The position numbers were made by a program, and so were the translations under genes. From NCBI GenBank assembly GCA_039180225.1, contig JBCDDQ010000002.1, positions 1-47,990 of the forward strand: DNA of 47,990 bases. The letters are read 5' to 3'. How positions within the stretch are numbered: position 1 is the first letter of the stretch; every line of letters begins with the position of its first letter. The notes under the pieces are model-generated. The model had not been told where the DNA came from. It saw only the letters and a program-made list of their open reading frames with translations, and made no database searches. Positions 1 to 47,990 of this stretch are shown here, piece after piece. The stretch is from Pseudomonadota bacterium. GTDB taxonomy: Bacteria; Pseudomonadota; Alphaproteobacteria; Rhizobiales; CAJQND01.

Positions 1-1299
1 CACAGAGAACGAGCTTTCCTTGTTGATCTTTCGCTTGCGGGAGTAAAAGCCGATATCGATGTCGACGCCGGTATAAGGACCGGTGAAGTGCACCGGATCA
101 GCGTCATGGTCATGACCTGCCTGCACTTCCGCAATCAGGTGGGCCATCATGGCGCCGGCAATGGGGGCGTTTTTGAACTGGTTGCCGCTGGAGCCGATGG
201 CCATGTAGTAGCCCGGCACCGAAGAGCAATCGTAGATCGGGATCCAGTCATCGGCCACATCATAGAGGCTGACCACACCCTTCATGGATGACGGGATACC
301 AAGCTCCGGGATCCGCTGGGCGCAGCGCAGGGCCTGAATCTGCCACTGCTCGGAGAAGTTCTCATCATAGTCATCCGGGTCCACAAACTCGCGCGGGTCG
401 CATTCAGGATCCTCAGAGCCTACCAGGATGAAGTTTCCCTTCTCAGGCCGGGTATAGCAGGCAATATCGCTGTCGGACGTGACGATGCCATTGGTGTCAT
501 AGTCCGTAACAGGACACGGCAGATGCACGACCTCCTGCTTCAGCGCCTTGGTCTCGATCTCCATGTCGTCCAAAGCACCGGCCATCGCATTGATCTTGAA
601 GGAATGGGGCCCGGCCACATTGACCACTACAGAGCTCTCAATGGCGGTCCCGTCGTCCAGCACGATGCCGGCCACTTTGCCCGCATCGTCCTTGGTGATC
701 TCGGTGACTTTGCGGTTGAAGAGGAATTCCCCACCGGCGGCTTCTGCTGCGCGCTGCTCGTTATGGGTGGCCAATTGAGGATCGCTGATATAGCCCGCGC
801 ACGGGAAGAACACGGCCCCTTGCAGGTCGCCCTCAGTATCCGCTTCCCCAAAGCCCTCATCGCCCGGGCGCTTGGCCGGGGCAAACAGGCTCGTGTCGTA
901 GTGGGGCATGCGAACCTTTAGCGTGTCCGTGTCCCAGTTCTCGTAGGGGATCTCAAGCGCATCCATGTTAGCCATGATGTTGGCCATGTAGCCGTTTTCC
1001 TTGGTCTTCATGACCGCGCAGCCATTGTCGTGAAACAGCGCCAGGCCGCGTTCATCTTCCGTGGCCAGCCACTCAGCCCAGTTCTTCCAGTAAAAATAAC
1101 CTTCATACGCCAAAGCCGAGCCGGCGAGCGTTGAATAGTGAGTGCGGATGATGGCGCAGGACGCCGAGGTGGAGCCGTAGCCGGCGGCCGGCAGCATATC
1201 CACGTTCAGGGTCTTCCAGCCCTTGCGGGCAAGCTCCAGCGCGATTGCCGCGCCAATGATCCCGGCGCCGATGATCACCGCGTCATAACTCTTGGTCAT
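1..1299 (-). CDS. FAD-dependent oxidoreductase (COG0665, DadA/SoxB/opine-oxidase-like); 3' end cut by window edge
   Basis: Hand translation of the minus strand from ATG at 1299..1297 gives MTKSYDAVIIGAGIIGAAIALELARKGW (GxGxxG dinucleotide-binding fold). Segments checked at 1-60, 601-660 and 1201-1299 are in frame and stop-free (...IDIGFYSRKRKINKESSFSV at base 1). Absent from the ORF track because there is no stop in the window. Lies 11 nt downstream of the permease gene on the same strand. Confidence 0.8.
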   Translation of the reverse strand, partial: MTKSYDAVIIGAGIIGAAIALELARKGWKTLNVDMLPAAGYGSTSASCAIIRTHYSTLAGSALAYEGYFYWKNWAEWLATEDERGLALFHDNGCAVMKTKENGYMANIMANMDALEIPYENWDTDTLKVRMPHYDTSLFAPAKRPGDEGFGEADTEGDLQGAVFFPCAGYISDPQLATHNEQRAAEAAGGEFLFNRKVTEITKDDAGKVAGIVLDDGTAIESSVVVNVAGPHSFKINAMAGALDDMEIETKALKQEVVHLPCPVTDYDTNGIVTSDSDIACYTRPEKGNFILVGSEDPECDPREFVDPDDYDENFSEQWQIQALRCAQRIPELGIPSSMKGVVSLYDVADDWIPIYDCSSVPGYYMAIGSSGNQFKNAPIAGAMMAHLIAEVQAGHDHDADPVHFTGPYTGVDIDIGFYSRKRKINKESSFSV

Positions 1300-1310
1300 C
1301 CCAACCTGCC

Positions 1311-2147
1311 CTACTCTTCGATGCGCTTCAGATGCCGCGTGAGCCGCGCCTCCAGCTTGTCCCAACAGCGGCGCAGTATTTCGACCATGGCCAGATACAT
1401 AATCGCCGCCCAGAGGTAAACCTGGAAGTCGTAGGAGCGCGAATAGGCCAGCTTGGTCTCGCCCATGAGATCGAACACGGTGATGATCGAGGCCACCGCT
1501 GAGCCCTTGATCATGAAGATGATCTCATTGCCAAAGGGCCTGAGCGCCGTGATGAAAGCCTGGGGCAGGATCACCCGCACATAGGTGACCAGTTTGCCGA
1601 GGCCGAGCGCATGGGCTCCTTCCCATTGGCCCTTGTGCACGTTGGCGATGGCACCGCGCAGGATCTCCGCCTGATAGGCAGCCGTGTTCAAGGTGAAGGT
1701 GAAGAGCGCGCAGTTATAGGCATCGCGGAAAAACCACCACAGCCCCCAGTCCTGCAACACGGGCCGGAACTGGCCAGCACCGTAGTAGACCAGAAAGGCC
1801 TGGGCGATGAGCGGTGTGCCGCGGAAAAAGTAGACATAACCATAGGCGGCGCCGCGTATGACCGGGTTGGCGTGGGTGCGGGCCAGCGCCATGGGGAAGG
1901 CGATGATCGCGCCCATGACAATGGCGGAGGTACACAGCTGAACGGTGATCCACAGACCGCCCACCATCCGCGGCAGATATCTGTCCACGAACTCCGGATC
2001 GTAGTTGACCACGATCATGCGGATCAGGAAGTAAGCGATCAGCGCGTAAAGCGCGAGCACGCCGATACCCACAATGCGCCCGGTGGTCCACGCTCTGCTG
2101 GAAGAGACTGTGGGTTTTTCAGCTGCGGTGATCTCTACCGTGCTCAT
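1311..2147 (-). CDS. Polar amino acid/opine ABC transporter permease (HisM/OccM-like)
   Basis: ORF track 1311..2201. Multi-TM protein with an EAA-type loop (WEGAHALGLGKLVTYVRVILPQAF). I prefer the internal ATG at 2147 (MSTVEITAAEK) because the longer form overlaps the upstream permease stop at 2152. Confidence 0.8.
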   Translation of the reverse strand: MSTVEITAAEKPTVSSSRAWTTGRIVGIGVLALYALIAYFLIRMIVVNYDPEFVDRYLPRMVGGLWITVQLCTSAIVMGAIIAFPMALARTHANPVIRGAAYGYVYFFRGTPLIAQAFLVYYGAGQFRPVLQDWGLWWFFRDAYNCALFTFTLNTAAYQAEILRGAIANVHKGQWEGAHALGLGKLVTYVRVILPQAFITALRPFGNEIIFMIKGSAVASIITVFDLMGETKLAYSRSYDFQVYLWAAIMYLAMVEILRRCWDKLEARLTRHLKRIEE

Positions 2148-2151
2148 GGAC

Positions 2152-2859
2152 CTAGCGCTCCTGACCGCGGTTGGCCCAGCGCTCTGCACCCCCAAGAACA
2201 ACGGAGGAGGCCAGTGCGAAGAACAGGTAGATGAAGCAGGTCACCGCGTAGAAGAAGAACGGCTCCTTGGTGGCACCCACCACGATGTTGGTCTGGCGCA
2301 TCAGATCGTCGAGCGCAATGACCGAAATCAGCGCCGTTTCCTTCAACAGCAGGAGCCAGAGATTGCCAAGTCCCGGCAAGGCATGGCGGATGAGCTGGGG
2401 AAGGACCACAAAGAGCCAGGTGTAAAACCGGCTGAGACCCATGGCGCGGGCGGCCTCGACCTGGCCGGCCGGAATGGCCTTCAGGGCGCCCATGATCACC
2501 TCGCTGGAGAACGAGGCATTGACGATGCCGAGCGCCACCATGCCGGAGACGAACTTGCTGAGCTCCCAGCGCTCGCCTGAGAACGTTTGGACCACCTCAT
2601 TGATGAGCAGGTCCAGCCCAATATAGATGATTAAGATGGTGAGCAGTTCCGGCAGGCCCCGGAACACGGTGACGAACACATTGGCAGCGGCCACAAGCTC
2701 CGGCTCGTCAGAACGCCGGGCAAGAGCGAGGAGAAAGCCCAAAAACAGCCCAAACGGAAGCGTGGCCAGCGCCAGACGAATGGTCAGCCAGGCCCCGGTG
2801 GCCAGTTCATCGCCCCATCCCTCTTTTCCCCACGCCAGGAGGCCGATCAGCTCTTCCAT
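2152..2859 (-). CDS. Polar amino acid/opine ABC transporter permease (HisQ/OccQ-like)
   Basis: 235-aa multi-TM ORF with an EAA loop (EAARAMGLSRFYTWLFVVLPQLIR). Lies between the binding-protein gene and the second permease gene. Confidence 0.85.
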   Translation of the reverse strand: MEELIGLLAWGKEGWGDELATGAWLTIRLALATLPFGLFLGFLLALARRSDEPELVAAANVFVTVFRGLPELLTILIIYIGLDLLINEVVQTFSGERWELSKFVSGMVALGIVNASFSSEVIMGALKAIPAGQVEAARAMGLSRFYTWLFVVLPQLIRHALPGLGNLWLLLLKETALISVIALDDLMRQTNIVVGATKEPFFFYAVTCFIYLFFALASSVVLGGAERWANRGQER

Positions 2860-2953
2860 AGCCTTATCGCTCTAACCCCTCAAACAAAATTGGCGGACGG
2901 CCCATCTCAGCACCGCCCGCCAATCACTGTCAGACATTATGTGTCATGACACA

Positions 2954-3724
2954 TTAATAGATCGAGAACGGGAAATACTTCTTGTTGATCTTCTCATAGG
3001 TTCCGTCGGCGATGATCTCGGCCAGCGCCTTGTTCATGGCGGCCTTCAGCTCGGCGTCTTCCTTGCGCAGGGCAATGCCGGCGCCTTTGCCGAAGTGCTT
3101 TTCGGAGGTCACGTCCTTGCCCACAAACTCGCAGCACGCGCCGTCCTTGGTTTTCATCCATTCCAGGAGAACGATCGAATCGGCCAGCACCAGATCCGTG
3201 CGCCCTGAGGCGAGATCCAGGTTGGCTTCGTCCTGGGTGCCGTAGAGTTTGATTTCCACGCCTTTGTAAATGTCTTCAAGATAGGTGGAATGGGTGGTCG
3301 AAGACTGTGCACCGATCACTTTGCCTTTCAAGGCTTGCGGGCTCGTGTCGGTGATGCCAGAGCCTTTCTGGGCCACGAAGCGAGCCGGGGTGTTGTAATA
3401 CTTGTTGGTGAAGGCCACCTTCTTTTCGCGCTCCGCCGTGATCGACATGGAAGCGATGATCGCATCGTACTTGTTGGCCAGCAGAGCCGGGATGATGCCA
3501 TCCCAATCCTGGGCCACGAAGGTGCAGTCGGCCTTCATTTTTTCGCAAAGCGCCTTTGCGATATCGATATCGAAGCCAATGAGATTCTTGTCAGCGTCAA
3601 AGGAGTTGAAGGGAGGGTAAGCTCCCTCGGTCCCGATTCTGACCTTCTTCATTTCGGCAGATGCGGCGCCGGTCATCAGAACCGCCGCAATGATTGCTCC
3701 ACAGAACAGCTTCAACAGTTTCAT
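2954..3724 (-). CDS. Periplasmic substrate-binding protein, family 3 (Lys/Arg/Orn/His/opine-binding type)
   Basis: Signal peptide MKLLKLFCGAIIAAVLMTGAASA, then RIGTEGAYPPFNSFDADKNLIGFDIDIAKALC, typical of HisJ/ArgT/OccJ-type binding proteins. First gene of the minus-strand operon. Confidence 0.85.
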   Translation of the reverse strand: MKLLKLFCGAIIAAVLMTGAASAEMKKVRIGTEGAYPPFNSFDADKNLIGFDIDIAKALCEKMKADCTFVAQDWDGIIPALLANKYDAIIASMSITAEREKKVAFTNKYYNTPARFVAQKGSGITDTSPQALKGKVIGAQSSTTHSTYLEDIYKGVEIKLYGTQDEANLDLASGRTDLVLADSIVLLEWMKTKDGACCEFVGKDVTSEKHFGKGAGIALRKEDAELKAAMNKALAEIIADGTYEKINKKYFPFSIY

Positions 3725-3932
3725 AAGTTCGCCCTTTCTCCAGCGGGGATTATTCTCTCAGGTTCTCGAATGGCCGCTTCATCGCACCCCGGTCCGAACG
3801 AGCTCTCGCAACCTTTCCCCGTGCGAAACTAACCGAATTTCCCTATGAAAGGCAACGAAAACACTTCGCCGCCAGGCAAATTGAGTTTCCCTAAGGAGAG
3901 CTTGTTCTCAACCGTGCCAGAGTCCATCGGAT

Positions 3933-5033
3933 ATGACCATCGCCTTCTACGCCCCTCTCAAGTCTCCTGATCATCCGGTGCCGTCCGGTGACCGTCAGAT
4001 GGCGCGGCTTCTGGTGGCGGCGTTGGCGGTGGCCGGATATGATCCGCAACCGGCGTCCAGCTTGCGGGGGTATCTGCCAAAGGGTGATTGTGGGCTTGAA
4101 GCGCTGCAATCAGCTGCGCGGGCGGAAGTGGATAGGCTGCTCGATGCCTATAGGTCCGGCATCCTTCGGACCCCAGACATCTGGTTCACCTATCACCCCT
4201 ACTACAAGTCCCCCGACCTGATCGGGCCTCATATCGCCGACGCGCTGGGGGTTCCGTACGTAACGGCAGAAGCCTCGCACGCAAACAAACGTGCCAGCGG
4301 ACCCTGGGCCCGGGCGCATCAATGCAATCAGAAGGCGTTGGAGCGCGCGGATCTGAACTTCTACTTCACGCAAACCGACCGTGAGGGCCTCGTGAGCCTC
4401 GTCCACAGCGAAGGCAAGGTCTGTCATCTGCCGCCCTTTCTGGATGTGCAGGGCATCCCTGAACGCACCGTCTGGGAAACCGGCGCCGATCGGACGGTCC
4501 GCCTCCTCACGGTGGCGATGATGCGCCAGGATGTGAAGCTCGACAGCTATCGGATGCTGGCTGAAGCCCTTAGGGGCATGAAAGATCTAAGCTGGAGCCT
4601 CGACATTGTGGGCGACGGCGACGCCCGCCCTCAGGTGAACGCGGCATTCGCCCCGCTGCCACAGGAACGGCTTACCTGGCACGGTCGGCTGACCCCTGAG
4701 GCTCTCGCGCCCCTATATGCCGCGTGTGACCTCTACGTGTGGCCGGGCTTTGGGGAGGCTTATGGAATGGCCTTTCTGGAGGCCCAGGCCGCAGGGTTGG
4801 CCGTTGTGGCGCAGGACACCGGCGGGATTGCGAGCGTCGTGCGTCACCGCGAGACCGGTCTGCTTACACAGCTGAACGATGTAGGGGCCTATCGCAAAGG
4901 CCTTTCAGAACTCATAGAGAACCAGGGCCAACGTGCCCAGTTCGGTCGGGCAGCCTTGACCTTCGTGCGCTCAGAGCGCTCCATTGAAACCGCTTCGGCG
5001 CGCCTGAAAGAAGCATTGGACCGGCTGACATGA
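3933..5033 (+). CDS. Glycosyltransferase, GT4/group 1 (GT-B, retaining type)
   Basis: 366-aa ORF. The C-terminal region GFGEAYGMAFLEAQAAGLAVVAQDTGGIASVV matches the E-x7-E nucleotide-sugar binding region of GT4 enzymes. Confidence 0.75.
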   Translation: MTIAFYAPLKSPDHPVPSGDRQMARLLVAALAVAGYDPQPASSLRGYLPKGDCGLEALQSAARAEVDRLLDAYRSGILRTPDIWFTYHPYYKSPDLIGPHIADALGVPYVTAEASHANKRASGPWARAHQCNQKALERADLNFYFTQTDREGLVSLVHSEGKVCHLPPFLDVQGIPERTVWETGADRTVRLLTVAMMRQDVKLDSYRMLAEALRGMKDLSWSLDIVGDGDARPQVNAAFAPLPQERLTWHGRLTPEALAPLYAACDLYVWPGFGEAYGMAFLEAQAAGLAVVAQDTGGIASVVRHRETGLLTQLNDVGAYRKGLSELIENQGQRAQFGRAALTFVRSERSIETASARLKEALDRLT

Positions 5034-5764
5034 GTGCAACGTGGAGAGACCTTCAAGCGGCGCTGGACCGTCAGGCCGGCCCGGTTCAGTTCTGGTTGCG
5101 CGATGATGATGCGGTGAGAGATACGCCGCCGCTGCGTCGCCTGGCCGATTGGGCTGCCCATCAGGAGACCGAGGTGCTGATCGCGCTCGTGCCCTCGCTC
5201 GCCGATGACACACTGCAAGCGGCGATGGCCTCGCTCCCCCAGTTTTCTGGCGCGGTACACGGCTGGGCCCACAAGAACCATGCACCGCAAACAGAGAAGA
5301 AGCAGGAGCTGGGCGCACACAGAGCGCTGGACGAGATCTGCGCTGAGCTCAAGTCCGCACTCCGGCTGACCGAGGAGATCGCCGCAAACCGTGCTCTTCC
5401 CGTCTTGGTCCCCCCTTGGAACCGCGTTTCAGCCGATGTGGTGCGTGCGTTGCCGGCGTTGGGATTTTCCGGCCTGTCCACATTCGCCGATGCACACGCT
5501 CAGGGCGGCCCTGAAAGACTGGCGGTTCGCAACAGCCATATCGACATTATCGACTGGCGCGGCACCCGGGGCGGCAGGCCTCATGGTGAACTGATTGGAG
5601 AAATGGTTGACGCTCTGGAGGCCGACCAGCAGCTTATCGGCATCTTGTCTCATCACTTGGTGCATGACGAAACGGCCTGGTCGTTCCTGGACGCGGTGGG
5701 TTTGGCCGTAACCAGTCATCCCCGTGCATGTTGGATCGGCCCCGGCGAGGCGTTCAGCTCCTAA
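5030..5764 (+). CDS. Polysaccharide deacetylase-like protein (NodB/CE4-like)
   Basis: ATGA start/stop overlap with the GT4 gene (5030-5033). Contains WLRDDDAV (Asp-rich motif 1) and AVHGWAHKNH (His-x-x-x-His type motif). This family assignment is less certain than the others. Confidence 0.6.
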   Translation: MSATWRDLQAALDRQAGPVQFWLRDDDAVRDTPPLRRLADWAAHQETEVLIALVPSLADDTLQAAMASLPQFSGAVHGWAHKNHAPQTEKKQELGAHRALDEICAELKSALRLTEEIAANRALPVLVPPWNRVSADVVRALPALGFSGLSTFADAHAQGGPERLAVRNSHIDIIDWRGTRGGRPHGELIGEMVDALEADQQLIGILSHHLVHDETAWSFLDAVGLAVTSHPRACWIGPGEAFSS

Positions 5765-7143
5765 GGATGCAGCACCGCAAGCTGAAACTCGCCGCGTGTG
5801 CCTTCTACTTGCGAACTGATGACCTCAATCTCGCGTTCGGGTGCGTAACCTTGCGCTCTGGCCGTCTCCAGGAACTCTGCCGTGCACAGGGCTTTTGAGC
5901 CCGGCACCTTGTTGTGTTTCTCAAGCTTGGCGGACAGATTCACAGCCGGGCCGATCACCGTGAATTCCAGGCGCTTCTCATCGCCCACAGCCCCCACCGA
6001 AATCGGGCCGCCGGCAACGGCCGCATTGATGGCATGGGGATCAAAGCGTTCAAGTTCGGGTATGTCTTTCCAGGTGAGCACATTGGCGATGATCTCATCA
6101 ACGGCGTGCAACGAATCCGCTGCGTACGTTTCGCTTGGCGCCAGAGCGCCGAAGGTGGCCATGATCCCGTCGCCTAAGAACTTGTCGATGGTCCCGCCAT
6201 TGGCCTGGATGATGGGCACGATTTGCTTTTGGTACGCGGTGAGGATGCCCATGACCTCGTTGGCCGGCATGCTGGCGGCCATGGTGGTGAAGCCACGAAT
6301 ATCGATATTAAGGACAGCGGCCTCCAGGGTGGCACCCTCGCCTGCCGAGATGGACTGATCTGCTGTTGTAATCTGAGAGGCGACGGAGGCGTCAAAGAAG
6401 CGGGAGAGTTCCTGAGCCGCCTGCTGATCGCGCACCGCGCCGACCAGCAAGGCATAACCGCGCCGCAGGGCCAAGGCTAAAATGGCGGTGACCAGCAAGA
6501 TGGTGATGATCTTGTCCAGTTCCGCCCCGATGAGGATTGAGTTGCTGGTGAGGTACTCCACATAATCCCGCGTGATCATGGTGTTTTCCGGATCGATGCT
6601 GATCACGTAAATCACCATGGCCATCCAGCCTAAGGAGGCCAAAACACCTGCCGCCACCACAAACCGCGCCTGAAAGCGCATGGCCCGGATGGCAATGAAG
6701 ATGAAGGCGTACAGGATCGTTGGCGCTTTCAGATAGAAAGACGCAGGCTGCTCATACTGGATGTGAAAGCTCCAAATCAGAACCATCAGCAGGGTCATGT
6801 CTATCAGTATGGAGCCGTAAACCGCCCAGTCGTTCAGCCCCCAGCGCAGGGCCCAGAACAAGCCAATCAGATTCAAAATGATGTAGATCGAAAGCGCATA
6901 GGGCACAGGGGAGAAGGCGGTGCCTGCGTCCGTCTTTGGAGAGGCGAGATAAAGCACCGCCATGATGGAAACCACGGCCAGCTGGATCAGCTTGGCCAAC
7001 ACTTCGCTGGCATGGTCCTGACGCTCGATGGAGCGGACGATACGCTGTGGCAGGTTTCGATGACTTTCCCATGGCACCGCGGTCCGGACGATGGCGCGCA
7101 AGTCATCGCCGGGCGCGCGCTCGCGCTGTTGCAGGTCAGTCAT
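5761..7143 (-). CDS. Membrane-anchored class III adenylate/guanylate cyclase
   Basis: About 6 predicted TM helices in aa 50-230, then a cyclase homology domain: VLNIDIRGFT (metal Asp281), DKFLGDGIMATFG (Lys321, Asp325), FTVIGPAVNLSAKLE. Confidence 0.85.
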   Translation of the reverse strand: MTDLQQRERAPGDDLRAIVRTAVPWESHRNLPQRIVRSIERQDHASEVLAKLIQLAVVSIMAVLYLASPKTDAGTAFSPVPYALSIYIILNLIGLFWALRWGLNDWAVYGSILIDMTLLMVLIWSFHIQYEQPASFYLKAPTILYAFIFIAIRAMRFQARFVVAAGVLASLGWMAMVIYVISIDPENTMITRDYVEYLTSNSILIGAELDKIITILLVTAILALALRRGYALLVGAVRDQQAAQELSRFFDASVASQITTADQSISAGEGATLEAAVLNIDIRGFTTMAASMPANEVMGILTAYQKQIVPIIQANGGTIDKFLGDGIMATFGALAPSETYAADSLHAVDEIIANVLTWKDIPELERFDPHAINAAVAGGPISVGAVGDEKRLEFTVIGPAVNLSAKLEKHNKVPGSKALCTAEFLETARAQGYAPEREIEVISSQVEGTRGEFQLAVLHP

Positions 7144-7973
7144 GGGTCGATCCGCATTCCTTCACGGACCACAACGGAGTTTGGATAGATGGCCTGGGCC
7201 TGGCGCTCAACGGATCGCAGGGTTTCGTCATCATGCGAGGGGCGGTGGTGGAAAATGCAATACTGGCCCGCATTGGCGGCCTCGCACAGGCGGATACCCT
7301 CCTGCCAGGTGGAATGGCCGAAGCCCACAAATTGCTCAAACACGCTATCGCAATAGGTGGCATCATAGATCACTACATCCGCGTCCTGGATTAGCTTCAA
7401 AATGTTCTGATCCGGCTTGCCAGGCACATGCTCGGTATCAGTGACGTAGCATATAGACTTTCCGCCATACTCGACCCGATAGCCCATGGCGCCGCCAGGA
7501 TGGTTCAAAGCTATCGTCTTGATGGTAACGCCTCCAGGCAAATCAAATTGATTGCCGGGCAGAAAATCGTGATATCCCACTCTGGCCTTAAAGATCTCCG
7601 GCGGCACCGGAAAGAACGGCGGAGACATGAACTTTTTGACAACGGATTTGGTGGTGGCGTCGTCATCATCTGAGTGGCCGGACCAAATATCGATCTGAAC
7701 CTCGTCGGACATGAACGGGGCGAAAAACGGCAATCCACCAATATGGTCATAGTGGGTGTGGGTGAAGAACAGATCCAGGCGGGTGATACCCTCTTGCTTC
7801 AGAAGCGTTCCAAGGGGATGAATACCAGAGCCCGCGTCGAACACGAGCACGCGTCCGCCGCAGCGAATCTCAACACATGGTGTATTTCCGCCAAACTCGA
7901 CTGTGTTTGGACCTGGCGTCGGAAGAGAACCTCTCACCCCCCAAAACCTTACAAAAAATTCGTCGTTGGCCAT
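7140..7973 (-). CDS. MBL-fold metallo-hydrolase (candidate class II-type cyclic nucleotide phosphodiesterase)
   Basis: N-terminus FVRFWGVRGSLPTPG and HxHxDH motif FFTHTHYDHIGG (nt 7743-7760). Its stop overlaps the cyclase start (ATGA at 7140-7143). Confidence 0.8.
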   Translation of the reverse strand: MANDEFFVRFWGVRGSLPTPGPNTVEFGGNTPCVEIRCGGRVLVFDAGSGIHPLGTLLKQEGITRLDLFFTHTHYDHIGGLPFFAPFMSDEVQIDIWSGHSDDDDATTKSVVKKFMSPPFFPVPPEIFKARVGYHDFLPGNQFDLPGGVTIKTIALNHPGGAMGYRVEYGGKSICYVTDTEHVPGKPDQNILKLIQDADVVIYDATYCDSVFEQFVGFGHSTWQEGIRLCEAANAGQYCIFHHRPSHDDETLRSVERQAQAIYPNSVVVREGMRIDP

Positions 7974-8153
7974 CTTCTCCCTAGTGCCCGTACACGATCA
8001 GCCCCATCTCTCCCAGCTGACGTGCCACCCTAGCATCAAAACCGGTGCGTGTGGCAACTGGTTCACCAACGTGACGCGCTATTGTGAGAAACCATGAGTT
8101 GTGCCTTATAGCAACCTTTGCCCGGTTGCTTCACAGTTGAAAAGGTCTGTTAG

Positions 8154-9470
8154 ATGAGAATTGCCATGATTGGCTCCGGCTATGTGGGTTTGGTCTCCGG
8201 AGCGTGTTTTTCTGAGTTCGGTCACTCGGTTGATTGCATCGACCATGATCCAGAGAAGGTGAGCCGGCTCAAGGCGGGCGAAGTACCGATTTACGAACCG
8301 GGACTAGACACCCTCATCGCCACCAACACCAAGGCTGGAAGGCTCTTCTTTTCCTCCGACCTGGAAGGGGCGGTGAAGGCTGCAGATATTATCTTTATTG
8401 CCGTGGGCACGCCGGGCCGGCGCTATGGCGGGGCCGTGGACATGAAGTTCGTGGAGACTGCGGCCCTGGAAATTGCAGCGGCGCTCGACGGCTTCAAGGT
8501 CATTGTCACCAAGTCCACCGTGCCGGTGGGCACCGCGCGGCGCCTTGAGGGCCTCATAAAGGAAACGCGGCCGGATGCGGATTTTGCCATGGTGTCAAAC
8601 CCGGAATTCCTGCGCGAAGGCTCCGCCATTGAAGATTTCATGCGGCCGGACAAGATCGTTGTAGGTGTTGAAGATGAGCGTGCTGAGGAGCTGATGCGGC
8701 AGGCCTACCGTCCGCTGTCTTTGCGCGATGCGCCTCTGATCATGACCGATTTTGAGACCTCAGAGCTGATCAAGTATGCCAACAACGCCTTCCTGGCTAT
8801 GCGTATCAGCTTCATGAACGAGCTTTCCGACCTCTGTGAAGCGGTTGGGGCCAATGTGAGCGAAACGGCACAAGCGCTCGGAAAAGACCGGCGCATCGGA
8901 CCTTACTTCCTACACCCCGGGCCGGCTTATGGCGGCTCCTGCTTTCCCAAGGACACACGCGCGTTGGCGGCCATCGGCCAGTCCAATGGCAGCAGCATGA
9001 CGTCGATCGAAACCACCATCAAAATCAATGAAGACCGCAAATTGAAGATGGTCGATAAGATTTGCGATGCCATGGGCGGCGATGTGAAGGGCAAGAAAAT
9101 TGCGGTTCTGGGGGTCAGCTTTAAGCCGAACACCGATGACATCCGCGAGGCGCCGGCCCTGGTGATCATTCCGGCTTTGCAGGAAAGGGGCGCAGAGATC
9201 GTGGCCCATGACCCGGTGGCCCGCAAGAATGCGGAAGCTGAGCTGAGCGATCTGGACTGGGCGGACGACCCCCTAGATGCGGTCGAAGGGGCTGATTGCC
9301 TGGTGATTTTGACCGAGTGGAATGCCTATCGCGGGCTCGACCTCAAGACGGTTGCAGGCCTTATGCGCAGCCACGTCCTGGTGGACTTGCGCAACATCTT
9401 CAACTTGACTGAGTTCGCCGATCTGCCCTTCTCCTATCATTCACTCGGTCGCAAAGTGATCACCCCATGA
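8154..9470 (+). CDS. ugd: UDP-glucose 6-dehydrogenase
   Basis: MRIAMIGSGYVGLVSGACF (NAD-binding GxGxxG), catalytic region GGSCFPKD, 438 aa. Confidence 0.92.
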   Translation: MRIAMIGSGYVGLVSGACFSEFGHSVDCIDHDPEKVSRLKAGEVPIYEPGLDTLIATNTKAGRLFFSSDLEGAVKAADIIFIAVGTPGRRYGGAVDMKFVETAALEIAAALDGFKVIVTKSTVPVGTARRLEGLIKETRPDADFAMVSNPEFLREGSAIEDFMRPDKIVVGVEDERAEELMRQAYRPLSLRDAPLIMTDFETSELIKYANNAFLAMRISFMNELSDLCEAVGANVSETAQALGKDRRIGPYFLHPGPAYGGSCFPKDTRALAAIGQSNGSSMTSIETTIKINEDRKLKMVDKICDAMGGDVKGKKIAVLGVSFKPNTDDIREAPALVIIPALQERGAEIVAHDPVARKNAEAELSDLDWADDPLDAVEGADCLVILTEWNAYRGLDLKTVAGLMRSHVLVDLRNIFNLTEFADLPFSYHSLGRKVITP

Positions 9471-9483
9471 CGGAGACTTCGCC

Positions 9484-10497
9484 ATGCGCACGCTTGTGAC
9501 CGGAGCGGCCGGCTTTATCGGCTATCATCTGGCGCGCCGGCTCATTGTTGAGGGGCACGACGTTGTCTGCCTGGACAACTTTTCCCACTATTACGACGTG
9601 AGCTTGAAACAGGCCCGCGCAGAGGAGCTGAAGCGTGCCTGCGATGTGGAGATCCTAAACCTGGACCTCACTGACGCCCCTGCGCTTTGGGCCCTCGTGC
9701 AAGAGCGTGCGCCTGAAATCGTCTATCATCTGGCCGCGCAGCCCGGCGTGCGCTACAGCCTGGAAGCGCCGCACACCTATGTGCAAAGCAATCTGACCGG
9801 CTTTGCCAACCTGTTGGAAGCCTGCCGCCAGACGCCGCCACGCCACCTGCTCTATGCCTCCTCAAGCTCGGTCTATGGGGCAAACCGGGCGCACCCTTCA
9901 AACGAGGATGGCCTGACCGACCATCCGCTTTCGCTTTATGCCGCTACGAAGAAAGCCAACGAGGCCCTCGCTCATAGCTACTCACACTTGTTCGATCTGC
10001 CCATGACGGGACTGCGGTTCTTTACGGTCTACGGAGAATGGGGACGTCCCGACATGGCCTTCTTCAAGTTCGCAGACGCCATGCGCGCAGGACGCACGAT
10101 CACCGTGCACAACCATGGCCGGATGAAGCGCGACTTCACCTATGTGGGCGACATCGTGGAGAGCCTCTTTCGGCTTATGCACAAAGCGCCTACGCCTGAC
10201 GCCGGCTGGCAATCGGCTGAGCCGAACTCCGGCACCAGCGGTGTTGCACCCTACCGGGTCCTCAACATCGGCAATGGCCAGCCAGAAGAACTGATGCGCT
10301 ACATCCGTGTGTTGGCGGAGGCCTTTGGCGTTGAGCCCAGCCTGGACATGGTGGGCATGCAGCCCGGCGAGGTTGAGGTGACCTGGGCCGATACCCAAGC
10401 GCTGGAAGCCTTGACCGGATTTCGCCCCCAGACGTCCATCGAAGACGGCATTGAGCGCTTCGCGCGCTGGCACATGACCCATTATCCGGACCTGTAA
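9484..10497 (+). CDS. NAD-dependent epimerase, UDP-glucuronate 4-epimerase type (LpsL-like)
   Basis: VTGAAGFIGYHLARRL Rossmann motif and SDR catalytic YAATKKANE (YxxxK). Starts 13 nt after ugd, the same pairing as the rkpK-lpsL genes of rhizobia. Confidence 0.85.
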   Translation: MRTLVTGAAGFIGYHLARRLIVEGHDVVCLDNFSHYYDVSLKQARAEELKRACDVEILNLDLTDAPALWALVQERAPEIVYHLAAQPGVRYSLEAPHTYVQSNLTGFANLLEACRQTPPRHLLYASSSSVYGANRAHPSNEDGLTDHPLSLYAATKKANEALAHSYSHLFDLPMTGLRFFTVYGEWGRPDMAFFKFADAMRAGRTITVHNHGRMKRDFTYVGDIVESLFRLMHKAPTPDAGWQSAEPNSGTSGVAPYRVLNIGNGQPEELMRYIRVLAEAFGVEPSLDMVGMQPGEVEVTWADTQALEALTGFRPQTSIEDGIERFARWHMTHYPDL

Positions 10498-10499
10498 CG

Positions 10500-12152
10500 T
10501 CACTCAGGCAGAACACTGACAGCGCGCGTGTAGACCGTTACATCCAGAGCTTTCTGCTTACCCTTCACCTGGATCCGTTCTGTTTGCCCCGTGCCGGCAG
10601 GGATGCTGGCGGCCGCTATGGTTGTCGCGGAAACGACCAGCTCGGCGCCAAACTGTTTGGTGGACCCCTCCAGGCGGCTGGCTGCATTGACCGTGTCCCC
10701 CAGAGCGGTGATGCGCTGGCTTGCACGGTTGCTCTGGGCAACACCCACCCGGCCCAGGATGGCCGACCCGGTGTGCATGCCAATACCGATACGCAGCGGT
10801 TCCGGCAGATCATGCGTCAGGCTCTTGTTCAGCGCACCCAAGACGCCCCCCATGGCCTTGGCAGCCCTCAACGCCGCATCAGCGCCTTTGGAGGCATCCT
10901 GGCCCATGCCGAATATGGCCATGATGCCATCGCCGATGAACTTGTCCACATAACCGTCAGAGTCCTCGATCGCTGCGCTCATCTGGCCGAGATACTGGTT
11001 GAGAATGAACACCACATCGTAGGGGTACTTGTTCTCCGACAGGGCCGTGAATCCCCTCAAATCGGCAAACATCAATGTGACTTCCTGCTCTACGCCCCAG
11101 GTGTACCGGTCGCTTGCCGTGGCATCGCGCGTCCTGACCCGATGGGCTGGCAGCAGAGTGGCCACGGAGATATCCTCTGTCGGGACCATCTGGCAGGCCA
11201 GACGTACATTGGCCGCCGCGCCCACCCTGTCCAGCACCCGTTGTTCCTCATCGGACGGGACCTCTAAACTCTCAAGGCCCTCCAGCACCCTGACCCGGCA
11301 GGTTGAGCACCGGGCCCGCCCGCCGCACACGGAGGCATGGGGGATGTTGTGGTTCCGGCTGATCTCCAACAGCGAGGCACCTTGTTCGGTCACCACATCC
11401 TCGCCGCCTGCGTAACTGACCCTGATTTGGGGTTTAAGGCGCCGCCGCCCCACCCAGACGAGCCGCAGCACAGCCGCCAGGCCAACCACTGCCAGCGCAC
11501 CCCAGGCGCCCCAGTCCAGGGCTTTCAGAATGAGCTCGACTTGCGCGGTCGTTAGAGGGTTTTCGAATTCGTACGTGGCTTCGTTCTCGCGGCCCGCCAC
11601 GGTGTATCCGGCATAGGCAAGAACAGGGATGAGAACCGCCACGCCAAACAACGGCCAAACAATGCGCTCGTACCATGGCTTCAGCCGCAGCCAAAAGTGT
11701 AGACCGATACAGGCATGAACCCAGACGAGCGTAACGAGAAACAGCAGCCGCCAGGCCTCTTTCGGCCAAACGCCAAAGAGCACGAACGAATAGTCCGTTT
11801 CCACGCCAAACAACTCGTGCGGCAACCGCGTGCCCAGCATATGGCGAAACAGGAAATAGGGAATGGCCAAACCGAAGACCAACTGCACCCCTTCCCAGGC
11901 CGTCATGCGAAGCGACCGGCGTGAGGCGAACTTGTAGAGCGCCAGTCCGATGTGAACCACCAAGGCCAATCCCAAAACAAGGCTGCCGGGCACTGAACGC
12001 GTGATGGCCACGCGGTAGAGGCGCACCTGTTCCATGGCGTCGAGGGAAATCAGTCCAACCGCGTGATTGAGCAAGTGGGTCAGCGCGAACGAAAACAGGA
12101 TGAGCCCGGAGATCAGGCGCAAACGATGCTGGCTGAAGCCGGCAAAGGTCAT
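10500..12152 (-). CDS. Multidomain class III cyclase: His-rich membrane domain + 2Fe-2S ferredoxin domain + cyclase domain
   Basis: aa 1-235 contain about 5-6 TM helices with conserved-looking His (THLLNH, VVHIGL, WVHACIGLHFW). aa 242-333 contain CGGRARCSTCRV...LACQ (C-x5-C-x2-C-x34-C, nt 11154-11429). aa 355-540 contain MFADLRGFT, DKFIGDGIMAIFG, ITALGDTVNAASRLE (nt 10533-11090). Confidence 0.85.
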   Translation of the reverse strand: MTFAGFSQHRLRLISGLILFSFALTHLLNHAVGLISLDAMEQVRLYRVAITRSVPGSLVLGLALVVHIGLALYKFASRRSLRMTAWEGVQLVFGLAIPYFLFRHMLGTRLPHELFGVETDYSFVLFGVWPKEAWRLLFLVTLVWVHACIGLHFWLRLKPWYERIVWPLFGVAVLIPVLAYAGYTVAGRENEATYEFENPLTTAQVELILKALDWGAWGALAVVGLAAVLRLVWVGRRRLKPQIRVSYAGGEDVVTEQGASLLEISRNHNIPHASVCGGRARCSTCRVRVLEGLESLEVPSDEEQRVLDRVGAAANVRLACQMVPTEDISVATLLPAHRVRTRDATASDRYTWGVEQEVTLMFADLRGFTALSENKYPYDVVFILNQYLGQMSAAIEDSDGYVDKFIGDGIMAIFGMGQDASKGADAALRAAKAMGGVLGALNKSLTHDLPEPLRIGIGMHTGSAILGRVGVAQSNRASQRITALGDTVNAASRLEGSTKQFGAELVVSATTIAAASIPAGTGQTERIQVKGKQKALDVTVYTRAVSVLPE

Positions 12153-12185
12153 AGGAGGCAGCGCCGTGCGGCAGGGCCTGGCGCC

Positions 12186-12653
12186 TTAAGTTCCTTTGGC
12201 ATCGAGCTGTTGGCGCACCTGGGACAATTCCGCGGTGGTCTTGCCCAAGCGTGCTGCCAACTCCCGCATCACCTCAACCGCCATATCAGGGAACTCTTTG
12301 ACGAGGCCTAAGAAATCTTCCTTCTTGATTTTAAGGGTTTGCAAATCCGACTTCGCTCGAATGGTTGCGGTTCGCGGCACATCACACAAAATAGCGATCT
12401 CGCCAATGAACGCGTTGTCGCCCAACACGGCCACCACGGTTTCTCCTTTGGGCGTGTTGACCACAACATCTGCCGCCCCTTTCATGATCACATAGGCGGC
12501 ATCGCCCTCATCGCCCTGGCGAAACACTTCCTGGTTCTCATCAAAGGCCAGGCGCTCAGAGGTGAACGCCAGGAGCTTCAGCTTTGACGGTTCAATCTGG
12601 GCAAACAGGGGGACGCGTCTCAGCATGTCGACTTCTTCTGACAGTGAGGACAT
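12186..12653 (-). CDS. Stand-alone cyclic nucleotide-binding (CNB/CAP-effector) domain protein
   Basis: 155 aa with VPLFAQIEPSKLKLLA, FRQGDEGDAAYVIMKG and phosphate-binding cassette FIGEIAILCDVPRTATIRA (nt 12354-12404). No HTH or other output domain follows. Confidence 0.85.
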   Translation of the reverse strand: MSSLSEEVDMLRRVPLFAQIEPSKLKLLAFTSERLAFDENQEVFRQGDEGDAAYVIMKGAADVVVNTPKGETVVAVLGDNAFIGEIAILCDVPRTATIRAKSDLQTLKIKKEDFLGLVKEFPDMAVEVMRELAARLGKTTAELSQVRQQLDAKGT

Positions 12654-12687
12654 GGTCCGGTTTCCTCCCTAATGGTTACCTTCGCAA

Positions 12688-15426
12688 TCAGGCGCTCGAC
12701 ACGAGCGTTGTGTAATGGCCGCCCTGCTCCAACAGATTGGCCGGCGTATCGTCTTCGGCAAGCGCACCTTTGTCAAACACCAGAACCCGCTTGAACGCTT
12801 CAGCAAACCGCGGCGCCTGCAAGACCCAGAACACGCCAAAGGGGTCTGATCCGTTTTCGCCGCCCGCCATCTCCAGCACACGCTCGATAATCCTTTGCTG
12901 CGTGCGGCTGTCGAGCGCTGTCAGGGCCCGGTTCACAATCAGTATATCGGGTTTTTTGACCAACGCACGCGCCAGCGACAGTTTCTGGCGCTGAGACACG
13001 TTAAGGCGTTTGCCGCCATTGCCCACGTTGAAGTTGAGGCCAACCTGGAACACCTCATCGCGCAGCTCAAGCTCATCCAGCACGTCATGAATGACGTCAC
13101 GGACCTTTTCTGGACCCTCAGCCACCCCATAGGCAACACGGCCCATCAGGATATTGTCCTGCAAGGACGCCGCGGGGTTGTAGACTTCCGGATCATAGAA
13201 CGCGATGGCGTCAGAGTGCTCCTCAGGCAGCCCTTCGCGGAACGCGCTGCGTGCTTCAAGGAGCTTGTTCTTCATATCATCATCAAGCAGACCAAAGCGG
13301 TGCTGCGGCTCCACATAATCGAACGGGAGACGCAGGAACATCTCTTGATCAGCCGGCGAAGCGTCCGTCAGCGACTGGGAGGCCGACCGGGCAAGAGCGG
13401 CTTCATATTCGGGGATCTCCTCGGAGGTCATGAAGCTCAAGCGCTCAAAGAACGGGTGGTCCGGCGGCAGGTCTTTGAAGAGCTCAGTGGCCGTTTCGGC
13501 AATCTTGTGCCCCATGTTAAAGAAGGCCTGATCCAGACCACACCTGCTCAAAACGGCGCGCACATAGGCGTTGCCCACCAGCTTCTCACGCTCAAAGGTC
13601 GGGCCTTGCGCGGTGCCGAACAGGAGGTTCTCGCCCACCGATGCCTGGAGGCTGTAGGAGTTTGGTTCAAACAGCTCCACGAGCTTTGAGAGCGCAGGGT
13701 CTTCCAGTCTTTGCCGCAAGGCCTTGCGGGCCTCAATAAACTTGGCTGCCAGCTCTGGGTCTTGCTCCGGATCAACCTGGCCTCTCAGACCGAGATCGAA
13801 CACGTCCTGGCGCAACTCAACCACATCCAACAGCTTCCTGGCCACTTCGTCGGCCTGGTTTGGATCCTCTGTGCCCAGTGCATCAAAGTCGAGCCACTCT
13901 GCTCTGATATCCAGATCGGTGTTGCCGGCGAGCGCCGCCTCGGCAATCTCCCAGGCACGCTCTTTGGGATCCACCTCTTCCGGCGCGCGTTCGCGCACGG
14001 GCTGGTGTTTGAGGCCATAGAACAAGGCGTCGCGGAAGCTGGTCTGCGGCAGATAGATGTCCGGCCCCACGTAGGCTGTGCGCCGGCCAGTGAGGGATTC
14101 ATGATGGTCGTCCAGGTTTTGCCCTTCCAGGCTGATCGACCCTGAGGTGGGCACTGTGATCCTGGCCATCACATCGGCCATGGTCTCAGCGCCTGAGTTG
14201 ACAGTGCCCACGGCGGCCACCTGTTCATCGGGGCCAAACTTGAAGGTCGCACTTTCAAGCAAGTTCGTCCCCGCGTCATCCACAACGCCGACCCGGGAGA
14301 CAGAGAAGCCCTCCTTGATGGCGGGCACCGGTCCTGCCGGCGGGGTCTGCAGCTCAGGCTCCATCATGTTGTCAGGCTGGAACTGCTCAATCACCTGGGT
14401 GTACTTGATTTGCACATCCAAACGCTGTTGGTCATAGGCGATGAGGTCCGCCACCGGCCCAGGCAGGTCCTTGTAGGCTGCAATCACAGCCACAAGCTGG
14501 CCAATGTCCAGATCACCGGTGATCACCAGGTACCCGCCAATCAGGTAGAACATGAACGGGGTCAACTGAGCCAGGAAGTTGTTGAGGAACTTGATGAAGA
14601 ACTTCCTCTGAAACAGTTCGTAACGGATGGCAAAGATGGTGCCGAGACGACTGGCAAGGTCTGCTCTTTCCCAGTTGGAGGTGTCGTTGGTGTGCACGTT
14701 GTTGATGCCGTCCACAACTTCGCCCACCCGGCCGGCGAGCGCGCGGGCGGTGAGCTGGCGACGCTTGCCCAAAATCAGCAACCGGCGGCGCAGGCGCGGA
14801 ATCAAAAACGCCTGCACCAGCACAATAGTGCCGGCGATGGCTCCCAGCCAAACGTCCTGAACCATGATGAACAGCATGGCCGTAAGTGCCTGTCCGCCCA
14901 GGAACACGGGCTGCACCAGCATGTCGCCGATAAAGCCACCCAACGGTTCCACTTCATCCTTGATCATCGTGGCCGCTTCCGGGGCTTTGATGCGCCTGAA
15001 ATAGGAGTTGGGGAACCGGAGGATGCGGTCAAGCAGCTGGTAGCGCAGGCGCCTCAACATGCGCTCTCCGAGCCGGCCCTTGTACGTGTTGATGTAGAAC
15101 TTGAAGAGCCCGTTGATGCAGACAAAACCCAAGAAGGTTGCGCACAAACAGAAAAGGAAGGATAGCTGACCCAGCTCGAAGCCGTTGAACAAAGTGACAG
15201 TTCCCGCGGAGGATATCCATGAGGGCACATCGAACGCAATTTGCAAAAACGGCTGAGTGGCCCCTTCTCCCTCAAACCCCTGGCCTTGGATCGGGCCATT
15301 GACAATGCGTTTGGGCAGATCAAGCGCCAGGAAATAGGGCACCATGGAGATCAAAATGATCGTCAAGATCCAGATCTGCTGCGCCCTCGTGTAACGCCAG
15401 ATGTATTTGAAAAGACTTGATTCCAT
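12688..15426 (-). CDS. ABC type-I-exporter-like protein (TMD + degenerate, expanded NBD); probable pseudo-ATPase
   Basis: 912 aa. N-terminal about 340 aa resemble a 6-TM ABC_membrane domain. The C-terminal NBD scaffold is recognisable (GPDEQVAAVGTVNSGAETMADVMAR; LNVSQRQKLSLARALVKKPDILIVNRALTALD) but the catalytic residues are replaced, and about 330 aa are inserted between the Q-loop and the signature. Confidence 0.8.
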   Translation of the reverse strand: MESSLFKYIWRYTRAQQIWILTIILISMVPYFLALDLPKRIVNGPIQGQGFEGEGATQPFLQIAFDVPSWISSAGTVTLFNGFELGQLSFLFCLCATFLGFVCINGLFKFYINTYKGRLGERMLRRLRYQLLDRILRFPNSYFRRIKAPEAATMIKDEVEPLGGFIGDMLVQPVFLGGQALTAMLFIMVQDVWLGAIAGTIVLVQAFLIPRLRRRLLILGKRRQLTARALAGRVGEVVDGINNVHTNDTSNWERADLASRLGTIFAIRYELFQRKFFIKFLNNFLAQLTPFMFYLIGGYLVITGDLDIGQLVAVIAAYKDLPGPVADLIAYDQQRLDVQIKYTQVIEQFQPDNMMEPELQTPPAGPVPAIKEGFSVSRVGVVDDAGTNLLESATFKFGPDEQVAAVGTVNSGAETMADVMARITVPTSGSISLEGQNLDDHHESLTGRRTAYVGPDIYLPQTSFRDALFYGLKHQPVRERAPEEVDPKERAWEIAEAALAGNTDLDIRAEWLDFDALGTEDPNQADEVARKLLDVVELRQDVFDLGLRGQVDPEQDPELAAKFIEARKALRQRLEDPALSKLVELFEPNSYSLQASVGENLLFGTAQGPTFEREKLVGNAYVRAVLSRCGLDQAFFNMGHKIAETATELFKDLPPDHPFFERLSFMTSEEIPEYEAALARSASQSLTDASPADQEMFLRLPFDYVEPQHRFGLLDDDMKNKLLEARSAFREGLPEEHSDAIAFYDPEVYNPAASLQDNILMGRVAYGVAEGPEKVRDVIHDVLDELELRDEVFQVGLNFNVGNGGKRLNVSQRQKLSLARALVKKPDILIVNRALTALDSRTQQRIIERVLEMAGGENGSDPFGVFWVLQAPRFAEAFKRVLVFDKGALAEDDTPANLLEQGGHYTTLVSSA

Positions 15427-15533
15427 TAGAAAATCGTCAACTCAGGTCAGCCCCCATACCTCGGCTGCTTACCCTTGCACAAAATGGGTAAGTCCGACAA
15501 TAAGCTAGCGCGGCCTTTTTCCGCCGAATGCCC

Positions 15534-16682
15534 TTAAGAACTAAGCTTCTCGGACAGTAAGGCGCGCAGAATTCGGGCGGACCGCTCAGCGCCGTTCAAG
15601 TCGCCTGCAGGTTCAGGGGCCGGGAGCGCCAGAGCTTCTGACATGGCCCGCGATAGCGTTGCTGCCGAAAGGTCGCGCTGATGCACGACCACAGCTCTTT
15701 TTTGCTTGGCGAGAATTTCGGCGCGCCGGGTTTGCTCGGTCTCCCCATCTGTGGAATAGGGCACCAGCACGGCACGGCAGCCCGCGCTTTGCAGGTCGGC
15801 CACGGTGTTATAGCCCGCCTGGGAGACGGAAACCTGCGCCAGCTTCATCAGGGCCGGTAAATCGGCTCTGAACCGTTCCAGGGTCACGAACGCAGGCAGC
15901 CGACCGCTTAATGCGCGAAACGTCTTTTCCGATAAGTTCGGTCCGGTCAGAACGAGCCACTTGCCGGAGGCAAAGTTAGGGTCCATGCGCGCGCCCAGAG
16001 CAGCTTCAAAGAGCTCGTCCCCGACGGCTCCGCCGCCTGCAGACACGATCACGTCGAACGCTTCACCGGCCTCCGTGTGCCCGCGCTCAGGCCCGACCCA
16101 GCCGGTATAGTGGAGCTTGGCGCTGATCAGGCCGGCCTCTGGAAAGCTCAAACTCAGCGGCGCGAAAGCCTCAGAACCGTGTACCAGGACGGCGTCGAAG
16201 TACTCCTCCACCAGCCGGCGGGTTTCGCTGATCCGCTTCGCTTTGCGGCCTTCTTGCAGGATGTCACGGATGGAGGCCGCAACCAAGGGGCGCCGCCGGG
16301 CGTTCCGCGACGCATCGAGCAGAGGCACCAGCTCGAACCGCATAATCCGGCGGGCAAACGGATAAGCCTCAATCAACAGGATGTCCGGTTCGTTCGCGGC
16401 GAACAGGTTGAGCAGCTCTGCCTTGCGCTCCGCCTTCAAAGCGTCGGTGACCGGGTTTCCTTCGCTGTCCACAAGGCTGCCAAAACCGGCCACGCCGGAC
16501 GACACCGCCGGCAGCTGAACGCATCTGGCGCCGCCCCAGTCGATACCTTCAAGCGGCTTCCCGCCATAAGCGATGGTCACCGAAAAGCCTGCCCTCACCA
16601 GGGCCCGCGCAATTCGCGACGAGCGCACAACATGCCCGATCCCAAGCAGGTGCTGCACATAGAACAGAACTTTGTGTGACAT
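15534..16682 (-). CDS. Glycosyltransferase, MurG-like GT-B fold (COG4671-type predicted glycosyl transferase)
   Basis: N-terminus VLFYVQHLLGIGHVVRSSRIARAL and C-terminal QAGYNTVADL...ETEQTRRAE resemble GT28/MurG motifs. The ORF track starts at a TTG (16685); I use the adjacent ATG at 16682, 3 nt after the upstream stop. Confidence 0.7.
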   Translation of the reverse strand: MSHKVLFYVQHLLGIGHVVRSSRIARALVRAGFSVTIAYGGKPLEGIDWGGARCVQLPAVSSGVAGFGSLVDSEGNPVTDALKAERKAELLNLFAANEPDILLIEAYPFARRIMRFELVPLLDASRNARRRPLVAASIRDILQEGRKAKRISETRRLVEEYFDAVLVHGSEAFAPLSLSFPEAGLISAKLHYTGWVGPERGHTEAGEAFDVIVSAGGGAVGDELFEAALGARMDPNFASGKWLVLTGPNLSEKTFRALSGRLPAFVTLERFRADLPALMKLAQVSVSQAGYNTVADLQSAGCRAVLVPYSTDGETEQTRRAEILAKQKRAVVVHQRDLSAATLSRAMSEALALPAPEPAGDLNGAERSARILRALLSEKLSS

Positions 16683-16685
16683 CAA

Positions 16686-17975
16686 TCAGGCGGCGCCCCG
16701 CAAGGGCTCAGCGCGCTCGGCGCCCGTCGGGTCAGCTGGCTCTCCCTCAAACAGCTGCATCAGCTGGTCGATACCACCCTCATAGCTAAACTCTGCACGC
16801 ACGCGCGCCTTTCCTGCTTCGCCAAGCTGTTCTCTCAACGCGGGAGTGCGGATGAGTTTTTCCAGAGCACTGGCCAATGCCTTGGGATCGTCCGGGGGCA
16901 CCAAGATGCCGTTCTCTCCGTCTCTCACCAGCTCCGGCACGCCGGAGACCGGTGTTGAGAGACAACTCAGCCCTTGGCTTTGGGCTTCCACCAAGACATT
17001 GGGCAAGCCATCTCTGTCTCCATTTGGCGCAATCCGGCAGGGCAGAATGAAAAGGTCTGATGACCGGTAGCGCTCAATCACTTCGGTCTGCGCCAGGGCG
17101 CCCAACCATTCTATGCGGTCGGTCAGCTTTAAGGCTTCTGCCTGGGCTTTCAGCTTGGGCAGAAGCTCGCCGCCGCCAATATGGCTCCAGCGCCAGTTCA
17201 GCTCAGGCGGCAGTAACGCCAGAGCGTCCAACAAAGTGTCGATACCCTTTTTCTGGACCGCACGGCCCACTGTGATAAGTCCCACCGGCGCACCGTCCTG
17301 TGCCCCATCAGGACGACCGTCGCGCTTGGGAGGGCCGGCAAAGCGCTTCAGGTCGATCCCATGATAGATCAACTTCACCTTGTCCGGCTCCGCACTTAGG
17401 GAGCGCAGATGATCGGCCCCATAGCGGGTGCACACACTGACCCAGCCGGTGCTGTTCAACTTCTCCGTCAGCTCCCAGTCTGGCGAGGTCCAAATGTCCT
17501 TGGCATGAGCCGAGCAGGTCCATGGCAGGCCTGTCATGAGAGACGTATAACGGGTGACCGAGGCGGGCGTGTGGATGAAGTGCGCGTGCAGCCAGCCCAC
17601 ATCTTGAGGGAGCTCGGCCGCCATCACCAAGGCTTGCCCGAACCGCCTGAAACGGTTGCGGCTAACATCGCGTTTAAGATCTTTCAGCCAGCATTTGAAC
17701 GCAGCTTTATATCCGGGCCGGCGGCGCACCTTCCACCAGCTCGCCAAAACCCGCAAAGGCGCATCGTGCAGATACTCCGGCAAGTAAGAAACGGGCGCCA
17801 CAATCTCCGCATGGATGGGATGCGTATCTGGATCATAGGGCTGGCGCAGTGAGATAATGCGAATGTCCATGCCCTGCAGTTCGAGCCCGCGAATCTCTTG
17901 CGCGATGAACGTTTCAGACAGTCTGGGGTAGCCCTTTAGAACAAATGCTACTGCCCTTTTCATGGGATCCCTCAT
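16686..17975 (-). CDS. Glycosyltransferase, GT4/group 1 (WcaL-like)
   Basis: N-terminus VAFVLKGYPRLSETFIAQEI and C-terminal DGLPNVLVEAQSQGLSCLSTPVSGVPELV (E-x7-E region). ATGA overlap with the upstream GT stop. An alternative ATG at 17963 is possible. Confidence 0.8.
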   Translation of the reverse strand: MRDPMKRAVAFVLKGYPRLSETFIAQEIRGLELQGMDIRIISLRQPYDPDTHPIHAEIVAPVSYLPEYLHDAPLRVLASWWKVRRRPGYKAAFKCWLKDLKRDVSRNRFRRFGQALVMAAELPQDVGWLHAHFIHTPASVTRYTSLMTGLPWTCSAHAKDIWTSPDWELTEKLNSTGWVSVCTRYGADHLRSLSAEPDKVKLIYHGIDLKRFAGPPKRDGRPDGAQDGAPVGLITVGRAVQKKGIDTLLDALALLPPELNWRWSHIGGGELLPKLKAQAEALKLTDRIEWLGALAQTEVIERYRSSDLFILPCRIAPNGDRDGLPNVLVEAQSQGLSCLSTPVSGVPELVRDGENGILVPPDDPKALASALEKLIRTPALREQLGEAGKARVRAEFSYEGGIDQLMQLFEGEPADPTGAERAEPLRGAA

Positions 17976-19198
17976 CCGCCGCCGGCAATCACTCTCAGCT
18001 CGGGGCGCGCGGGCCTTGCCAGGTGAGCTTCTACGATCTCGCCAATCTTCGTCAATCCATCAAGCGGCAGCCAACAACCTGCCTCAGACGGTCTTCGGCG
18101 CTTGGGCAAGGCTTCTATTGCATCAGCCATCTTTTGCGGGTCCGAGGCCAACTCTGGCACCATCATCTTGATCACGCCCAGCTCATCAGCCCGGCGGGCC
18201 CTGATCAACTGTTCCTGGCGTGGTTCGGTACGGGGCACCACAATGGCGCGCTTGTCGAACGATAATATCTCACAGAAGGTGTTGTAGCCACCCATCCCGA
18301 TCAAACCCTTGGCATCTGTAATGAGGGTTTCAATCCGGTTGTCGAAGTCCATAAGCTGGATTTTAGGCTTGCCCTCCGCGCGTCGCAAAATGGCCTCGCG
18401 TTCTTGCGTGGGCATAAACGGGCCGAGAATGATCACCGCCGGATGCAGATTGTAGCTCTTGTTTGCCTCGGCGTGTTCGTAGGCGGCCAGCACATTGTTC
18501 ACCACATCCGAGCCGTCTCCCCCGCCTCCGGTGGTGACGAGAACATAGTCACCGGCAACGGCGTTGATGGCACCTTTGGTTTCAGCAGGTTGATGGCGCT
18601 CCAGGTAACCGGTGTAGGTGATGCGCTGATTAAGCGCCTTGGAGGTTTTGAGGCCGCTCAACGGGTTCCAAAACCCCGGCGGACCGTAGACCCAGATATC
18701 ATCATAAAGCTCGTCGAGCTTTGGCAGAATGCCGCGGCGCTTCCACTCTTTCTTCAACAGGTGCGGGGCGTCCATCACATCCCTCAGACCCACCACGAGC
18801 GTGCAGTCCTGGTCCTTGAGATATCTCAGCGTGTCCTCAATCTCGCCATGCAGACCGAGCGGTTCTTTGTCCACGATGAACATGTCAGGATTGAAGTGTT
18901 CCGCCGTGTGGCGGATGATCGACCGGCGCATCTCCAGAGTTTCCTCCAGATCAATGTGCTCATCGAGAGATGTGTACTGTCCGTTGTGCAGCTTGATCAC
19001 ACTGGGGATCTTCACGAAGTCCACCCGTGCTTTGAAATCAAACGCCCCGGCAATGGGTGAGCCGGAAATGATCAGGACGTTCAAGCCTTTGAACTGCTCC
19101 ACCAGAGCATGCGCAATGGTGCGGCAGCGGCGCAGATGGCCCAAGCCAAAAGTGTCGTGGCTATACATCAGGACGCGCGCGTGCTCGAGCCGTTTCAT
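17972..19198 (-). CDS. Glycosyltransferase, MurG-like GT-B fold (COG4671-type), paralogue of 15534-16682
   Basis: N-terminus RVLMYSHDTFGLGHLRRCRTIAHAL and C-terminal GMGGYNTFCEIL...EPRQEQLIRARR. SD-like AAAGGTGA lies 5 nt upstream of the ATG. Confidence 0.7.
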   Translation of the reverse strand: MKRLEHARVLMYSHDTFGLGHLRRCRTIAHALVEQFKGLNVLIISGSPIAGAFDFKARVDFVKIPSVIKLHNGQYTSLDEHIDLEETLEMRRSIIRHTAEHFNPDMFIVDKEPLGLHGEIEDTLRYLKDQDCTLVVGLRDVMDAPHLLKKEWKRRGILPKLDELYDDIWVYGPPGFWNPLSGLKTSKALNQRITYTGYLERHQPAETKGAINAVAGDYVLVTTGGGGDGSDVVNNVLAAYEHAEANKSYNLHPAVIILGPFMPTQEREAILRRAEGKPKIQLMDFDNRIETLITDAKGLIGMGGYNTFCEILSFDKRAIVVPRTEPRQEQLIRARRADELGVIKMMVPELASDPQKMADAIEALPKRRRPSEAGCWLPLDGLTKIGEIVEAHLARPARPELRVIAGGG

Positions 19199-19295
19199 CG
19201 GTCACCTTTCTGCAATCGCCAATGTAGCAATTTGCCTCTTGTCAGCCGCCCGCTCGTCTTATGCCATATATGGGGCCCGCAGGGAACAGCAGCAA

Positions 19296-19315
19296 CCATG
19301 GCAGAGCGGCCATGG
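19296..19315 (-). terminator. Weak hairpin 18 nt downstream of the peptide-permease stop
   Basis: CCATGGC (19296-19302) and GCCATGG (19309-19315) form a 7-bp perfect inverted repeat with a 6-nt loop. On the minus strand it is followed by TTGCTGCTGTT, only moderately T-rich. Confidence 0.3.
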
Positions 19316-19333
19316 CCAAAATGTGTTCCAACG

Positions 19334-20524
19334 TTATTTGTAAGGATCTGCCGCATCGCGCAGACCATCTCCAAAGAAATTGAAGGCCAAAATAACCAGG
19401 ATCACCGGCACCACAGGCAGCAAAAGCCAAGGATAAAGCGCCACCACATTGATGTTCTGCGCTTCTTTCAGCAGAACGCCCCAACTTGTGATCGGCGGCC
19501 TCAGGCCCAAACCCAAGAAGCTAAGGGCGGTCTCGCCCAACACCATGGTGGGGATGGTGATCGTTGCGGAGGCGATCAGGTGGCTCATAAAGCCCGGCAC
19601 CAGATGGCGTCCGATGATGCGTTTGGGGTTTGCACCCATCAATTGCGCGGCCACCACATAGTCTTCCTCACGCAAGGCCAACAGCTTGGAGCGCACGGCC
19701 CTCGCCAGCCCGGTCCAGTCTAATATGCCTAAAATTATCGTAATGCCGAAATAGACAATCAACGGTCCCCAGGTCGACGGCATGATGGCCGCAAGCGCCA
19801 TCCACAAGGGGATGGCGGGGAGCGATTGGAGCACTTCGATCATGCGCTGAACGATCATGTCGAAGAGGCCGCCATAATAGCCGGCAAGGCCGCCGATCAC
19901 GATGCCCAGAACGAAGCTTATGGTGACCCCAAGCAGACCAATGGTCAGCGAAATCCGCGCCCCATAGATGATGCGTGACAGCATATCCCGGCCCAGTCGG
20001 TCTGTACCCAAGAGGAAGAGCGTGCCGTCTTTCGGCGGGCAAACGATGTGGAAATCCCCCTCAAACAGTCCCCAGAACATGTACTTGTCGCCGGAGCAGA
20101 AGAAGCGGATCTTTTTCACGTCCGATTTGTTTTCGGTGTACTCCCGCTTGAGCGTTTCCATGTTCAGCTTGTAGTTGGCCCCGTAGACGAAGGGCCCCAC
20201 GAAACTGCCTTCATGGAACAGATGCACTGCCTGAGGCGCAGAGAAGATCCGGTCCGAATGGCGGGTGTGCAGGTTGTATGGCGCCAGCACTTCGCTGAAC
20301 AGCGTACTGATATACAGGAGAAGCAGAAAGATGCCCGAAGCCACAGCCACCTTGTGCTGTTTGAACTTCCACCACATCAGCTTGGTCTGAGAGGCCAGGT
20401 AGACCTTTTCCTGAGCCGGGGTCAGGCGCTCCACCGAACGCGGATCGAACGGTTTGTCCGAAACATAATGAGGCATTTCTGCGCCCGGCGCAGGCAGCGG
20501 GCTTTCTGGACGGCCATTACTCAT
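19334..20524 (-). CDS. Peptide ABC transporter permease (DppC/OppC/YejE-like)
   Basis: 396-aa multi-TM protein with a long N-terminal extension (LTPAQEKVYLASQTKLMWWKFKQHK) typical of YejE-type permeases. ATGA-type overlap with the upstream permease. Confidence 0.85.
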   Translation of the reverse strand: MSNGRPESPLPAPGAEMPHYVSDKPFDPRSVERLTPAQEKVYLASQTKLMWWKFKQHKVAVASGIFLLLLYISTLFSEVLAPYNLHTRHSDRIFSAPQAVHLFHEGSFVGPFVYGANYKLNMETLKREYTENKSDVKKIRFFCSGDKYMFWGLFEGDFHIVCPPKDGTLFLLGTDRLGRDMLSRIIYGARISLTIGLLGVTISFVLGIVIGGLAGYYGGLFDMIVQRMIEVLQSLPAIPLWMALAAIMPSTWGPLIVYFGITIILGILDWTGLARAVRSKLLALREEDYVVAAQLMGANPKRIIGRHLVPGFMSHLIASATITIPTMVLGETALSFLGLGLRPPITSWGVLLKEAQNINVVALYPWLLLPVVPVILVILAFNFFGDGLRDAADPYK

Positions 20525-21519
20525 TTTGTGGCGCCTCCAGCCAGACGTATGCGCGGATCAAGAATGGCCAGCGCGATGTCAGACACCAGAACGCCAATCA
20601 CTGTGAGCGTGGCCAGGAACATCAGGAACGAACCGGCCAGATACATGTCCTGGCTGGCCAGAGCGCTCAAAAGCAGCGGGCCTGTTGTCTCCAGCGACAA
20701 GACCACCGCCACGATCTCAGCGCCGGAGATGATCGACGGAAGAATGGACCCAATGTCTGAGATGAAGAAGTTCAACGACATGCGCAGTGGATATTTTACG
20801 AGCGCCTTGAAGGGCCTTAAACCCTTGGCCTTGGCCGTGACCACGTACTGCTTCTGCAGCTCGTCCAAAAGGTTGGCGCGCAGGCGGCGGATCATTGCGG
20901 CGGTGCCCGACGTGCCGATCACCACCACAGGGATCCAGAGGTGCTCCATGATCGACTTGAACTTGTCCCAGCTCATGGGCTTGTCGAGATATTCCGGATC
21001 CATGAGGTGCCCGACCGAGGTGCCGAACCATATGTTCGCCAAGTAGAGCATCACCAACGCCAATAGAAAATTGGGGATGGCGAGCCCTAAGAGCCCGACA
21101 AAAGTCAGCCCGTAATCGCTCCAGCTGTACTGGTGGGTGGCGGAGTAAATGCCGATGGGGAAAGCCACGATCCAGGTGAAGATGATCGTGACGAACGACA
21201 AGAGGATGGTCAGCCAAAGGCGCTCGCCCACCACATCGGTTACCGGCAACTGGTACTCGAACGAATAGCCGAAATCGCCCACCAACATGCCGCCGAGCCA
21301 GTGGAAATAGCGCAGCACCACAGGCTTGTCGAAGCCATATTCCTCACGCAGAAACGCTATCTGGGTTTCGTCCACCTTCTCGCCCTGCTGTTTCAGCTCG
21401 GCGATGTAGGTCTCCAGATAATCACCCGGCGGGAGTTCGATAATGAAGAAGATCAATGCTGAGATGATCAGCAAAGTCGGGATCATTATCAAGACACGCC
21501 TGATGATATAGGCAAACAT
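20521..21519 (-). CDS. Peptide ABC transporter permease (DppB/OppB/YejB-like)
   Basis: N-terminus MFAYIIRRVLIMIPTLLIISALIFFIIELPPGDY is the canonical start of the DppB family. Confidence 0.88.
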   Translation of the reverse strand: MFAYIIRRVLIMIPTLLIISALIFFIIELPPGDYLETYIAELKQQGEKVDETQIAFLREEYGFDKPVVLRYFHWLGGMLVGDFGYSFEYQLPVTDVVGERLWLTILLSFVTIIFTWIVAFPIGIYSATHQYSWSDYGLTFVGLLGLAIPNFLLALVMLYLANIWFGTSVGHLMDPEYLDKPMSWDKFKSIMEHLWIPVVVIGTSGTAAMIRRLRANLLDELQKQYVVTAKAKGLRPFKALVKYPLRMSLNFFISDIGSILPSIISGAEIVAVVLSLETTGPLLLSALASQDMYLAGSFLMFLATLTVIGVLVSDIALAILDPRIRLAGGATK

Positions 21520-21522
21520 GGC

Positions 21523-23430
21523 TTAGTTGCCTCCAGCGTTCGGGTCGATCCAGAACGTGTCCATTTTGTAGATCCCGAAATAGGCTCCTGGATCATAGTT
21601 CCAGATCCCCTTCTCAGGCACGTTCTGAAGCTTGTTCGCCACCACAAGCGGCTGCAGGGTTCCGTTGATCACGCCGATGGAAAAGACCTGGTCGGTGTAG
21701 ATTTTCAGCATCTGGTGCCAGATACCGGTGCGCTCCTCCGAAGTGGCGGATTTGAGCCAGCTTTGATAGAGCTCCACGAGCTTTTGCGCTTCGGGCATAT
21801 CGACCTTCGTGCCGGCATTGCCCTGGGTTTCATAGAACTGTCCCCAGGTGGGCCATTGGAAATGCTCCTGGGTGGTCGGGGCAAGCTCATCCGGCTTCAT
21901 TTCCGGCGTCGGAATTGCATTGTCGAGCCCTTGGAACACGCCCATGATGGTGTCACCGGAGAGCACCCGGCGACGGAAGATGTCGCGTTGCGTGGGGCGC
22001 ACGAAGAGCTCCACGCCGACCTCTTTCCAGTTGTCCCGGATCAGTTCGAGCACGTCGGTCTCTTCAGTGCTCTCACCTGCTGTCTCCACCACGATTTGCA
22101 TAACTCTGCCGTCCGGCAGAAGGCGGATCCCCCCCGGATTGCGCTTGTCCAGCCCTGCTTCGTCCAGGAGCTTGTTGGCTTGAGCGATATCAAAGGACAC
22201 CCAGGCGTTCTGATACTCTTCCTTGTAGAGAGGACTGGTCGGCAAGACCGTGTTTGCACTGGGGCGGGCCAGGCCATAGTAGACCGCCTGATTGATCTCG
22301 TCGCGATCAATGGCAAGCGACAGTGCCCGGCGGACACGCACGTCGCGGAACAACTTGCGCCACACCTCATCGCCCGCGTTCAAGTTCGGGAACAAGGCGA
22401 TTTGCGCCCCTTTCGCCGTCTCCCACAGCCTCACATTGATAGGATGGCGCTTGGTGGCCGCCTTCAAGAAGGTGAAGTTGTCGAAGCGGATATAGCGGCC
22501 TTGCAGATCGGTTTCCCCGGCGCCGGCCTTGGTGGGCACGAGGCCGGTGGAGCCCAGCCCTACTTCGATTGTGTCGATATACGGCAGTTGCTGACCTTCA
22601 GGATCCACCCGGTGATAGTACGGGTTGCGCTCGAATACAAAGCGCTCTGCCGGGGGTTTTGTGCTGTTGCGCCAAGGTTGCAGTGTGGGCAGATCCGGGT
22701 TCTCCGGGCGATACTGGCGGCCCAGGCGGCGGTGCAGTGCGGCCCAGTTGCGCTGCTTGTGCTTTTCCACCTCCTGCTTCAATTCGCCCGCAGGGCGGTA
22801 CTTGGCGTGGAACTTCCTCATGTAGTGAGCCGGCATGTAGAGATAGAACGGCCGGGCGCCCGCCAGAGCGGGTACGAAATTCGGGTTCGGATCCTTGAAC
22901 GTGTAGCGCACGGTGTGCTCATCGATGATTTCGAATTTGAGCGGCTCTCCGTCAGAGGTCAAAAGCCTCGGAATACCGCCGCGCACCAGTTCTTCATTTT
23001 GTATCACATCTTCCCAGAAGTACCGGAAATCCTCTGCAGTGAAGGGATGACCATCGGACCATTTATGGCCAGGGCGCAGATGCAGTGTGAAGATCCGCCC
23101 GTCTTCCACATCGATTTTCTTCAAAATGTCCGGCTTAAGCGCCAGCTTGCTGTCATATCCCACAAGGCGGGCATAGCCGTAGACAGTCATCATGCGGATG
23201 TCTTTTTGCTTGCCCAGCAGCATCCGAATGGTCCCGCCACTCTTGCCGGGTTTGGCCCCAAGGGCCTCGAAATCGACAACAAGCGGCGCTTCGGGCAAGC
23301 GCTTGGCAATCGGCGGTAAGGTTCCGGACGCTACCGCGTCCACAAAGCTTGGCGTCTCTTTGTATGACTGGGCGGTTGCCGGCACCAGTGCGGCCAGCAA
23401 GAGCCCCATGACGAGGAGTAGTCGCTTCAT
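21523..23430 (-). CDS. Extracellular solute-binding protein, family 5 (peptide/YejA-like)
   Basis: 635 aa. Signal peptide MKRLLLVMGLLLAALVPATA. Size and position within a Dpp/Yej-type operon fit. Confidence 0.8.
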   Translation of the reverse strand: MKRLLLVMGLLLAALVPATAQSYKETPSFVDAVASGTLPPIAKRLPEAPLVVDFEALGAKPGKSGGTIRMLLGKQKDIRMMTVYGYARLVGYDSKLALKPDILKKIDVEDGRIFTLHLRPGHKWSDGHPFTAEDFRYFWEDVIQNEELVRGGIPRLLTSDGEPLKFEIIDEHTVRYTFKDPNPNFVPALAGARPFYLYMPAHYMRKFHAKYRPAGELKQEVEKHKQRNWAALHRRLGRQYRPENPDLPTLQPWRNSTKPPAERFVFERNPYYHRVDPEGQQLPYIDTIEVGLGSTGLVPTKAGAGETDLQGRYIRFDNFTFLKAATKRHPINVRLWETAKGAQIALFPNLNAGDEVWRKLFRDVRVRRALSLAIDRDEINQAVYYGLARPSANTVLPTSPLYKEEYQNAWVSFDIAQANKLLDEAGLDKRNPGGIRLLPDGRVMQIVVETAGESTEETDVLELIRDNWKEVGVELFVRPTQRDIFRRRVLSGDTIMGVFQGLDNAIPTPEMKPDELAPTTQEHFQWPTWGQFYETQGNAGTKVDMPEAQKLVELYQSWLKSATSEERTGIWHQMLKIYTDQVFSIGVINGTLQPLVVANKLQNVPEKGIWNYDPGAYFGIYKMDTFWIDPNAGGN

Positions 23431-25322
23431 GTTCTCAACTCCATTGCATCTACCGACTTGTGAACCAAGACCTTATGGCCTTCATCAATTTCCAAATGTG
23501 TCAGCTCCGGTGCATCGGGCGTGGCAACAAATTTTGGGCCCCAGGAGTCTACATTAGTAGCCCCGCCAGCTTGAAGTGCGACAAAATCCAAGGGCCGATT
23601 GAGATCCGCATAGGGAACCGCTTTGAGCAGCGCCCGGGTGTAGGGATGGATCGGGTTTTTGAACAGCACATCTCTTGGCGCCGTCTCCACAAGCTTCCCC
23701 TTACACATCACCGCAATCCGATCCGCCACGTAATCCACCACAGCAAGGTTGTGGGAGATGAACAGGTAGGTCAGTCCGAGCTCTGATTGCAGGTCTTTGA
23801 GAAGATTGAGAATTTGCGCCTGCACCGAAACATCCAATGCGGAAACGGGCTCGTCGCACAAGAGCAGGTCCGGGTTCAGCGCCAAGGCCCGTGCAATCCC
23901 GACCCGCTGGCGCTGGCCACCGGAAAAGCTGTGTGGGTAACGGTTGAGGAAGCGCGGATCCAGGCCCACAAGACGCATCAGCTCGGTGACTTTGGCCATA
24001 CGTTCTTTCTCTGAGCCCATGTTATGGATGACCAACGGCTCGCGGAGAATGTTGAGCACAGTCATGCGCGGCGACAAAGAGGAAAACGGGTCTTGAAAGA
24101 CCATCTGCATGCGCGGCCGGAACGTCTTGAGGGCAGCACCCTCCAGCCCCAGTACATCCTTTTTGCCACCGGTCCCATTGAACTCGATTGATCCGCTGTC
24201 CGGCGTGACCGCACGCATGATCATTTTTGAGACGGTGGTTTTGCCGCAGCCACTTTCCCCCACCAAGCCGAGGCATTCACCGCGCTTGATGTCGAGGGTG
24301 AAGTCATCCACGGCAACCAGCGTGTTCTCATCGGTGGCACCGAAGAACCCGCCTTTCTTGGTGACGAATGTCTTTCTAAGGTTTGAGATCTTTAACAGCG
24401 GCTCGTCTGACTCCGGTTCAGCGTCATCTTTCTTGCCAAAGGCGGGACCAATTTCGTAGTCGATGTCACGGATGGATTGGAGGCGCTCACCCGGCTTCAT
24501 GTCGAAATGCGGCACGGCGTGCAGCAGCGCTTTCAGGTACGGATGAGCAGGGTTTTCGAAGATGGCCTCCACGGGGCCTGCCTCCATCACCTCGCCATGG
24601 TACACCACCACCACTTCGTCCGCCATGTTGGCGACCACCCCCAGGTCGTGAGTGATCAGGAGGATCGCCATATTGAGCTTTTCCTGCAGCTCCTTGAGCT
24701 GATGGAGAACCTGCGCCTGGACGGTCACGTCCAGTGCGGTGGTGGGCTCATCGGCAATCAAAAGCGCCGGCCGGCAGATCATTGCCATGGCGATCATGGC
24801 CCGCTGACGCAATCCACCTGAGAGCTCAAACGGGTACATATCGTAGGCTTTTTGCGGGTCTGGGAAATTCACCAGGCCCAACATTTCCTCCGTAACCTTA
24901 CGGGCATCGCCCTTCGCCACATCGCGGTGCAAGGTCAGGGCTTCTTCGATCTGATTGCCGATCGTGTGGAGCGGTGACAGGGACGTCATCGGCTCCTGGA
25001 AAATCATGGAAATCCGCGCGCCCCGCAACTCGCGCATTTCCGAGCTGTCGCGATGCAGCTCAGCGATGTCCACAACCTGACCGTCCGCTTCAGGGTCCTG
25101 AAAGAGGATCTTTCCGCCAGTGATTGAAGCTGACCGAGGCAGGATACCGAGCAGGGCCTGCGCGGTGACGGATTTACCCGAGCCGGATTCGCCCACCAAG
25201 GCCACAACGCTGCCAGGGCGGATGCGAAAGCTAATGCCTTTCACAACTTCAAGCGGACTGCCGTGCAGCATGAACGCCACACGCAGATCTTCCACGCGTA
25301 TCAAATCAGTCTGTACGCTCAT
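23427..25322 (-). CDS. ABC transporter ATP-binding protein with duplicated ATPase domains (YejF/DppDF-fusion type)
   Basis: Two complete NBDs: GESGSGKS...LSGGLRQR...LLIADEPTTALD and GESGCGKT...FSGGQRQR...LLLCDEPVSALD. Confidence 0.9.
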   Translation of the reverse strand: MSVQTDLIRVEDLRVAFMLHGSPLEVVKGISFRIRPGSVVALVGESGSGKSVTAQALLGILPRSASITGGKILFQDPEADGQVVDIAELHRDSSEMRELRGARISMIFQEPMTSLSPLHTIGNQIEEALTLHRDVAKGDARKVTEEMLGLVNFPDPQKAYDMYPFELSGGLRQRAMIAMAMICRPALLIADEPTTALDVTVQAQVLHQLKELQEKLNMAILLITHDLGVVANMADEVVVVYHGEVMEAGPVEAIFENPAHPYLKALLHAVPHFDMKPGERLQSIRDIDYEIGPAFGKKDDAEPESDEPLLKISNLRKTFVTKKGGFFGATDENTLVAVDDFTLDIKRGECLGLVGESGCGKTTVSKMIMRAVTPDSGSIEFNGTGGKKDVLGLEGAALKTFRPRMQMVFQDPFSSLSPRMTVLNILREPLVIHNMGSEKERMAKVTELMRLVGLDPRFLNRYPHSFSGGQRQRVGIARALALNPDLLLCDEPVSALDVSVQAQILNLLKDLQSELGLTYLFISHNLAVVDYVADRIAVMCKGKLVETAPRDVLFKNPIHPYTRALLKAVPYADLNRPLDFVALQAGGATNVDSWGPKFVATPDAPELTHLEIDEGHKVLVHKSVDAMELRT

Positions 25323-25455
25323 GTACCCAGTGAAACGGCAGGGCCCGAAGGAAACGGCTCCTGACCGGCACTCCTCCCACTCAACGAATGCAACGGCAGT
25401 TTGCTTTTACGGTGCCTGAACCAACAGTGCAATCGGCTTGAGCGGCAAAACGCAA

Positions 25456-25481
25456 ATTTTCCCGCCAAACGACGGGAAAAT
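25456..25481 (-). terminator. Rho-independent terminator candidate downstream of the L,D-transpeptidase gene
   Basis: ATTTTCCCG (25456-25464) and CGGGAAAAT (25473-25481) form a 9-bp perfect stem with an 8-nt loop. On the minus strand the 3' arm is followed by TTGCGTTTTGCC. Confidence 0.55.
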
Positions 25482-25514
25482 CTGGAACTGTGACCAGTAT
25501 ATCTCAGTTGTCCG

Positions 25515-25961
25515 TCAGTGCCTGATCACGATCCGTGCGTTCCGCCGGCCATTGCGGCGAACCAGATGGAACAACGTGGCCGCATGTTTGGGATGCAGGC
25601 GCACACAGCCATGCGAGGCCGGACGGCCCAGCCGCCGGATCTGGTTCGTGCCGTGCACGGCATACCCGCCACGGAAGAAGATCGAATACGGCATCGGCGA
25701 GTTGTTGTATTTGCTCGAATAGTGCATGCGCTTCATGATCGTCGGCCGGTACGAGCCGGTCGGCGTGCGGTAACGGCCACGGCCCGTGGATACGCGCCAG
25801 CTGTAAAGCTTGCGACCGTTCTTGTAGACATGCATGCGCTGACTGGAAATGTCGATCTTTGCAACAATCTTGCTGGCTTGAGCCGGAACAAGCGCTCCTT
25901 CCAAACCGAACAGCACCAATAGTGCGGCCAAGAAACCGGAAAATTTAAACAGCTTAGACAT
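25515..25961 (-). CDS. L,D-transpeptidase (YkuD domain), secreted
   Basis: Signal peptide MSKLFKFSGFLAALLVLFGL and catalytic motif YAVHGT...GRPASHGCVRL. Confidence 0.85.
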   Translation of the reverse strand: MSKLFKFSGFLAALLVLFGLEGALVPAQASKIVAKIDISSQRMHVYKNGRKLYSWRVSTGRGRYRTPTGSYRPTIMKRMHYSSKYNNSPMPYSIFFRGGYAVHGTNQIRRLGRPASHGCVRLHPKHAATLFHLVRRNGRRNARIVIRH

Positions 25962-26103
25962 TGTACTGCGCCCCTACTACGCTAATTATACTTACCAGCA
26001 AACCACACGGACAGGTTTAGCCGTGGGTTCGTCTCTAGCCCCAACTCGAAAGTCTGAGATACATGAAAGCCCAGTTTACCCGAATGGGCAAGCCCTGAAT
26101 TGA

Positions 26104-27345
26104 TTACTCAGGCTTTACACTGGCATATTGACGGGTGCGCTCGGTCCCGACGTCGCGGGCGATGTCCTTGATGAGAGCGGCCTCACGCTCCAGCTCCGCG
26201 TCCGACATCCCCGGGTAACAGGGCACCACGATCATATCCTGCAAGGCTTGAGCGGCGATGGTGGGGGCGAGATCTTCGCGGCCTTCGGGCGCCGCCACGG
26301 CCTGGGAGCGCGGCAAATCGGAGCTGTCGAAGCCGGCGGCCTTTAAGCGCCTCACAAACTCATCCGGCTTGTCCACCAACATAGGGAACACCCAGTAGTC
26401 GTGGTGATCACTGGCCTGGCCGGGAAGGACGACAGCATCACCGATCAAATCGCGCAAGCGTCTTCCTTTTTCTGCCCTCAATGACAGATCGCCTGGCTTA
26501 AAGCCCGAAATGCGGCGGGCCATTAGCGCCAAAAGCCCCTCAGAAGGGCGGAACCGCAAGCGCTTTGCCGAACCCAGTTTCGCCACGTTACGCACGCTAT
26601 TGCTAAGCGAGGTCTCATAGTCTTTGCCCCGCGCGGCGAAGAAGCGGTAGATAAGCTGCAGCACGGTGCGCGATGTAAGGGTCTTCAAAGCGGCAAACTT
26701 CAGGACCCGCACCAATTGGTCGCGGTTGGTCTGCGCCGGGTATTCGGCCTGAAGATCGCGCATCCGCGCGCGCAAGGCATCATCATGCACGCGGATAAGC
26801 GCCCCGCCCAAAGCGGTCGAGGTCTTAAGCGGCCCAAAGGAAAACATCGAGACATCCGCACCCTGATGGCCACCATATGCCTTGCCGTCAAAGGCTTGTG
26901 CGCAGTCCTCCACGATGAACAGGTTGTGGGCGCGAGCCACTTCAAATATCGGATCGAGATCAATATGCGTGCCGAACAGATGCGCCACCACCAGCACACG
27001 CGAGCGATTGGTGATGGCCCGCTTCAAGCGCTCCACGGAGGGTGCCATGTGCGCCACATCCAGATCCACCGGCACGGGCGTATACCCTTCACGGCGCGCG
27101 ATGTTGATCATGCCCTTCACGTTGAGCGCGGAAAAAATGACCTCATCACCCTCTTCAAGCTTGAGCGCTTGGAGGAGGAGGTCAAAACCGCTGCGCACCG
27201 AATAGGCCGTTATGCAGTCGGCCTTGCTGGACCAATAGCTCTCCAGCTGCGCACGGTTGGCGTCGGCACGGCCTGCAAAAAGGCAAGCGCCCGCGCCAGC
27301 GGCAAGGTCGGGCCAATCAATTTTAAGCTGGGTACGCGCCCACAT
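26104..27345 (-). CDS. DegT/DnrJ/EryC1/StrS-family PLP-dependent aminotransferase-like protein
   Basis: IVEDCAQAFDG and SMFSFGPLKTSTALGGALI (Schiff-base Lys context) match the sugar aminotransferase family pattern. Confidence 0.65.
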   Translation of the reverse strand: MWARTQLKIDWPDLAAGAGACLFAGRADANRAQLESYWSSKADCITAYSVRSGFDLLLQALKLEEGDEVIFSALNVKGMINIARREGYTPVPVDLDVAHMAPSVERLKRAITNRSRVLVVAHLFGTHIDLDPIFEVARAHNLFIVEDCAQAFDGKAYGGHQGADVSMFSFGPLKTSTALGGALIRVHDDALRARMRDLQAEYPAQTNRDQLVRVLKFAALKTLTSRTVLQLIYRFFAARGKDYETSLSNSVRNVAKLGSAKRLRFRPSEGLLALMARRISGFKPGDLSLRAEKGRRLRDLIGDAVVLPGQASDHHDYWVFPMLVDKPDEFVRRLKAAGFDSSDLPRSQAVAAPEGREDLAPTIAAQALQDMIVVPCYPGMSDAELEREAALIKDIARDVGTERTRQYASVKPE

Positions 27346-27440
27346 GGCCAGTCATGGCTCCGGTCTGATGAATACTAAACTTCACCGAAGTTCTCTAACG
27401 ATGCAGGGCGCGACGTCAATGGGATAAATCGTGGCGCCAG

Positions 27441-27467
27441 CCCGGCCCCGCTTTTGCGGGCGCCGGG
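27441..27467 (-). terminator. GC-rich hairpin downstream of the FAH-family gene
   Basis: CCCGGCCCCGC-TTTT-GCGGGCGCCGGG forms 11 bp with one bulged base. There is no clear U-tract on the minus strand, so terminator function is uncertain. Confidence 0.3.
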
Positions 27468-27493
27468 AAACATGTTCAACGGGTTTGGCGGCC

Positions 27494-28333
27494 CTATTCT
27501 TTGACCACCTTTTGCTTCTGCTGACCGAGACCTTCAATGCCCACGGTCATCACCTCGCCGTTCTTCAAGAAGCGCGGCGGCTTTTGGCCTGCGCCCACGC
27601 CGGGAGGCGTCCCGGTGGCAATCAGGTCACCCGGCTCAAGGGTCATGAACTTGGAGAGGTAAGACACAATGTGAGCGGCTGAGAAAATCATGGTCTTGGT
27701 GTTGCCATCCTGCTGGCGCTCCCCATCAATCTCCAGCCAGATGTCAAGCTTCTGGGGGTTGGGGATTTCGTCGGTGGTGACCAGCCAGGGCCCTACAGGG
27801 CCGAAGCCATCAATGGCCTTGCCTTTGATCCATTGTCCACCACGTTCCAATTGGAATTCGCGCTCGGAGACATCGTTCACGACGCAATATCCGGCCACAT
27901 AAGACAGCGCATCCTTCTTGGACACATACTTGGCACGCTTGCCAATCACGATGCCCAGTTCCACTTCCCAGTCCATTTTCTTAGAACCCTTTGGACGCAC
28001 CACATTGTCATTAGGTCCGGCCAGAGCGTTCATGGTTTTGGAGAACAGGATCGGCTCGCTCGGGATCGGCATGCCGGCTTCCTTGGCGTGGTCTTCATAG
28101 TTCAGGCCGATGCACAGGAACTTCTGAAAGCCGGTAACCGGCGAGCCAATGCGCGGGCGGCCCTTCACGAGCGGCAGCGAGCCTGGTCTGATTTTCTTGA
28201 GCTGGGCGAGCTTCTTATCAAGAACGGCTGGAGTGATGTCATCGATCTTGCCAGAAAGATCACGGATCTTGCCGTCATCATCCAACATACCAGGTTTCTC
28301 ACGGCCTTTCGGGCCATACCGCAACAATTTCAT
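27494..28333 (-). CDS. Fumarylacetoacetate hydrolase (FAH) family protein
   Basis: MKLLRYGPKGREKPGMLDDDGKIRDLS N-terminus and the core WEVELGIVIGK...DVSEREFQ...GKAIDGFGPVGP are typical of FAH-family hydratases/decarboxylases. Confidence 0.85.
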   Translation of the reverse strand: MKLLRYGPKGREKPGMLDDDGKIRDLSGKIDDITPAVLDKKLAQLKKIRPGSLPLVKGRPRIGSPVTGFQKFLCIGLNYEDHAKEAGMPIPSEPILFSKTMNALAGPNDNVVRPKGSKKMDWEVELGIVIGKRAKYVSKKDALSYVAGYCVVNDVSEREFQLERGGQWIKGKAIDGFGPVGPWLVTTDEIPNPQKLDIWLEIDGERQQDGNTKTMIFSAAHIVSYLSKFMTLEPGDLIATGTPPGVGAGQKPPRFLKNGEVMTVGIEGLGQQKQKVVKE

Positions 28334-28354
28334 TTTGGGACTGCCTCATTCAGA

Positions 28355-28987
28355 TTAGGCACGGACATATTTGTCCGCACTGGGATGGAAGAGCGGGTTA
28401 TAGCCCAAGCGCAGCGTTTCGACCATGGGCAAAGGTGTGATCACCCGAACAGTCCCGCGCGGCGCGTGCGCGCACTTTTCTGTGTACCCTGCAAAAGACC
28501 ATTTGAGCAGCGATTGTCCATGCACGGACCAGGCCGCATCCCGCCATTCGATCATCGTCCCGCTCGGCAGACTGGCCATCGGGCGCTCCACCAAGCGCTT
28601 AGCCTTGCCGTCAAGCCGGTGGGCGTGGAGCACCTTGTCAAACTCGGGCGCAGAGGGGCGCGTCTCCAGCTGGCGCGCCTCGGCATAGGCGTTCAAGAAC
28701 GTCAACGCATCCTGGCGCCGGCACTCAAAACAAGGCCGATGCCCGGCTGCCAGTGCGGTCACTTCGTCCAGAAAGAACAGCTCCGTGTAGCTGTTGGGGG
28801 CCATGAGCTGGCGCTGCCGGTTTTTGAATGACAAGACACAGCAAATCCACGCCCGGCTTGCCCATCTGCGTTTCGTCAGCCGTTGGCCGGGCCCATGAAT
28901 GCGCCCGCCCCGATTTCCAAAAAGCAAACCGCGTGCCGGATCGGCGACAATCTCGCCCCACGGGTTGACTCTGTTCTGAAGCGGCAT
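28355..28987 (-). CDS. Conserved-looking hypothetical protein (210 aa), function unknown
   Basis: Long ORF with GC3-biased codons. Starts 8 nt after the lutC stop and ends 21 nt before the FAH gene. Contains AAGHRPCFECRR (Cys-x2-Cys next to basic residues). I do not recognise a family. Confidence 0.6.
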   Translation of the reverse strand: MPLQNRVNPWGEIVADPARGLLFGNRGGRIHGPGQRLTKRRWASRAWICCVLSFKNRQRQLMAPNSYTELFFLDEVTALAAGHRPCFECRRQDALTFLNAYAEARQLETRPSAPEFDKVLHAHRLDGKAKRLVERPMASLPSGTMIEWRDAAWSVHGQSLLKWSFAGYTEKCAHAPRGTVRVITPLPMVETLRLGYNPLFHPSADKYVRA

Positions 28988-28995
28988 GGGCGGGC

Positions 28996-29697
28996 CTACT
29001 TGGCGCTGTTTGGCCTGTTCAGCACAATCACGTGCAAGCGCCTGGGTCCATGTGCACCCAACTCGATCTTCTGCTCAATATCTCCCGTTCGCGACGGGCC
29101 GGAGATCAGGTTGACCGTGCGCGGCATTTCCCCGTCGCCATAGACCGCGCGCACCACGTCCCAGGCATCTTCATAGGAGCCTGCGATGCGCCCCGATTCC
29201 ACGACCACTATGTGGTTTTCAGGAAGGAAGTTCAGCGAGGTGGGATTGTCGGATCCAGACGTCATCACCAGCGTGCCGCTCTCAGCCACCGCGGCAAAGG
29301 CTCTCGACACGGACACTTCATCGGTCTTGCGCGCAATGCCCACGCCAACTTCCAACGTGCGCGCCTTTCCCCAAGGCAACTTTTCCAGAGCGGGATCCGA
29401 CCCGCGCCGGATCTTTTGCGGCAAGTTATGCAGACGCAGATAGTTTGCAATTGCTCCGGGGATCTCTGAGGGCGTTTTCACCTGCTCTACGGTGCCGTTC
29501 ACCGCTTCCATCCGCTCGCAAAACTGCTTCACGTTCTGCGCGACCGTGCCGACGGCACGTTCGGGGACGGTATTGCGCGTATGATCTTCCAGCCGATCTG
29601 CTACTGTTTCCAAACGATCCATGGCATCGGCGTCCACGTTCAGCGAGGTGCGGATGCGGCCGAGGATCTGTTCGCGCCGGGTCGCGTTGTCAGACAT
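28996..29697 (-). CDS. lutC: Lactate utilization protein C (LUD domain)
   Basis: 233 aa, overlaps the lutB stop by 8 nt. Position and size match LutC/YkgG. Confidence 0.8.
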   Translation of the reverse strand: MSDNATRREQILGRIRTSLNVDADAMDRLETVADRLEDHTRNTVPERAVGTVAQNVKQFCERMEAVNGTVEQVKTPSEIPGAIANYLRLHNLPQKIRRGSDPALEKLPWGKARTLEVGVGIARKTDEVSVSRAFAAVAESGTLVMTSGSDNPTSLNFLPENHIVVVESGRIAGSYEDAWDVVRAVYGDGEMPRTVNLISGPSRTGDIEQKIELGAHGPRRLHVIVLNRPNSAK

Positions 29698-31108
29698 TGT
29701 CCCTTTCCTTCCACATTTGCTGAAATGTCTTACCTTGCGGTGCGGGGAAATCCCGGTACTTCACCCAACCGCTTGCGAGCGGCAAACTCTCCATGCGGCC
29801 TGCCCGCCCGGCGCGCCACTTCAAAAGACGTGCAGCCCAGCTGGTAAGGCGCTGATAGAATTTCGGCCTCAATGCAAACCAGGCCCATACGCCCAAGCCT
29901 CTGCGAACGGCAAAGGGCGTTAGGTGCTTTTCAAATTCCCTCTCCCTCCAATGCCGCATCATTTTGGGTAGAGGAATGCGCATGGGGCAGACCTCCTCGC
30001 AGCGTCCACAGAATGTGGACGCGTTCGGGAGGTGGCCGGCCTCGTTCACGCCAATCAGGTTTGGTGTCAGCACCGACCCCATAGGACCGGAATAGACCCA
30101 GCCATACGCATGGCCGCCCACAGCCTGGTAGACCGGGCAGTGGTTCAAACACGCCCCACAGCGGATACAGCGCAGCATCTCCTGAAACTCCGTGCCGAGC
30201 ATGGACGAGCGGCCGTTGTCGAGCAGCACCACGTGGTACTCCTGCGGCCCGTCCGGATCACCGCGTCGCTTAGGGCCGGTTGAGAATGTGGTGTAGTTGG
30301 AGATGTCCTGCCCTGTGGCAGAGCGCGCCAGGAGGCGGACAAGTGTGCTGGCATCCTCGAGCGTGGGAACCACCTTTTCAATGGACGCGAGCACGATATG
30401 GGTTTTCGGCAGAATCTGCGTGAGGTCGCCATTGCCTTCATTGGTGACGATGACGGACGTGCCGGTTTCCGCGATCAGAAAGTTGGCTCCCGTGATCCCC
30501 ACATCCGCATCAATGTATTTCTGGCGCAGGATCTGCCGGGCCTCGTGCACCAGCGATGCCGGCTCATGCAGGTTGCGTTCTTCGGGGAGCTCTGTGTGGA
30601 ATCTGCGGAAGTCGGCCTCGATCTGCTCTTTGGTCACATGGACCGCCGGAGCAATCAGGTGGCTTGGCGTTTCTCCGCGCAACTGAATGATGTACTCCCC
30701 AAGATCGGTTTCCACGGGCTCGATATTCATCTTCTCAAGCCCGGCGTTCAGCCCGATCTCCTCTGAAATCATTGATTTGCCCTTGGTTACCGTCTGCGCC
30801 TCACGGTCAAGGCACAAGCGCACAACCAGGTCGCACGCCTCCTGGGCCGTGGTGGCCCAGTGCACATAGCCTCCGGCCTCCACCACCTTCTCCTCAAAGG
30901 CTTCCAGGTAAAGGTCCAAGTGTTCAAGGGTGTGGTTTTTTATCTCGCGACCCTGATCGCGCAGTTGCTCAAATTCCGGCAGGGCGGCAGCGGCATCGGC
31001 GCGCTTTTTTACAAAGCCGCGCGGCACGTTTAACAGAGCGCGCTGCAGTTGCTCGTCGCTGAGAGCGCCTGCAGCATTGCGCTTGAAACTCTTCGATGTG
31101 GGCTGCAT
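29690..31108 (-). CDS. lutB: Lactate utilization protein B (4Fe-4S, LutB/YkgF)
   Basis: CIRCGACLNHCPVY and CGRCEEVCPMRIP ferredoxin-type clusters, 472 aa. Confidence 0.88.
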   Translation of the reverse strand: MQPTSKSFKRNAAGALSDEQLQRALLNVPRGFVKKRADAAAALPEFEQLRDQGREIKNHTLEHLDLYLEAFEEKVVEAGGYVHWATTAQEACDLVVRLCLDREAQTVTKGKSMISEEIGLNAGLEKMNIEPVETDLGEYIIQLRGETPSHLIAPAVHVTKEQIEADFRRFHTELPEERNLHEPASLVHEARQILRQKYIDADVGITGANFLIAETGTSVIVTNEGNGDLTQILPKTHIVLASIEKVVPTLEDASTLVRLLARSATGQDISNYTTFSTGPKRRGDPDGPQEYHVVLLDNGRSSMLGTEFQEMLRCIRCGACLNHCPVYQAVGGHAYGWVYSGPMGSVLTPNLIGVNEAGHLPNASTFCGRCEEVCPMRIPLPKMMRHWREREFEKHLTPFAVRRGLGVWAWFALRPKFYQRLTSWAARLLKWRAGRAGRMESLPLASGWVKYRDFPAPQGKTFQQMWKERDNV

Positions 31109-31875
31109 CAGCTTTCCCCTTCCCCGATCGACGGCAACAGGGTTTCGCCTGCCAGCACTTCGGCCACGTGGCGCACTTCGATCTTGGAACCGGAACGCTT
31201 CAATTTGCCGGCCATATTCATCAGACAGCCGAGATCACCCGCCAGAAGCACCTCTGCGCCACTGGCCTCAATATTCGCCATTTTCTTGGTGAGCATGTCG
31301 TTGGAGATGTCCGGATATTTGACGCAGAATGTGCCCCCAAAGCCGCAGCACACATTGGCATCAGACATCTCACGCAGCTCCAGGCCGGCCACCGAAGACA
31401 AAAGCTGGCGTGGCTGTTTGTGCACCTTCAACTCACGCAGGCCCGAGCAGGAATCGTGATAGGTGACGCACCGTCCGAACTGTGCATCCACGCCCTTCAC
31501 TTGCAGAACATCGGTCAGAAACGAGACAAGTTCGTAGGTTTTGTCCGCCAAGGCGATGGCACGAGACTGCACGCCTGTGCCCTCACCAAAAAGTCGCGGA
31601 TAGTGCTTCTTCAGCATTCCAGCACACGACCCTGACGGGGCCACCACATACTCGTAAGGCTCGAACGTGCGGATGGTGCGCTCCGCGATTTCCTTTGAGC
31701 TCTTGCGGTCGCCACTATTATAGGCCGGCTGGCCACAGCAGGTTTGCACATCCGGCACCTCCACGGTGCACCCAGCTTCTTCAAGAAGCTTGACCGCCGC
31801 GAAACCCACCGAAGGTCGGAAGATGTCGACCAGACAGGTGACAAACAATCCCACCTTGATTTTCGTATCGCTCAT
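31108..31875 (-). CDS. lutA: Lactate utilization protein A ((Fe-S)-binding, CCG domains; LutA/YkgE)
   Basis: KVGLFVTCLVDIFRPSVGFAAVKLLEEAGCTVEVPDVQTCCGQPAYNSG and a second CCG motif, NVCCGFGGTF. Confidence 0.88.
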   Translation of the reverse strand: MSDTKIKVGLFVTCLVDIFRPSVGFAAVKLLEEAGCTVEVPDVQTCCGQPAYNSGDRKSSKEIAERTIRTFEPYEYVVAPSGSCAGMLKKHYPRLFGEGTGVQSRAIALADKTYELVSFLTDVLQVKGVDAQFGRCVTYHDSCSGLRELKVHKQPRQLLSSVAGLELREMSDANVCCGFGGTFCVKYPDISNDMLTKKMANIEASGAEVLLAGDLGCLMNMAGKLKRSGSKIEVRHVAEVLAGETLLPSIGEGES

Positions 31876-32678
31876 ACCGCCTCCTCAGCCGCCCTGGCCC
31901 GTTTTGTGCCAGTCCGGTGAACCGTCTCAAGCCGCCGCTCTGCAGTGATCTGCCTGGAATGCGCGCGCTCTGCTGTGTCGCGCGCAGCGATCACATATGT
32001 CATGTGCTGCTCGGCTGCCAGCTTTGCCGCCTCTGCATCCCCGTTCAAAACGGCGAAATAGATGGCGCGGTGCTGGTCAAGCAACCGGTCGCGCGCTCCT
32101 GGATTTTCATAAAGCAGTTTCCGGTTGTGGAACACTCCAGCCTTCAACAGGGCGTAAATGCTGCGCAGGGTTTGGATTAGAACGATGTTGTGGCCGGCAT
32201 CAACGATGGCGCTGTGAAACTCAACGTCGAGCCGAGCTTCTTCTTCTGCGTCCTGGCGGTCATGGGCAGCTTCCATGCGCCCAAAAATGCCCTCCAGGAT
32301 TGTCCGGTCAGCCGGCGTAGCCCGTTGGGCCGCATAGCTGGCGGCGATCCCCTCCACCTGCTGACGAAACTCAAGATAGTCGGCCGTGGCCTTCTCATGC
32401 TTGCCGAATAAAGGCACGATCGGTTCGGCGAAGACGGACCCCATAACATCAGCCACGTATGTGCCGCCCCCCTGGCGGGCGATCAACAGCCGGCGCTGCT
32501 CAAGCTCGTTCAGCGCATCGCGCAAACTGGGACGCGAAACCTCCAGCGTCTTGGCCAGCTCGCGCTCCGGCGGCAGCTTGTCGCCAGGCTTTAGAACGCC
32601 CTCCAAAATAAGGGCCTCGATCTGCCGCGCGACGGCATCAGAAACTTTGACCTGTTCTATGCGTTGGAACATGGACAT
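31872..32678 (-). CDS. GntR-family transcriptional regulator, FadR/FCD subfamily (LutR/LldR/GlcC-like)
   Basis: N-terminal wHTH LILEGVLKPGDKLPPERELAKTLEVSRPSLRDALNELE, helical C-terminal FCD-like domain, ATGA overlap with lutA. Confidence 0.85.
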   Translation of the reverse strand: MSMFQRIEQVKVSDAVARQIEALILEGVLKPGDKLPPERELAKTLEVSRPSLRDALNELEQRRLLIARQGGGTYVADVMGSVFAEPIVPLFGKHEKATADYLEFRQQVEGIAASYAAQRATPADRTILEGIFGRMEAAHDRQDAEEEARLDVEFHSAIVDAGHNIVLIQTLRSIYALLKAGVFHNRKLLYENPGARDRLLDQHRAIYFAVLNGDAEAAKLAAEQHMTYVIAARDTAERAHSRQITAERRLETVHRTGTKRARAAEEAV

Positions 32679-32688
32679 CTTCTAAAAC

Positions 32689-32720
32689 ATAACGGGCACC
32701 CACACTTGGGTACCCGTTAT
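32689..32720 (-). terminator. Intrinsic terminator candidate for the cytochrome c gene, abutting the regulator start codon
   Basis: ATAACGGGCACCCA (32689-32702) and TGGGTACCCGTTAT (32707-32720) pair at 13 of 14 positions with a 4-nt loop. On the minus strand the hairpin is followed by GTTTTAGAAG, then the ATG at 32678. Confidence 0.5.
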
Positions 32721-32745
32721 AACGACGTCGCGGAAAATTGGTCAA
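32716..32745 (-). promoter_or_regulatory. Sigma70-like promoter candidate for the GntR regulator-lutABC operon
   Basis: On the minus strand: TTGACC (plus 32740-32745), 18-nt spacer, TATAAC (plus 32716-32721). The -35 lies inside the right arm of the 11-bp inverted repeat. The -10 lies in the 5' arm of the hairpin. Confidence 0.4.
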
Positions 32746-32763
32746 TACAAAAGACCAATTTTC
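32733..32763. promoter_or_regulatory. Perfect 11-bp inverted repeat, GntR-type operator candidate
   Basis: GAAAATTGGTC (32733-32743) and GACCAATTTTC (32753-32763) are separated by a 9-nt AT-rich spacer. The half sites ATTGGT/ACCAAT resemble PdhR/LldR-type boxes, but the spacing differs. Confidence 0.55.
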
Positions 32764-32794
32764 AACCTTATCGATTGTCAGCCTGTTGGCTTGG

Positions 32795-33190
32795 CTACTG
32801 AGCTTCGGTGAACTGTTTCAGGTAGGCTACCAGATTCACCCGGTCCTTCTCTTTTTTCAGGCCGGCGAAGGCCATTTTCGTACCTTTCACGTATTGCCTG
32901 GGTTTGATGAGATACTCCAGCATGATCTCTTCATCCCACACCAGGCCGTCCTCACCCTTGGCAACCATGGCCTTGGAGTACTTGTAACCTTCCAACGACC
33001 CGGCCTTACGGCCAAACAAGTTCACAAGATGAGGTCCAACTTTGTTCTTTTCTTTTTGAACCTCGTGGCACGCTTTGCACTTACGGAAGACCTTTTCGCC
33101 TCTCTTAATGTCCGGCTCGGCTGCGTGCGCAGAAACCGAGAAAACAACAGCTGCCAGAGCAGCAAGAATGACCTTTGAATTCATTTTCAC
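32795..33190 (-). CDS. Class I c-type cytochrome (mitochondrial/c2-like), periplasmic
   Basis: Signal peptide MKMNSKVILAALAAVVFSVSAHA, heme site CKACHEV, and Met-ligand region GTKMAFAGLKKEKDRVNLVAYLKQF. Confidence 0.88.
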   Translation of the reverse strand: MKMNSKVILAALAAVVFSVSAHAAEPDIKRGEKVFRKCKACHEVQKEKNKVGPHLVNLFGRKAGSLEGYKYSKAMVAKGEDGLVWDEEIMLEYLIKPRQYVKGTKMAFAGLKKEKDRVNLVAYLKQFTEAQ

Positions 33191-33291
33191 GTTTCCCTTA
33201 GCCTAAACTTTGTGCTCCAGGAACTGTGCCCTTTAAACAGCAGAACGCAACATGACAATTGTTCACATGTCCATAGGGATTGACAGACTGG

Positions 33292-33322
33292 CATAAATGG
33301 TAAAAAAAACAGACCAAATTGA
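33292..33322. promoter_or_regulatory. Operator-like element upstream of glcD, related to the 32733-32763 repeat
   Basis: CATAAATGGTAAAAAAAACAGACCAAATTGA aligns without gaps to the lutR-upstream element at 21 of 31 positions, including TGGT-N10-GACCAA. It lies 15 nt upstream of the glcD ATG. The A-rich spacer inflates the score. Confidence 0.3.
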
Positions 33323-33336
33323 ATATGTGAGGAACC

Positions 33337-34833
33337 ATGTCAAACCTGAAGATGCCTAAAGTGGATCAAACCGCCCTCGCTCGGCGGCAAGAAATCGCAT
33401 CTGAACTGCGCCGCATTGTGCCCGGCGAAGGGGTGATCGACGAAGCTGAAGAGATGCGCGCCTATGAGAGCGACGGGCTGACCGCCTATAAGCAGGTGCC
33501 TTTGCTTGTGGTTCTTCCAGAAACGGTTGAGCAGGTTTCCGCGGTGCTCAAATATGCCAACGACAACGGCATCAAGGTTGTTCCGCGCGGCGCGGGCACA
33601 TCGCTGTCCGGCGGCGCTTTGCCCTTGGCGGATGGCATTCTGCTTGGGTTGGGCAAGTTCAACAAAGTTTTGGAAATCGACTATGAGAACCGCTGCGCGG
33701 TGGTGCAACCTGGTGTAACCAACCTGGCCATTACGCAGGCCGTGCAGCACGAGGGCTTTTACTACGCGCCAGACCCTTCCTCGCAGATCGCCTGCACCAT
33801 AGGCGGAAACATTGCGGAAAACTCCGGCGGCGTGCATTGCCTCAAATATGGCCTCACCACAAACAACGTGCTTGGCCTTGAAGTGGTGCTGATCACCGGT
33901 GAAGTGGTGCGTATCGGTGGCAAACATTTGGACAGCGAAGGCTACGACCTGATGGGCCTGATGGTGGGGTCGGAAGGGCTGCTGGGCGTGGTCACCGAGG
34001 TCACGGTGCGTATTCTCAAAGCGCCTGAAACGGCGCGTGCCGTGCTGGTTGGCTTCCCCTCCAGCGAAGATGCCGGACAATGCGTGGCCGATGTAATCTC
34101 CAGCGGCATTATCGCCGGCGGGATGGAGATGATGGATAAGCCCGCCATTCATGCCGCCGAAGAATTCGTTCAGGCCGGCTATCCGCTAGATGTGGAAGCC
34201 CTGCTCATCGTCGAGCTGGATGGCCCGGAGGCGGAGGTGGACCATCTCATCGACCGGGTCTCGCAAATCGCTGAGAAGAACAATTCCGTGTCGATGCGCG
34301 TCTCCACTACCGAGGCTGAGCGCGCGAGCTTTTGGGCAGGCCGCAAGGCCGCCTTCCCGGCCGTGGGCCGCATCTCTCCGGACTATTACTGCATGGACGG
34401 CACCATCCCGCGCCACCAACTGCCCAAGGTTCTGGGGCGCATGAACGAGCTCTCCCAGCATTATGGGTTGCGCGTTGCGAACGTGTTTCATGCAGGCGAC
34501 GGCAATCTGCATCCGCTGATCCTTTATGATGCCAACGTACCTGGTGAGCTGGAGAAGGCGGAGGAGTTCGGCGCCGATATTCTGACCCTTTGCGTTGAAG
34601 TGGGCGGTGTGCTGACCGGCGAGCATGGGGTTGGCGTGGAGAAGCGGGATCTGATGCCCACCATGTTCTCTGAGACCGACCTCAACCATCAACAACGGGT
34701 CAAGTGCGCGTTCGACCCAGACGGTCTGTTGAACCCGGGCAAAGTGTTTCCTGAACTGCACCGCTGTGCAGAGCTTGGCCGCATGCACATCCACAGAGGC
34801 CAGGTGCCTTTCCCGGACATTCCCAGATTCTGA
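33337..34833 (+). CDS. glcD: Glycolate oxidase subunit GlcD (FAD-linked oxidase)
   Basis: 498 aa with FAD-binding PCMH region VVPRGAGTSLSGGALP. Followed by glcE, glcF and malate synthase G. Confidence 0.9.
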   Translation: MSNLKMPKVDQTALARRQEIASELRRIVPGEGVIDEAEEMRAYESDGLTAYKQVPLLVVLPETVEQVSAVLKYANDNGIKVVPRGAGTSLSGGALPLADGILLGLGKFNKVLEIDYENRCAVVQPGVTNLAITQAVQHEGFYYAPDPSSQIACTIGGNIAENSGGVHCLKYGLTTNNVLGLEVVLITGEVVRIGGKHLDSEGYDLMGLMVGSEGLLGVVTEVTVRILKAPETARAVLVGFPSSEDAGQCVADVISSGIIAGGMEMMDKPAIHAAEEFVQAGYPLDVEALLIVELDGPEAEVDHLIDRVSQIAEKNNSVSMRVSTTEAERASFWAGRKAAFPAVGRISPDYYCMDGTIPRHQLPKVLGRMNELSQHYGLRVANVFHAGDGNLHPLILYDANVPGELEKAEEFGADILTLCVEVGGVLTGEHGVGVEKRDLMPTMFSETDLNHQQRVKCAFDPDGLLNPGKVFPELHRCAELGRMHIHRGQVPFPDIPRF

Positions 34834-34842
34834 GCTCGTCAA

Positions 34843-36030
34843 ATGTCGTCCACCCTCAAACCAGAAGATGCCGTGCAACTCCATGATGCCGTCAAGTGGG
34901 CCGTGGCTGAGGAAAAGCCGCTGGACATTGTTGGCCATGGCACCAAACACGCGATCGGCAGACCTGCCCAGCACGAGTTCACCCTTGACCTCTCCGCCCT
35001 CACCGGCGTGACCCTTTATGAACCGGAGGAACTGGTGCTGTCGGCCCATGCCGCAACGCCCCGTGCGGAGGTGGAACAGCTGCTGCGAGACAAAAACCAA
35101 GAGTTTGCGTTCGAGCCACCAGACCTGTCCGTTCTTTTGGGCGCCAATGGGCCGGGTACATTGGGCGGCATGGTGGCCAGCAATCTGGCAGGGCCGCGGC
35201 GCATTAAAGCAGGCGCGGTGCGCGATCATTTTCTCGGCTTCTCGGGGGTGTCGGGCCGTGGAGAGACATTCAAGTCAGGAGGCCGCGTGGTCAAAAATGT
35301 GACCGGGTACGATCTGCCAAAGATCATCGCGGGCTCGTGGGGCACACTTGCCGTGCTGTCGGATATCACGTTGAAAGTGCTGCCGGCTGCGGAAACCGAG
35401 AAGAGCTTTGCCCTGGAAGGGCTGAACGATGAGCTTGCTGTTGGCGCCATGTCACGGGCCTTCCAGTCGTCCTGCGAAGTTTCTGGCGCAGCGCATTTGC
35501 CGGAAGGTCTGTTAGGCGCGGCTGCCACCGTTTTCCGGATCGAAGGTATCGGCCCATCGGTGGAGTATCGACTGGAGAAACTGGCTGATCTGCTGAAAGA
35601 TCTCGGCCCGTCCGAAAAGTTGGACAGCGACGGTTCGAAGGAACTGTGGCGCTCTATCCGGGATGTGAGCTTTTTTGCCAACGGAACGGACCGACCCGTT
35701 TGGCGTCTTTCGGTACCGCCGATGGACGGGGCGAAAGTGGCCGGCGCGATTGCCGCCAAGTGCGATGCCCGCTGGTTCTTCGATTGGGCCGGGGGGCTGA
35801 TCTGGTGTGAGGTGCCCGAAGCGGACAATGCCTCAGAACAGATCGTCCGCGCTGCCGTGGCCCAGACCAGCGGCCATGCCACGCTGATCCGGGCACCGCA
35901 GGCCATCCGAGCAGCAGTCGATGTGTTTCAACCGCCGGAGCCCGGTCTTGCCCTTGTTGCCCAGAACGTGAAGGCGGCGTTTGACCCGAACGGCATCCTC
36001 AACCCCGGCCGCATGTACGCGAGTGCTTAA
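34843..36030 (+). CDS. glcE: Glycolate oxidase FAD-binding subunit GlcE
   Basis: 395 aa with FAD-binding-4-type domain (IVGHGTKHAIG; NVTGYDLPKIIAGSWGTLAV). Positioned between glcD and glcF. Confidence 0.85.
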   Translation: MSSTLKPEDAVQLHDAVKWAVAEEKPLDIVGHGTKHAIGRPAQHEFTLDLSALTGVTLYEPEELVLSAHAATPRAEVEQLLRDKNQEFAFEPPDLSVLLGANGPGTLGGMVASNLAGPRRIKAGAVRDHFLGFSGVSGRGETFKSGGRVVKNVTGYDLPKIIAGSWGTLAVLSDITLKVLPAAETEKSFALEGLNDELAVGAMSRAFQSSCEVSGAAHLPEGLLGAAATVFRIEGIGPSVEYRLEKLADLLKDLGPSEKLDSDGSKELWRSIRDVSFFANGTDRPVWRLSVPPMDGAKVAGAIAAKCDARWFFDWAGGLIWCEVPEADNASEQIVRAAVAQTSGHATLIRAPQAIRAAVDVFQPPEPGLALVAQNVKAAFDPNGILNPGRMYASA

Positions 36031-36045
36031 GAGAACGAAAGACCG

Positions 36046-37350
36046 ATGCAAACCAATTTCTCGCTCAAACAACTCGCCGATCCCCAGTTCTCACACTCTG
36101 AGTCCATCTTGCGGAACTGCGTCCATTGCGGGTTCTGCACCGCCACTTGCCCGACTTATGTGGAACTTGGCGATGAGTTGGACAGTCCACGCGGGCGGAT
36201 TTACCTGATCAAAGAGATGCTGGAGAGCGGCAAGGCGCCCACGGCTGGTGTGGTGAAGCATGTGGACCGCTGCCTGTCGTGCCTTTCATGTATGACCACC
36301 TGCCCGGCCAGCGTGAATTATATGCATCTGGTGGATCACGGTCGGGCTTACATCGAGCAGCACTACAGGCGCCCCTTGGCCGACCGCATGATCCGCAAGA
36401 TCCTGGAAATCGTGCTGCCTAACAAGACTCTGTTCAAATTCTCGCTGATTATGGCTCGTCTCGCCCGCCCCTTTGCGGGTCTGTTCAAGGCAATCAGGCC
36501 TCTAAAACCGCTGGGCGCCATGCTCGAGCTCGCCCCCACCAGATCTGCCCCCACCACGCCCACCTGCAAACCAGGTACATTCAGCCCGGATGGCCCTCGT
36601 AAGGGCCGCGTGGCTTTGCTGACCGGCTGCGCTCAGCCGGTGCTCAATCCGGGTATCAACGAGGCTACGGTCCGCCTTCTCAACCGTTTGGGCATTGAGG
36701 TGGTTGTGCCGGCAGGGGTCGGCTGTTGCGGCGCCCTCACCCATCACATGGGCAAGGAGGCGGACAGCCATGCCAAAGCCGCGGCCAACGTCGCCGCCTG
36801 GACCGCAGAGATCGAAGGGGATGGCTTGGATGCTATCATTATCAACACGTCCGGCTGCGGCACCACGGTGAAAGATTACGGCCACATGCTGGCCCATGAT
36901 GAGGCGTATGCAGACAAGGCCAAGCAGGTATCAGAGCTCACCAAGGATATTACGGAGTATTTGAGCGGGCTCGATCTCGCCAATGCCAATGCTGGCGAGC
37001 CCTTGCGCGTTGCCTATCATTCCGCCTGCTCCTTGCAACATGGCCAACGCGTGCGCACCCAACCCAAAGCCCTGCTGCAAGCCTGCGGCTTTGAGGTGGT
37101 GGACCCGCCGGAAGGCCATCTGTGCTGCGGCTCGGCGGGGACGTACAACATCATGCAGTCGGACATCGCCGACCGCCTGCGGAAGCGTAAGGTGCGAAAT
37201 ATAGAAAGCACTCAGCCCCAACTTATCGCCGCCGGCAACATTGGCTGCATGACTCAAATCGCATCAGGGACCGGCATTCCAGTGGTCCACACCGTGGAGC
37301 TTTTGGACTGGGCCACCGGTGGCCCCAAGCCGGAAGCTCTCACAAAGTGA
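36046..37350 (+). CDS. glcF: Glycolate oxidase iron-sulfur subunit GlcF
   Basis: CVHCGFCTATCPTY and CLSCLSCMTTCP 4Fe-4S motifs, plus two CCG domains (GVGCCGAL, HLCCGSAG). Confidence 0.9.
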   Translation: MQTNFSLKQLADPQFSHSESILRNCVHCGFCTATCPTYVELGDELDSPRGRIYLIKEMLESGKAPTAGVVKHVDRCLSCLSCMTTCPASVNYMHLVDHGRAYIEQHYRRPLADRMIRKILEIVLPNKTLFKFSLIMARLARPFAGLFKAIRPLKPLGAMLELAPTRSAPTTPTCKPGTFSPDGPRKGRVALLTGCAQPVLNPGINEATVRLLNRLGIEVVVPAGVGCCGALTHHMGKEADSHAKAAANVAAWTAEIEGDGLDAIIINTSGCGTTVKDYGHMLAHDEAYADKAKQVSELTKDITEYLSGLDLANANAGEPLRVAYHSACSLQHGQRVRTQPKALLQACGFEVVDPPEGHLCCGSAGTYNIMQSDIADRLRKRKVRNIESTQPQLIAAGNIGCMTQIASGTGIPVVHTVELLDWATGGPKPEALTK

Positions 37351-37457
37351 AGTAAGATTCCGTAGAGTGGGAAGAGGCCTTGAGCCAGCAGAGTTGATGG
37401 TGTTCTTGCCCCTGCGAATGTAAGCATCCAACCCCCATCTGAGGAGAGTGCCGCAGA

Positions 37458-39623
37458 ATGACTACGCGGGTTAATTCGGGCCGTTTGAGCGTTGCCAAAC
37501 CGCTTTATGATTTCGTCAATGAGGAAGCCCTTTCGGGCACCGGTGTAGCGGTTGAACAGTTTTGGAATGCGTTGAATGACATCATCGCCGACCTGACGCC
37601 GAAGAACCGTGCACTTTTAGAGAAGCGCACCGATCTTCAGACCAAGATCAGCGCCTGGCACAAGGCCAATCCGGGCTTCGATTTGGCGGCGTATCGGACG
37701 TTTCTGAAGGATATTGGCTATCTGGTCCCCGAAGGTGAAGCCTTTTCCGTGGACACCCAAAACGTGGACGATGAAATCGCTCACATTGCCGGTCCGCAGC
37801 TTGTTGTGCCGGTGATGAATGCCCGATTTGCGCTCAACGCGGCCAATGCCCGTTGGTGGAGCCTTTACGATGCCCTCTACGGCACGGACGCCATCTCCGA
37901 AGACGGCGGAGCAGAAAGGGCCGGCGGCTACAACGCAGTGCGTGGCGCGCGGGTGATCGCTTGGGCCAATCAGTTCCTTGATGGCGCCGCACCGCTTGAC
38001 GGCGCGGCCCATAGCGATGTGGCAGGCTTCTCGGTTTCCAACGGTACGCTCGAGGCGGCGCTCACGTCTGGCGGCACCACGGGTCTTGCCAACCCGGGTC
38101 AGTTTGCGGGCTATAAGGGCGAGGCCGAGCATCCCTCTTCCATCTTGATCAAGAACAACAATCTGCACTTTGAATTGGTGATCGACCGCACACACCCTGT
38201 GGGCCAGAACGATCCGGCCGGGCGGGCCGATGTGATCATTGAAGCCGCGATCACCACCATTATGGATCTGGAAGATTCCATCGCCGCCGTGGATGCCGAA
38301 GACAAAGTGGACGCCTACCGCAACTGGCTTGGCCTGATGAGGGGCGACCTGGCCTCTTCGTTCTCCAAGGGCGGCCAAACCGTGCAGCGCACTATGGCCG
38401 GAGACCGGTCTTATTCGGCGCCCGACGGGTCAGACCTCACCCTGCATGGCCGCAGTTTGATGCTGGTGCGCAATGTGGGTCATCTCATGACCAACCCGGC
38501 CATTTTGGACGGGGATGGCAACGAGGTGTTTGAGGGCCTGATCGACGCGGCCGTTACGGCGGCCATCGCGCTGCACGATATCGGGCCAGGCGGCAAGAAT
38601 ATGAACAGCCGCACAGGCTCCATGTACGTGGTGAAGCCCAAGATGCACGGACCTGAGGAGGTGGCCTTTGCCTCTGAACTCTTCGGACGGGTGGAGCAGG
38701 CGCTGGGGATGGCGGCCAATACCATTAAGATGGGCATCATGGACGAAGAGCGCCGCACGACTGTGAACCTGAAAGAGTGCATCCGCGCAGCGTCCAGCCG
38801 CGTTGTGTTTATCAACACAGGCTTCCTGGACCGCACCGGAGATGAGATTCATACGTCCATGGAAGCGGGCCCCATGTTGCGCAAAGGCGACATGAAAGCG
38901 GCTGCGTGGATCGAGGCCTATGAGGACTGGAACGTGGATATTGGTCTGGAGTGCGGCCTCAGCGGCCATGCCCAGATCGGCAAGGGCATGTGGGCGATGC
39001 CGGATATGATGGCCGACATGCTGGAGCAAAAGATCGGGCACCCCACGGCTGGCGCCAACACCGCTTGGGTGCCCTCGCCCACAGCAGCTGCGCTTCACGC
39101 AACCCACTATCACAAAGTCTCCGTTGCAGACCGACAAGCCGAGCTGCAGTCGCGCGGCCGGGCGAGCCTTGATGATATTCTCTCCATTCCCCTGGCCGAG
39201 CGCCCCAACTGGACGCCCGAGGCCATTCAGCAGGAACTCGACAATAATGCCCAGGGCATCCTTGGCTATGTAGTCCGGTGGGTGGACCAAGGTGTCGGCT
39301 GCTCCAAAGTGCCCGACATCAACGACATCGGCTTGATGGAAGACCGTGCCACCTTGCGCATTTCCAGCCAGCACATTGCCAATTGGCTGCATCACGGTAT
39401 CTGCAGCGAAGCCCAGGTGCGCGAGACCTTGGAACGCATGGCCGTTGTGGTCGACGGCCAGAACGCCGGCGACCCGGTCTACTCCAACATGGCGCCGGAC
39501 TATGGAGCCAGCATCGCCTTCCAGGCGGCCTGTGACCTGGTGTTCAAGGGCGCAGAACAGCCCAGTGGCTACACTGAACCGATCCTGCATGCCCGCCGGC
39601 TGGAGGTGAAAGCGACAAGCTAG
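37458..39623 (+). CDS. glcB: Malate synthase G
   Basis: 721 aa, characteristic of the G isoform, with motifs such as [15 protein letters not shown] and [25 protein letters not shown] upstream. Confidence 0.92.
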
Positions 39624-39669
39624 AGAAGTTCTTTGTCATATGGAAACACTTGACAAAGAACGGCTCTAG
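39620..39669. terminator. Long inverted repeat between convergent glcB and SnoaL-like genes (bidirectional terminator candidate)
   Basis: 19-nt arms 39620-39638 and 39651-39669 pair at 17 of 19 positions, with a perfect core GTTCTTTGTCA/TGACAAAGAAC and a 12-nt loop. The arms contain both stop codons (TAG 39621-39623; CTA 39666-39668). There is no strong U-tract. Confidence 0.45.
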
Positions 39670-40433
39670 AACTTGCCGTTGTTGTTTTTCCACTGATCTT
39701 TGGGAGCGATTTTTTCAGTGGTGTCCCAGTGCTCCACCACCTTACCGCCCTTCAAGCGGAAGAGGTCGTAGAAGGCTGAATGGACGCCGCCGCGCCGGCC
39801 CTCTGAGGCGGCCAGCACAAAATTTCCTTCAGCCAGAACGCGGTGGAGGCGCTCGTAGCTTATGGTTCGCGCTCCTTGGGCATCACGCTCATCCAGTGCG
39901 GCGTGCAACGTGGCCAGATCATCGTCGAGCCGCGGGTTGTGCTCCGTGTATTGGGTCTCATCGATGAACTCGGCAAGACGGTCCAGCTCGCCCTTGATCA
40001 GAACGGTCTCCACAAAGGTGCGGATGCAGGCGCGGTTGTCTTCGGTGTGATCAAGATCTTCCGCCTCGGTGGGGCCGTCCACCATGGAGTGGCCAGCGGA
40101 GTTGGGACCTTGTCGCTCCTGGATATTGTCCCAATGTTCGACCGCTTGGCCCTCCTCGAAGCGGAACATCTCAAAACCGATTTTGCGGCTGGCGAAGTCA
40201 TACTCCATGTGGGCAAAGACAAAGACACCATCCTCAAAGCCGCGCACCATGTTGACCCGGGGCTGGGTTTTGGCAAGGCGGGCAAAGAGGGCCGCAAGCC
40301 CCTCGCTGCCTTCATGTGTTTGCGGATTATGCTGAATGTACTTGGCCTCATTGACCACGGCAATAGGTTTGGGATTGCCCGTTTCTATGCTCTTCAGCAG
40401 GGCGCGGATCTGCTCTTTTTGGGATGGGGGCAT
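39666..40433 (-). CDS. Tandem SnoaL-like/NTF2-fold protein (COG4922-like)
   Basis: Two homologous halves: YIQHNPQTHEG...FEMFRFEEGQAVEHWDNIQE and YTEHNPRLDDD...FYDLFRLKGGKVVEHWDTTEK. SD AGGAGA lies 9 nt upstream. Confidence 0.7.
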   Translation of the reverse strand: MPPSQKEQIRALLKSIETGNPKPIAVVNEAKYIQHNPQTHEGSEGLAALFARLAKTQPRVNMVRGFEDGVFVFAHMEYDFASRKIGFEMFRFEEGQAVEHWDNIQERQGPNSAGHSMVDGPTEAEDLDHTEDNRACIRTFVETVLIKGELDRLAEFIDETQYTEHNPRLDDDLATLHAALDERDAQGARTISYERLHRVLAEGNFVLAASEGRRGGVHSAFYDLFRLKGGKVVEHWDTTEKIAPKDQWKNNNGKF

Positions 40434-40571
40434 CGGGCTCTGTCTCCTTCGGTTTGAGTGATACCGCCGTTTGGCCGAGGCGGGAAGCGTCTTGCCGCGT
40501 TCTGACGAAGGCGGCGACCCGGGAGCATCTTGCTCTTTTCCATGATGGTTTCCATCCCCCGCGTCCAGATA

Positions 40572-41024
40572 TCAGAGCTTTGAGTACGCCTCCAACAGAG
40601 CCTTGAATTCGTCAGCCGAGGCTGGAAATCGCGGGAAGCTGTGAACGACAGGCACGTGCGCCCAGGGCACTTTTTCGTCCGTCATCAATTCAACAAACGG
40701 CTCGAACAAAGCCGCATCGTTCAGCACCGATGTGCGCAAATTGATCCGGTCGTCAGCCCCTTCGATCTGGGTGTAAACGAGGCTCAAACACGCTTTGCAA
40801 TAGTAATGCGCCCGCGGGCCCGATCCGAGACCGCCCGTTATCAGCTCGCCCGAGCAGGAGAAACCGCTGCTCGGGAACACGATGGCAAGAGCATAGGCGC
40901 TCGCGCTCATCTTCTGACAATCGCGGCAATGACACGCCATTGATAGAAGGGGCGGCTCTGTTATGCGAACCTGGACGGCTCCACACAGGCAGGAGCCTTC
41001 GAACGGAGGCTTGGGCAGTGTCAT
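40572..41024 (-). CDS. GFA (glutathione-dependent formaldehyde-activating/CENP-V-like) family protein
   Basis: Cys pattern CLCGAVQ...CHCRDCQK...CKAC is typical of the GFA zinc-binding domain. Confidence 0.75.
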   Translation of the reverse strand: MTLPKPPFEGSCLCGAVQVRITEPPLLSMACHCRDCQKMSASAYALAIVFPSSGFSCSGELITGGLGSGPRAHYYCKACLSLVYTQIEGADDRINLRTSVLNDAALFEPFVELMTDEKVPWAHVPVVHSFPRFPASADEFKALLEAYSKL

Positions 41025-41034
41025 TGGTCCTCAC

Positions 41035-41418
41035 TCACTTCTCGGCAATCGCTTCGATTTCCAGAAACCACCCCTCTTCAAACATGCCGGCCAATACCAC
41101 TGTAAGCGCGAAGGTGTGTCCGCCCAGCATCTTTACCCGAACGTCCCTGTTTTCGTCGCGGAACTTGCGGTCAGCGAGGAAGGTGGTTGCTTTGACAATG
41201 TTTTCCACACCCATGTCGGCCGCGCGGAGCTGGGCTAGAATGTTGGCCCAGACCGCTTCGGCCTGTTCGGCAAAGCTGGCGGGTACGGTGCCGTTCGCTG
41301 TAATCGGCCCCTGCCCGCTGACGTAAAGGCGCCGCGTTGTTTCAGACACCTCCAGCGCCTGCACATAAGCCCCCAGCGCTTCGGCGCCATCTTCTGCGTT
41401 GATGCGTTTTGTTTTCAT
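41035..41418 (-). CDS. RidA/YjgF/Rut-type family protein
   Basis: About 127 aa from the internal ATG (MKTKRINAEDG...LYVSGQGP...WFLEIEAIA), with the typical YjgF fold signature at the C-terminus. The ORF track gives a longer form, 41035..41457. Confidence 0.7.
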   Translation of the reverse strand: MKTKRINAEDGAEALGAYVQALEVSETTRRLYVSGQGPITANGTVPASFAEQAEAVWANILAQLRAADMGVENIVKATTFLADRKFRDENRDVRVKMLGGHTFALTVVLAGMFEEGWFLEIEAIAEK

Positions 41419-41556
41419 TTGGTTTGTTTTCTCCGGTGTTGGTGATTTTGCTGACACCCCTCCAAGAGCCTGCGAAACGGCTGAACGCGGCCGTTTGACG
41501 GGAGTTTTGAAAAAGGGAAAGCCGTTCAGACAAAACGCGGTGCGGTCACAGGCCGC

Positions 41557-42810
41557 CTAGCGTGCCCTCACGCTCTTGGGCCGACAGCTGCGGCTGTCCA
41601 CGTCCCGCTGCCGCTCTTCGTTGACGCGCATATAGCGTCTCGTTTCAGGCAGAGCGTTTTGGTCGCGGGCCATCTGAAGCTGCAATACGTTAGCATATTC
41701 CAAGCGAAATGCAATTTCAGACCCTGCAAGATAGAAATCCCAGATCCGGCAAAAGCGCTCATCATAGATCTTCGCCGCCTTCTTGCGGTTGCCGTTGAAG
41801 CGGTTGCGCCAGTGACGCAACGTGCGGGCATAGTGGCCGCGGAGCACCTCCACATCGCAGAGATAAAGACCGCTGTCTTCAATCTCGCGCTGAACCTCAG
41901 AAAGCGCCGGCAGGTAGCCACCAGGGAAGATGTACCGATCAATCCACGTGCTGGTGGGATAGGGCCCATGCGGACGGGCAATTGTGTGTATGAGGGCAAC
42001 ACCGTCGCCCGTCAGCAGATCCAGAACCTTTCTGAAATAGGTTCCGAAATGGCGCGGGCCCACATGCTCGAACATGCCGACGGAGGCAATGCGGTCAAAC
42101 TGGCCCTCTACCTTGCGGTAGTCCAGAAGACAAATCTCCACCTGGCCCTCCAGCCCACGCGTTGAGACCCGCTGGCGCGCCACCTCCGCCTGCTCCACCG
42201 ACAAGGTGATGCCGGTGACCACGGCCCCGCAGACCTCAGCAAGGTAAAGCGCCAGGCCACCCCAGCCGCAGCCAATGTCGAGCACGTGCATGCCCGGCTC
42301 TATGTTCAGCTTGGCAGCAATGCGGCGCTTCTTGGCAAGCTGGGCCTGATGCAACGAGGTTTGCGGACCTGGGAAGTAGGCGCAGGAATACTGCCGGTCG
42401 CTGTCTAAGAAGAGATCGTAGAACTTACCGGAGAGATCATAGTGGTGAGCCACATTTCGCCTGGAGCCGGCAATACCGTTGGAACGGGCCGCCCGCCGCA
42501 GCGTCTGCTTAAGGGCTGCGCCCGTGCGCCATTTATAGGCAAAGCCATAATCCAGCTGCGGGATAACCAGCGCCATCAACTCATAAAGGCTGCCCGCCTC
42601 GACCGTGAGGCGTCCGTTCACATAGGCTTCGCCAAATGCCGGGTCCGGGCGCAGTGCCAAAGCCAGGCCCACCAAATGATCATGCAGCTTGACGCAAATC
42701 TCCTTGCCCCGGCCATCCCCGAAGCGGTGCTCGGCGCCGTCAGGATCCAGGACTAAGAGGTTTCCCCGGGTAACACTCTTACTCAGAAAATGGTGAAGGA
42801 CAAAAAACAT
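41557..42810 (-). CDS. cfa: Cyclopropane-fatty-acyl-phospholipid synthase family SAM-dependent methyltransferase
   Basis: HYDLSGKFYDLFLDSDRQYSCAYF and SAM motif VLDIGCGWGGLALYLAE. I prefer the ATG at 42810, preceded by GAGGAGG with 9-nt spacing. The ORF track extends to 42885. Confidence 0.85.
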   Translation of the reverse strand: MFFVLHHFLSKSVTRGNLLVLDPDGAEHRFGDGRGKEICVKLHDHLVGLALALRPDPAFGEAYVNGRLTVEAGSLYELMALVIPQLDYGFAYKWRTGAALKQTLRRAARSNGIAGSRRNVAHHYDLSGKFYDLFLDSDRQYSCAYFPGPQTSLHQAQLAKKRRIAAKLNIEPGMHVLDIGCGWGGLALYLAEVCGAVVTGITLSVEQAEVARQRVSTRGLEGQVEICLLDYRKVEGQFDRIASVGMFEHVGPRHFGTYFRKVLDLLTGDGVALIHTIARPHGPYPTSTWIDRYIFPGGYLPALSEVQREIEDSGLYLCDVEVLRGHYARTLRHWRNRFNGNRKKAAKIYDERFCRIWDFYLAGSEIAFRLEYANVLQLQMARDQNALPETRRYMRVNEERQRDVDSRSCRPKSVRAR

Positions 42811-42929
42811 GCACACGGCCCTCCTCGCTTCGTCACTCCCTCCGGGGTCCTCCTTTTGGTTCTGCAGCTTTGGAGTATAGCGCAAATCAGGGAAAAGTTT
42901 GAGTCAAGCCCTCAACCTGCTGAATTTAC

Positions 42930-43433
42930 TTATGTTTCAAGATTACGCGCTCGTACTCTCACCGCGGCTGAGGCATCGGTTTCGGCCGCCTCAAGCGCAG
43001 ACTTGGCCTGACGGTCAAATGCGGGATGTTGAGCTGCCAGCGCGTGCAAAGCGCTCATCGACCAGGCTCTCAGAAACGGGCGCTCATGCTTTAGAAGGCC
43101 GGAGAGCCAATCTGCCAATGGTGGCGCGGCCTCCTCTGGCACGGTCAGGGCGTCCAGCATCTGGCACACGTGAAGCTGCGCCGGCCAGTGCACGATCTTC
43201 TCCAAGTTTGCCAGAAGCGCATCCGTCTCCGACGGTGAAAGAAGGTTGCCCTTTTCCAGGCTCGCCTTGAGTAGCCAGGTGGCACCATCTGAAACGTGGA
43301 GCTCGTCGTGTGCGCTCAGCGCCACAAGGTCGGCCAAATAGCTCGCCGCGCCGCCATGTCGGGCGTGCGCCTCTGACAGCAAGGTGACCGCCTTGCCGTC
43401 ATAAGCGCGCAGATCTTCAAGCAGGGAACCCAT
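42930..43433 (-). CDS. Hypothetical all-helical (HEAT/ARM-like repeat) protein
   Basis: 167-aa ORF with GC3 bias and repeated amphipathic helices. No motif that I can assign. Confidence 0.5.
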   Translation of the reverse strand: MGSLLEDLRAYDGKAVTLLSEAHARHGGAASYLADLVALSAHDELHVSDGATWLLKASLEKGNLLSPSETDALLANLEKIVHWPAQLHVCQMLDALTVPEEAAPPLADWLSGLLKHERPFLRAWSMSALHALAAQHPAFDRQAKSALEAAETDASAAVRVRARNLET

Positions 43434-43553
43434 GGGCCCAGCCTATCAATGCAGTGATGCTTTTGAGAAGCGTCTTTCGACTTGACACATCTTTCATTTC
43501 GATAATACTAGAAATTACGTTCAACCCACTGCAGGTACAGGAGCCTGAGACAC

Positions 43554-43982
43554 ATGAAGCTTCACGTTTCCATGCGGGTAGAAGACCTCGACAAAGCCAT
43601 CGGATTTTACAGCGCCCTGTTTGGCCAGGAGCCCACCATCCAGAAAGACAACTATGTGAAATGGGACGTGGCAGATCCGGCGGTGAACTTCGTCATTGAA
43701 TCTGGCAAAGGCGAGAGTGGACTGGACCACCTGGGCATCCAGGTGGAAACGTCGGATCAGTTGGAAAGCATGGCGGAACGCATTCGCGGAATGGACCGGC
43801 CCTTCCTGGACGTTGAGAAAACGACGTGCTGTTACGCAAAGATGGAGAAGGCCTGGGTAAAGGGCGAAGCGGAGGACAAGTGGGAAGCCTTTCTCACCCA
43901 TAGCCACAACGAAGGCGAATATGGCGAGGATCGCGAAACGCAGCTGGACGACATGTACGGCGCCGCTGAACGCGTCAGCTAA
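43554..43982 (+). CDS. ArsI/CadI-family VOC (glyoxalase-fold) metalloenzyme
   Basis: MKLHVSMRVEDLDKAIGFYSALFG VOC N-terminus, DHLGIQVE, and the vicinal cysteine pair TTCCYA characteristic of ArsI/CadI. AGGAG lies 10 nt upstream. Confidence 0.75.
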   Translation: MKLHVSMRVEDLDKAIGFYSALFGQEPTIQKDNYVKWDVADPAVNFVIESGKGESGLDHLGIQVETSDQLESMAERIRGMDRPFLDVEKTTCCYAKMEKAWVKGEAEDKWEAFLTHSHNEGEYGEDRETQLDDMYGAAERVS

Positions 43983-44662
43983 AAGAGATCCAGCTGATCG
44001 CTTTGAGGTTTGGGCTCTAACGGCTTCGGCGCCACAGGCTTGCGCTTCATCTCGGTTGTCACCGGCGCAAAGAAGCCTTCCGGCACCGGCCTGAGCAAGT
44101 CATCGGGTCGGTCTTCGTTCCCCAGCCAGCGCGCAAAATCTCCCTGCGCGATCACCACGGGCATCCGATGGTGAATGGCTGCGAGCTGGGCGTTGGCCGC
44201 GGTGGTGAGAATGGCAACGCTTTCCAACTCAGAACCGTCCGGCCCCATCCAGTGCTCCCAAATGCCGCCAAAAGCGAGCGGTTTTCCGTCAGCGCGCGGC
44301 ACATAGAAGGGCACCTTACGGCCGGGGACATCGCCTTGCCACTCGTAAAAGCCCGACGCCGGCACAAGACAACGGCGGCGCCGATAAGCGTTGCGGAAGG
44401 ATGGTTTTTCAGCCACCGTCTCCGCCCGGGCATTGATCAACGGTTTGCCGTCTTTCACCTCTTTGGCCCAGGACGGCACAAAACCCCACCGCACCAGAGC
44501 AAACCGGCGGGCACCGCTGCGGTCATTTTCGTTGTGGCGCACAATGGCCACCGGTCCGCCTGGCGCCACATAGTCGCGCGGAGGAAATTCAACCGTATCG
44601 CCATAGTCGAAATAGGCTGCAACTTCGTCTGAGCTATGCGAGAGATTGTAAAGACCGCACAT
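43979..44662 (-). CDS. SOS response-associated peptidase (SRAP/YedK family, abasic-site processing)
   Basis: True start taken at the ATG at 44662..44660, giving MCGLYNL (the obligatory N-terminal Met-Cys), then [14 protein letters not shown]...[10 protein letters not shown]...[14 protein letters not shown]. The ORF track's 426-aa form adds an antisense-derived extension. Confidence 0.85.
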
Positions 44663-44686
44663 GAACATCACTGTAAGCACGAACAG

Positions 44687-45115
44687 ATGAGCACTCAAAC
44701 GCCAATGCCCACTTCTCCCAAGCTGGGTGTCAGCGTTGCCTGCTGGCGAGGCGAAGAGGTGCTGCTGGCCCAGCGCGGCAAGGCGCCCAGTAAGGGCCTT
44801 TGGTCTTTGCCGGGCGGGCATGTGGAGTTGGGCGAGCGTCTGGCCGAGGCCGCGCTGCGAGAGCTTCATGAGGAGACCTCTGTCACCGCCGAACTGGAGG
44901 GCTTGGTCACCACGCTGGACATTATCCGCCGGGATGATCAGGGGCACGTCACCACCCACTATGTAATCGCGGTGTTCAAGGCCCGGTGGATATCGGGGGA
45001 GGCCGTGGCCGGCGATGATGCGGCCGCGGTACAATGGCGGCGGGCGGAGGATGTGGACGACCTTGCCATGACACCCAGCACGCCCGATTTGTTGCGCGCG
45101 ATGACGCAGGGTTGA
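44687..45115 (+). CDS. NUDIX hydrolase (MutT-like)
   Basis: Nudix box [24 protein letters not shown]. The start is uncertain (ATGs at 44636, 44687, 44705). 44687 avoids overlap with the divergent SRAP start. Confidence 0.8.
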
Positions 45116-45155
45116 TTGGAAACCGCCCCGAAAGCACGGCACTCTTGCCTGCATT

Positions 45156-46142
45156 ATGAGACACCTGCACTCTTTGCTGATTGCTTGCAGCCTTTTGGTC
45201 TTCACAGCAGTCCAAGCCACAGCCAATCCCGATCGCTGGAAGCGCGAGGGATGGACCACCGACTTTGATCAGACATCCATCAAGCTGACCGAGATCCTTT
45301 CGGGCGGGATTGGGCGCGACGTGATCCCGCCAATCGATAAGCCGGCGTTCAAACCGGTGTCCGAGATCACCAAGCTTGCTGATACCGAACCGGTGATCGG
45401 GCTGGAGATCAATGGCGAGGCCCGGGCCTATCCCCTCCAGATCATGACCTGGCATGAAATTGTGAACGATCAGTTTGGTGATATGCCCGTTGCGGTCACC
45501 TATTGCCCCTTGTGCAACTCGGCCATTGTGTTTGAGCGTACCGTGGACGGCAAGGTTCTGGACTTCGGCACCACGGGTAAGCTGCGCAACTCCGACCTGG
45601 TGATGTATGACCGCCAGACCCAGAGCTGGTGGCAGCAGTTCATGGGCGAGGCCATTGTGGGCGAGATGACGGGCATGCGTCTTAAGTCGGTGCCGGCACG
45701 CTTGGAATCCTTTGCCAATTTCAAGGGCCGGTTTCCAGACGGGAAAGTTCTGGTGCCCAACAATGCGGGCCTGCGCGCTTATGGGCGCAACCCTTATGCC
45801 GGGTACGACCGGTCCAAGTCCCCGTTCCTGTACCGCGGCGACATGCCGGAGGGCATCGAGCCTATGGCACGCGTGGTGGCGTATCGGGTGGATGGCAAAC
45901 TTCAGGCCTTGGCGCTATCGCTTTTGTCCCAGCGGGAGCGCATGGAAATTGGCGATGTGGTCTTCACCTGGACGAAAGGCCAGAACTCCGCCCTGGACAC
46001 CCGCGCCATCAGCGAGGGACGCGATGTGGGCAATATCGTGGTTCAGGAAAAGACCAGCGATGGTCTGAAGGACAAGGTTTACGACGTGACCTTCGCCTTT
46101 GTGGTGAATGCCTTTTCCCCTGGCATCGAGATCAAAAAGTAG
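45156..46142 (+). CDS. DUF3179-family secreted protein
   Basis: Signal peptide MRHLHSLLIACSLLVFTAVQATA. Conserved block VTYCPLCNSAIVFERTVDGKVLDFGTTGKLRNSDLVMYDRQTQSWWQQ, which I recognise as DUF3179. Confidence 0.65.
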   Translation: MRHLHSLLIACSLLVFTAVQATANPDRWKREGWTTDFDQTSIKLTEILSGGIGRDVIPPIDKPAFKPVSEITKLADTEPVIGLEINGEARAYPLQIMTWHEIVNDQFGDMPVAVTYCPLCNSAIVFERTVDGKVLDFGTTGKLRNSDLVMYDRQTQSWWQQFMGEAIVGEMTGMRLKSVPARLESFANFKGRFPDGKVLVPNNAGLRAYGRNPYAGYDRSKSPFLYRGDMPEGIEPMARVVAYRVDGKLQALALSLLSQRERMEIGDVVFTWTKGQNSALDTRAISEGRDVGNIVVQEKTSDGLKDKVYDVTFAFVVNAFSPGIEIKK

Positions 46143-46268
46143 CTGTTCGCGCTTGCGTTAACCTTTAATTGAGCGAGCAGGTGCGCTCATCGTCTTGCGT
46201 GGTAAAACAATCCTTACAGGACAGCGGGTTGAGATGCGGTAGGGATCAGCACAGCCCGAAAAGACGGG

Positions 46269-46538
46269 ATGAATTTCATGCATGGGTCGCCCCTTTTCCG
46301 CGACAATGAAGCGCCGAGTGCCGATGAGCGCCAAGCCGCTCTGCGTTATCTCTTAGATGCGTGGGAAGAAGCCGTTTTTGACGGGGTCGATCCAGATAAC
46401 CTCGCCACAGCCGCTATTTTCGCGGCGCTCTCCGACATGGTGGACACCTATGGCGAGGAGCCGGTCGCCAAGATGACCGAGGGTCTGCCGGACCGGATCC
46501 GTCTGGGTGAATTCACGGTGAACCGGACCACGCAGTAG
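46269..46538 (+). CDS. Small acidic hypothetical protein (89 aa)
   Basis: ORF with GC3-biased codons in an otherwise empty 450-nt gap. No recognisable motif. An alternative ATG lies at 46278. Confidence 0.45.
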   Translation: MNFMHGSPLFRDNEAPSADERQAALRYLLDAWEEAVFDGVDPDNLATAAIFAALSDMVDTYGEEPVAKMTEGLPDRIRLGEFTVNRTTQ

Positions 46539-46592
46539 CCGCCCCGCGCGCTCATGCATCATCCCCGCAAAAGAGGGGGTCCTTAGCGCAAA

Positions 46593-47927
46593 TCACGCCG
46601 GTATCGTCTCGCTGAACTCAACCGCCTCGCCGCCAGCGGGCGTGACGATCTGATCTTCCCACATCACCCGCCGTCCGCGGATGATCGTGCCCTTGGGCCA
46701 ACCGGTGACCCTGCGCCCGTCGAACGGTGTCCAACCGGCGAGGCTCTCCATCATGGCGTTTTCGATGGTGCGCTTTGCCTTCATATCCACAATCGTGAAG
46801 TCGGCATCATAACCCGTGGCAATCCGCCCTTTGCGCGCAATCTGGAAGATGCGCTGGGGTCCGTGGCTGGAAAGATCCACAAAGCGCTCCAGGCTGAGGC
46901 GCCCGGCGTTCACATGGTCCAGCATGATGGGAACCAGAGTCTGCACCCCCGGCATGCCCGACGGTGATGCCGGATAGCTGGCGGCCTTCTCCTCAAGGGT
47001 GTGCGGGGCATGATCTGAGCCCAGCACGTCCACGACACCGGACGTTAGGCCCCACCAGATCCCGTCTGTATGAGACTTATCGCGCAAAGGTGGGTTCATC
47101 TGCGCCAGGTTGCCCAGCCGCTCATAGGCTTCCGGCGCCGATAGAGTGAGATGCTGGGGCGTTGCCTCCACTGTGGCAATGTCCTTGTTCGCCGCCAGAA
47201 GCGGCATTTCTTCAGCGGTGGAGATGTGGAGCACGTGTATGCGCGCCTCGGTTTCCCGGGCAATGCGCAGCAAACGCTCCGTGCACTGGATGGCGGCGCG
47301 CGCATCGCGCCACACGGGGTGAGAGGAAGGATCGCCCTCAACCCGAAGCCCCTTGCGCTCGTTCAGCCGGAACTCGTCTTCTGAATGAAAGGCCGCCCGC
47401 CGGGAGGTGTTGGAGAGCACCAGTGCCACGCCTTCATCATCCTCCACCAAGAGATCACCGGTGGACGAGCCCATAAACACCTTCACGCCCGAACAGCCAG
47501 GCAGACGCTCCAGCTCGGGCAGATCCTTGGCATTGTCCCTGGTGCCGCCAATGAAGAAGGCGAAATCGCAGGCCATGCGGTGGTGGGCCCGGGCCACTTT
47601 ATCGGCATGGGTCTCAGCCGTGACGGTGAGCGGGTTGGTGTTGGGCATCTCAAACACCGCCGTTACCCCGCCCATGACGGCTGCACGGCTGCCCGCCTCC
47701 AGGTTCTCTTTGTGCTCCAGACCGGGCTCGCGGAAGTGCACCTGGCTGTCAATCACGCCGGGCAGCACATGCAGGCCGGTGCAATCGATGGTTTCGCCTG
47801 CCTGATCAGCAGAAAAGCTGCCAATATCAACAATCCGCCCATCGCGCACGCCCACATCGCGCAGGCCTTCACCATCCTGATTGACCACGGTTCCGTTTTT
47901 TATGATGAGATCGAATGTGGGTTTCAC
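46593..47927 (-). CDS. pyrC: Dihydroorotase (class I, amidohydrolase superfamily; allantoinase/DHOase type)
   Basis: VLPGVIDSQVHFREPG (HxH-type metal site context), MPNTNP, GSDHAPH. I prefer the GTG at 47927, preceded by AAGGAGA with 5-nt spacing. The ORF track extends to 47981. Confidence 0.8.
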   Translation of the reverse strand: MKPTFDLIIKNGTVVNQDGEGLRDVGVRDGRIVDIGSFSADQAGETIDCTGLHVLPGVIDSQVHFREPGLEHKENLEAGSRAAVMGGVTAVFEMPNTNPLTVTAETHADKVARAHHRMACDFAFFIGGTRDNAKDLPELERLPGCSGVKVFMGSSTGDLLVEDDEGVALVLSNTSRRAAFHSEDEFRLNERKGLRVEGDPSSHPVWRDARAAIQCTERLLRIARETEARIHVLHISTAEEMPLLAANKDIATVEATPQHLTLSAPEAYERLGNLAQMNPPLRDKSHTDGIWWGLTSGVVDVLGSDHAPHTLEEKAASYPASPSGMPGVQTLVPIMLDHVNAGRLSLERFVDLSSHGPQRIFQIARKGRIATGYDADFTIVDMKAKRTIENAMMESLAGWTPFDGRRVTGWPKGTIIRGRRVMWEDQIVTPAGGEAVEFSETIPA

Positions 47928-47990
47928 AGGCTTCTCCTTGAAGATCCCCTCCGGCTTACGTAAGTCTAGACCACGTTGCAAGCTGACCTG

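Follow-up and report, generated by a model that had tools for sequence, protein, structure and literature searches.

A precedent for control of an ABC exporter by a cyclic-nucleotide-binding (CNB) domain is HetC, whose CNB domain binds ppGpp (PMC10986499). In the rhizobia, the R. etli opt operon, which comprises an importer, two redA genes and redB, is reported to influence oligopeptide use and symbiosis (Vos et al. 2007). INSeq of R. leguminosarum in pea nodules scores pRL110046 and pRL110049 (redB) as ES (essential) in both nodule bacteria and bacteroids, pRL110047 as ES in nodule bacteria and DE (defective) in bacteroids, and pRL110056, which encodes a dehydrogenase, as DE in nodule bacteria and ES in bacteroids; redA, redAh, optC and cyaA are neutral, and opt mutants (optA and optD are names in use in this species) are advantaged or neutral. 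The R. etli operon reportedly also bears on osmotolerance and on sensitivity to bacitracin and to ampicillin. The locus described here lies in a 47,990-nucleotide stretch of alphaproteobacterial DNA that we refer to as the window. Its orthologues are pRL110046-56 in Rhizobium leguminosarum 3841 (the opt-redA-redB-cyaA region) and loci on pSymB of S. meliloti and on a plasmid of Mesorhizobium. The sequence-only reading knew of no characterised system of this composition; the locus, however, is not wholly uncharacterised, as it corresponds to opt-redA-redB of R. etli and R. leguminosarum.

All six minus-strand ORFs previously described as a head-to-tail array at 10500-19198 were reproduced, together with their positions, spacings and domain calls (Table 1). 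The junctions consist of a 4-nt ATGA overlap and, further along, gaps of 107, 34 and 33 nt; the 3-nt spacing reported after the redB stop applies to the ATG at 16682, and the longest ORF begins one codon earlier, at a TTG. Promoter and terminator scans gave no signal either way. The six genes do not form a unit by themselves, and are the centre of a conserved island of about 16 genes and about 21 kb (window 3933-25322), distributed mainly in Hyphomicrobiales and present in hundreds of rhizobia-like species. At least 580 species stretches gave matches; in the 80 loci fetched from these, the proteins are conserved at 50-97% identity.

Table 1. Features of the island, in window coordinates.
Feature	Position	Strand	Details
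Second GT4	3933-5033	+	Pfam
244-aa conserved partner of second GT4	5030-5764	+	Orthologues named 'polysaccharide deacetylase family' by NCBI (Mesorhizobium annotation)
Second membrane class III cyclase	5761-7143	-	460 aa; variant catalytic residues; Pfam Guanylate_cyc 8.3e-5
MBL-fold hydrolase, RNase Z/phosphodiesterase type	7140-7973	-	Pfam Lactamase_B_2 5.5e-22
UDP-glucose 6-dehydrogenase	8154-9470	+	Pfam; NCBIfam TIGR03026 nucleotide-sugar dehydrogenase, 445 bits
NAD-dependent sugar epimerase, UDP-GlcA-4-epimerase-like	9484-10497	+	Pfam
Membrane/2Fe-2S/class III adenylate cyclase (Fer2 cyclase)	10500-12152	-	550 aa; Pfam Fer2 + Guanylate_cyc
Stand-alone CNB protein	12186-12653	-	155 aa; Pfam cNMP_binding; pRL110046 orthologue
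ABC-exporter-like protein	12688-15426	-	912 aa; ABC_membrane + split ABC_tran; pRL110047 orthologue
Insert of about 250 aa in its NBD	13207-13968	-	aa 487-740; two extra copies of the Q-loop-to-helical-subdomain segment
MurG-like GT-B glycosyltransferase, GT28 C-terminal domain	15534-16685/16682	-	383/382 aa; 'redAh', pRL110048 orthologue
GT4 glycosyltransferase	16686-17975	-	429 aa; redB, pRL110049 orthologue
MurG-like GT-B glycosyltransferase	17972-19198	-	408 aa; redA, pRL110050 orthologue
Opp/PepT-family ABC importer	19334-25322	-	Directly upstream of GTs; optDABC, pRL110051-54 orthologue; Pfam + NCBIfam
Importer permeases	20521-21519 and 19334-20524	-	Opp/PepT importer genes
Importer SBP_bac_5	21523-23430	-	Opp/PepT importer gene
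Importer fused double ATPase	23427-25322	-	Opp/PepT importer gene

The 912-aa protein matches Pfam ABC_membrane (1.3e-15) and, in partial and split form, ABC_tran (1.9e-9). Its AF2 model (pLDDT 82, pTM 0.75) folds as a type IV exporter with 6 TM segments and the periplasmic hairpin kept, and is matched by Foldseek to TmrAB, MsbA, TM287/288 and PCAT1. The NBD is predicted to be catalytically degenerate, with every ATP-hydrolysis motif lost: the Walker-A Lys is missing from all 83 orthologues, 82 of the 83 have Asn at the Walker-B position, the next residue is Arg or Lys but never Glu, the Q-loop Gln and H-loop His are absent across the 83, and LSGGQ is replaced by GGKRLxxxQRQK. The earlier observation that ATPase catalytic residues are missing is therefore borne out and extends to all of these orthologues. 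Conservation is greater in the TMD (0.77) than in the NBD (0.56-0.62), and column identity reaches 0.84-0.86 in the cytoplasmic loops, TM2-ICL1 and TM5-6. The helical subdomain is triplicated (repeat 2 against repeat 3 in hhalign: probability 97.7%, E 1.6e-12), and the insert that carries the extra copies is a signature of the family; a search with this insert and a few flanking residues on each side (aa 480-745, window 13192-13989) recovers 818 representatives with E ≤ 1e-3, and 170 when the cut-off is tightened to E ≤ 1e-30.

Pfam finds cNMP_binding alone (1e-20) in the 155-aa protein, and no HTH or other output domain, in agreement with its first description. The ligand site is intact in all 83 orthologues, with G84 and R94-T95-A96 of the phosphate-binding cassette present in 83/83 and E85 in 79/83; the cassette is PKG-like (R-T-A). 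In every one of 79 testable loci the CNB gene lies downstream of the ABC-like gene, separated from it by a median of 93 nt; in distant relatives, namely Ruegeria and 9/9 long representatives, the ABC-like protein carries a CNB domain as a C-terminal fusion. Roughly a fifth of the full-length family representatives are such fusions, and the AF2 model of a fused member, in which the linker has a pLDDT of about 30, is uninformative as to docking. The two genes are always adjacent or fused, and the CNB protein is an obligate partner of the ABC-like protein. The defining module of the island is thus an ABC-exporter-fold protein with a dead ATPase and its cNMP-binding subunit.

The assignment of three glycosyltransferases (GTs) is supported by Pfam matches to Glyco_tran_28_C in redAh (9.6e-12) and redA (7.3e-9), and to Glycos_transf_1 in redB (7e-34), whose product is about 58-61% identical in most of the 80 loci. 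The GT28 proteins resemble MurG only in their nucleotide-sugar-binding half; the redAh product scores 37 bits against TIGR01133 murG, where the cut-off is 250, and the redA product has no sequence relative in the PDB. The dehydrogenase and epimerase genes, which converge on the Fer2 cyclase gene, are predicted to supply uronic-acid sugar nucleotides; clusters in Rhizobium, Sinorhizobium and Mesorhizobium have a non-orthologous nucleotide-sugar dehydrogenase instead (pRL110056 in R. leguminosarum). The second GT4 and its 244-aa partner are present in 42 fetched loci, and at least one importer component at 50% identity or more in 62/80. As the sequence-only reading anticipated, ABC-like orthologues are accompanied by the CNB gene (79/79), by the GT triad (65/73; collinear in 63, and rearranged but kept in others including L089) and by a cyclase ORF within 10-kb flanks (at least 36/84).

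Class III cyclases of at least three non-orthologous types occur within the cluster or at its edge, consistent with a cyclase being part of the system, but not specifically the Fer2 cyclase, which neighbours the CNB gene in just three loci (L001, L014 and L027) and is a lineage-variable accessory with no core role in the island. This enzyme (Pfam Fer2 1.2e-9, Guanylate_cyc 4.7e-19) has C276, C282, C285 and C320, and also D364, K404, D408, D486, N489 and R493, invariant among 11 orthologues, and carries the Lys/Asp ATP-specifying pair. Its 'redox-type' label rests on the Fer2 domain and the four Cys residues; since the enzyme is adjacent in so few loci, the proposed 'redox signal' would be specific to this lineage. 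The second cyclase, whose sequence includes GPAVNLSAKLE, has orthologues in L001, L009, L010, L012, L013, L016, L018 and L032. The MBL hydrolase, present in 41/80 loci and often directly after the CNB gene, weakly matches the NCBIfam 'cyclic nucleotide-degrading phosphodiesterase' (2e-9) and also RNase Z, and is a candidate cNMP phosphodiesterase.

A nodule-stage fitness defect is common to the CNB, ABC-like, GT4 and sugar-dehydrogenase orthologues. Together with the synteny and the CNB fusion, this makes the functional linkage of writer, reader, pseudo-ABC and GT genes, as originally proposed, well supported. We suggest that the 912-aa protein would form a homodimeric exporter-like conduit, its degenerate NBDs using no ATP and being switched by the CNB subunit on binding of a cyclic nucleotide made by local class III cyclases, here the membrane/2Fe-2S enzyme and the second membrane cyclase. 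Given the Lys/Asp ATP-specifying pair of the cyclase, cAMP is a more probable ligand than cGMP or another nucleotide; the PKG-like cassette and the binding of ppGpp by the CNB domain of HetC count against it. The switch would gate, without energising, the transit or hand-over of an acidic glycoconjugate containing uronic acid, which the GT28a-GT4-GT28b triad would build at the inner membrane with UDP-uronic acids from the adjacent dehydrogenase and epimerase; the MBL hydrolase may end the signal, the Opp/PepT importer belongs to the same island, and the output would matter for rhizobial life inside nodules. Taken as a whole, cNMP-gated export of such a GT product is a tentative reading to which we give somewhat less than an even chance. 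The dead ATPase leaves no evident energy source for export; the cluster lacks a priming transferase, a polymerase and any component for export across the outer membrane; redA, redAh, optC and cyaA are neutral in INSeq, whereas redB is essential in nodules; and in 34 loci an opposite-strand methyltransferase gene sits between the GTs and the ABC-like gene, which places them on separate transcripts. The mechanism is further weakened because distant ABC-CNB family members, fused or separate, occur with no GTs nearby (L083, L086, L087, L090, L091, L092), so that export of the GT product by the ABC-like protein, as first envisaged, is not established.

These distant members imply that the module has a function independent of these GTs, and the ABC-like/CNB pair could be an autonomous cNMP-responsive membrane module that acts alongside the cyclase and MBL phosphodiesterase, either as a valve for cNMP efflux or homeostasis or to transduce a signal at the membrane; the red GTs would then be merely co-located or co-regulated in Hyphomicrobiales and their product not carried. 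This is unlikely but has several points in its favour: in L086 the cyclase gene overlaps the end of the fused gene and is translationally coupled to it, in L087 a gene for an Apyc1-type cNMP phosphodiesterase precedes another fused member, and in the window writer, reader and candidate eraser all surround the ABC-like gene. However, the triad stays beside the pair in spite of rearrangements, the nodule phenotype is common to the ABC-like, CNB, redB and sugar-dehydrogenase orthologues, and the very high TMD conservation, though compatible with a nucleotide valve, is not explained by one alone.

The loss of all catalytic ATPase motifs, the extreme conservation of the cytoplasmic loops, TM2-ICL1 and TM5-6, and the large cytoplasmic surface of the enlarged, triplicated helical subdomain would also suit a membrane scaffold or regulatory subunit, comparable to SUR in K-ATP channels, that transports nothing, and instead recruits or allosterically controls peripheral GT-B enzymes whose activity is set by the CNB protein and cNMP. 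We consider this distinctly unlikely, given that the full 6-TM exporter architecture is kept with its periplasmic hairpin and that family members exist without GTs. A role in cell-wall or peptide metabolism and not in making a polysaccharide, in which peptides or muropeptides would enter through the PepT-type importer and lipid-linked peptidoglycan-type precursors would be the substrates of the MurG-like enzymes, is improbable; it draws on the MurG-like GT28 C-terminal domain and on the reported R. etli opt operon phenotypes, but the MurG likeness is limited as noted above, the uronic-acid sugar-nucleotide genes, second GT4 and deacetylase-like partner indicate a glycan, and in nodules it is mutants in redB, the ABC-like gene or the CNB gene that show a defect, whereas those in opt are advantaged or neutral.

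PADLOC matches both cyclases to PycC models and the CNB protein to Pycsar effector models, and an Apyc1-family MBL adjoins one distant member, as might be expected of a Pycsar-like anti-phage system in which a cNMP-binding effector damages the membrane on infection. We regard this as very improbable: the homology to Pycsar is at the domain level only and the ABC-like protein matches no defence model, the synteny with sugar genes holds steady over at least 580 species stretches, which is not how defence islands behave, the cyclase has purine (Lys/Asp) specificity residues and sensor domains, and the reported phenotype is one of symbiotic fitness. Fortuitous juxtaposition of unrelated genes, on which the promoter and terminator scans have no bearing, is hardly credible, being already contradicted by the way in which the genes keep together, at 50% protein identity, in several families and by the ABC-CNB fusion, and at odds with the shared nodule phenotypes.

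The island thus represents an uncharacterised cNMP-coupled pseudo-ABC module, and several of its orthologues are needed for root-nodule symbiosis.

All six minus-strand genes described in the sequence-only reading, i.e. those for a cyclase with a Fer2 domain, a 155-aa cyclic-nucleotide-binding protein (CNB), a 912-aa ABC-exporter-like protein (ABC-like) and the three glycosyltransferases GT28b, GT4 and GT28a, were reproduced in our ORF list. So were the ATGA overlap of GT28a with GT4 (17972-17975), the gaps of 107, 34 and 33 nt, and the GT28b ATG at 16682, 3 nt past the GT4 stop; the longest GT28b ORF starts with a TTG one codon before this ATG. Pfam bore out every domain call, with Fer2 and Guanylate_cyc in the cyclase, cNMP_binding alone in CNB, ABC_membrane and a partial ABC_tran in ABC-like, Glyco_tran_28_C in two GTs and a GT4 domain in the third. 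None of the six proteins falls in a characterised NCBIfam equivalog. The genes of the proposed six-gene array are therefore real, but tblastn comparison with related loci (given L numbers) shows that they belong to a larger conserved set, an island of about 21 kb whose limits are tabulated with the other features.

Positions of the island, its genes and neighbouring or related features in the window and in comparison loci
Feature	Location	Strand	Remark
Conserved island	3933-25322		conserved gene set in window
Second cyclase	5761-7143	-	class III-like
MBL hydrolase	7140-7973	-	
Fer2 cyclase	10500-12152	-	Guanylate_cyc and Fer2
CNB	12186-12653	-	cyclic-nucleotide sensor
ABC-like	12688-15426	-	
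GT28b	15534-16682	-	redAh type
GT4	16686-17975	-	redB type
GT28a	17972-19198	-	redA type
Opp/PepT-type importer	19334-25322	-	
Clr/CRP box match	25322-25337	-	abuts oppDF (importer ATPase) start codon
YkuD-like L,D-transpeptidase ORF	25515-25961	-	upstream of island, not conserved with cluster
DegT-family aminotransferase	26104-27345	-	upstream of island, not conserved with cluster
LutB/LutC-like genes	28996-31108	-	upstream of island, not conserved with cluster
Methyltransferase	L084:12039-12695	-	missing from window
Methyltransferase	L082:13052-13726	-	missing from window
DUF3095 protein	L084:19028-20191		missing from window
RelE/ParE toxin gene and small upstream partner gene	L081:15294-16045		R. 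johnstonii pRL11
MurG-like GT orthologues	L082:9426-10620, 11898-13029		S. meliloti ml46 pSymB
PF14099 polysaccharide lyase	L082:2100-3068		
Fused ABC-CNB gene	L083:12001-15096		Ruegeria conchae plasmid; C-terminal cNMP_binding (Pfam)
Apyc1-family MBL	L087:5192-5971		metagenomic contig; precedes fused ABC-CNB gene

ABC-like has an ABC exporter fold (Pfam ABC_membrane 1.3e-15, ABC_tran 1.9e-9), although the ABC_tran match is limited to profile positions 2-80, and NCBIfam models pick up its nucleotide-binding domain (NBD) as two separate parts, one N- and one C-terminal, that lie ~250 residues apart. An AF2 model (pLDDT 82, pTM 0.75) predicts six long transmembrane helices, long intracellular helices, a small periplasmic hairpin and the NBD. 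Foldseek matches this model with probability 1.0 to the type IV exporters TmrAB, MsbA and PCAT1 (TM-score normalised to the target 0.5-0.58), with TM287/288 also among the matches, and a PDB profile search agrees; taken together, the best Foldseek and PDB matches are TmrAB, MsbA, TM287/288, PCAT1 and ABCB1/4/11. We aligned ABC-like with 83 orthologues from the related loci and scored the canonical ATPase motifs, i.e. Walker A (GxxGxGK[ST]), Walker B (hhhhDE), the Q-loop Gln, the H-loop His and LSGGQ. The Walker A Lys is found in 0 of the 83, its place being taken by Ala, Gly, Thr or Ser followed by Glu or Asp; the Walker B Asp is replaced by Asn in 82 of 83, with Arg or Lys at the catalytic Glu site; the Q-loop Gln and H-loop His occur in none; and the LSGGQ site reads GGKRLxxxQRQK. 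Judged by these motifs across the 83 orthologues, ABC-like does not qualify as an ATP-driven ABC transporter, and because the loss is itself conserved it is not a decaying pseudogene. Membership of the MsbA, NdvA, PglK, HepA or NHLM exporter groups was rejected, with scores far under the curated cut-offs (TIGR03796, 131.6 bits against 853; MsbA, 125.5 against 602; glucan exporter, 85.5 against 733; PglK, 60.4 against 1000).

The NBD is interrupted by an insert, and profile-profile comparison shows that the NBD has three copies of a segment that starts at the Q-loop strand and takes in the helical subdomain (repeat 2 against repeat 3: probability 97.7%, E 1.6e-12). This triplication adds ~250 aa and spans aa ~450-800; the motif 'strand-P-x-Y-x-[QA]-[AT]S-x-x-[DE]N[IL]L-x-G ... 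VLxxxxLxxxVFxxGL' is repeated three times, and a signature-like motif follows the last copy only. The insert is thus not foreign. Searched alone against 1.84 billion representatives, it finds 818 proteins at E<=1e-3, each standing for a cluster at 50% identity, of which 170 reach E<=1e-30. Mean column identity is 0.56-0.62 for the NBD but 0.77 for the membrane domain (TMD), where TM2-ICL1 and TM5-6 reach 0.84-0.86; a TMD more conserved than the NBD is unusual among ABC exporters.

The cNMP_binding domain (Pfam 1e-20, aa 36-120) is the sole domain of CNB. Its phosphate-binding cassette reads GEIAILCDVPRTATIRA, and by the pattern of PF00027, a beta-roll with G-E-x-A...R-[ST]-A, the key positions are retained in the orthologues (G84 in 83/83, E85 in 79/83, R94, T95 and A96 in 83/83), which predicts a ligand-competent cNMP-binding domain. 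The best sequence relatives in the PDB are the CNB domains of PKG and PKA-R. Orthologues are annotated as CRP/FNR transcription factors, an identity we rejected for lack of a C-terminal helix-turn-helix in CNB; the NCBIfam CRP match extends over model positions 15-138 out of 214 and scores 56.7 bits against a cut-off of 266.

A scan of one genome per species gave at least 580 confirmed stretches with the ABC-like family, of which 80 loci with 10-kb flanks were retained for synteny; full-length relatives of ABC-like, at 52-97% identity, come from Hyphomicrobiales isolates (Rhodoligotrophos) and metagenome bins. The gene-neighbourhood comparison that the sequence-only reading had called for upheld its pairing of sensor and exporter-like protein: the CNB gene lies on the same strand directly after the ABC-like gene in 79 of 80 loci (median gap 93 nt), and the 80th ends at a contig end. 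Full-length representatives of the family fall into two size classes, and all nine relatives of 1010-1085 aa that we tested (P0130, P0135, P0164, P0191, P0208, P0209, P0211, P0225 and P0231) carry a C-terminal cNMP_binding domain in Pfam. Some fused members retain the Walker A Lys or the Walker B Asp-Glu, none keeps the Q- or H-loop, and on these motifs the subfamily of the window is the most degenerate. The AF2 model of a fused relative has an overall pLDDT of 80 with a disordered linker. Taken with the unbroken adjacency of the two genes, the repeated fusion argues strongly, on comparative grounds, for a physical partnership of sensor and pseudo-NBD. A RelE/ParE toxin gene and its small partner directly follow the CNB gene on pRL11.

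The GT triad (GT28a-GT4-GT28b) recurs in 65 of the 73 loci with enough upstream sequence and is collinear by tblastn in 63. Other members of the island are the importer (fused ATPase, SBP_bac_5 and two permeases; 62/80 loci) and the MBL hydrolase (41/80), whose gene often comes next after that for CNB. In 42 loci there is a second GT4, accompanied by a conserved partner of ~250 aa, and in 24 (Mesorhizobium and others) a DUF3095 protein. In 34 loci an opposite-strand SAM-dependent methyltransferase lies between the GT28b and ABC-like genes, which there form separate transcription units. A promoter and terminator scan of 7900-26200 gave counts equal to those of shuffled sequences. The single match to the S. 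meliloti Clr/CRP consensus (HGTYHCNNNNGRWACW) was set aside as evidence, as at least one match occurs in 29% of shuffles and the match recurs only in the 97%-identical L001.

The expectation that a cyclase accompanies the cluster held in part. Although the flanks extend no further than 10 kb, a class III cyclase ORF of one type or another is present in at least 36 of 84 loci; the Fer2 cyclase adjoins the CNB gene only in L001, L014 and L027 and is nearby in a few others. In R. johnstonii 3841 and S. meliloti the island begins with a third cyclase type, which lies upstream of the importer and just beyond the 10-kb flanks of Rhizobium-type loci; in Mesorhizobium it directly precedes an importer that lies ~8 kb downstream; and in the metagenomic fused member L086 a cyclase gene overlaps the end of the ABC-CNB gene. 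Such non-orthologous replacement argues that local cNMP synthesis, and not one particular input signal, is selected. In the Fer2 cyclase (Guanylate_cyc 4.7e-19, Fer2 1.2e-9), 11 orthologues share invariant D364 and D408, which we take to bind metal, K404 and D486 for substrate and N489 and R493 for the transition state, as well as four cysteines, C276, C282, C285 and C320 (C-x5-C-x2-C ... C). It is accordingly a predicted class III adenylate cyclase with a 2Fe-2S ferredoxin domain and looks competent, the Lys/Asp pair presumably specifying ATP. Even alongside an ATP-type cyclase, cGMP is conceivable as the sensor ligand, given the R-T-A cassette and the PKG-like best PDB relatives. In the second cyclase Pro replaces the base-specifying Asp/Thr, and Lys the transition-state Arg ('GPAVNLSAKLE'); this enzyme may be weakly active or regulatory. 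The MBL hydrolase of the window gives only weak matches to 'cyclic nucleotide-degrading phosphodiesterase' and RNase Z; it was rejected as an Apyc1 orthologue, its similarity to the Apyc1-type MBL of L087 being at motif level.

MurG identity was rejected for both MurG-like GTs, since GT28b scores 37.3 bits against the TIGR01133 cut-off of 250 and GT28a has no NCBIfam murG match; in Pfam the C-terminal GT28 domain alone matches in each. A PDB sequence search with the two gave a weak MurG match (1.9e-5) or none and no clue to the product, and a literature search for COG4671 found nothing specific. Their S. meliloti pSymB orthologues in L082, which are not annotated as CDS, each match in two pieces, the result either of frameshifts in pseudogenes or of errors in the assembly. 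The window and the Rhizobium, Sinorhizobium and Mesorhizobium loci all have a nucleotide-sugar dehydrogenase, in two non-orthologous types (~27% identical), which together with an epimerase in the window suggests a uronic-acid-containing glycan. A PF14099 polysaccharide lyase lies beside the cluster's cyclase in L082, L014, L015, L017, L023 and L045, of a family that takes in glucuronan and heparin lyases. For glucuronan, whose biosynthesis genes are reported as unknown in S. meliloti (PMC10180729), this is a weak lead and no more, the lyase being confined to 6 loci and a processive synthase being absent. A priming transferase, a polymerase and an outer-membrane component are likewise missing from the cluster, which shows no obvious source of energy either; these gaps limit the case for export of the GT product.

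The cluster is plasmid-borne in R. johnstonii/leguminosarum 3841 (pRL11), in S. meliloti (pSymB) and in Mesorhizobium. A tblastn search against NC_008384.1 found ten shared genes at 48-73% identity in the same order as pRL110046-56, and by orthology and order the window cluster belongs to the opt-redA-redB locus. Mapped by gene order and descriptions, with names from the INSeq table, pRL110046 (annotated 'FNR/CRP regulator') is CNB, pRL110047 ('permease of ABC exporter') is ABC-like, pRL110048-50 are redAh, redB and redA, pRL110051-54 are optC, B, A and D, pRL110055 is cyaA and pRL110056 is a nucleotide-sugar dehydrogenase. The two loci share the order CNB, ABC-like, redAh, redB, redA, optC, B, A, D, but that of R. 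leguminosarum continues with cyaA and the sugar dehydrogenase, whereas the window has the Fer2 cyclase, placed at the opposite end, and a different dehydrogenase. The published view is of an oligopeptide-uptake operon with GTs; neither the dead ATPase, the CNB partnership nor the cNMP link is described in the searchable literature on the locus, and searches on redA/redB in Rhizobium and on cNMP-binding, ABC, polysaccharide and Rhizobium found nothing specific. The R. etli opt operon reportedly affects bacitracin and ampicillin sensitivity and osmotolerance.

Published INSeq data for these genes (Wheatley et al., bioRxiv 10.1101/2020.05.07.082560) class pRL110046 as defective in the rhizosphere and essential in nodule bacteria and bacteroids, pRL110047 as essential in nodule bacteria and defective in bacteroids, redB as essential in both, and pRL110056 as defective in nodule bacteria and essential in bacteroids; redA, redAh, optC and cyaA are neutral, and optA and optD are advantaged in rhizosphere and root. 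pRL110056 is also of importance in root colonisation (PMC11103875), and R. etli opt mutants show reduced symbiotic nitrogen fixation, as citing papers report from Vos et al. 2007 (Environ Microbiol 9:1665). A shared phenotype, as the sequence-only reading anticipated, is thus seen for the sensor, ABC-like, one GT and the dehydrogenase but not for the cyclase and both MurG-like GTs, possibly because of redundancy.

Comparison with known systems shows partial likenesses. With type IV (formerly type I) exporters such as MsbA, PglK, NdvA/ChvA, PCAT1 and TmrAB, ABC-like shares ABC_membrane and ABC_tran, the predicted 6-TM fold and the NBD fold; it differs in the family-wide loss of all catalytic motifs, the triplicated helical subdomain, a TMD conserved above the NBD and an obligate CNB partner or fusion. 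An ABC-exporter-type membrane domain without canonical ATP-driven pumping is used also by SbmA/BacA, which has no NBD, and by SUR and CFTR, which keep at least one competent ATP site, with cAMP acting through PKA. CFTR is ultimately under cAMP control, as proposed for ABC-like; unlike SUR and CFTR, both sites of the presumed ABC-like homodimer are degenerate and a cNMP sensor is in the complex. In c-di-GMP-gated polysaccharide secretion (BcsA-PilZ, Alg44, PelD, BgsA), a messenger receptor sits on a glycan-releasing membrane machine. That concept, with messenger-making enzymes encoded nearby, is shared, but the window has a cyclic mononucleotide, a CNB domain rather than PilZ or a GGDEF I-site, and an ABC-exporter fold rather than a GT2 synthase, with no processive synthase. 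For control of an ABC exporter by a CNB domain the nearest precedent is HetC of Nostoc PCC 7120, in which a cNMP-binding-fold domain is needed for type IV exporter function; it has an N-terminal CNB domain, a C39 peptidase and an active ATPase with an essential glutamate, and the ligand found was ppGpp (PMC10986499), which shows that this molecule can bind to a CNB fold. HetC and TIGR03797/TIGR03896-type bacteriocin exporters share the cNMP-binding-fold domain attached to or encoded beside the exporter, whereas in the present family the sensor is a separate protein or a C-terminal domain, a peptidase is lacking and the ATPase is dead. The best NCBIfam matches of ABC-like are TIGR03796 and TIGR03797, and CNB weakly matches TIGR03896; membership of this exporter type was rejected (CNB, 30 bits against 161; ABC-like, 132 against 853). 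S. meliloti MsbA2, likewise reported as a rhizobial ABC exporter of symbiotic importance, is encoded beside GTs that serve an unknown polysaccharide, and losing it does harm only while the upstream GTs are intact (cited in PMC12239276); in our case, by contrast, mutation of the GT4 gene (redB) itself causes a nodule defect.

Functional linkage of writer, reader, pseudo-ABC protein and GTs, as the first reading proposed, is well supported by synteny, fusion and phenotypes. It is plausible that a redox signal is converted to cAMP, read by CNB and passed to a gated flippase for the GT product, and cNMP-gated export of that glycan product is a real possibility, somewhat short of probable. More tentatively, and with considerable doubt, we suggest that ABC-like and CNB form the first cyclic-mononucleotide-operated ABC-fold transporter, passing an acidic glycoconjugate over the inner membrane; the ATP switch would have been discarded, and cAMP or cGMP bound to CNB docked at the degenerate NBDs would drive or license the conformational change.

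The mechanism of the first reading is limited by distant members that have ABC-CNB genes without any GT (L083 from Ruegeria, L086, L087, L090, L091 and L092), so that the basic function of the module needs no red GTs. The neighbours of distant members include a cyclase (L086), an Apyc1-family cNMP phosphodiesterase (L087) and an extra CNB protein (L088), which favours a self-contained cNMP module, recruited to a glycan pathway in Hyphomicrobiales and in the more divergent L089 (unknown taxon). There are two main alternatives to gated glycan export. One, which we consider rather unlikely, is that the pair is an autonomous cNMP valve or transducer; the other, that ABC-like is a non-transporting scaffold regulating the GTs, seems to us quite improbable. 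A Pycsar-like anti-phage system, to which PADLOC gives domain-level matches and nothing more, is unlikely given synteny that is stable rather than that of a variable defence island, and a cyclase with purine-type specificity residues rather than those of a pyrimidine cyclase.

The cluster is of interest as widespread, mis-annotated and relevant to symbiosis. It reveals a large, previously unremarked family with an ABC-exporter fold, a dead yet conserved ATPase and a constant cyclic-nucleotide sensor, and raises the mechanistic question of what has replaced ATP. Two annotations are corrected: a DNA-binding domain is lacking in the so-called 'FNR/CRP regulator', and what is listed as an 'ABC transporter ATP-binding protein' is predicted to be unable to hydrolyse ATP canonically. 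Rhizobia encode dozens of class III cyclases, and to our knowledge almost no non-transcriptional cAMP or cGMP effectors have been described in them; the ABC-CNB module is a concrete candidate. Orthologues with nodule-stage defects in tractable strains (R. leguminosarum 3841 pRL11, S. meliloti pSymB) make the hypothesis testable at once. If true, gated export through ABC-like and CNB would parallel the polysaccharide secretion that c-di-GMP gates, with a cNMP as the messenger, and would be needed by rhizobia inside nodules.

Follow-up and report, generated by a model that had tools for sequence, protein, structure and literature searches.

Alternating access driven by ATP is the defining property of ABC exporters. 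In the known heterodimeric members, the chain with a dead Walker B motif and switch retains a consensus signature, which completes the active site of its partner. TAP1/TAP2, TmrAB, TM287/288 and LmrCD resemble the protein analyzed here in fold, in their non-canonical catalytic residues and in the retention of the D-loop and coupling elements; in those exporters, however, a partner gene is present and one site is fully active, whereas our protein has neither a partner gene nor an intact motif set and carries two extra helical units. Moreover, the degenerate site of heterodimeric exporters still binds ATP (PMC7756269). In CFTR (ABCC7) and SUR (ABCC8/9), the ABC-exporter fold has been reused beyond ATP pumping, as a regulated channel or as the regulator of one, under second-messenger control, a likeness that we draw as an analogy and not as membership. 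CFTR is controlled by cAMP via PKA and its R domain. Both are full-length eukaryotic ABCC proteins that bind ATP at both sites and hydrolyze it at one, and their regulation proceeds through phosphorylation or Mg-nucleotides, not through an attached cyclic-nucleotide-binding (CNB) domain.

Type IV exporters encoded beside glycosyltransferases, including MsbA, PglK and NdvA/ChvA, usually export the product. These proteins and HepA are half-transporters that share the fold and the glycosyltransferase neighborhood of our protein, which gave weak NCBIfam matches to the MsbA, HepA and glucan-exporter models; however, the MsbA-type exporters are canonical ATPases of ~580-610 aa without an insert, and the MsbA model scored 125 bits against 602. 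The cyanobacterial-type bacteriocin exporters (TIGR03796/TIGR03797 with TIGR03896) offer a precedent for a type IV exporter accompanied by a separate CNB protein. TIGR03796/TIGR03797 was the top NCBIfam match of our ABC protein (131 vs 853 bits), and TIGR03896 weakly matched the CNB protein encoded next to it (30 vs 161 bits); the ATP sites of these exporters, unlike those of our protein, are intact, and they include a peptidase domain. SbmA/BacA (SLiPT), which are relevant to rhizobial symbiosis, have an exporter-like transmembrane domain (TMD) without ATP hydrolysis. They are proton-driven importers lacking a nucleotide-binding domain (NBD), whereas the ABC protein carries an enlarged pseudo-NBD; no sequence relationship between the two was tested or seen.

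The window, that is, the whole 48-kb stretch of DNA analyzed (47,990 nucleotides), encodes a half-size type IV ABC-exporter-fold protein with a pseudo-ATPase NBD, belonging to a family that is otherwise uncharacterized. Pfam placed PF00664 (ABC_membrane) on aa 87-316 with 58.3 bits against a cut-off of 28, and PF00005 (ABC_tran) C-terminal to this TMD with 38.6 bits against a cut-off of 25. The ABC_tran match was split into two stretches, the first of which covers aa 391-486 (profile positions 2-80). Secondary-structure prediction added a small extracytoplasmic beta region within the TMD (aa 58-85). The AF2 model of the whole protein (pLDDT 82) contained six long helices, and its best Foldseek matches were type IV exporters, namely TmrAB, P-gp, PCAT1, MsbA and Atm1 (E 1e-14 to 1e-17). 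The description as ABC-exporter-like in the initial annotation is thus borne out by profiles, model and structure search alike. In a phmmer search against PDB, the best sequence match was the TAP1 NBD, aligned in two pieces (TAP1 NBD 32-125 on aa 387-480 and 142-255 on aa 793-910). All models of named exporter equivalogs, comprising MsbA TIGR02203, the NHLP bacteriocin exporter TIGR03796, HepA NF045513, CydD/CydC and the glucan exporter NF010178, remained well below their NCBIfam cut-offs; the best scores were 131.6 vs 853, 125.5 vs 602 and 110 vs 725 bits.

Features of the ABC gene and its neighborhood, with positions counted from the first letter of the window.
Feature	Position	Strand	Basis or remark
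Whole gene, 912-aa ABC-exporter-fold protein with pseudo-NBD	12688..15426	-	ORF uninterrupted, ATG start
TMD, aa 1-350, six long helices	14377..15426	-	predicted secondary structure
NBD core, N-terminal half, aa 373-449, with degenerate Walker A	14080..14310	-	phmmer and clade conservation
Walker A GTVNSGAET, aa 407-415	14182..14208	-	Lys to Ala, Ser/Thr to Glu
Q-loop YVGPD, aa 452-456		-	no Gln
Repeat A, aa 450-582	13681..14079	-	hhalign 90% and 52% for two pieces
Repeat B, aa 583-740: VELFEPNSYSLQASVGENLLFG, helices, then LLEARSAFREGL	13207..13680	-	hhalign vs repeat C
Repeat C, aa 741-807	13006..13206	-	continuous with signature; ends in X-loop-like NVGNGGKR
NBD core, C-terminal half, aa 808-912	12691..13005	-	phmmer and clade conservation
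Signature LNVSQ, aa 808-812	12991..13005	-	vs LSGGQ
Walker B ILIVNR, aa 828-833	12928..12945	-	vs hhhhDE
D-loop TALDS	12907..12921	-	retained
Switch VLQAP, aa 868-872	12811..12825	-	His replaced
Partner gene, 155-aa stand-alone CNB protein	12186..12653	-	Pfam PF00027 1e-20
550-aa 2Fe-2S ferredoxin-domain and class III nucleotide cyclase	10500..12152	-	Pfam Fer2 and Guanylate_cyc
277-aa MBL-fold hydrolase, candidate cyclic-nucleotide phosphodiesterase	7140..7973	-	Pfam Lactamase_B_2
460-aa divergent class III cyclase-like protein	5761..7143	-	Guanylate_cyc 8e-5; PADLOC PycC 3e-18
Three glycosyltransferase genes directly upstream of the ABC gene	15534..19198	-	Pfam
GT28_C-type glycosyltransferase	15534..16685	-	
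GT4 glycosyltransferase	16686..17975	-	
Second GT28_C-type glycosyltransferase	17972..19198	-	
Opp/Gsi-type ABC importer: double-NBD ATPase, family-5 SBP, two permeases	19334..25322	-	

The initial annotation had reported substitutions in Walker A, the Q-loop, the signature, Walker B and the switch. All five strings occur at the residue numbers it quoted, and the profile alignment, set beforehand as the check on motif positions, put the motifs where it had them; only its nucleotide range for Walker A (14185-14211) was displaced by one codon and reads VGTVNSGAE. The phmmer alignment laid the TAP1 Walker A 'GPNGSGKST' over 'GTVNSGAET' and the TAP1 Walker B region over 'ILIVNRALTALD'. The refuting condition set in the initial annotation was thereby put to the test and was not fulfilled, as neither profile nor sequence searches located a Walker A Lys or Walker B Glu in intact form elsewhere in the protein. 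The A-loop aromatic is likewise replaced, with an invariant Asp383 at or beside its position. Across the clade (n=121 sequences), the Walker A Lys position is occupied by Ala in 84 and Gly in 23 but never by Lys, and the residue that follows is Glu in 107 and Asp in 12. At Walker B, Asn takes the Asp position in 117/121, and the Glu position is Arg (104) or Lys (15) in 119/121. The clade signature follows the pattern L-[STN]-x-x-Q, and the switch position varies among A, Q and S. The substitute residues are thus conserved in their own right, with Walker A reading G-x-x-N-S-G-A-E and Walker B h-h-h-h-N-R.

Neither P-loop glycine (G407, G412) varies within the clade, and L835, D839, G802, G805, K806 and R807 each reach 90% conservation or more, up to invariance. 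The elements that are kept, namely the D-loop ALD, the X-loop-like VGxGGKR and the intracellular-loop regions, are those that couple the NBD to the TMD and to the second NBD. Conservation within the protein peaks in the TMD, with a mean column identity of 0.81 for TM2-TM6 versus 0.57-0.59 for the NBD core. In ordinary ABC exporters this pattern is reversed, with the NBD conserved above the TMD.

Between the Q-loop and the signature, the protein holds ~291 aa of extra length (aa 463 to 753); the initial figure of ~330 aa for the whole separation was approximate and correct in substance. The recurrent strings that it listed are present at their positions: the post-Q-loop motif occurs three times (SFRDALFYGL at 463, SVGENLLFGT at 596 and SLQDNILMGR at 754), and the pre-signature element occurs as VELRQDVFDLGLRGQV at 536 and LELRDEVFQVGLNFNVG at 786. 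Comparison of family sub-profiles with hhalign aligned aa 741-797 with aa 583-640 over 56 columns (probability 97.5%, E 6e-12), aa 769-798 with aa 519-547 (probability 90%) and aa 741-762 with aa 450-471 (probability 52%), whereas controls drawn from the TMD, the NBD core and the reversed insert scored no higher than 22, with E 0.007 at best. Repeat C is the copy that matches the canonical helical subdomain, as in its alignment with MsbA NBD 103-253. Repeat A comprises the Q-loop strand YVGPD, the post-Q helix SFRDALFYGL, an extra piece of ~47 aa, the pre-signature helix VELRQDVFDLGL and the signature-helix-like ELAAKFIEARKALRQRL. The repetition thus exceeds chance, and profile-profile alignment shows that the helical-subdomain unit, from Q-loop strand to signature helix, stands three times in tandem, with two further copies in the insert as had been proposed. 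Plain BLASTP self-comparison of the ABC protein found no repeat, and the copies are therefore old and diverged. With respect to structure, the insert is predicted with confidence (pLDDT 85-93; 87 when modeled alone), but a search of the insert-only model against PDB returned no significant match, and the helical-subdomain fold of the extra copies was accordingly not confirmed by this route.

Directly downstream lies the gene for the CNB protein, whose start lies 34 nt past the stop codon of the ABC gene, behind a ribosome-binding site of its own (AGGGAGG). The CNB protein matches PF00027 with 73.9 bits against a cut-off of 27.5 and retains an intact phosphate-binding cassette (GEIAILCDVPRTATIRA, pattern G-E-x-A-x(n)-R-[ST]-A), so that it is a predicted binder, for which no ligand data exist. 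The CNB gene directly follows the ABC gene in 79/80 loci, which amounts to 79/79 testable genomes, as the contig of the 80th ends within the ABC gene and was left out. Furthermore, in distant relatives the CNB domain is fused to the C-terminus of the ABC protein, and such a C-terminal domain is present in at least 16/74 full-length representatives; Pfam recorded cNMP_binding on two of the fused relatives, P0185 and P0133. The ABC and CNB genes, adjacent or fused, thus constitute a conserved module.

Nucleotide cyclases and a putative MBL-fold phosphodiesterase often occur near this module. The gene for the 550-aa ferredoxin-domain cyclase begins 33 nt downstream of the CNB gene, and we consider this enzyme the likely source of the cyclic-nucleotide signal; such a cyclase adjoins the module in 10/80 loci, and a cyclase also adjoins the fused relative P0133. 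The 277-aa MBL protein weakly matches NF041851, an NCBIfam model of a cyclic-nucleotide-degrading phosphodiesterase. It has a homologue within 10 kb in 42/80 loci, and an Apyc1-type MBL gene lies immediately upstream of the fused relative P0185. The CNB partner, the cyclase and MBL neighbors and the upstream glycosyltransferases had been overlooked in the initial annotation.

All three glycosyltransferase genes, known in Rhizobium as redAh, redB and redA, accompany the ABC gene in 62/68 loci with enough upstream sequence, and they lie directly upstream in most Hyphomicrobiales and Rhizobiaceae loci. They are missing from the loci of three distant relatives (P0185, P0133 and P0265); a glycan cargo may thus be restricted to part of the family, or glycan export may not be the core function. 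The Opp/Gsi-type importer, encoded further upstream, is syntenic in about half of the loci. No partner half-transporter had been noted in the operon, and this absence extends to the whole window, where a phmmer search of the ORFs matched only the Opp-type importer ATPase; the conserved synteny of the 80 loci contains no such partner either.

The insert is common to more than 1000 protein clusters at 50% identity, and across many genera of the order the module keeps its synteny, at 50-57% identity. Nearly all of the top 120 homologues are 900-950 aa long with the same motif pattern, and the gene resides on the finished replicons pSymB of S. meliloti and pRL11 of R. johnstonii 3841. Among distant insert-bearing relatives, the search for members with canonical motifs was successful in part: some still have canonical residues at the Walker A Lys, Walker B Glu or switch His position, with GxxGxGK[ST] kept alongside N-E or D-E and sometimes the switch His. 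The replacement of every catalytic motif, as initially put forward, consequently applies to this protein and its clade but not to the family as a whole. Since some distant relatives still have the Walker A Lys, the decay was stepwise; among the relatives, loss of this Lys coincides with Arg at the catalytic-Glu position.

In R. leguminosarum 3841, where we assigned orthology by gene order at locus L081, published INSeq data from pea classed pRL110047 (ABC) as ES in nodule bacteria and DE in bacteroids, and pRL110046 (CNB) and pRL110049 (GT4, redB) as ES in both; pRL110046 was also required for root attachment. All three were NE in culture. The two GT28-type genes and the cyclase pRL110055 were NE in the INSeq data, so the shared phenotype spans only part of the cluster.

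As the best reading of the locus, which we put forward tentatively and at a little short of even confidence, the ABC protein is an ATP-independent, cyclic-nucleotide-controlled translocator for a glycoconjugate. The protein would act as a homodimer that, by inference, neither binds nor hydrolyzes ATP in the canonical manner, and the opening and closing of its NBD pair would be set by the CNB partner in place of ATP binding and hydrolysis. The cyclic nucleotide would be made by the neighboring cyclases and removed by the MBL hydrolase, and the enlarged helical region would probably serve as a docking or lever surface for the CNB partner. The conserved TMD could then provide a gated, energy-independent pathway, acting as a flippase or facilitator, through which a glycolipid or oligosaccharide from the adjacent glycosyltransferases would reach the outer face of the inner membrane; this product may matter to rhizobia living within nodules. 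A more specific proposal, possible but rather unlikely to hold in full, is that cyclic nucleotide acting via the CNB domain replaced ATP as the ligand of the NBD dimer, that the triplicated subdomain transmits its binding, and that the outcome is gated export of a glycoconjugate needed in nodules. The non-hydrolytic, regulated role suggested earlier gains support because the CNB partner is obligatory, whether adjacent or fused, because the TMD is conserved above the NBD, and because the D-loop and X-loop-like motifs are kept, but it is not proven. In the absence of biochemical data, transport, gating, ABC-CNB contact and ligand identity are all inferred.

Several other readings must be weighed against this translocator. 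The one that we take most seriously, although it is unlikely, dispenses with translocation: the protein would be a membrane-anchored signaling scaffold or sensor which, with the CNB protein, regulates the glycosyltransferases, the Opp-type importer or others, much as SUR acts on Kir6.x. The loss of every ATP motif is compatible with such a role, as are the tighter and wider association of the cyclic-nucleotide parts compared with the glycosyltransferases and a large helical insert that could serve as an interaction platform. However, the strongest conservation falls on the TMD, including its cavity-lining helices and coupling regions, as a retained conformational or translocation function predicts, and exporters beside glycosyltransferases usually export the product. 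Less probable still is a nucleotide-powered or nucleotide-sensing exporter whose site continues to bind, and perhaps slowly hydrolyze, nucleotide, with Arg833 standing in for the Walker A Lys and Glu414 binding metal. Arg833 might indeed substitute in this way and some nucleotide binding be kept, for the Walker A Lys and the second Walker B residue covary as a charge swap, G407 and G412 are invariant, and relatives retain GxxGxGK[ST]. Nevertheless, the covariation is accounted for just as well by a Glu414-Arg833 salt bridge that fills the empty site, conservation of the NBD core is weak, and several residues of a canonical site are lost at once, namely the A-loop aromatic, the Q-loop Gln, the Walker B Asp, the glycines of the signature and the switch His.

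It is very unlikely that the protein is the inactive half of a heterodimeric exporter, whose single working ATP site would come from a canonical half-transporter encoded elsewhere in the genome, on the model of TmrAB, TM287/288 or TAP1/TAP2. Although the PDB search ranked TAP1 first by sequence, the D-loop and the X-loop-like motif persist, and one degenerate site is common among heterodimeric type IV exporters (PMC7756269), a second ABC_membrane gene is absent from both the 48-kb window and the 80-genome synteny, and this one chain combines a degenerate signature (LNVSQ) and Q-loop with two degenerate Walker motifs. Because all of these motifs are degenerate in one chain, both composite sites would be impaired whatever the partner. 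We likewise see only a slim chance of a Pycsar-like anti-phage effector, in which infection would raise a cyclic nucleotide and the CNB and ABC-fold proteins would damage the membrane. The cyclases match PADLOC PycC models, the CNB protein matches the CNB part of PycTIR models, and an Apyc1-family MBL gene adjoins the relative P0185; yet these matches are at the domain level only, the cyclase similarity is generic for class III, and the ABC protein has no defense-model match. Moreover, the module is syntenic across many genera amid genes of sugar metabolism and transport, and nodule colonization requires its orthologues; such synteny, gene context and nodule role are untypical of patchy defense islands. 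An artefact of sequencing or assembly, or a decaying pseudogene, can practically be ruled out as the origin of the insert and substitutions: we found no point in its support, and against it stand the uninterrupted ORF, hundreds of homologues of the same length, some in finished genomes, the more than 1000 clusters that match the insert, its confident model and the transposon phenotype of the orthologue.

If cyclic nucleotide has indeed replaced ATP as the ligand of the NBD dimer, the ABC protein would represent a second-messenger-gated, energy-independent ABC 'transporter', a bacterial counterpart of CFTR in logic that arrived by a different route, and re-use of the fold with a different trigger would be shown for a large and widespread family. 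The relatives, which grade from keepers of the Walker A Lys to fully degenerate forms, provide a natural series for the role of each motif in conformational coupling. The hypothesis is directly testable, since model rhizobia carry the family and published transposon screens mark the ABC gene, the CNB gene and one glycosyltransferase gene as necessary within pea nodules, and it bears on envelope remodeling in symbiosis. Lastly, the present annotation of the CNB protein as an 'FNR/CRP transcriptional regulator' is corrected here, since the protein carries no HTH domain and lacks a DNA-binding domain.

The longest ORF of its surroundings encodes a protein of 912 aa (hereafter the ABC protein, to which residue numbers refer) that, judged by its fold and by Pfam, belongs to the ABC exporter superfamily. 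Pfam assigned aa 87-316 to ABC_membrane (58 bits; cut-off 28) and an ABC_tran match (38.6 bits; cut-off 25) split in two stretches, the first of which, aa 391-486, corresponded to profile positions 2-80. The top match in a PDB sequence search was the NBD of TAP1, also in two pieces, TAP1 32-125 on aa 387-480 and TAP1 142-255 on aa 793-910, with 313 residues of the ABC protein standing where TAP1 has 17. In a structure search, the whole AlphaFold2 model resembled the type IV exporters TmrAB, P-gp, PCAT1, MsbA and Atm1; scores against the named NCBIfam exporter families lay far under every cut-off. All catalytic-motif criteria of ABC exporters were failed: GPNGSGKST of TAP1 was aligned with GTVNSGAET, the Walker B and D-loop of TAP1 were aligned with ILIVNRALTALDS, and the A-loop aromatic position, judged by its distance from Walker A, was Val382/Asp383, with Asp383 invariant in the clade of close homologues. 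The initial annotation had described an ATPase-dead exporter, a claim that an intact Walker A Lys or Walker B Glu elsewhere in the sequence would have refuted; this check was run, and no profile placed either residue elsewhere in the ABC protein. The motif strings it reported were all recovered at their residue numbers, and for Walker A the residues were right and the nucleotide range was one codon off.

Coordinates of the ABC protein gene, its parts and its neighbours (nucleotides of the window unless marked aa)
Feature	Coordinates	Strand	Remarks
ABC protein gene	12688-15426	-	
Walker A (corrected)	14182-14208	-	
Charge-swap site, aa 413-414	14185-14190	-	
Charge-swap site, aa 832-833	12928-12933	-	
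Unit A	aa 450-582		
Unit B	aa 583-740		
Unit C	aa 741-807		continues into signature
CNB protein gene	12186-12653	-	
Fer2-cyclase gene	10500-12152	-	550 aa; 33 nt downstream of CNB gene
Divergent cyclase-like protein gene	5761-7143	-	460 aa; Pfam Guanylate_cyc E 8e-5, barely reached
MBL-fold hydrolase gene	7140-7973	-	weak matches to cyclic-nucleotide phosphodiesterase model NF041851 and RNase Z
Opp/Gsi-type importer genes	19334-25322	-	631-aa double-NBD ATPase, 635-aa family-5 SBP, two permeases
Sugar dehydrogenase and epimerase genes	8154-10497	+	UDP-glucose/GDP-mannose dehydrogenase family; NAD-dependent epimerase
244-aa ORF	5030-5764	+	no Pfam match
GT4-family gene	3933-5033	+	

A homologue search over 5.8 billion proteins gave 6875 matches, of which the best 120 were examined; these showed 52-97% identity and were nearly all 900-950 aa long, indicating that the insert is constant among them. 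Across the ABC protein and these 120 homologues, Walker A read G-x-x-N-S-G-[A/G]-[E/D], with Lys in none of the 121 sequences, Walker B read h-h-h-h-N-[R/K], the signature read L-[S/T/N]-x-x-Q, and the switch position was variable. The substitutes are conserved in their own right, and we infer from the alignment that the replacements are under selection. Conservation was complete or reached at least 90% at D-loop residues L835 and D839 and at G802, G805, K806 and R807 of the X-loop-like VG-x-GG-KR. This clade has lost every catalytic and nucleotide-contact motif and has kept the motifs coupling NBD to NBD and NBD to TMD. Mean column identity was 0.81 in TM2-TM6, 0.57-0.59 in the NBD core and 0.56-0.68 in the repeats, the opposite of the pattern in ordinary ABC exporters.

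The region between the Q-loop and the signature had been described as a triplicated helical subdomain. BLASTP self-comparison of aa 371-912 returned no internal repeats, whereas profile-profile comparison of family sub-alignments was positive, so that the repeats are detectable by profiles only. By this method, aa 741-797 matched aa 583-640 (probability 97.5%, E 6e-12, 56 columns), aa 769-798 matched aa 519-547 (90%), aa 741-762 matched aa 450-471 (52%), and the helices ELAAKFIEARKALRQRL and LLEARSAFREGL, each lying ahead of the following unit, matched one another (49%). Control comparisons with the TMD, with each half of the NBD core and with the reversed insert scored at most 22 (E 0.007), against 67, 37 and 28 for true matches, bearing out the repeated insert. 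In the AlphaFold2 model built with a 66-sequence alignment (pLDDT 82 for the whole protein, 85-93 over the insert), the order short strand, post-Q helix, two to three helices, long helix was seen three times, in tandem units A, B and C. A Foldseek search of the PDB with an insert-only model (aa 478-742, pLDDT 87) gave nothing significant, the best E being 0.5 and a few CFTR NBD1 matches lying at E of about 5; sequence profiles and secondary structure are therefore the basis for the fold identity of units A and B. At that level of evidence, without fold-level proof, the insert consists of two additional copies of the helical-subdomain unit.

With the insert (aa 440-800) as query, a search of 1.84 billion representative proteins yielded 1035 clusters at E ≤ 1e-3, of which 290 reached E ≤ 1e-30, and motif states were tabulated in 74 full-length representatives of the insert-bearing family. 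Several representatives carried a canonical Walker A with an N-E or D-E Walker B, some with the switch His: among these distant relatives, P0122 (Walker A KS) and P0265 (KT) had NE and the switch His, P0153 (KT) and P0201 (KS) had NE, and P0185 (KS) had DE. The Q-loop Gln and LSGGQ occurred in none of the 74, and the Walker B Asp position held Asn in 38 and Asp in 23. Loss of the ATP motifs in the family is, as judged from these sequences alone, a stepwise decay. Moreover, presence of the Walker A Lys went with Glu or Asp at the second, catalytic position of Walker B, and its absence together with an acidic neighbouring residue went with Arg there, which is the state of the window clade. Two explanations would fit this covariation: the positive charge has moved, or the empty site is occupied by a salt bridge between Glu414 and Arg833. 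The Arg state fell mainly in one clade of a rough NJ tree, with a few scattered cases, suggesting few independent charge-swap events.

The gene for the cyclic-nucleotide-binding partner (CNB protein) starts 34 nt past the ABC stop codon with its own AGGGAGG upstream. Its 155-aa product consists of a cyclic-nucleotide-binding domain alone (PF00027, 1e-20) with an intact phosphate-binding cassette, GEIAILCDVPRTATIRA, and no DNA-binding domain or helix-turn-helix was found in it. The ABC gene was counted in 567 genomes. In a synteny sample of 80 loci from genomes of GTDB species representatives, the CNB gene followed the ABC gene in 79, and the contig of the 80th stops within the ABC gene. In addition, at least 16 of the 74 family representatives, distant relatives of 1010-1206 aa, carried a C-terminal CNB fusion, with Pfam cNMP_binding recorded on the fused relatives P0185 and P0133. 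Adjacency and fusion are strong evidence that the two proteins act together, and we are highly confident that a pseudo-ATPase ABC-fold protein is here functionally coupled to a CNB protein. The initial annotation had missed this partner, which extends its interpretation. Public annotation names the partner an 'FNR/CRP family transcriptional regulator', which is probably wrong given its ~155 aa and lack of a helix-turn-helix.

The surroundings would provide the remaining parts of a second-messenger circuit, comprising two putative cyclases and an MBL-fold hydrolase. In the Fer2-cyclase, an uncharacterised N-terminal part of ~240 aa is followed by a ferredoxin domain of the 2Fe-2S type (aa 254-325) and by the class III cyclase domain (aa 356-535); the protein may be a redox-responsive cyclase, and 10 of 80 loci have a homologue of it adjoining the module. 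The divergent cyclase-like protein matched PADLOC models of the pyrimidine cyclase PycC at 3e-18, and the cyclic nucleotide of the module could be other than cAMP. Of the 80 loci, 42 have an MBL-fold hydrolase in the vicinity of the module. Directly upstream of the fused relative P0185 lies an MBL gene with Pfam Anti-Pycsar_Apyc1 (5192-5971 of locus L083), and a cyclase adjoins the fused relative P0133.

Three glycosyltransferases (GT28_C-type, GT4 and GT28_C-type) lie ahead of the ABC gene on the same strand, and all three were present, sometimes in divergent orientation, in 62 of the 68 loci with sufficient upstream sequence. Their similarity to PDB and NCBIfam entries was generic only (MurG C-terminal half, PimB'/MshA, EpsE-like). 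A scan of 10300-19500 for promoters and terminators gave nothing beyond shuffled expectation; shared strand and short gaps are the sole evidence for the operon structure. The last glycosyltransferase and the ABC gene are separated in some Rhizobium and Mesorhizobium genomes by 1-2 kb of lineage-specific genes for WYL/HTH-like regulator, glyoxalase-like and methyltransferase-like proteins (L078 8025-9731; L022 9058-9765), so that the two parts are not always one transcript. Immediately upstream of the glycosyltransferases comes the importer, whose synteny holds in about half of the loci. Its ATPase is the only other NBD, and no second ABC_membrane protein occurs in the whole 48-kb window, in agreement with the earlier claim that the operon lacks a partner half-transporter.

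The ABC protein thus combines a triplicated helical unit with an obligatory CNB partner, local cyclic-nucleotide enzymes and, frequently, a glycosyltransferase operon. We favour a gated translocator, in its full form only tentatively and with doubt slightly outweighing belief. The ABC protein would be a homodimer with two dead sites, in which NBD closure would be set by the CNB protein sensing cyclic nucleotide in place of ATP; the enlarged helical region may be a docking or transmission surface, and the conserved TMD would form a gated, energy-independent route for a glycoconjugate from the adjacent enzymes. The initial observation is confirmed and its interpretation supported and extended, but the non-hydrolytic role remains unproven. 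The protein would function, like CFTR and SUR, as a regulated ABC protein, but is a member of neither family. The nearest precedent is the cyanobacterial bacteriocin system (TIGR03796/TIGR03896), in which an exporter is paired with a CNB accessory protein, but the ABC and CNB proteins both scored far under its cut-offs.

Instead of gating a route, the ABC protein could act as a signalling scaffold without transport, which we consider unlikely, though the likeliest of the alternatives; residual, non-canonical nucleotide use, despite the replaced motifs, seems less plausible still. A hidden heterodimer partner is improbable, since a single chain carries both the degenerate signature and the degenerate Walker motifs, by which both composite sites would be impaired. 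A Pycsar-like defence effector, in spite of the PycC match, is very improbable, and as the main explanation was rejected because the PADLOC matches are at domain level only and on the grounds of synteny. That the insert or the substitutions are an artefact can practically be dismissed: assembly error and pseudogene formation were ruled out by the same-length homologues, the more than 1000 matching clusters and the R. johnstonii and S. meliloti replicons.

In the literature searched, no publication describing this ABC/CNB family was found; the family is uncharacterised, widespread and of unusual architecture, and the gated-translocator hypothesis is testable in model rhizobia. Members occur on pRL11 of R. 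johnstonii 3841 (formerly R. leguminosarum bv. viciae) and on pSymB of S. meliloti. We matched the gene order of the R. johnstonii 3841 locus (L081) to four anchors of Wheatley et al. (bioRxiv 10.1101/2020.05.07.082560), namely optAD (pRL110053-54), a sugar dehydrogenase (pRL110056), a 'permease of ABC exporter' (pRL110047) and an 'FNR/CRP family' gene (pRL110046, the CNB orthologue, L081 14818-15285); the pRL orthology is an inference from this order. According to the INSeq classes of that study (bioRxiv 10.1101/2020.05.07.082560), the ABC protein gene pRL110047 was classed ES in nodule bacteria and DE in bacteroids, with NE for culture, rhizosphere and root alike; pRL110046 was DE in the rhizosphere and ES in both nodule bacteria and bacteroids. 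The GT4 gene redB (pRL110049) was likewise ES in both bacteroids and nodule bacteria, pRL110056 was DE in nodule bacteria and ES in bacteroids, and the GT28-type genes redA and redAh and the cyclase gene pRL110055 were NE. The opt importer genes were AD in rhizosphere and root, where disruption of optABCD, the importer orthologues, conferred a fitness advantage. A separate study found pRL110046, treated there as a transcription factor, to be needed for attaching to roots at both pH 6.5 and pH 7.5 (bioRxiv 10.1101/2022.11.21.517457). Where the Rlv3841 annotation took its 'red' gene names from was not found in the literature searched.

Beside the module in the window lie the sugar dehydrogenase and epimerase genes; in Rlv3841, pRL110056, of the same dehydrogenase family, sits at the opposite end of that cluster. 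The dehydrogenase gene, together with the requirement for pRL110056 in nodules, hints that the glycoconjugate contains uronic acid. The 244-aa ORF is translationally coupled to the GT4-family gene, and this pair may also belong to the sugar cluster.
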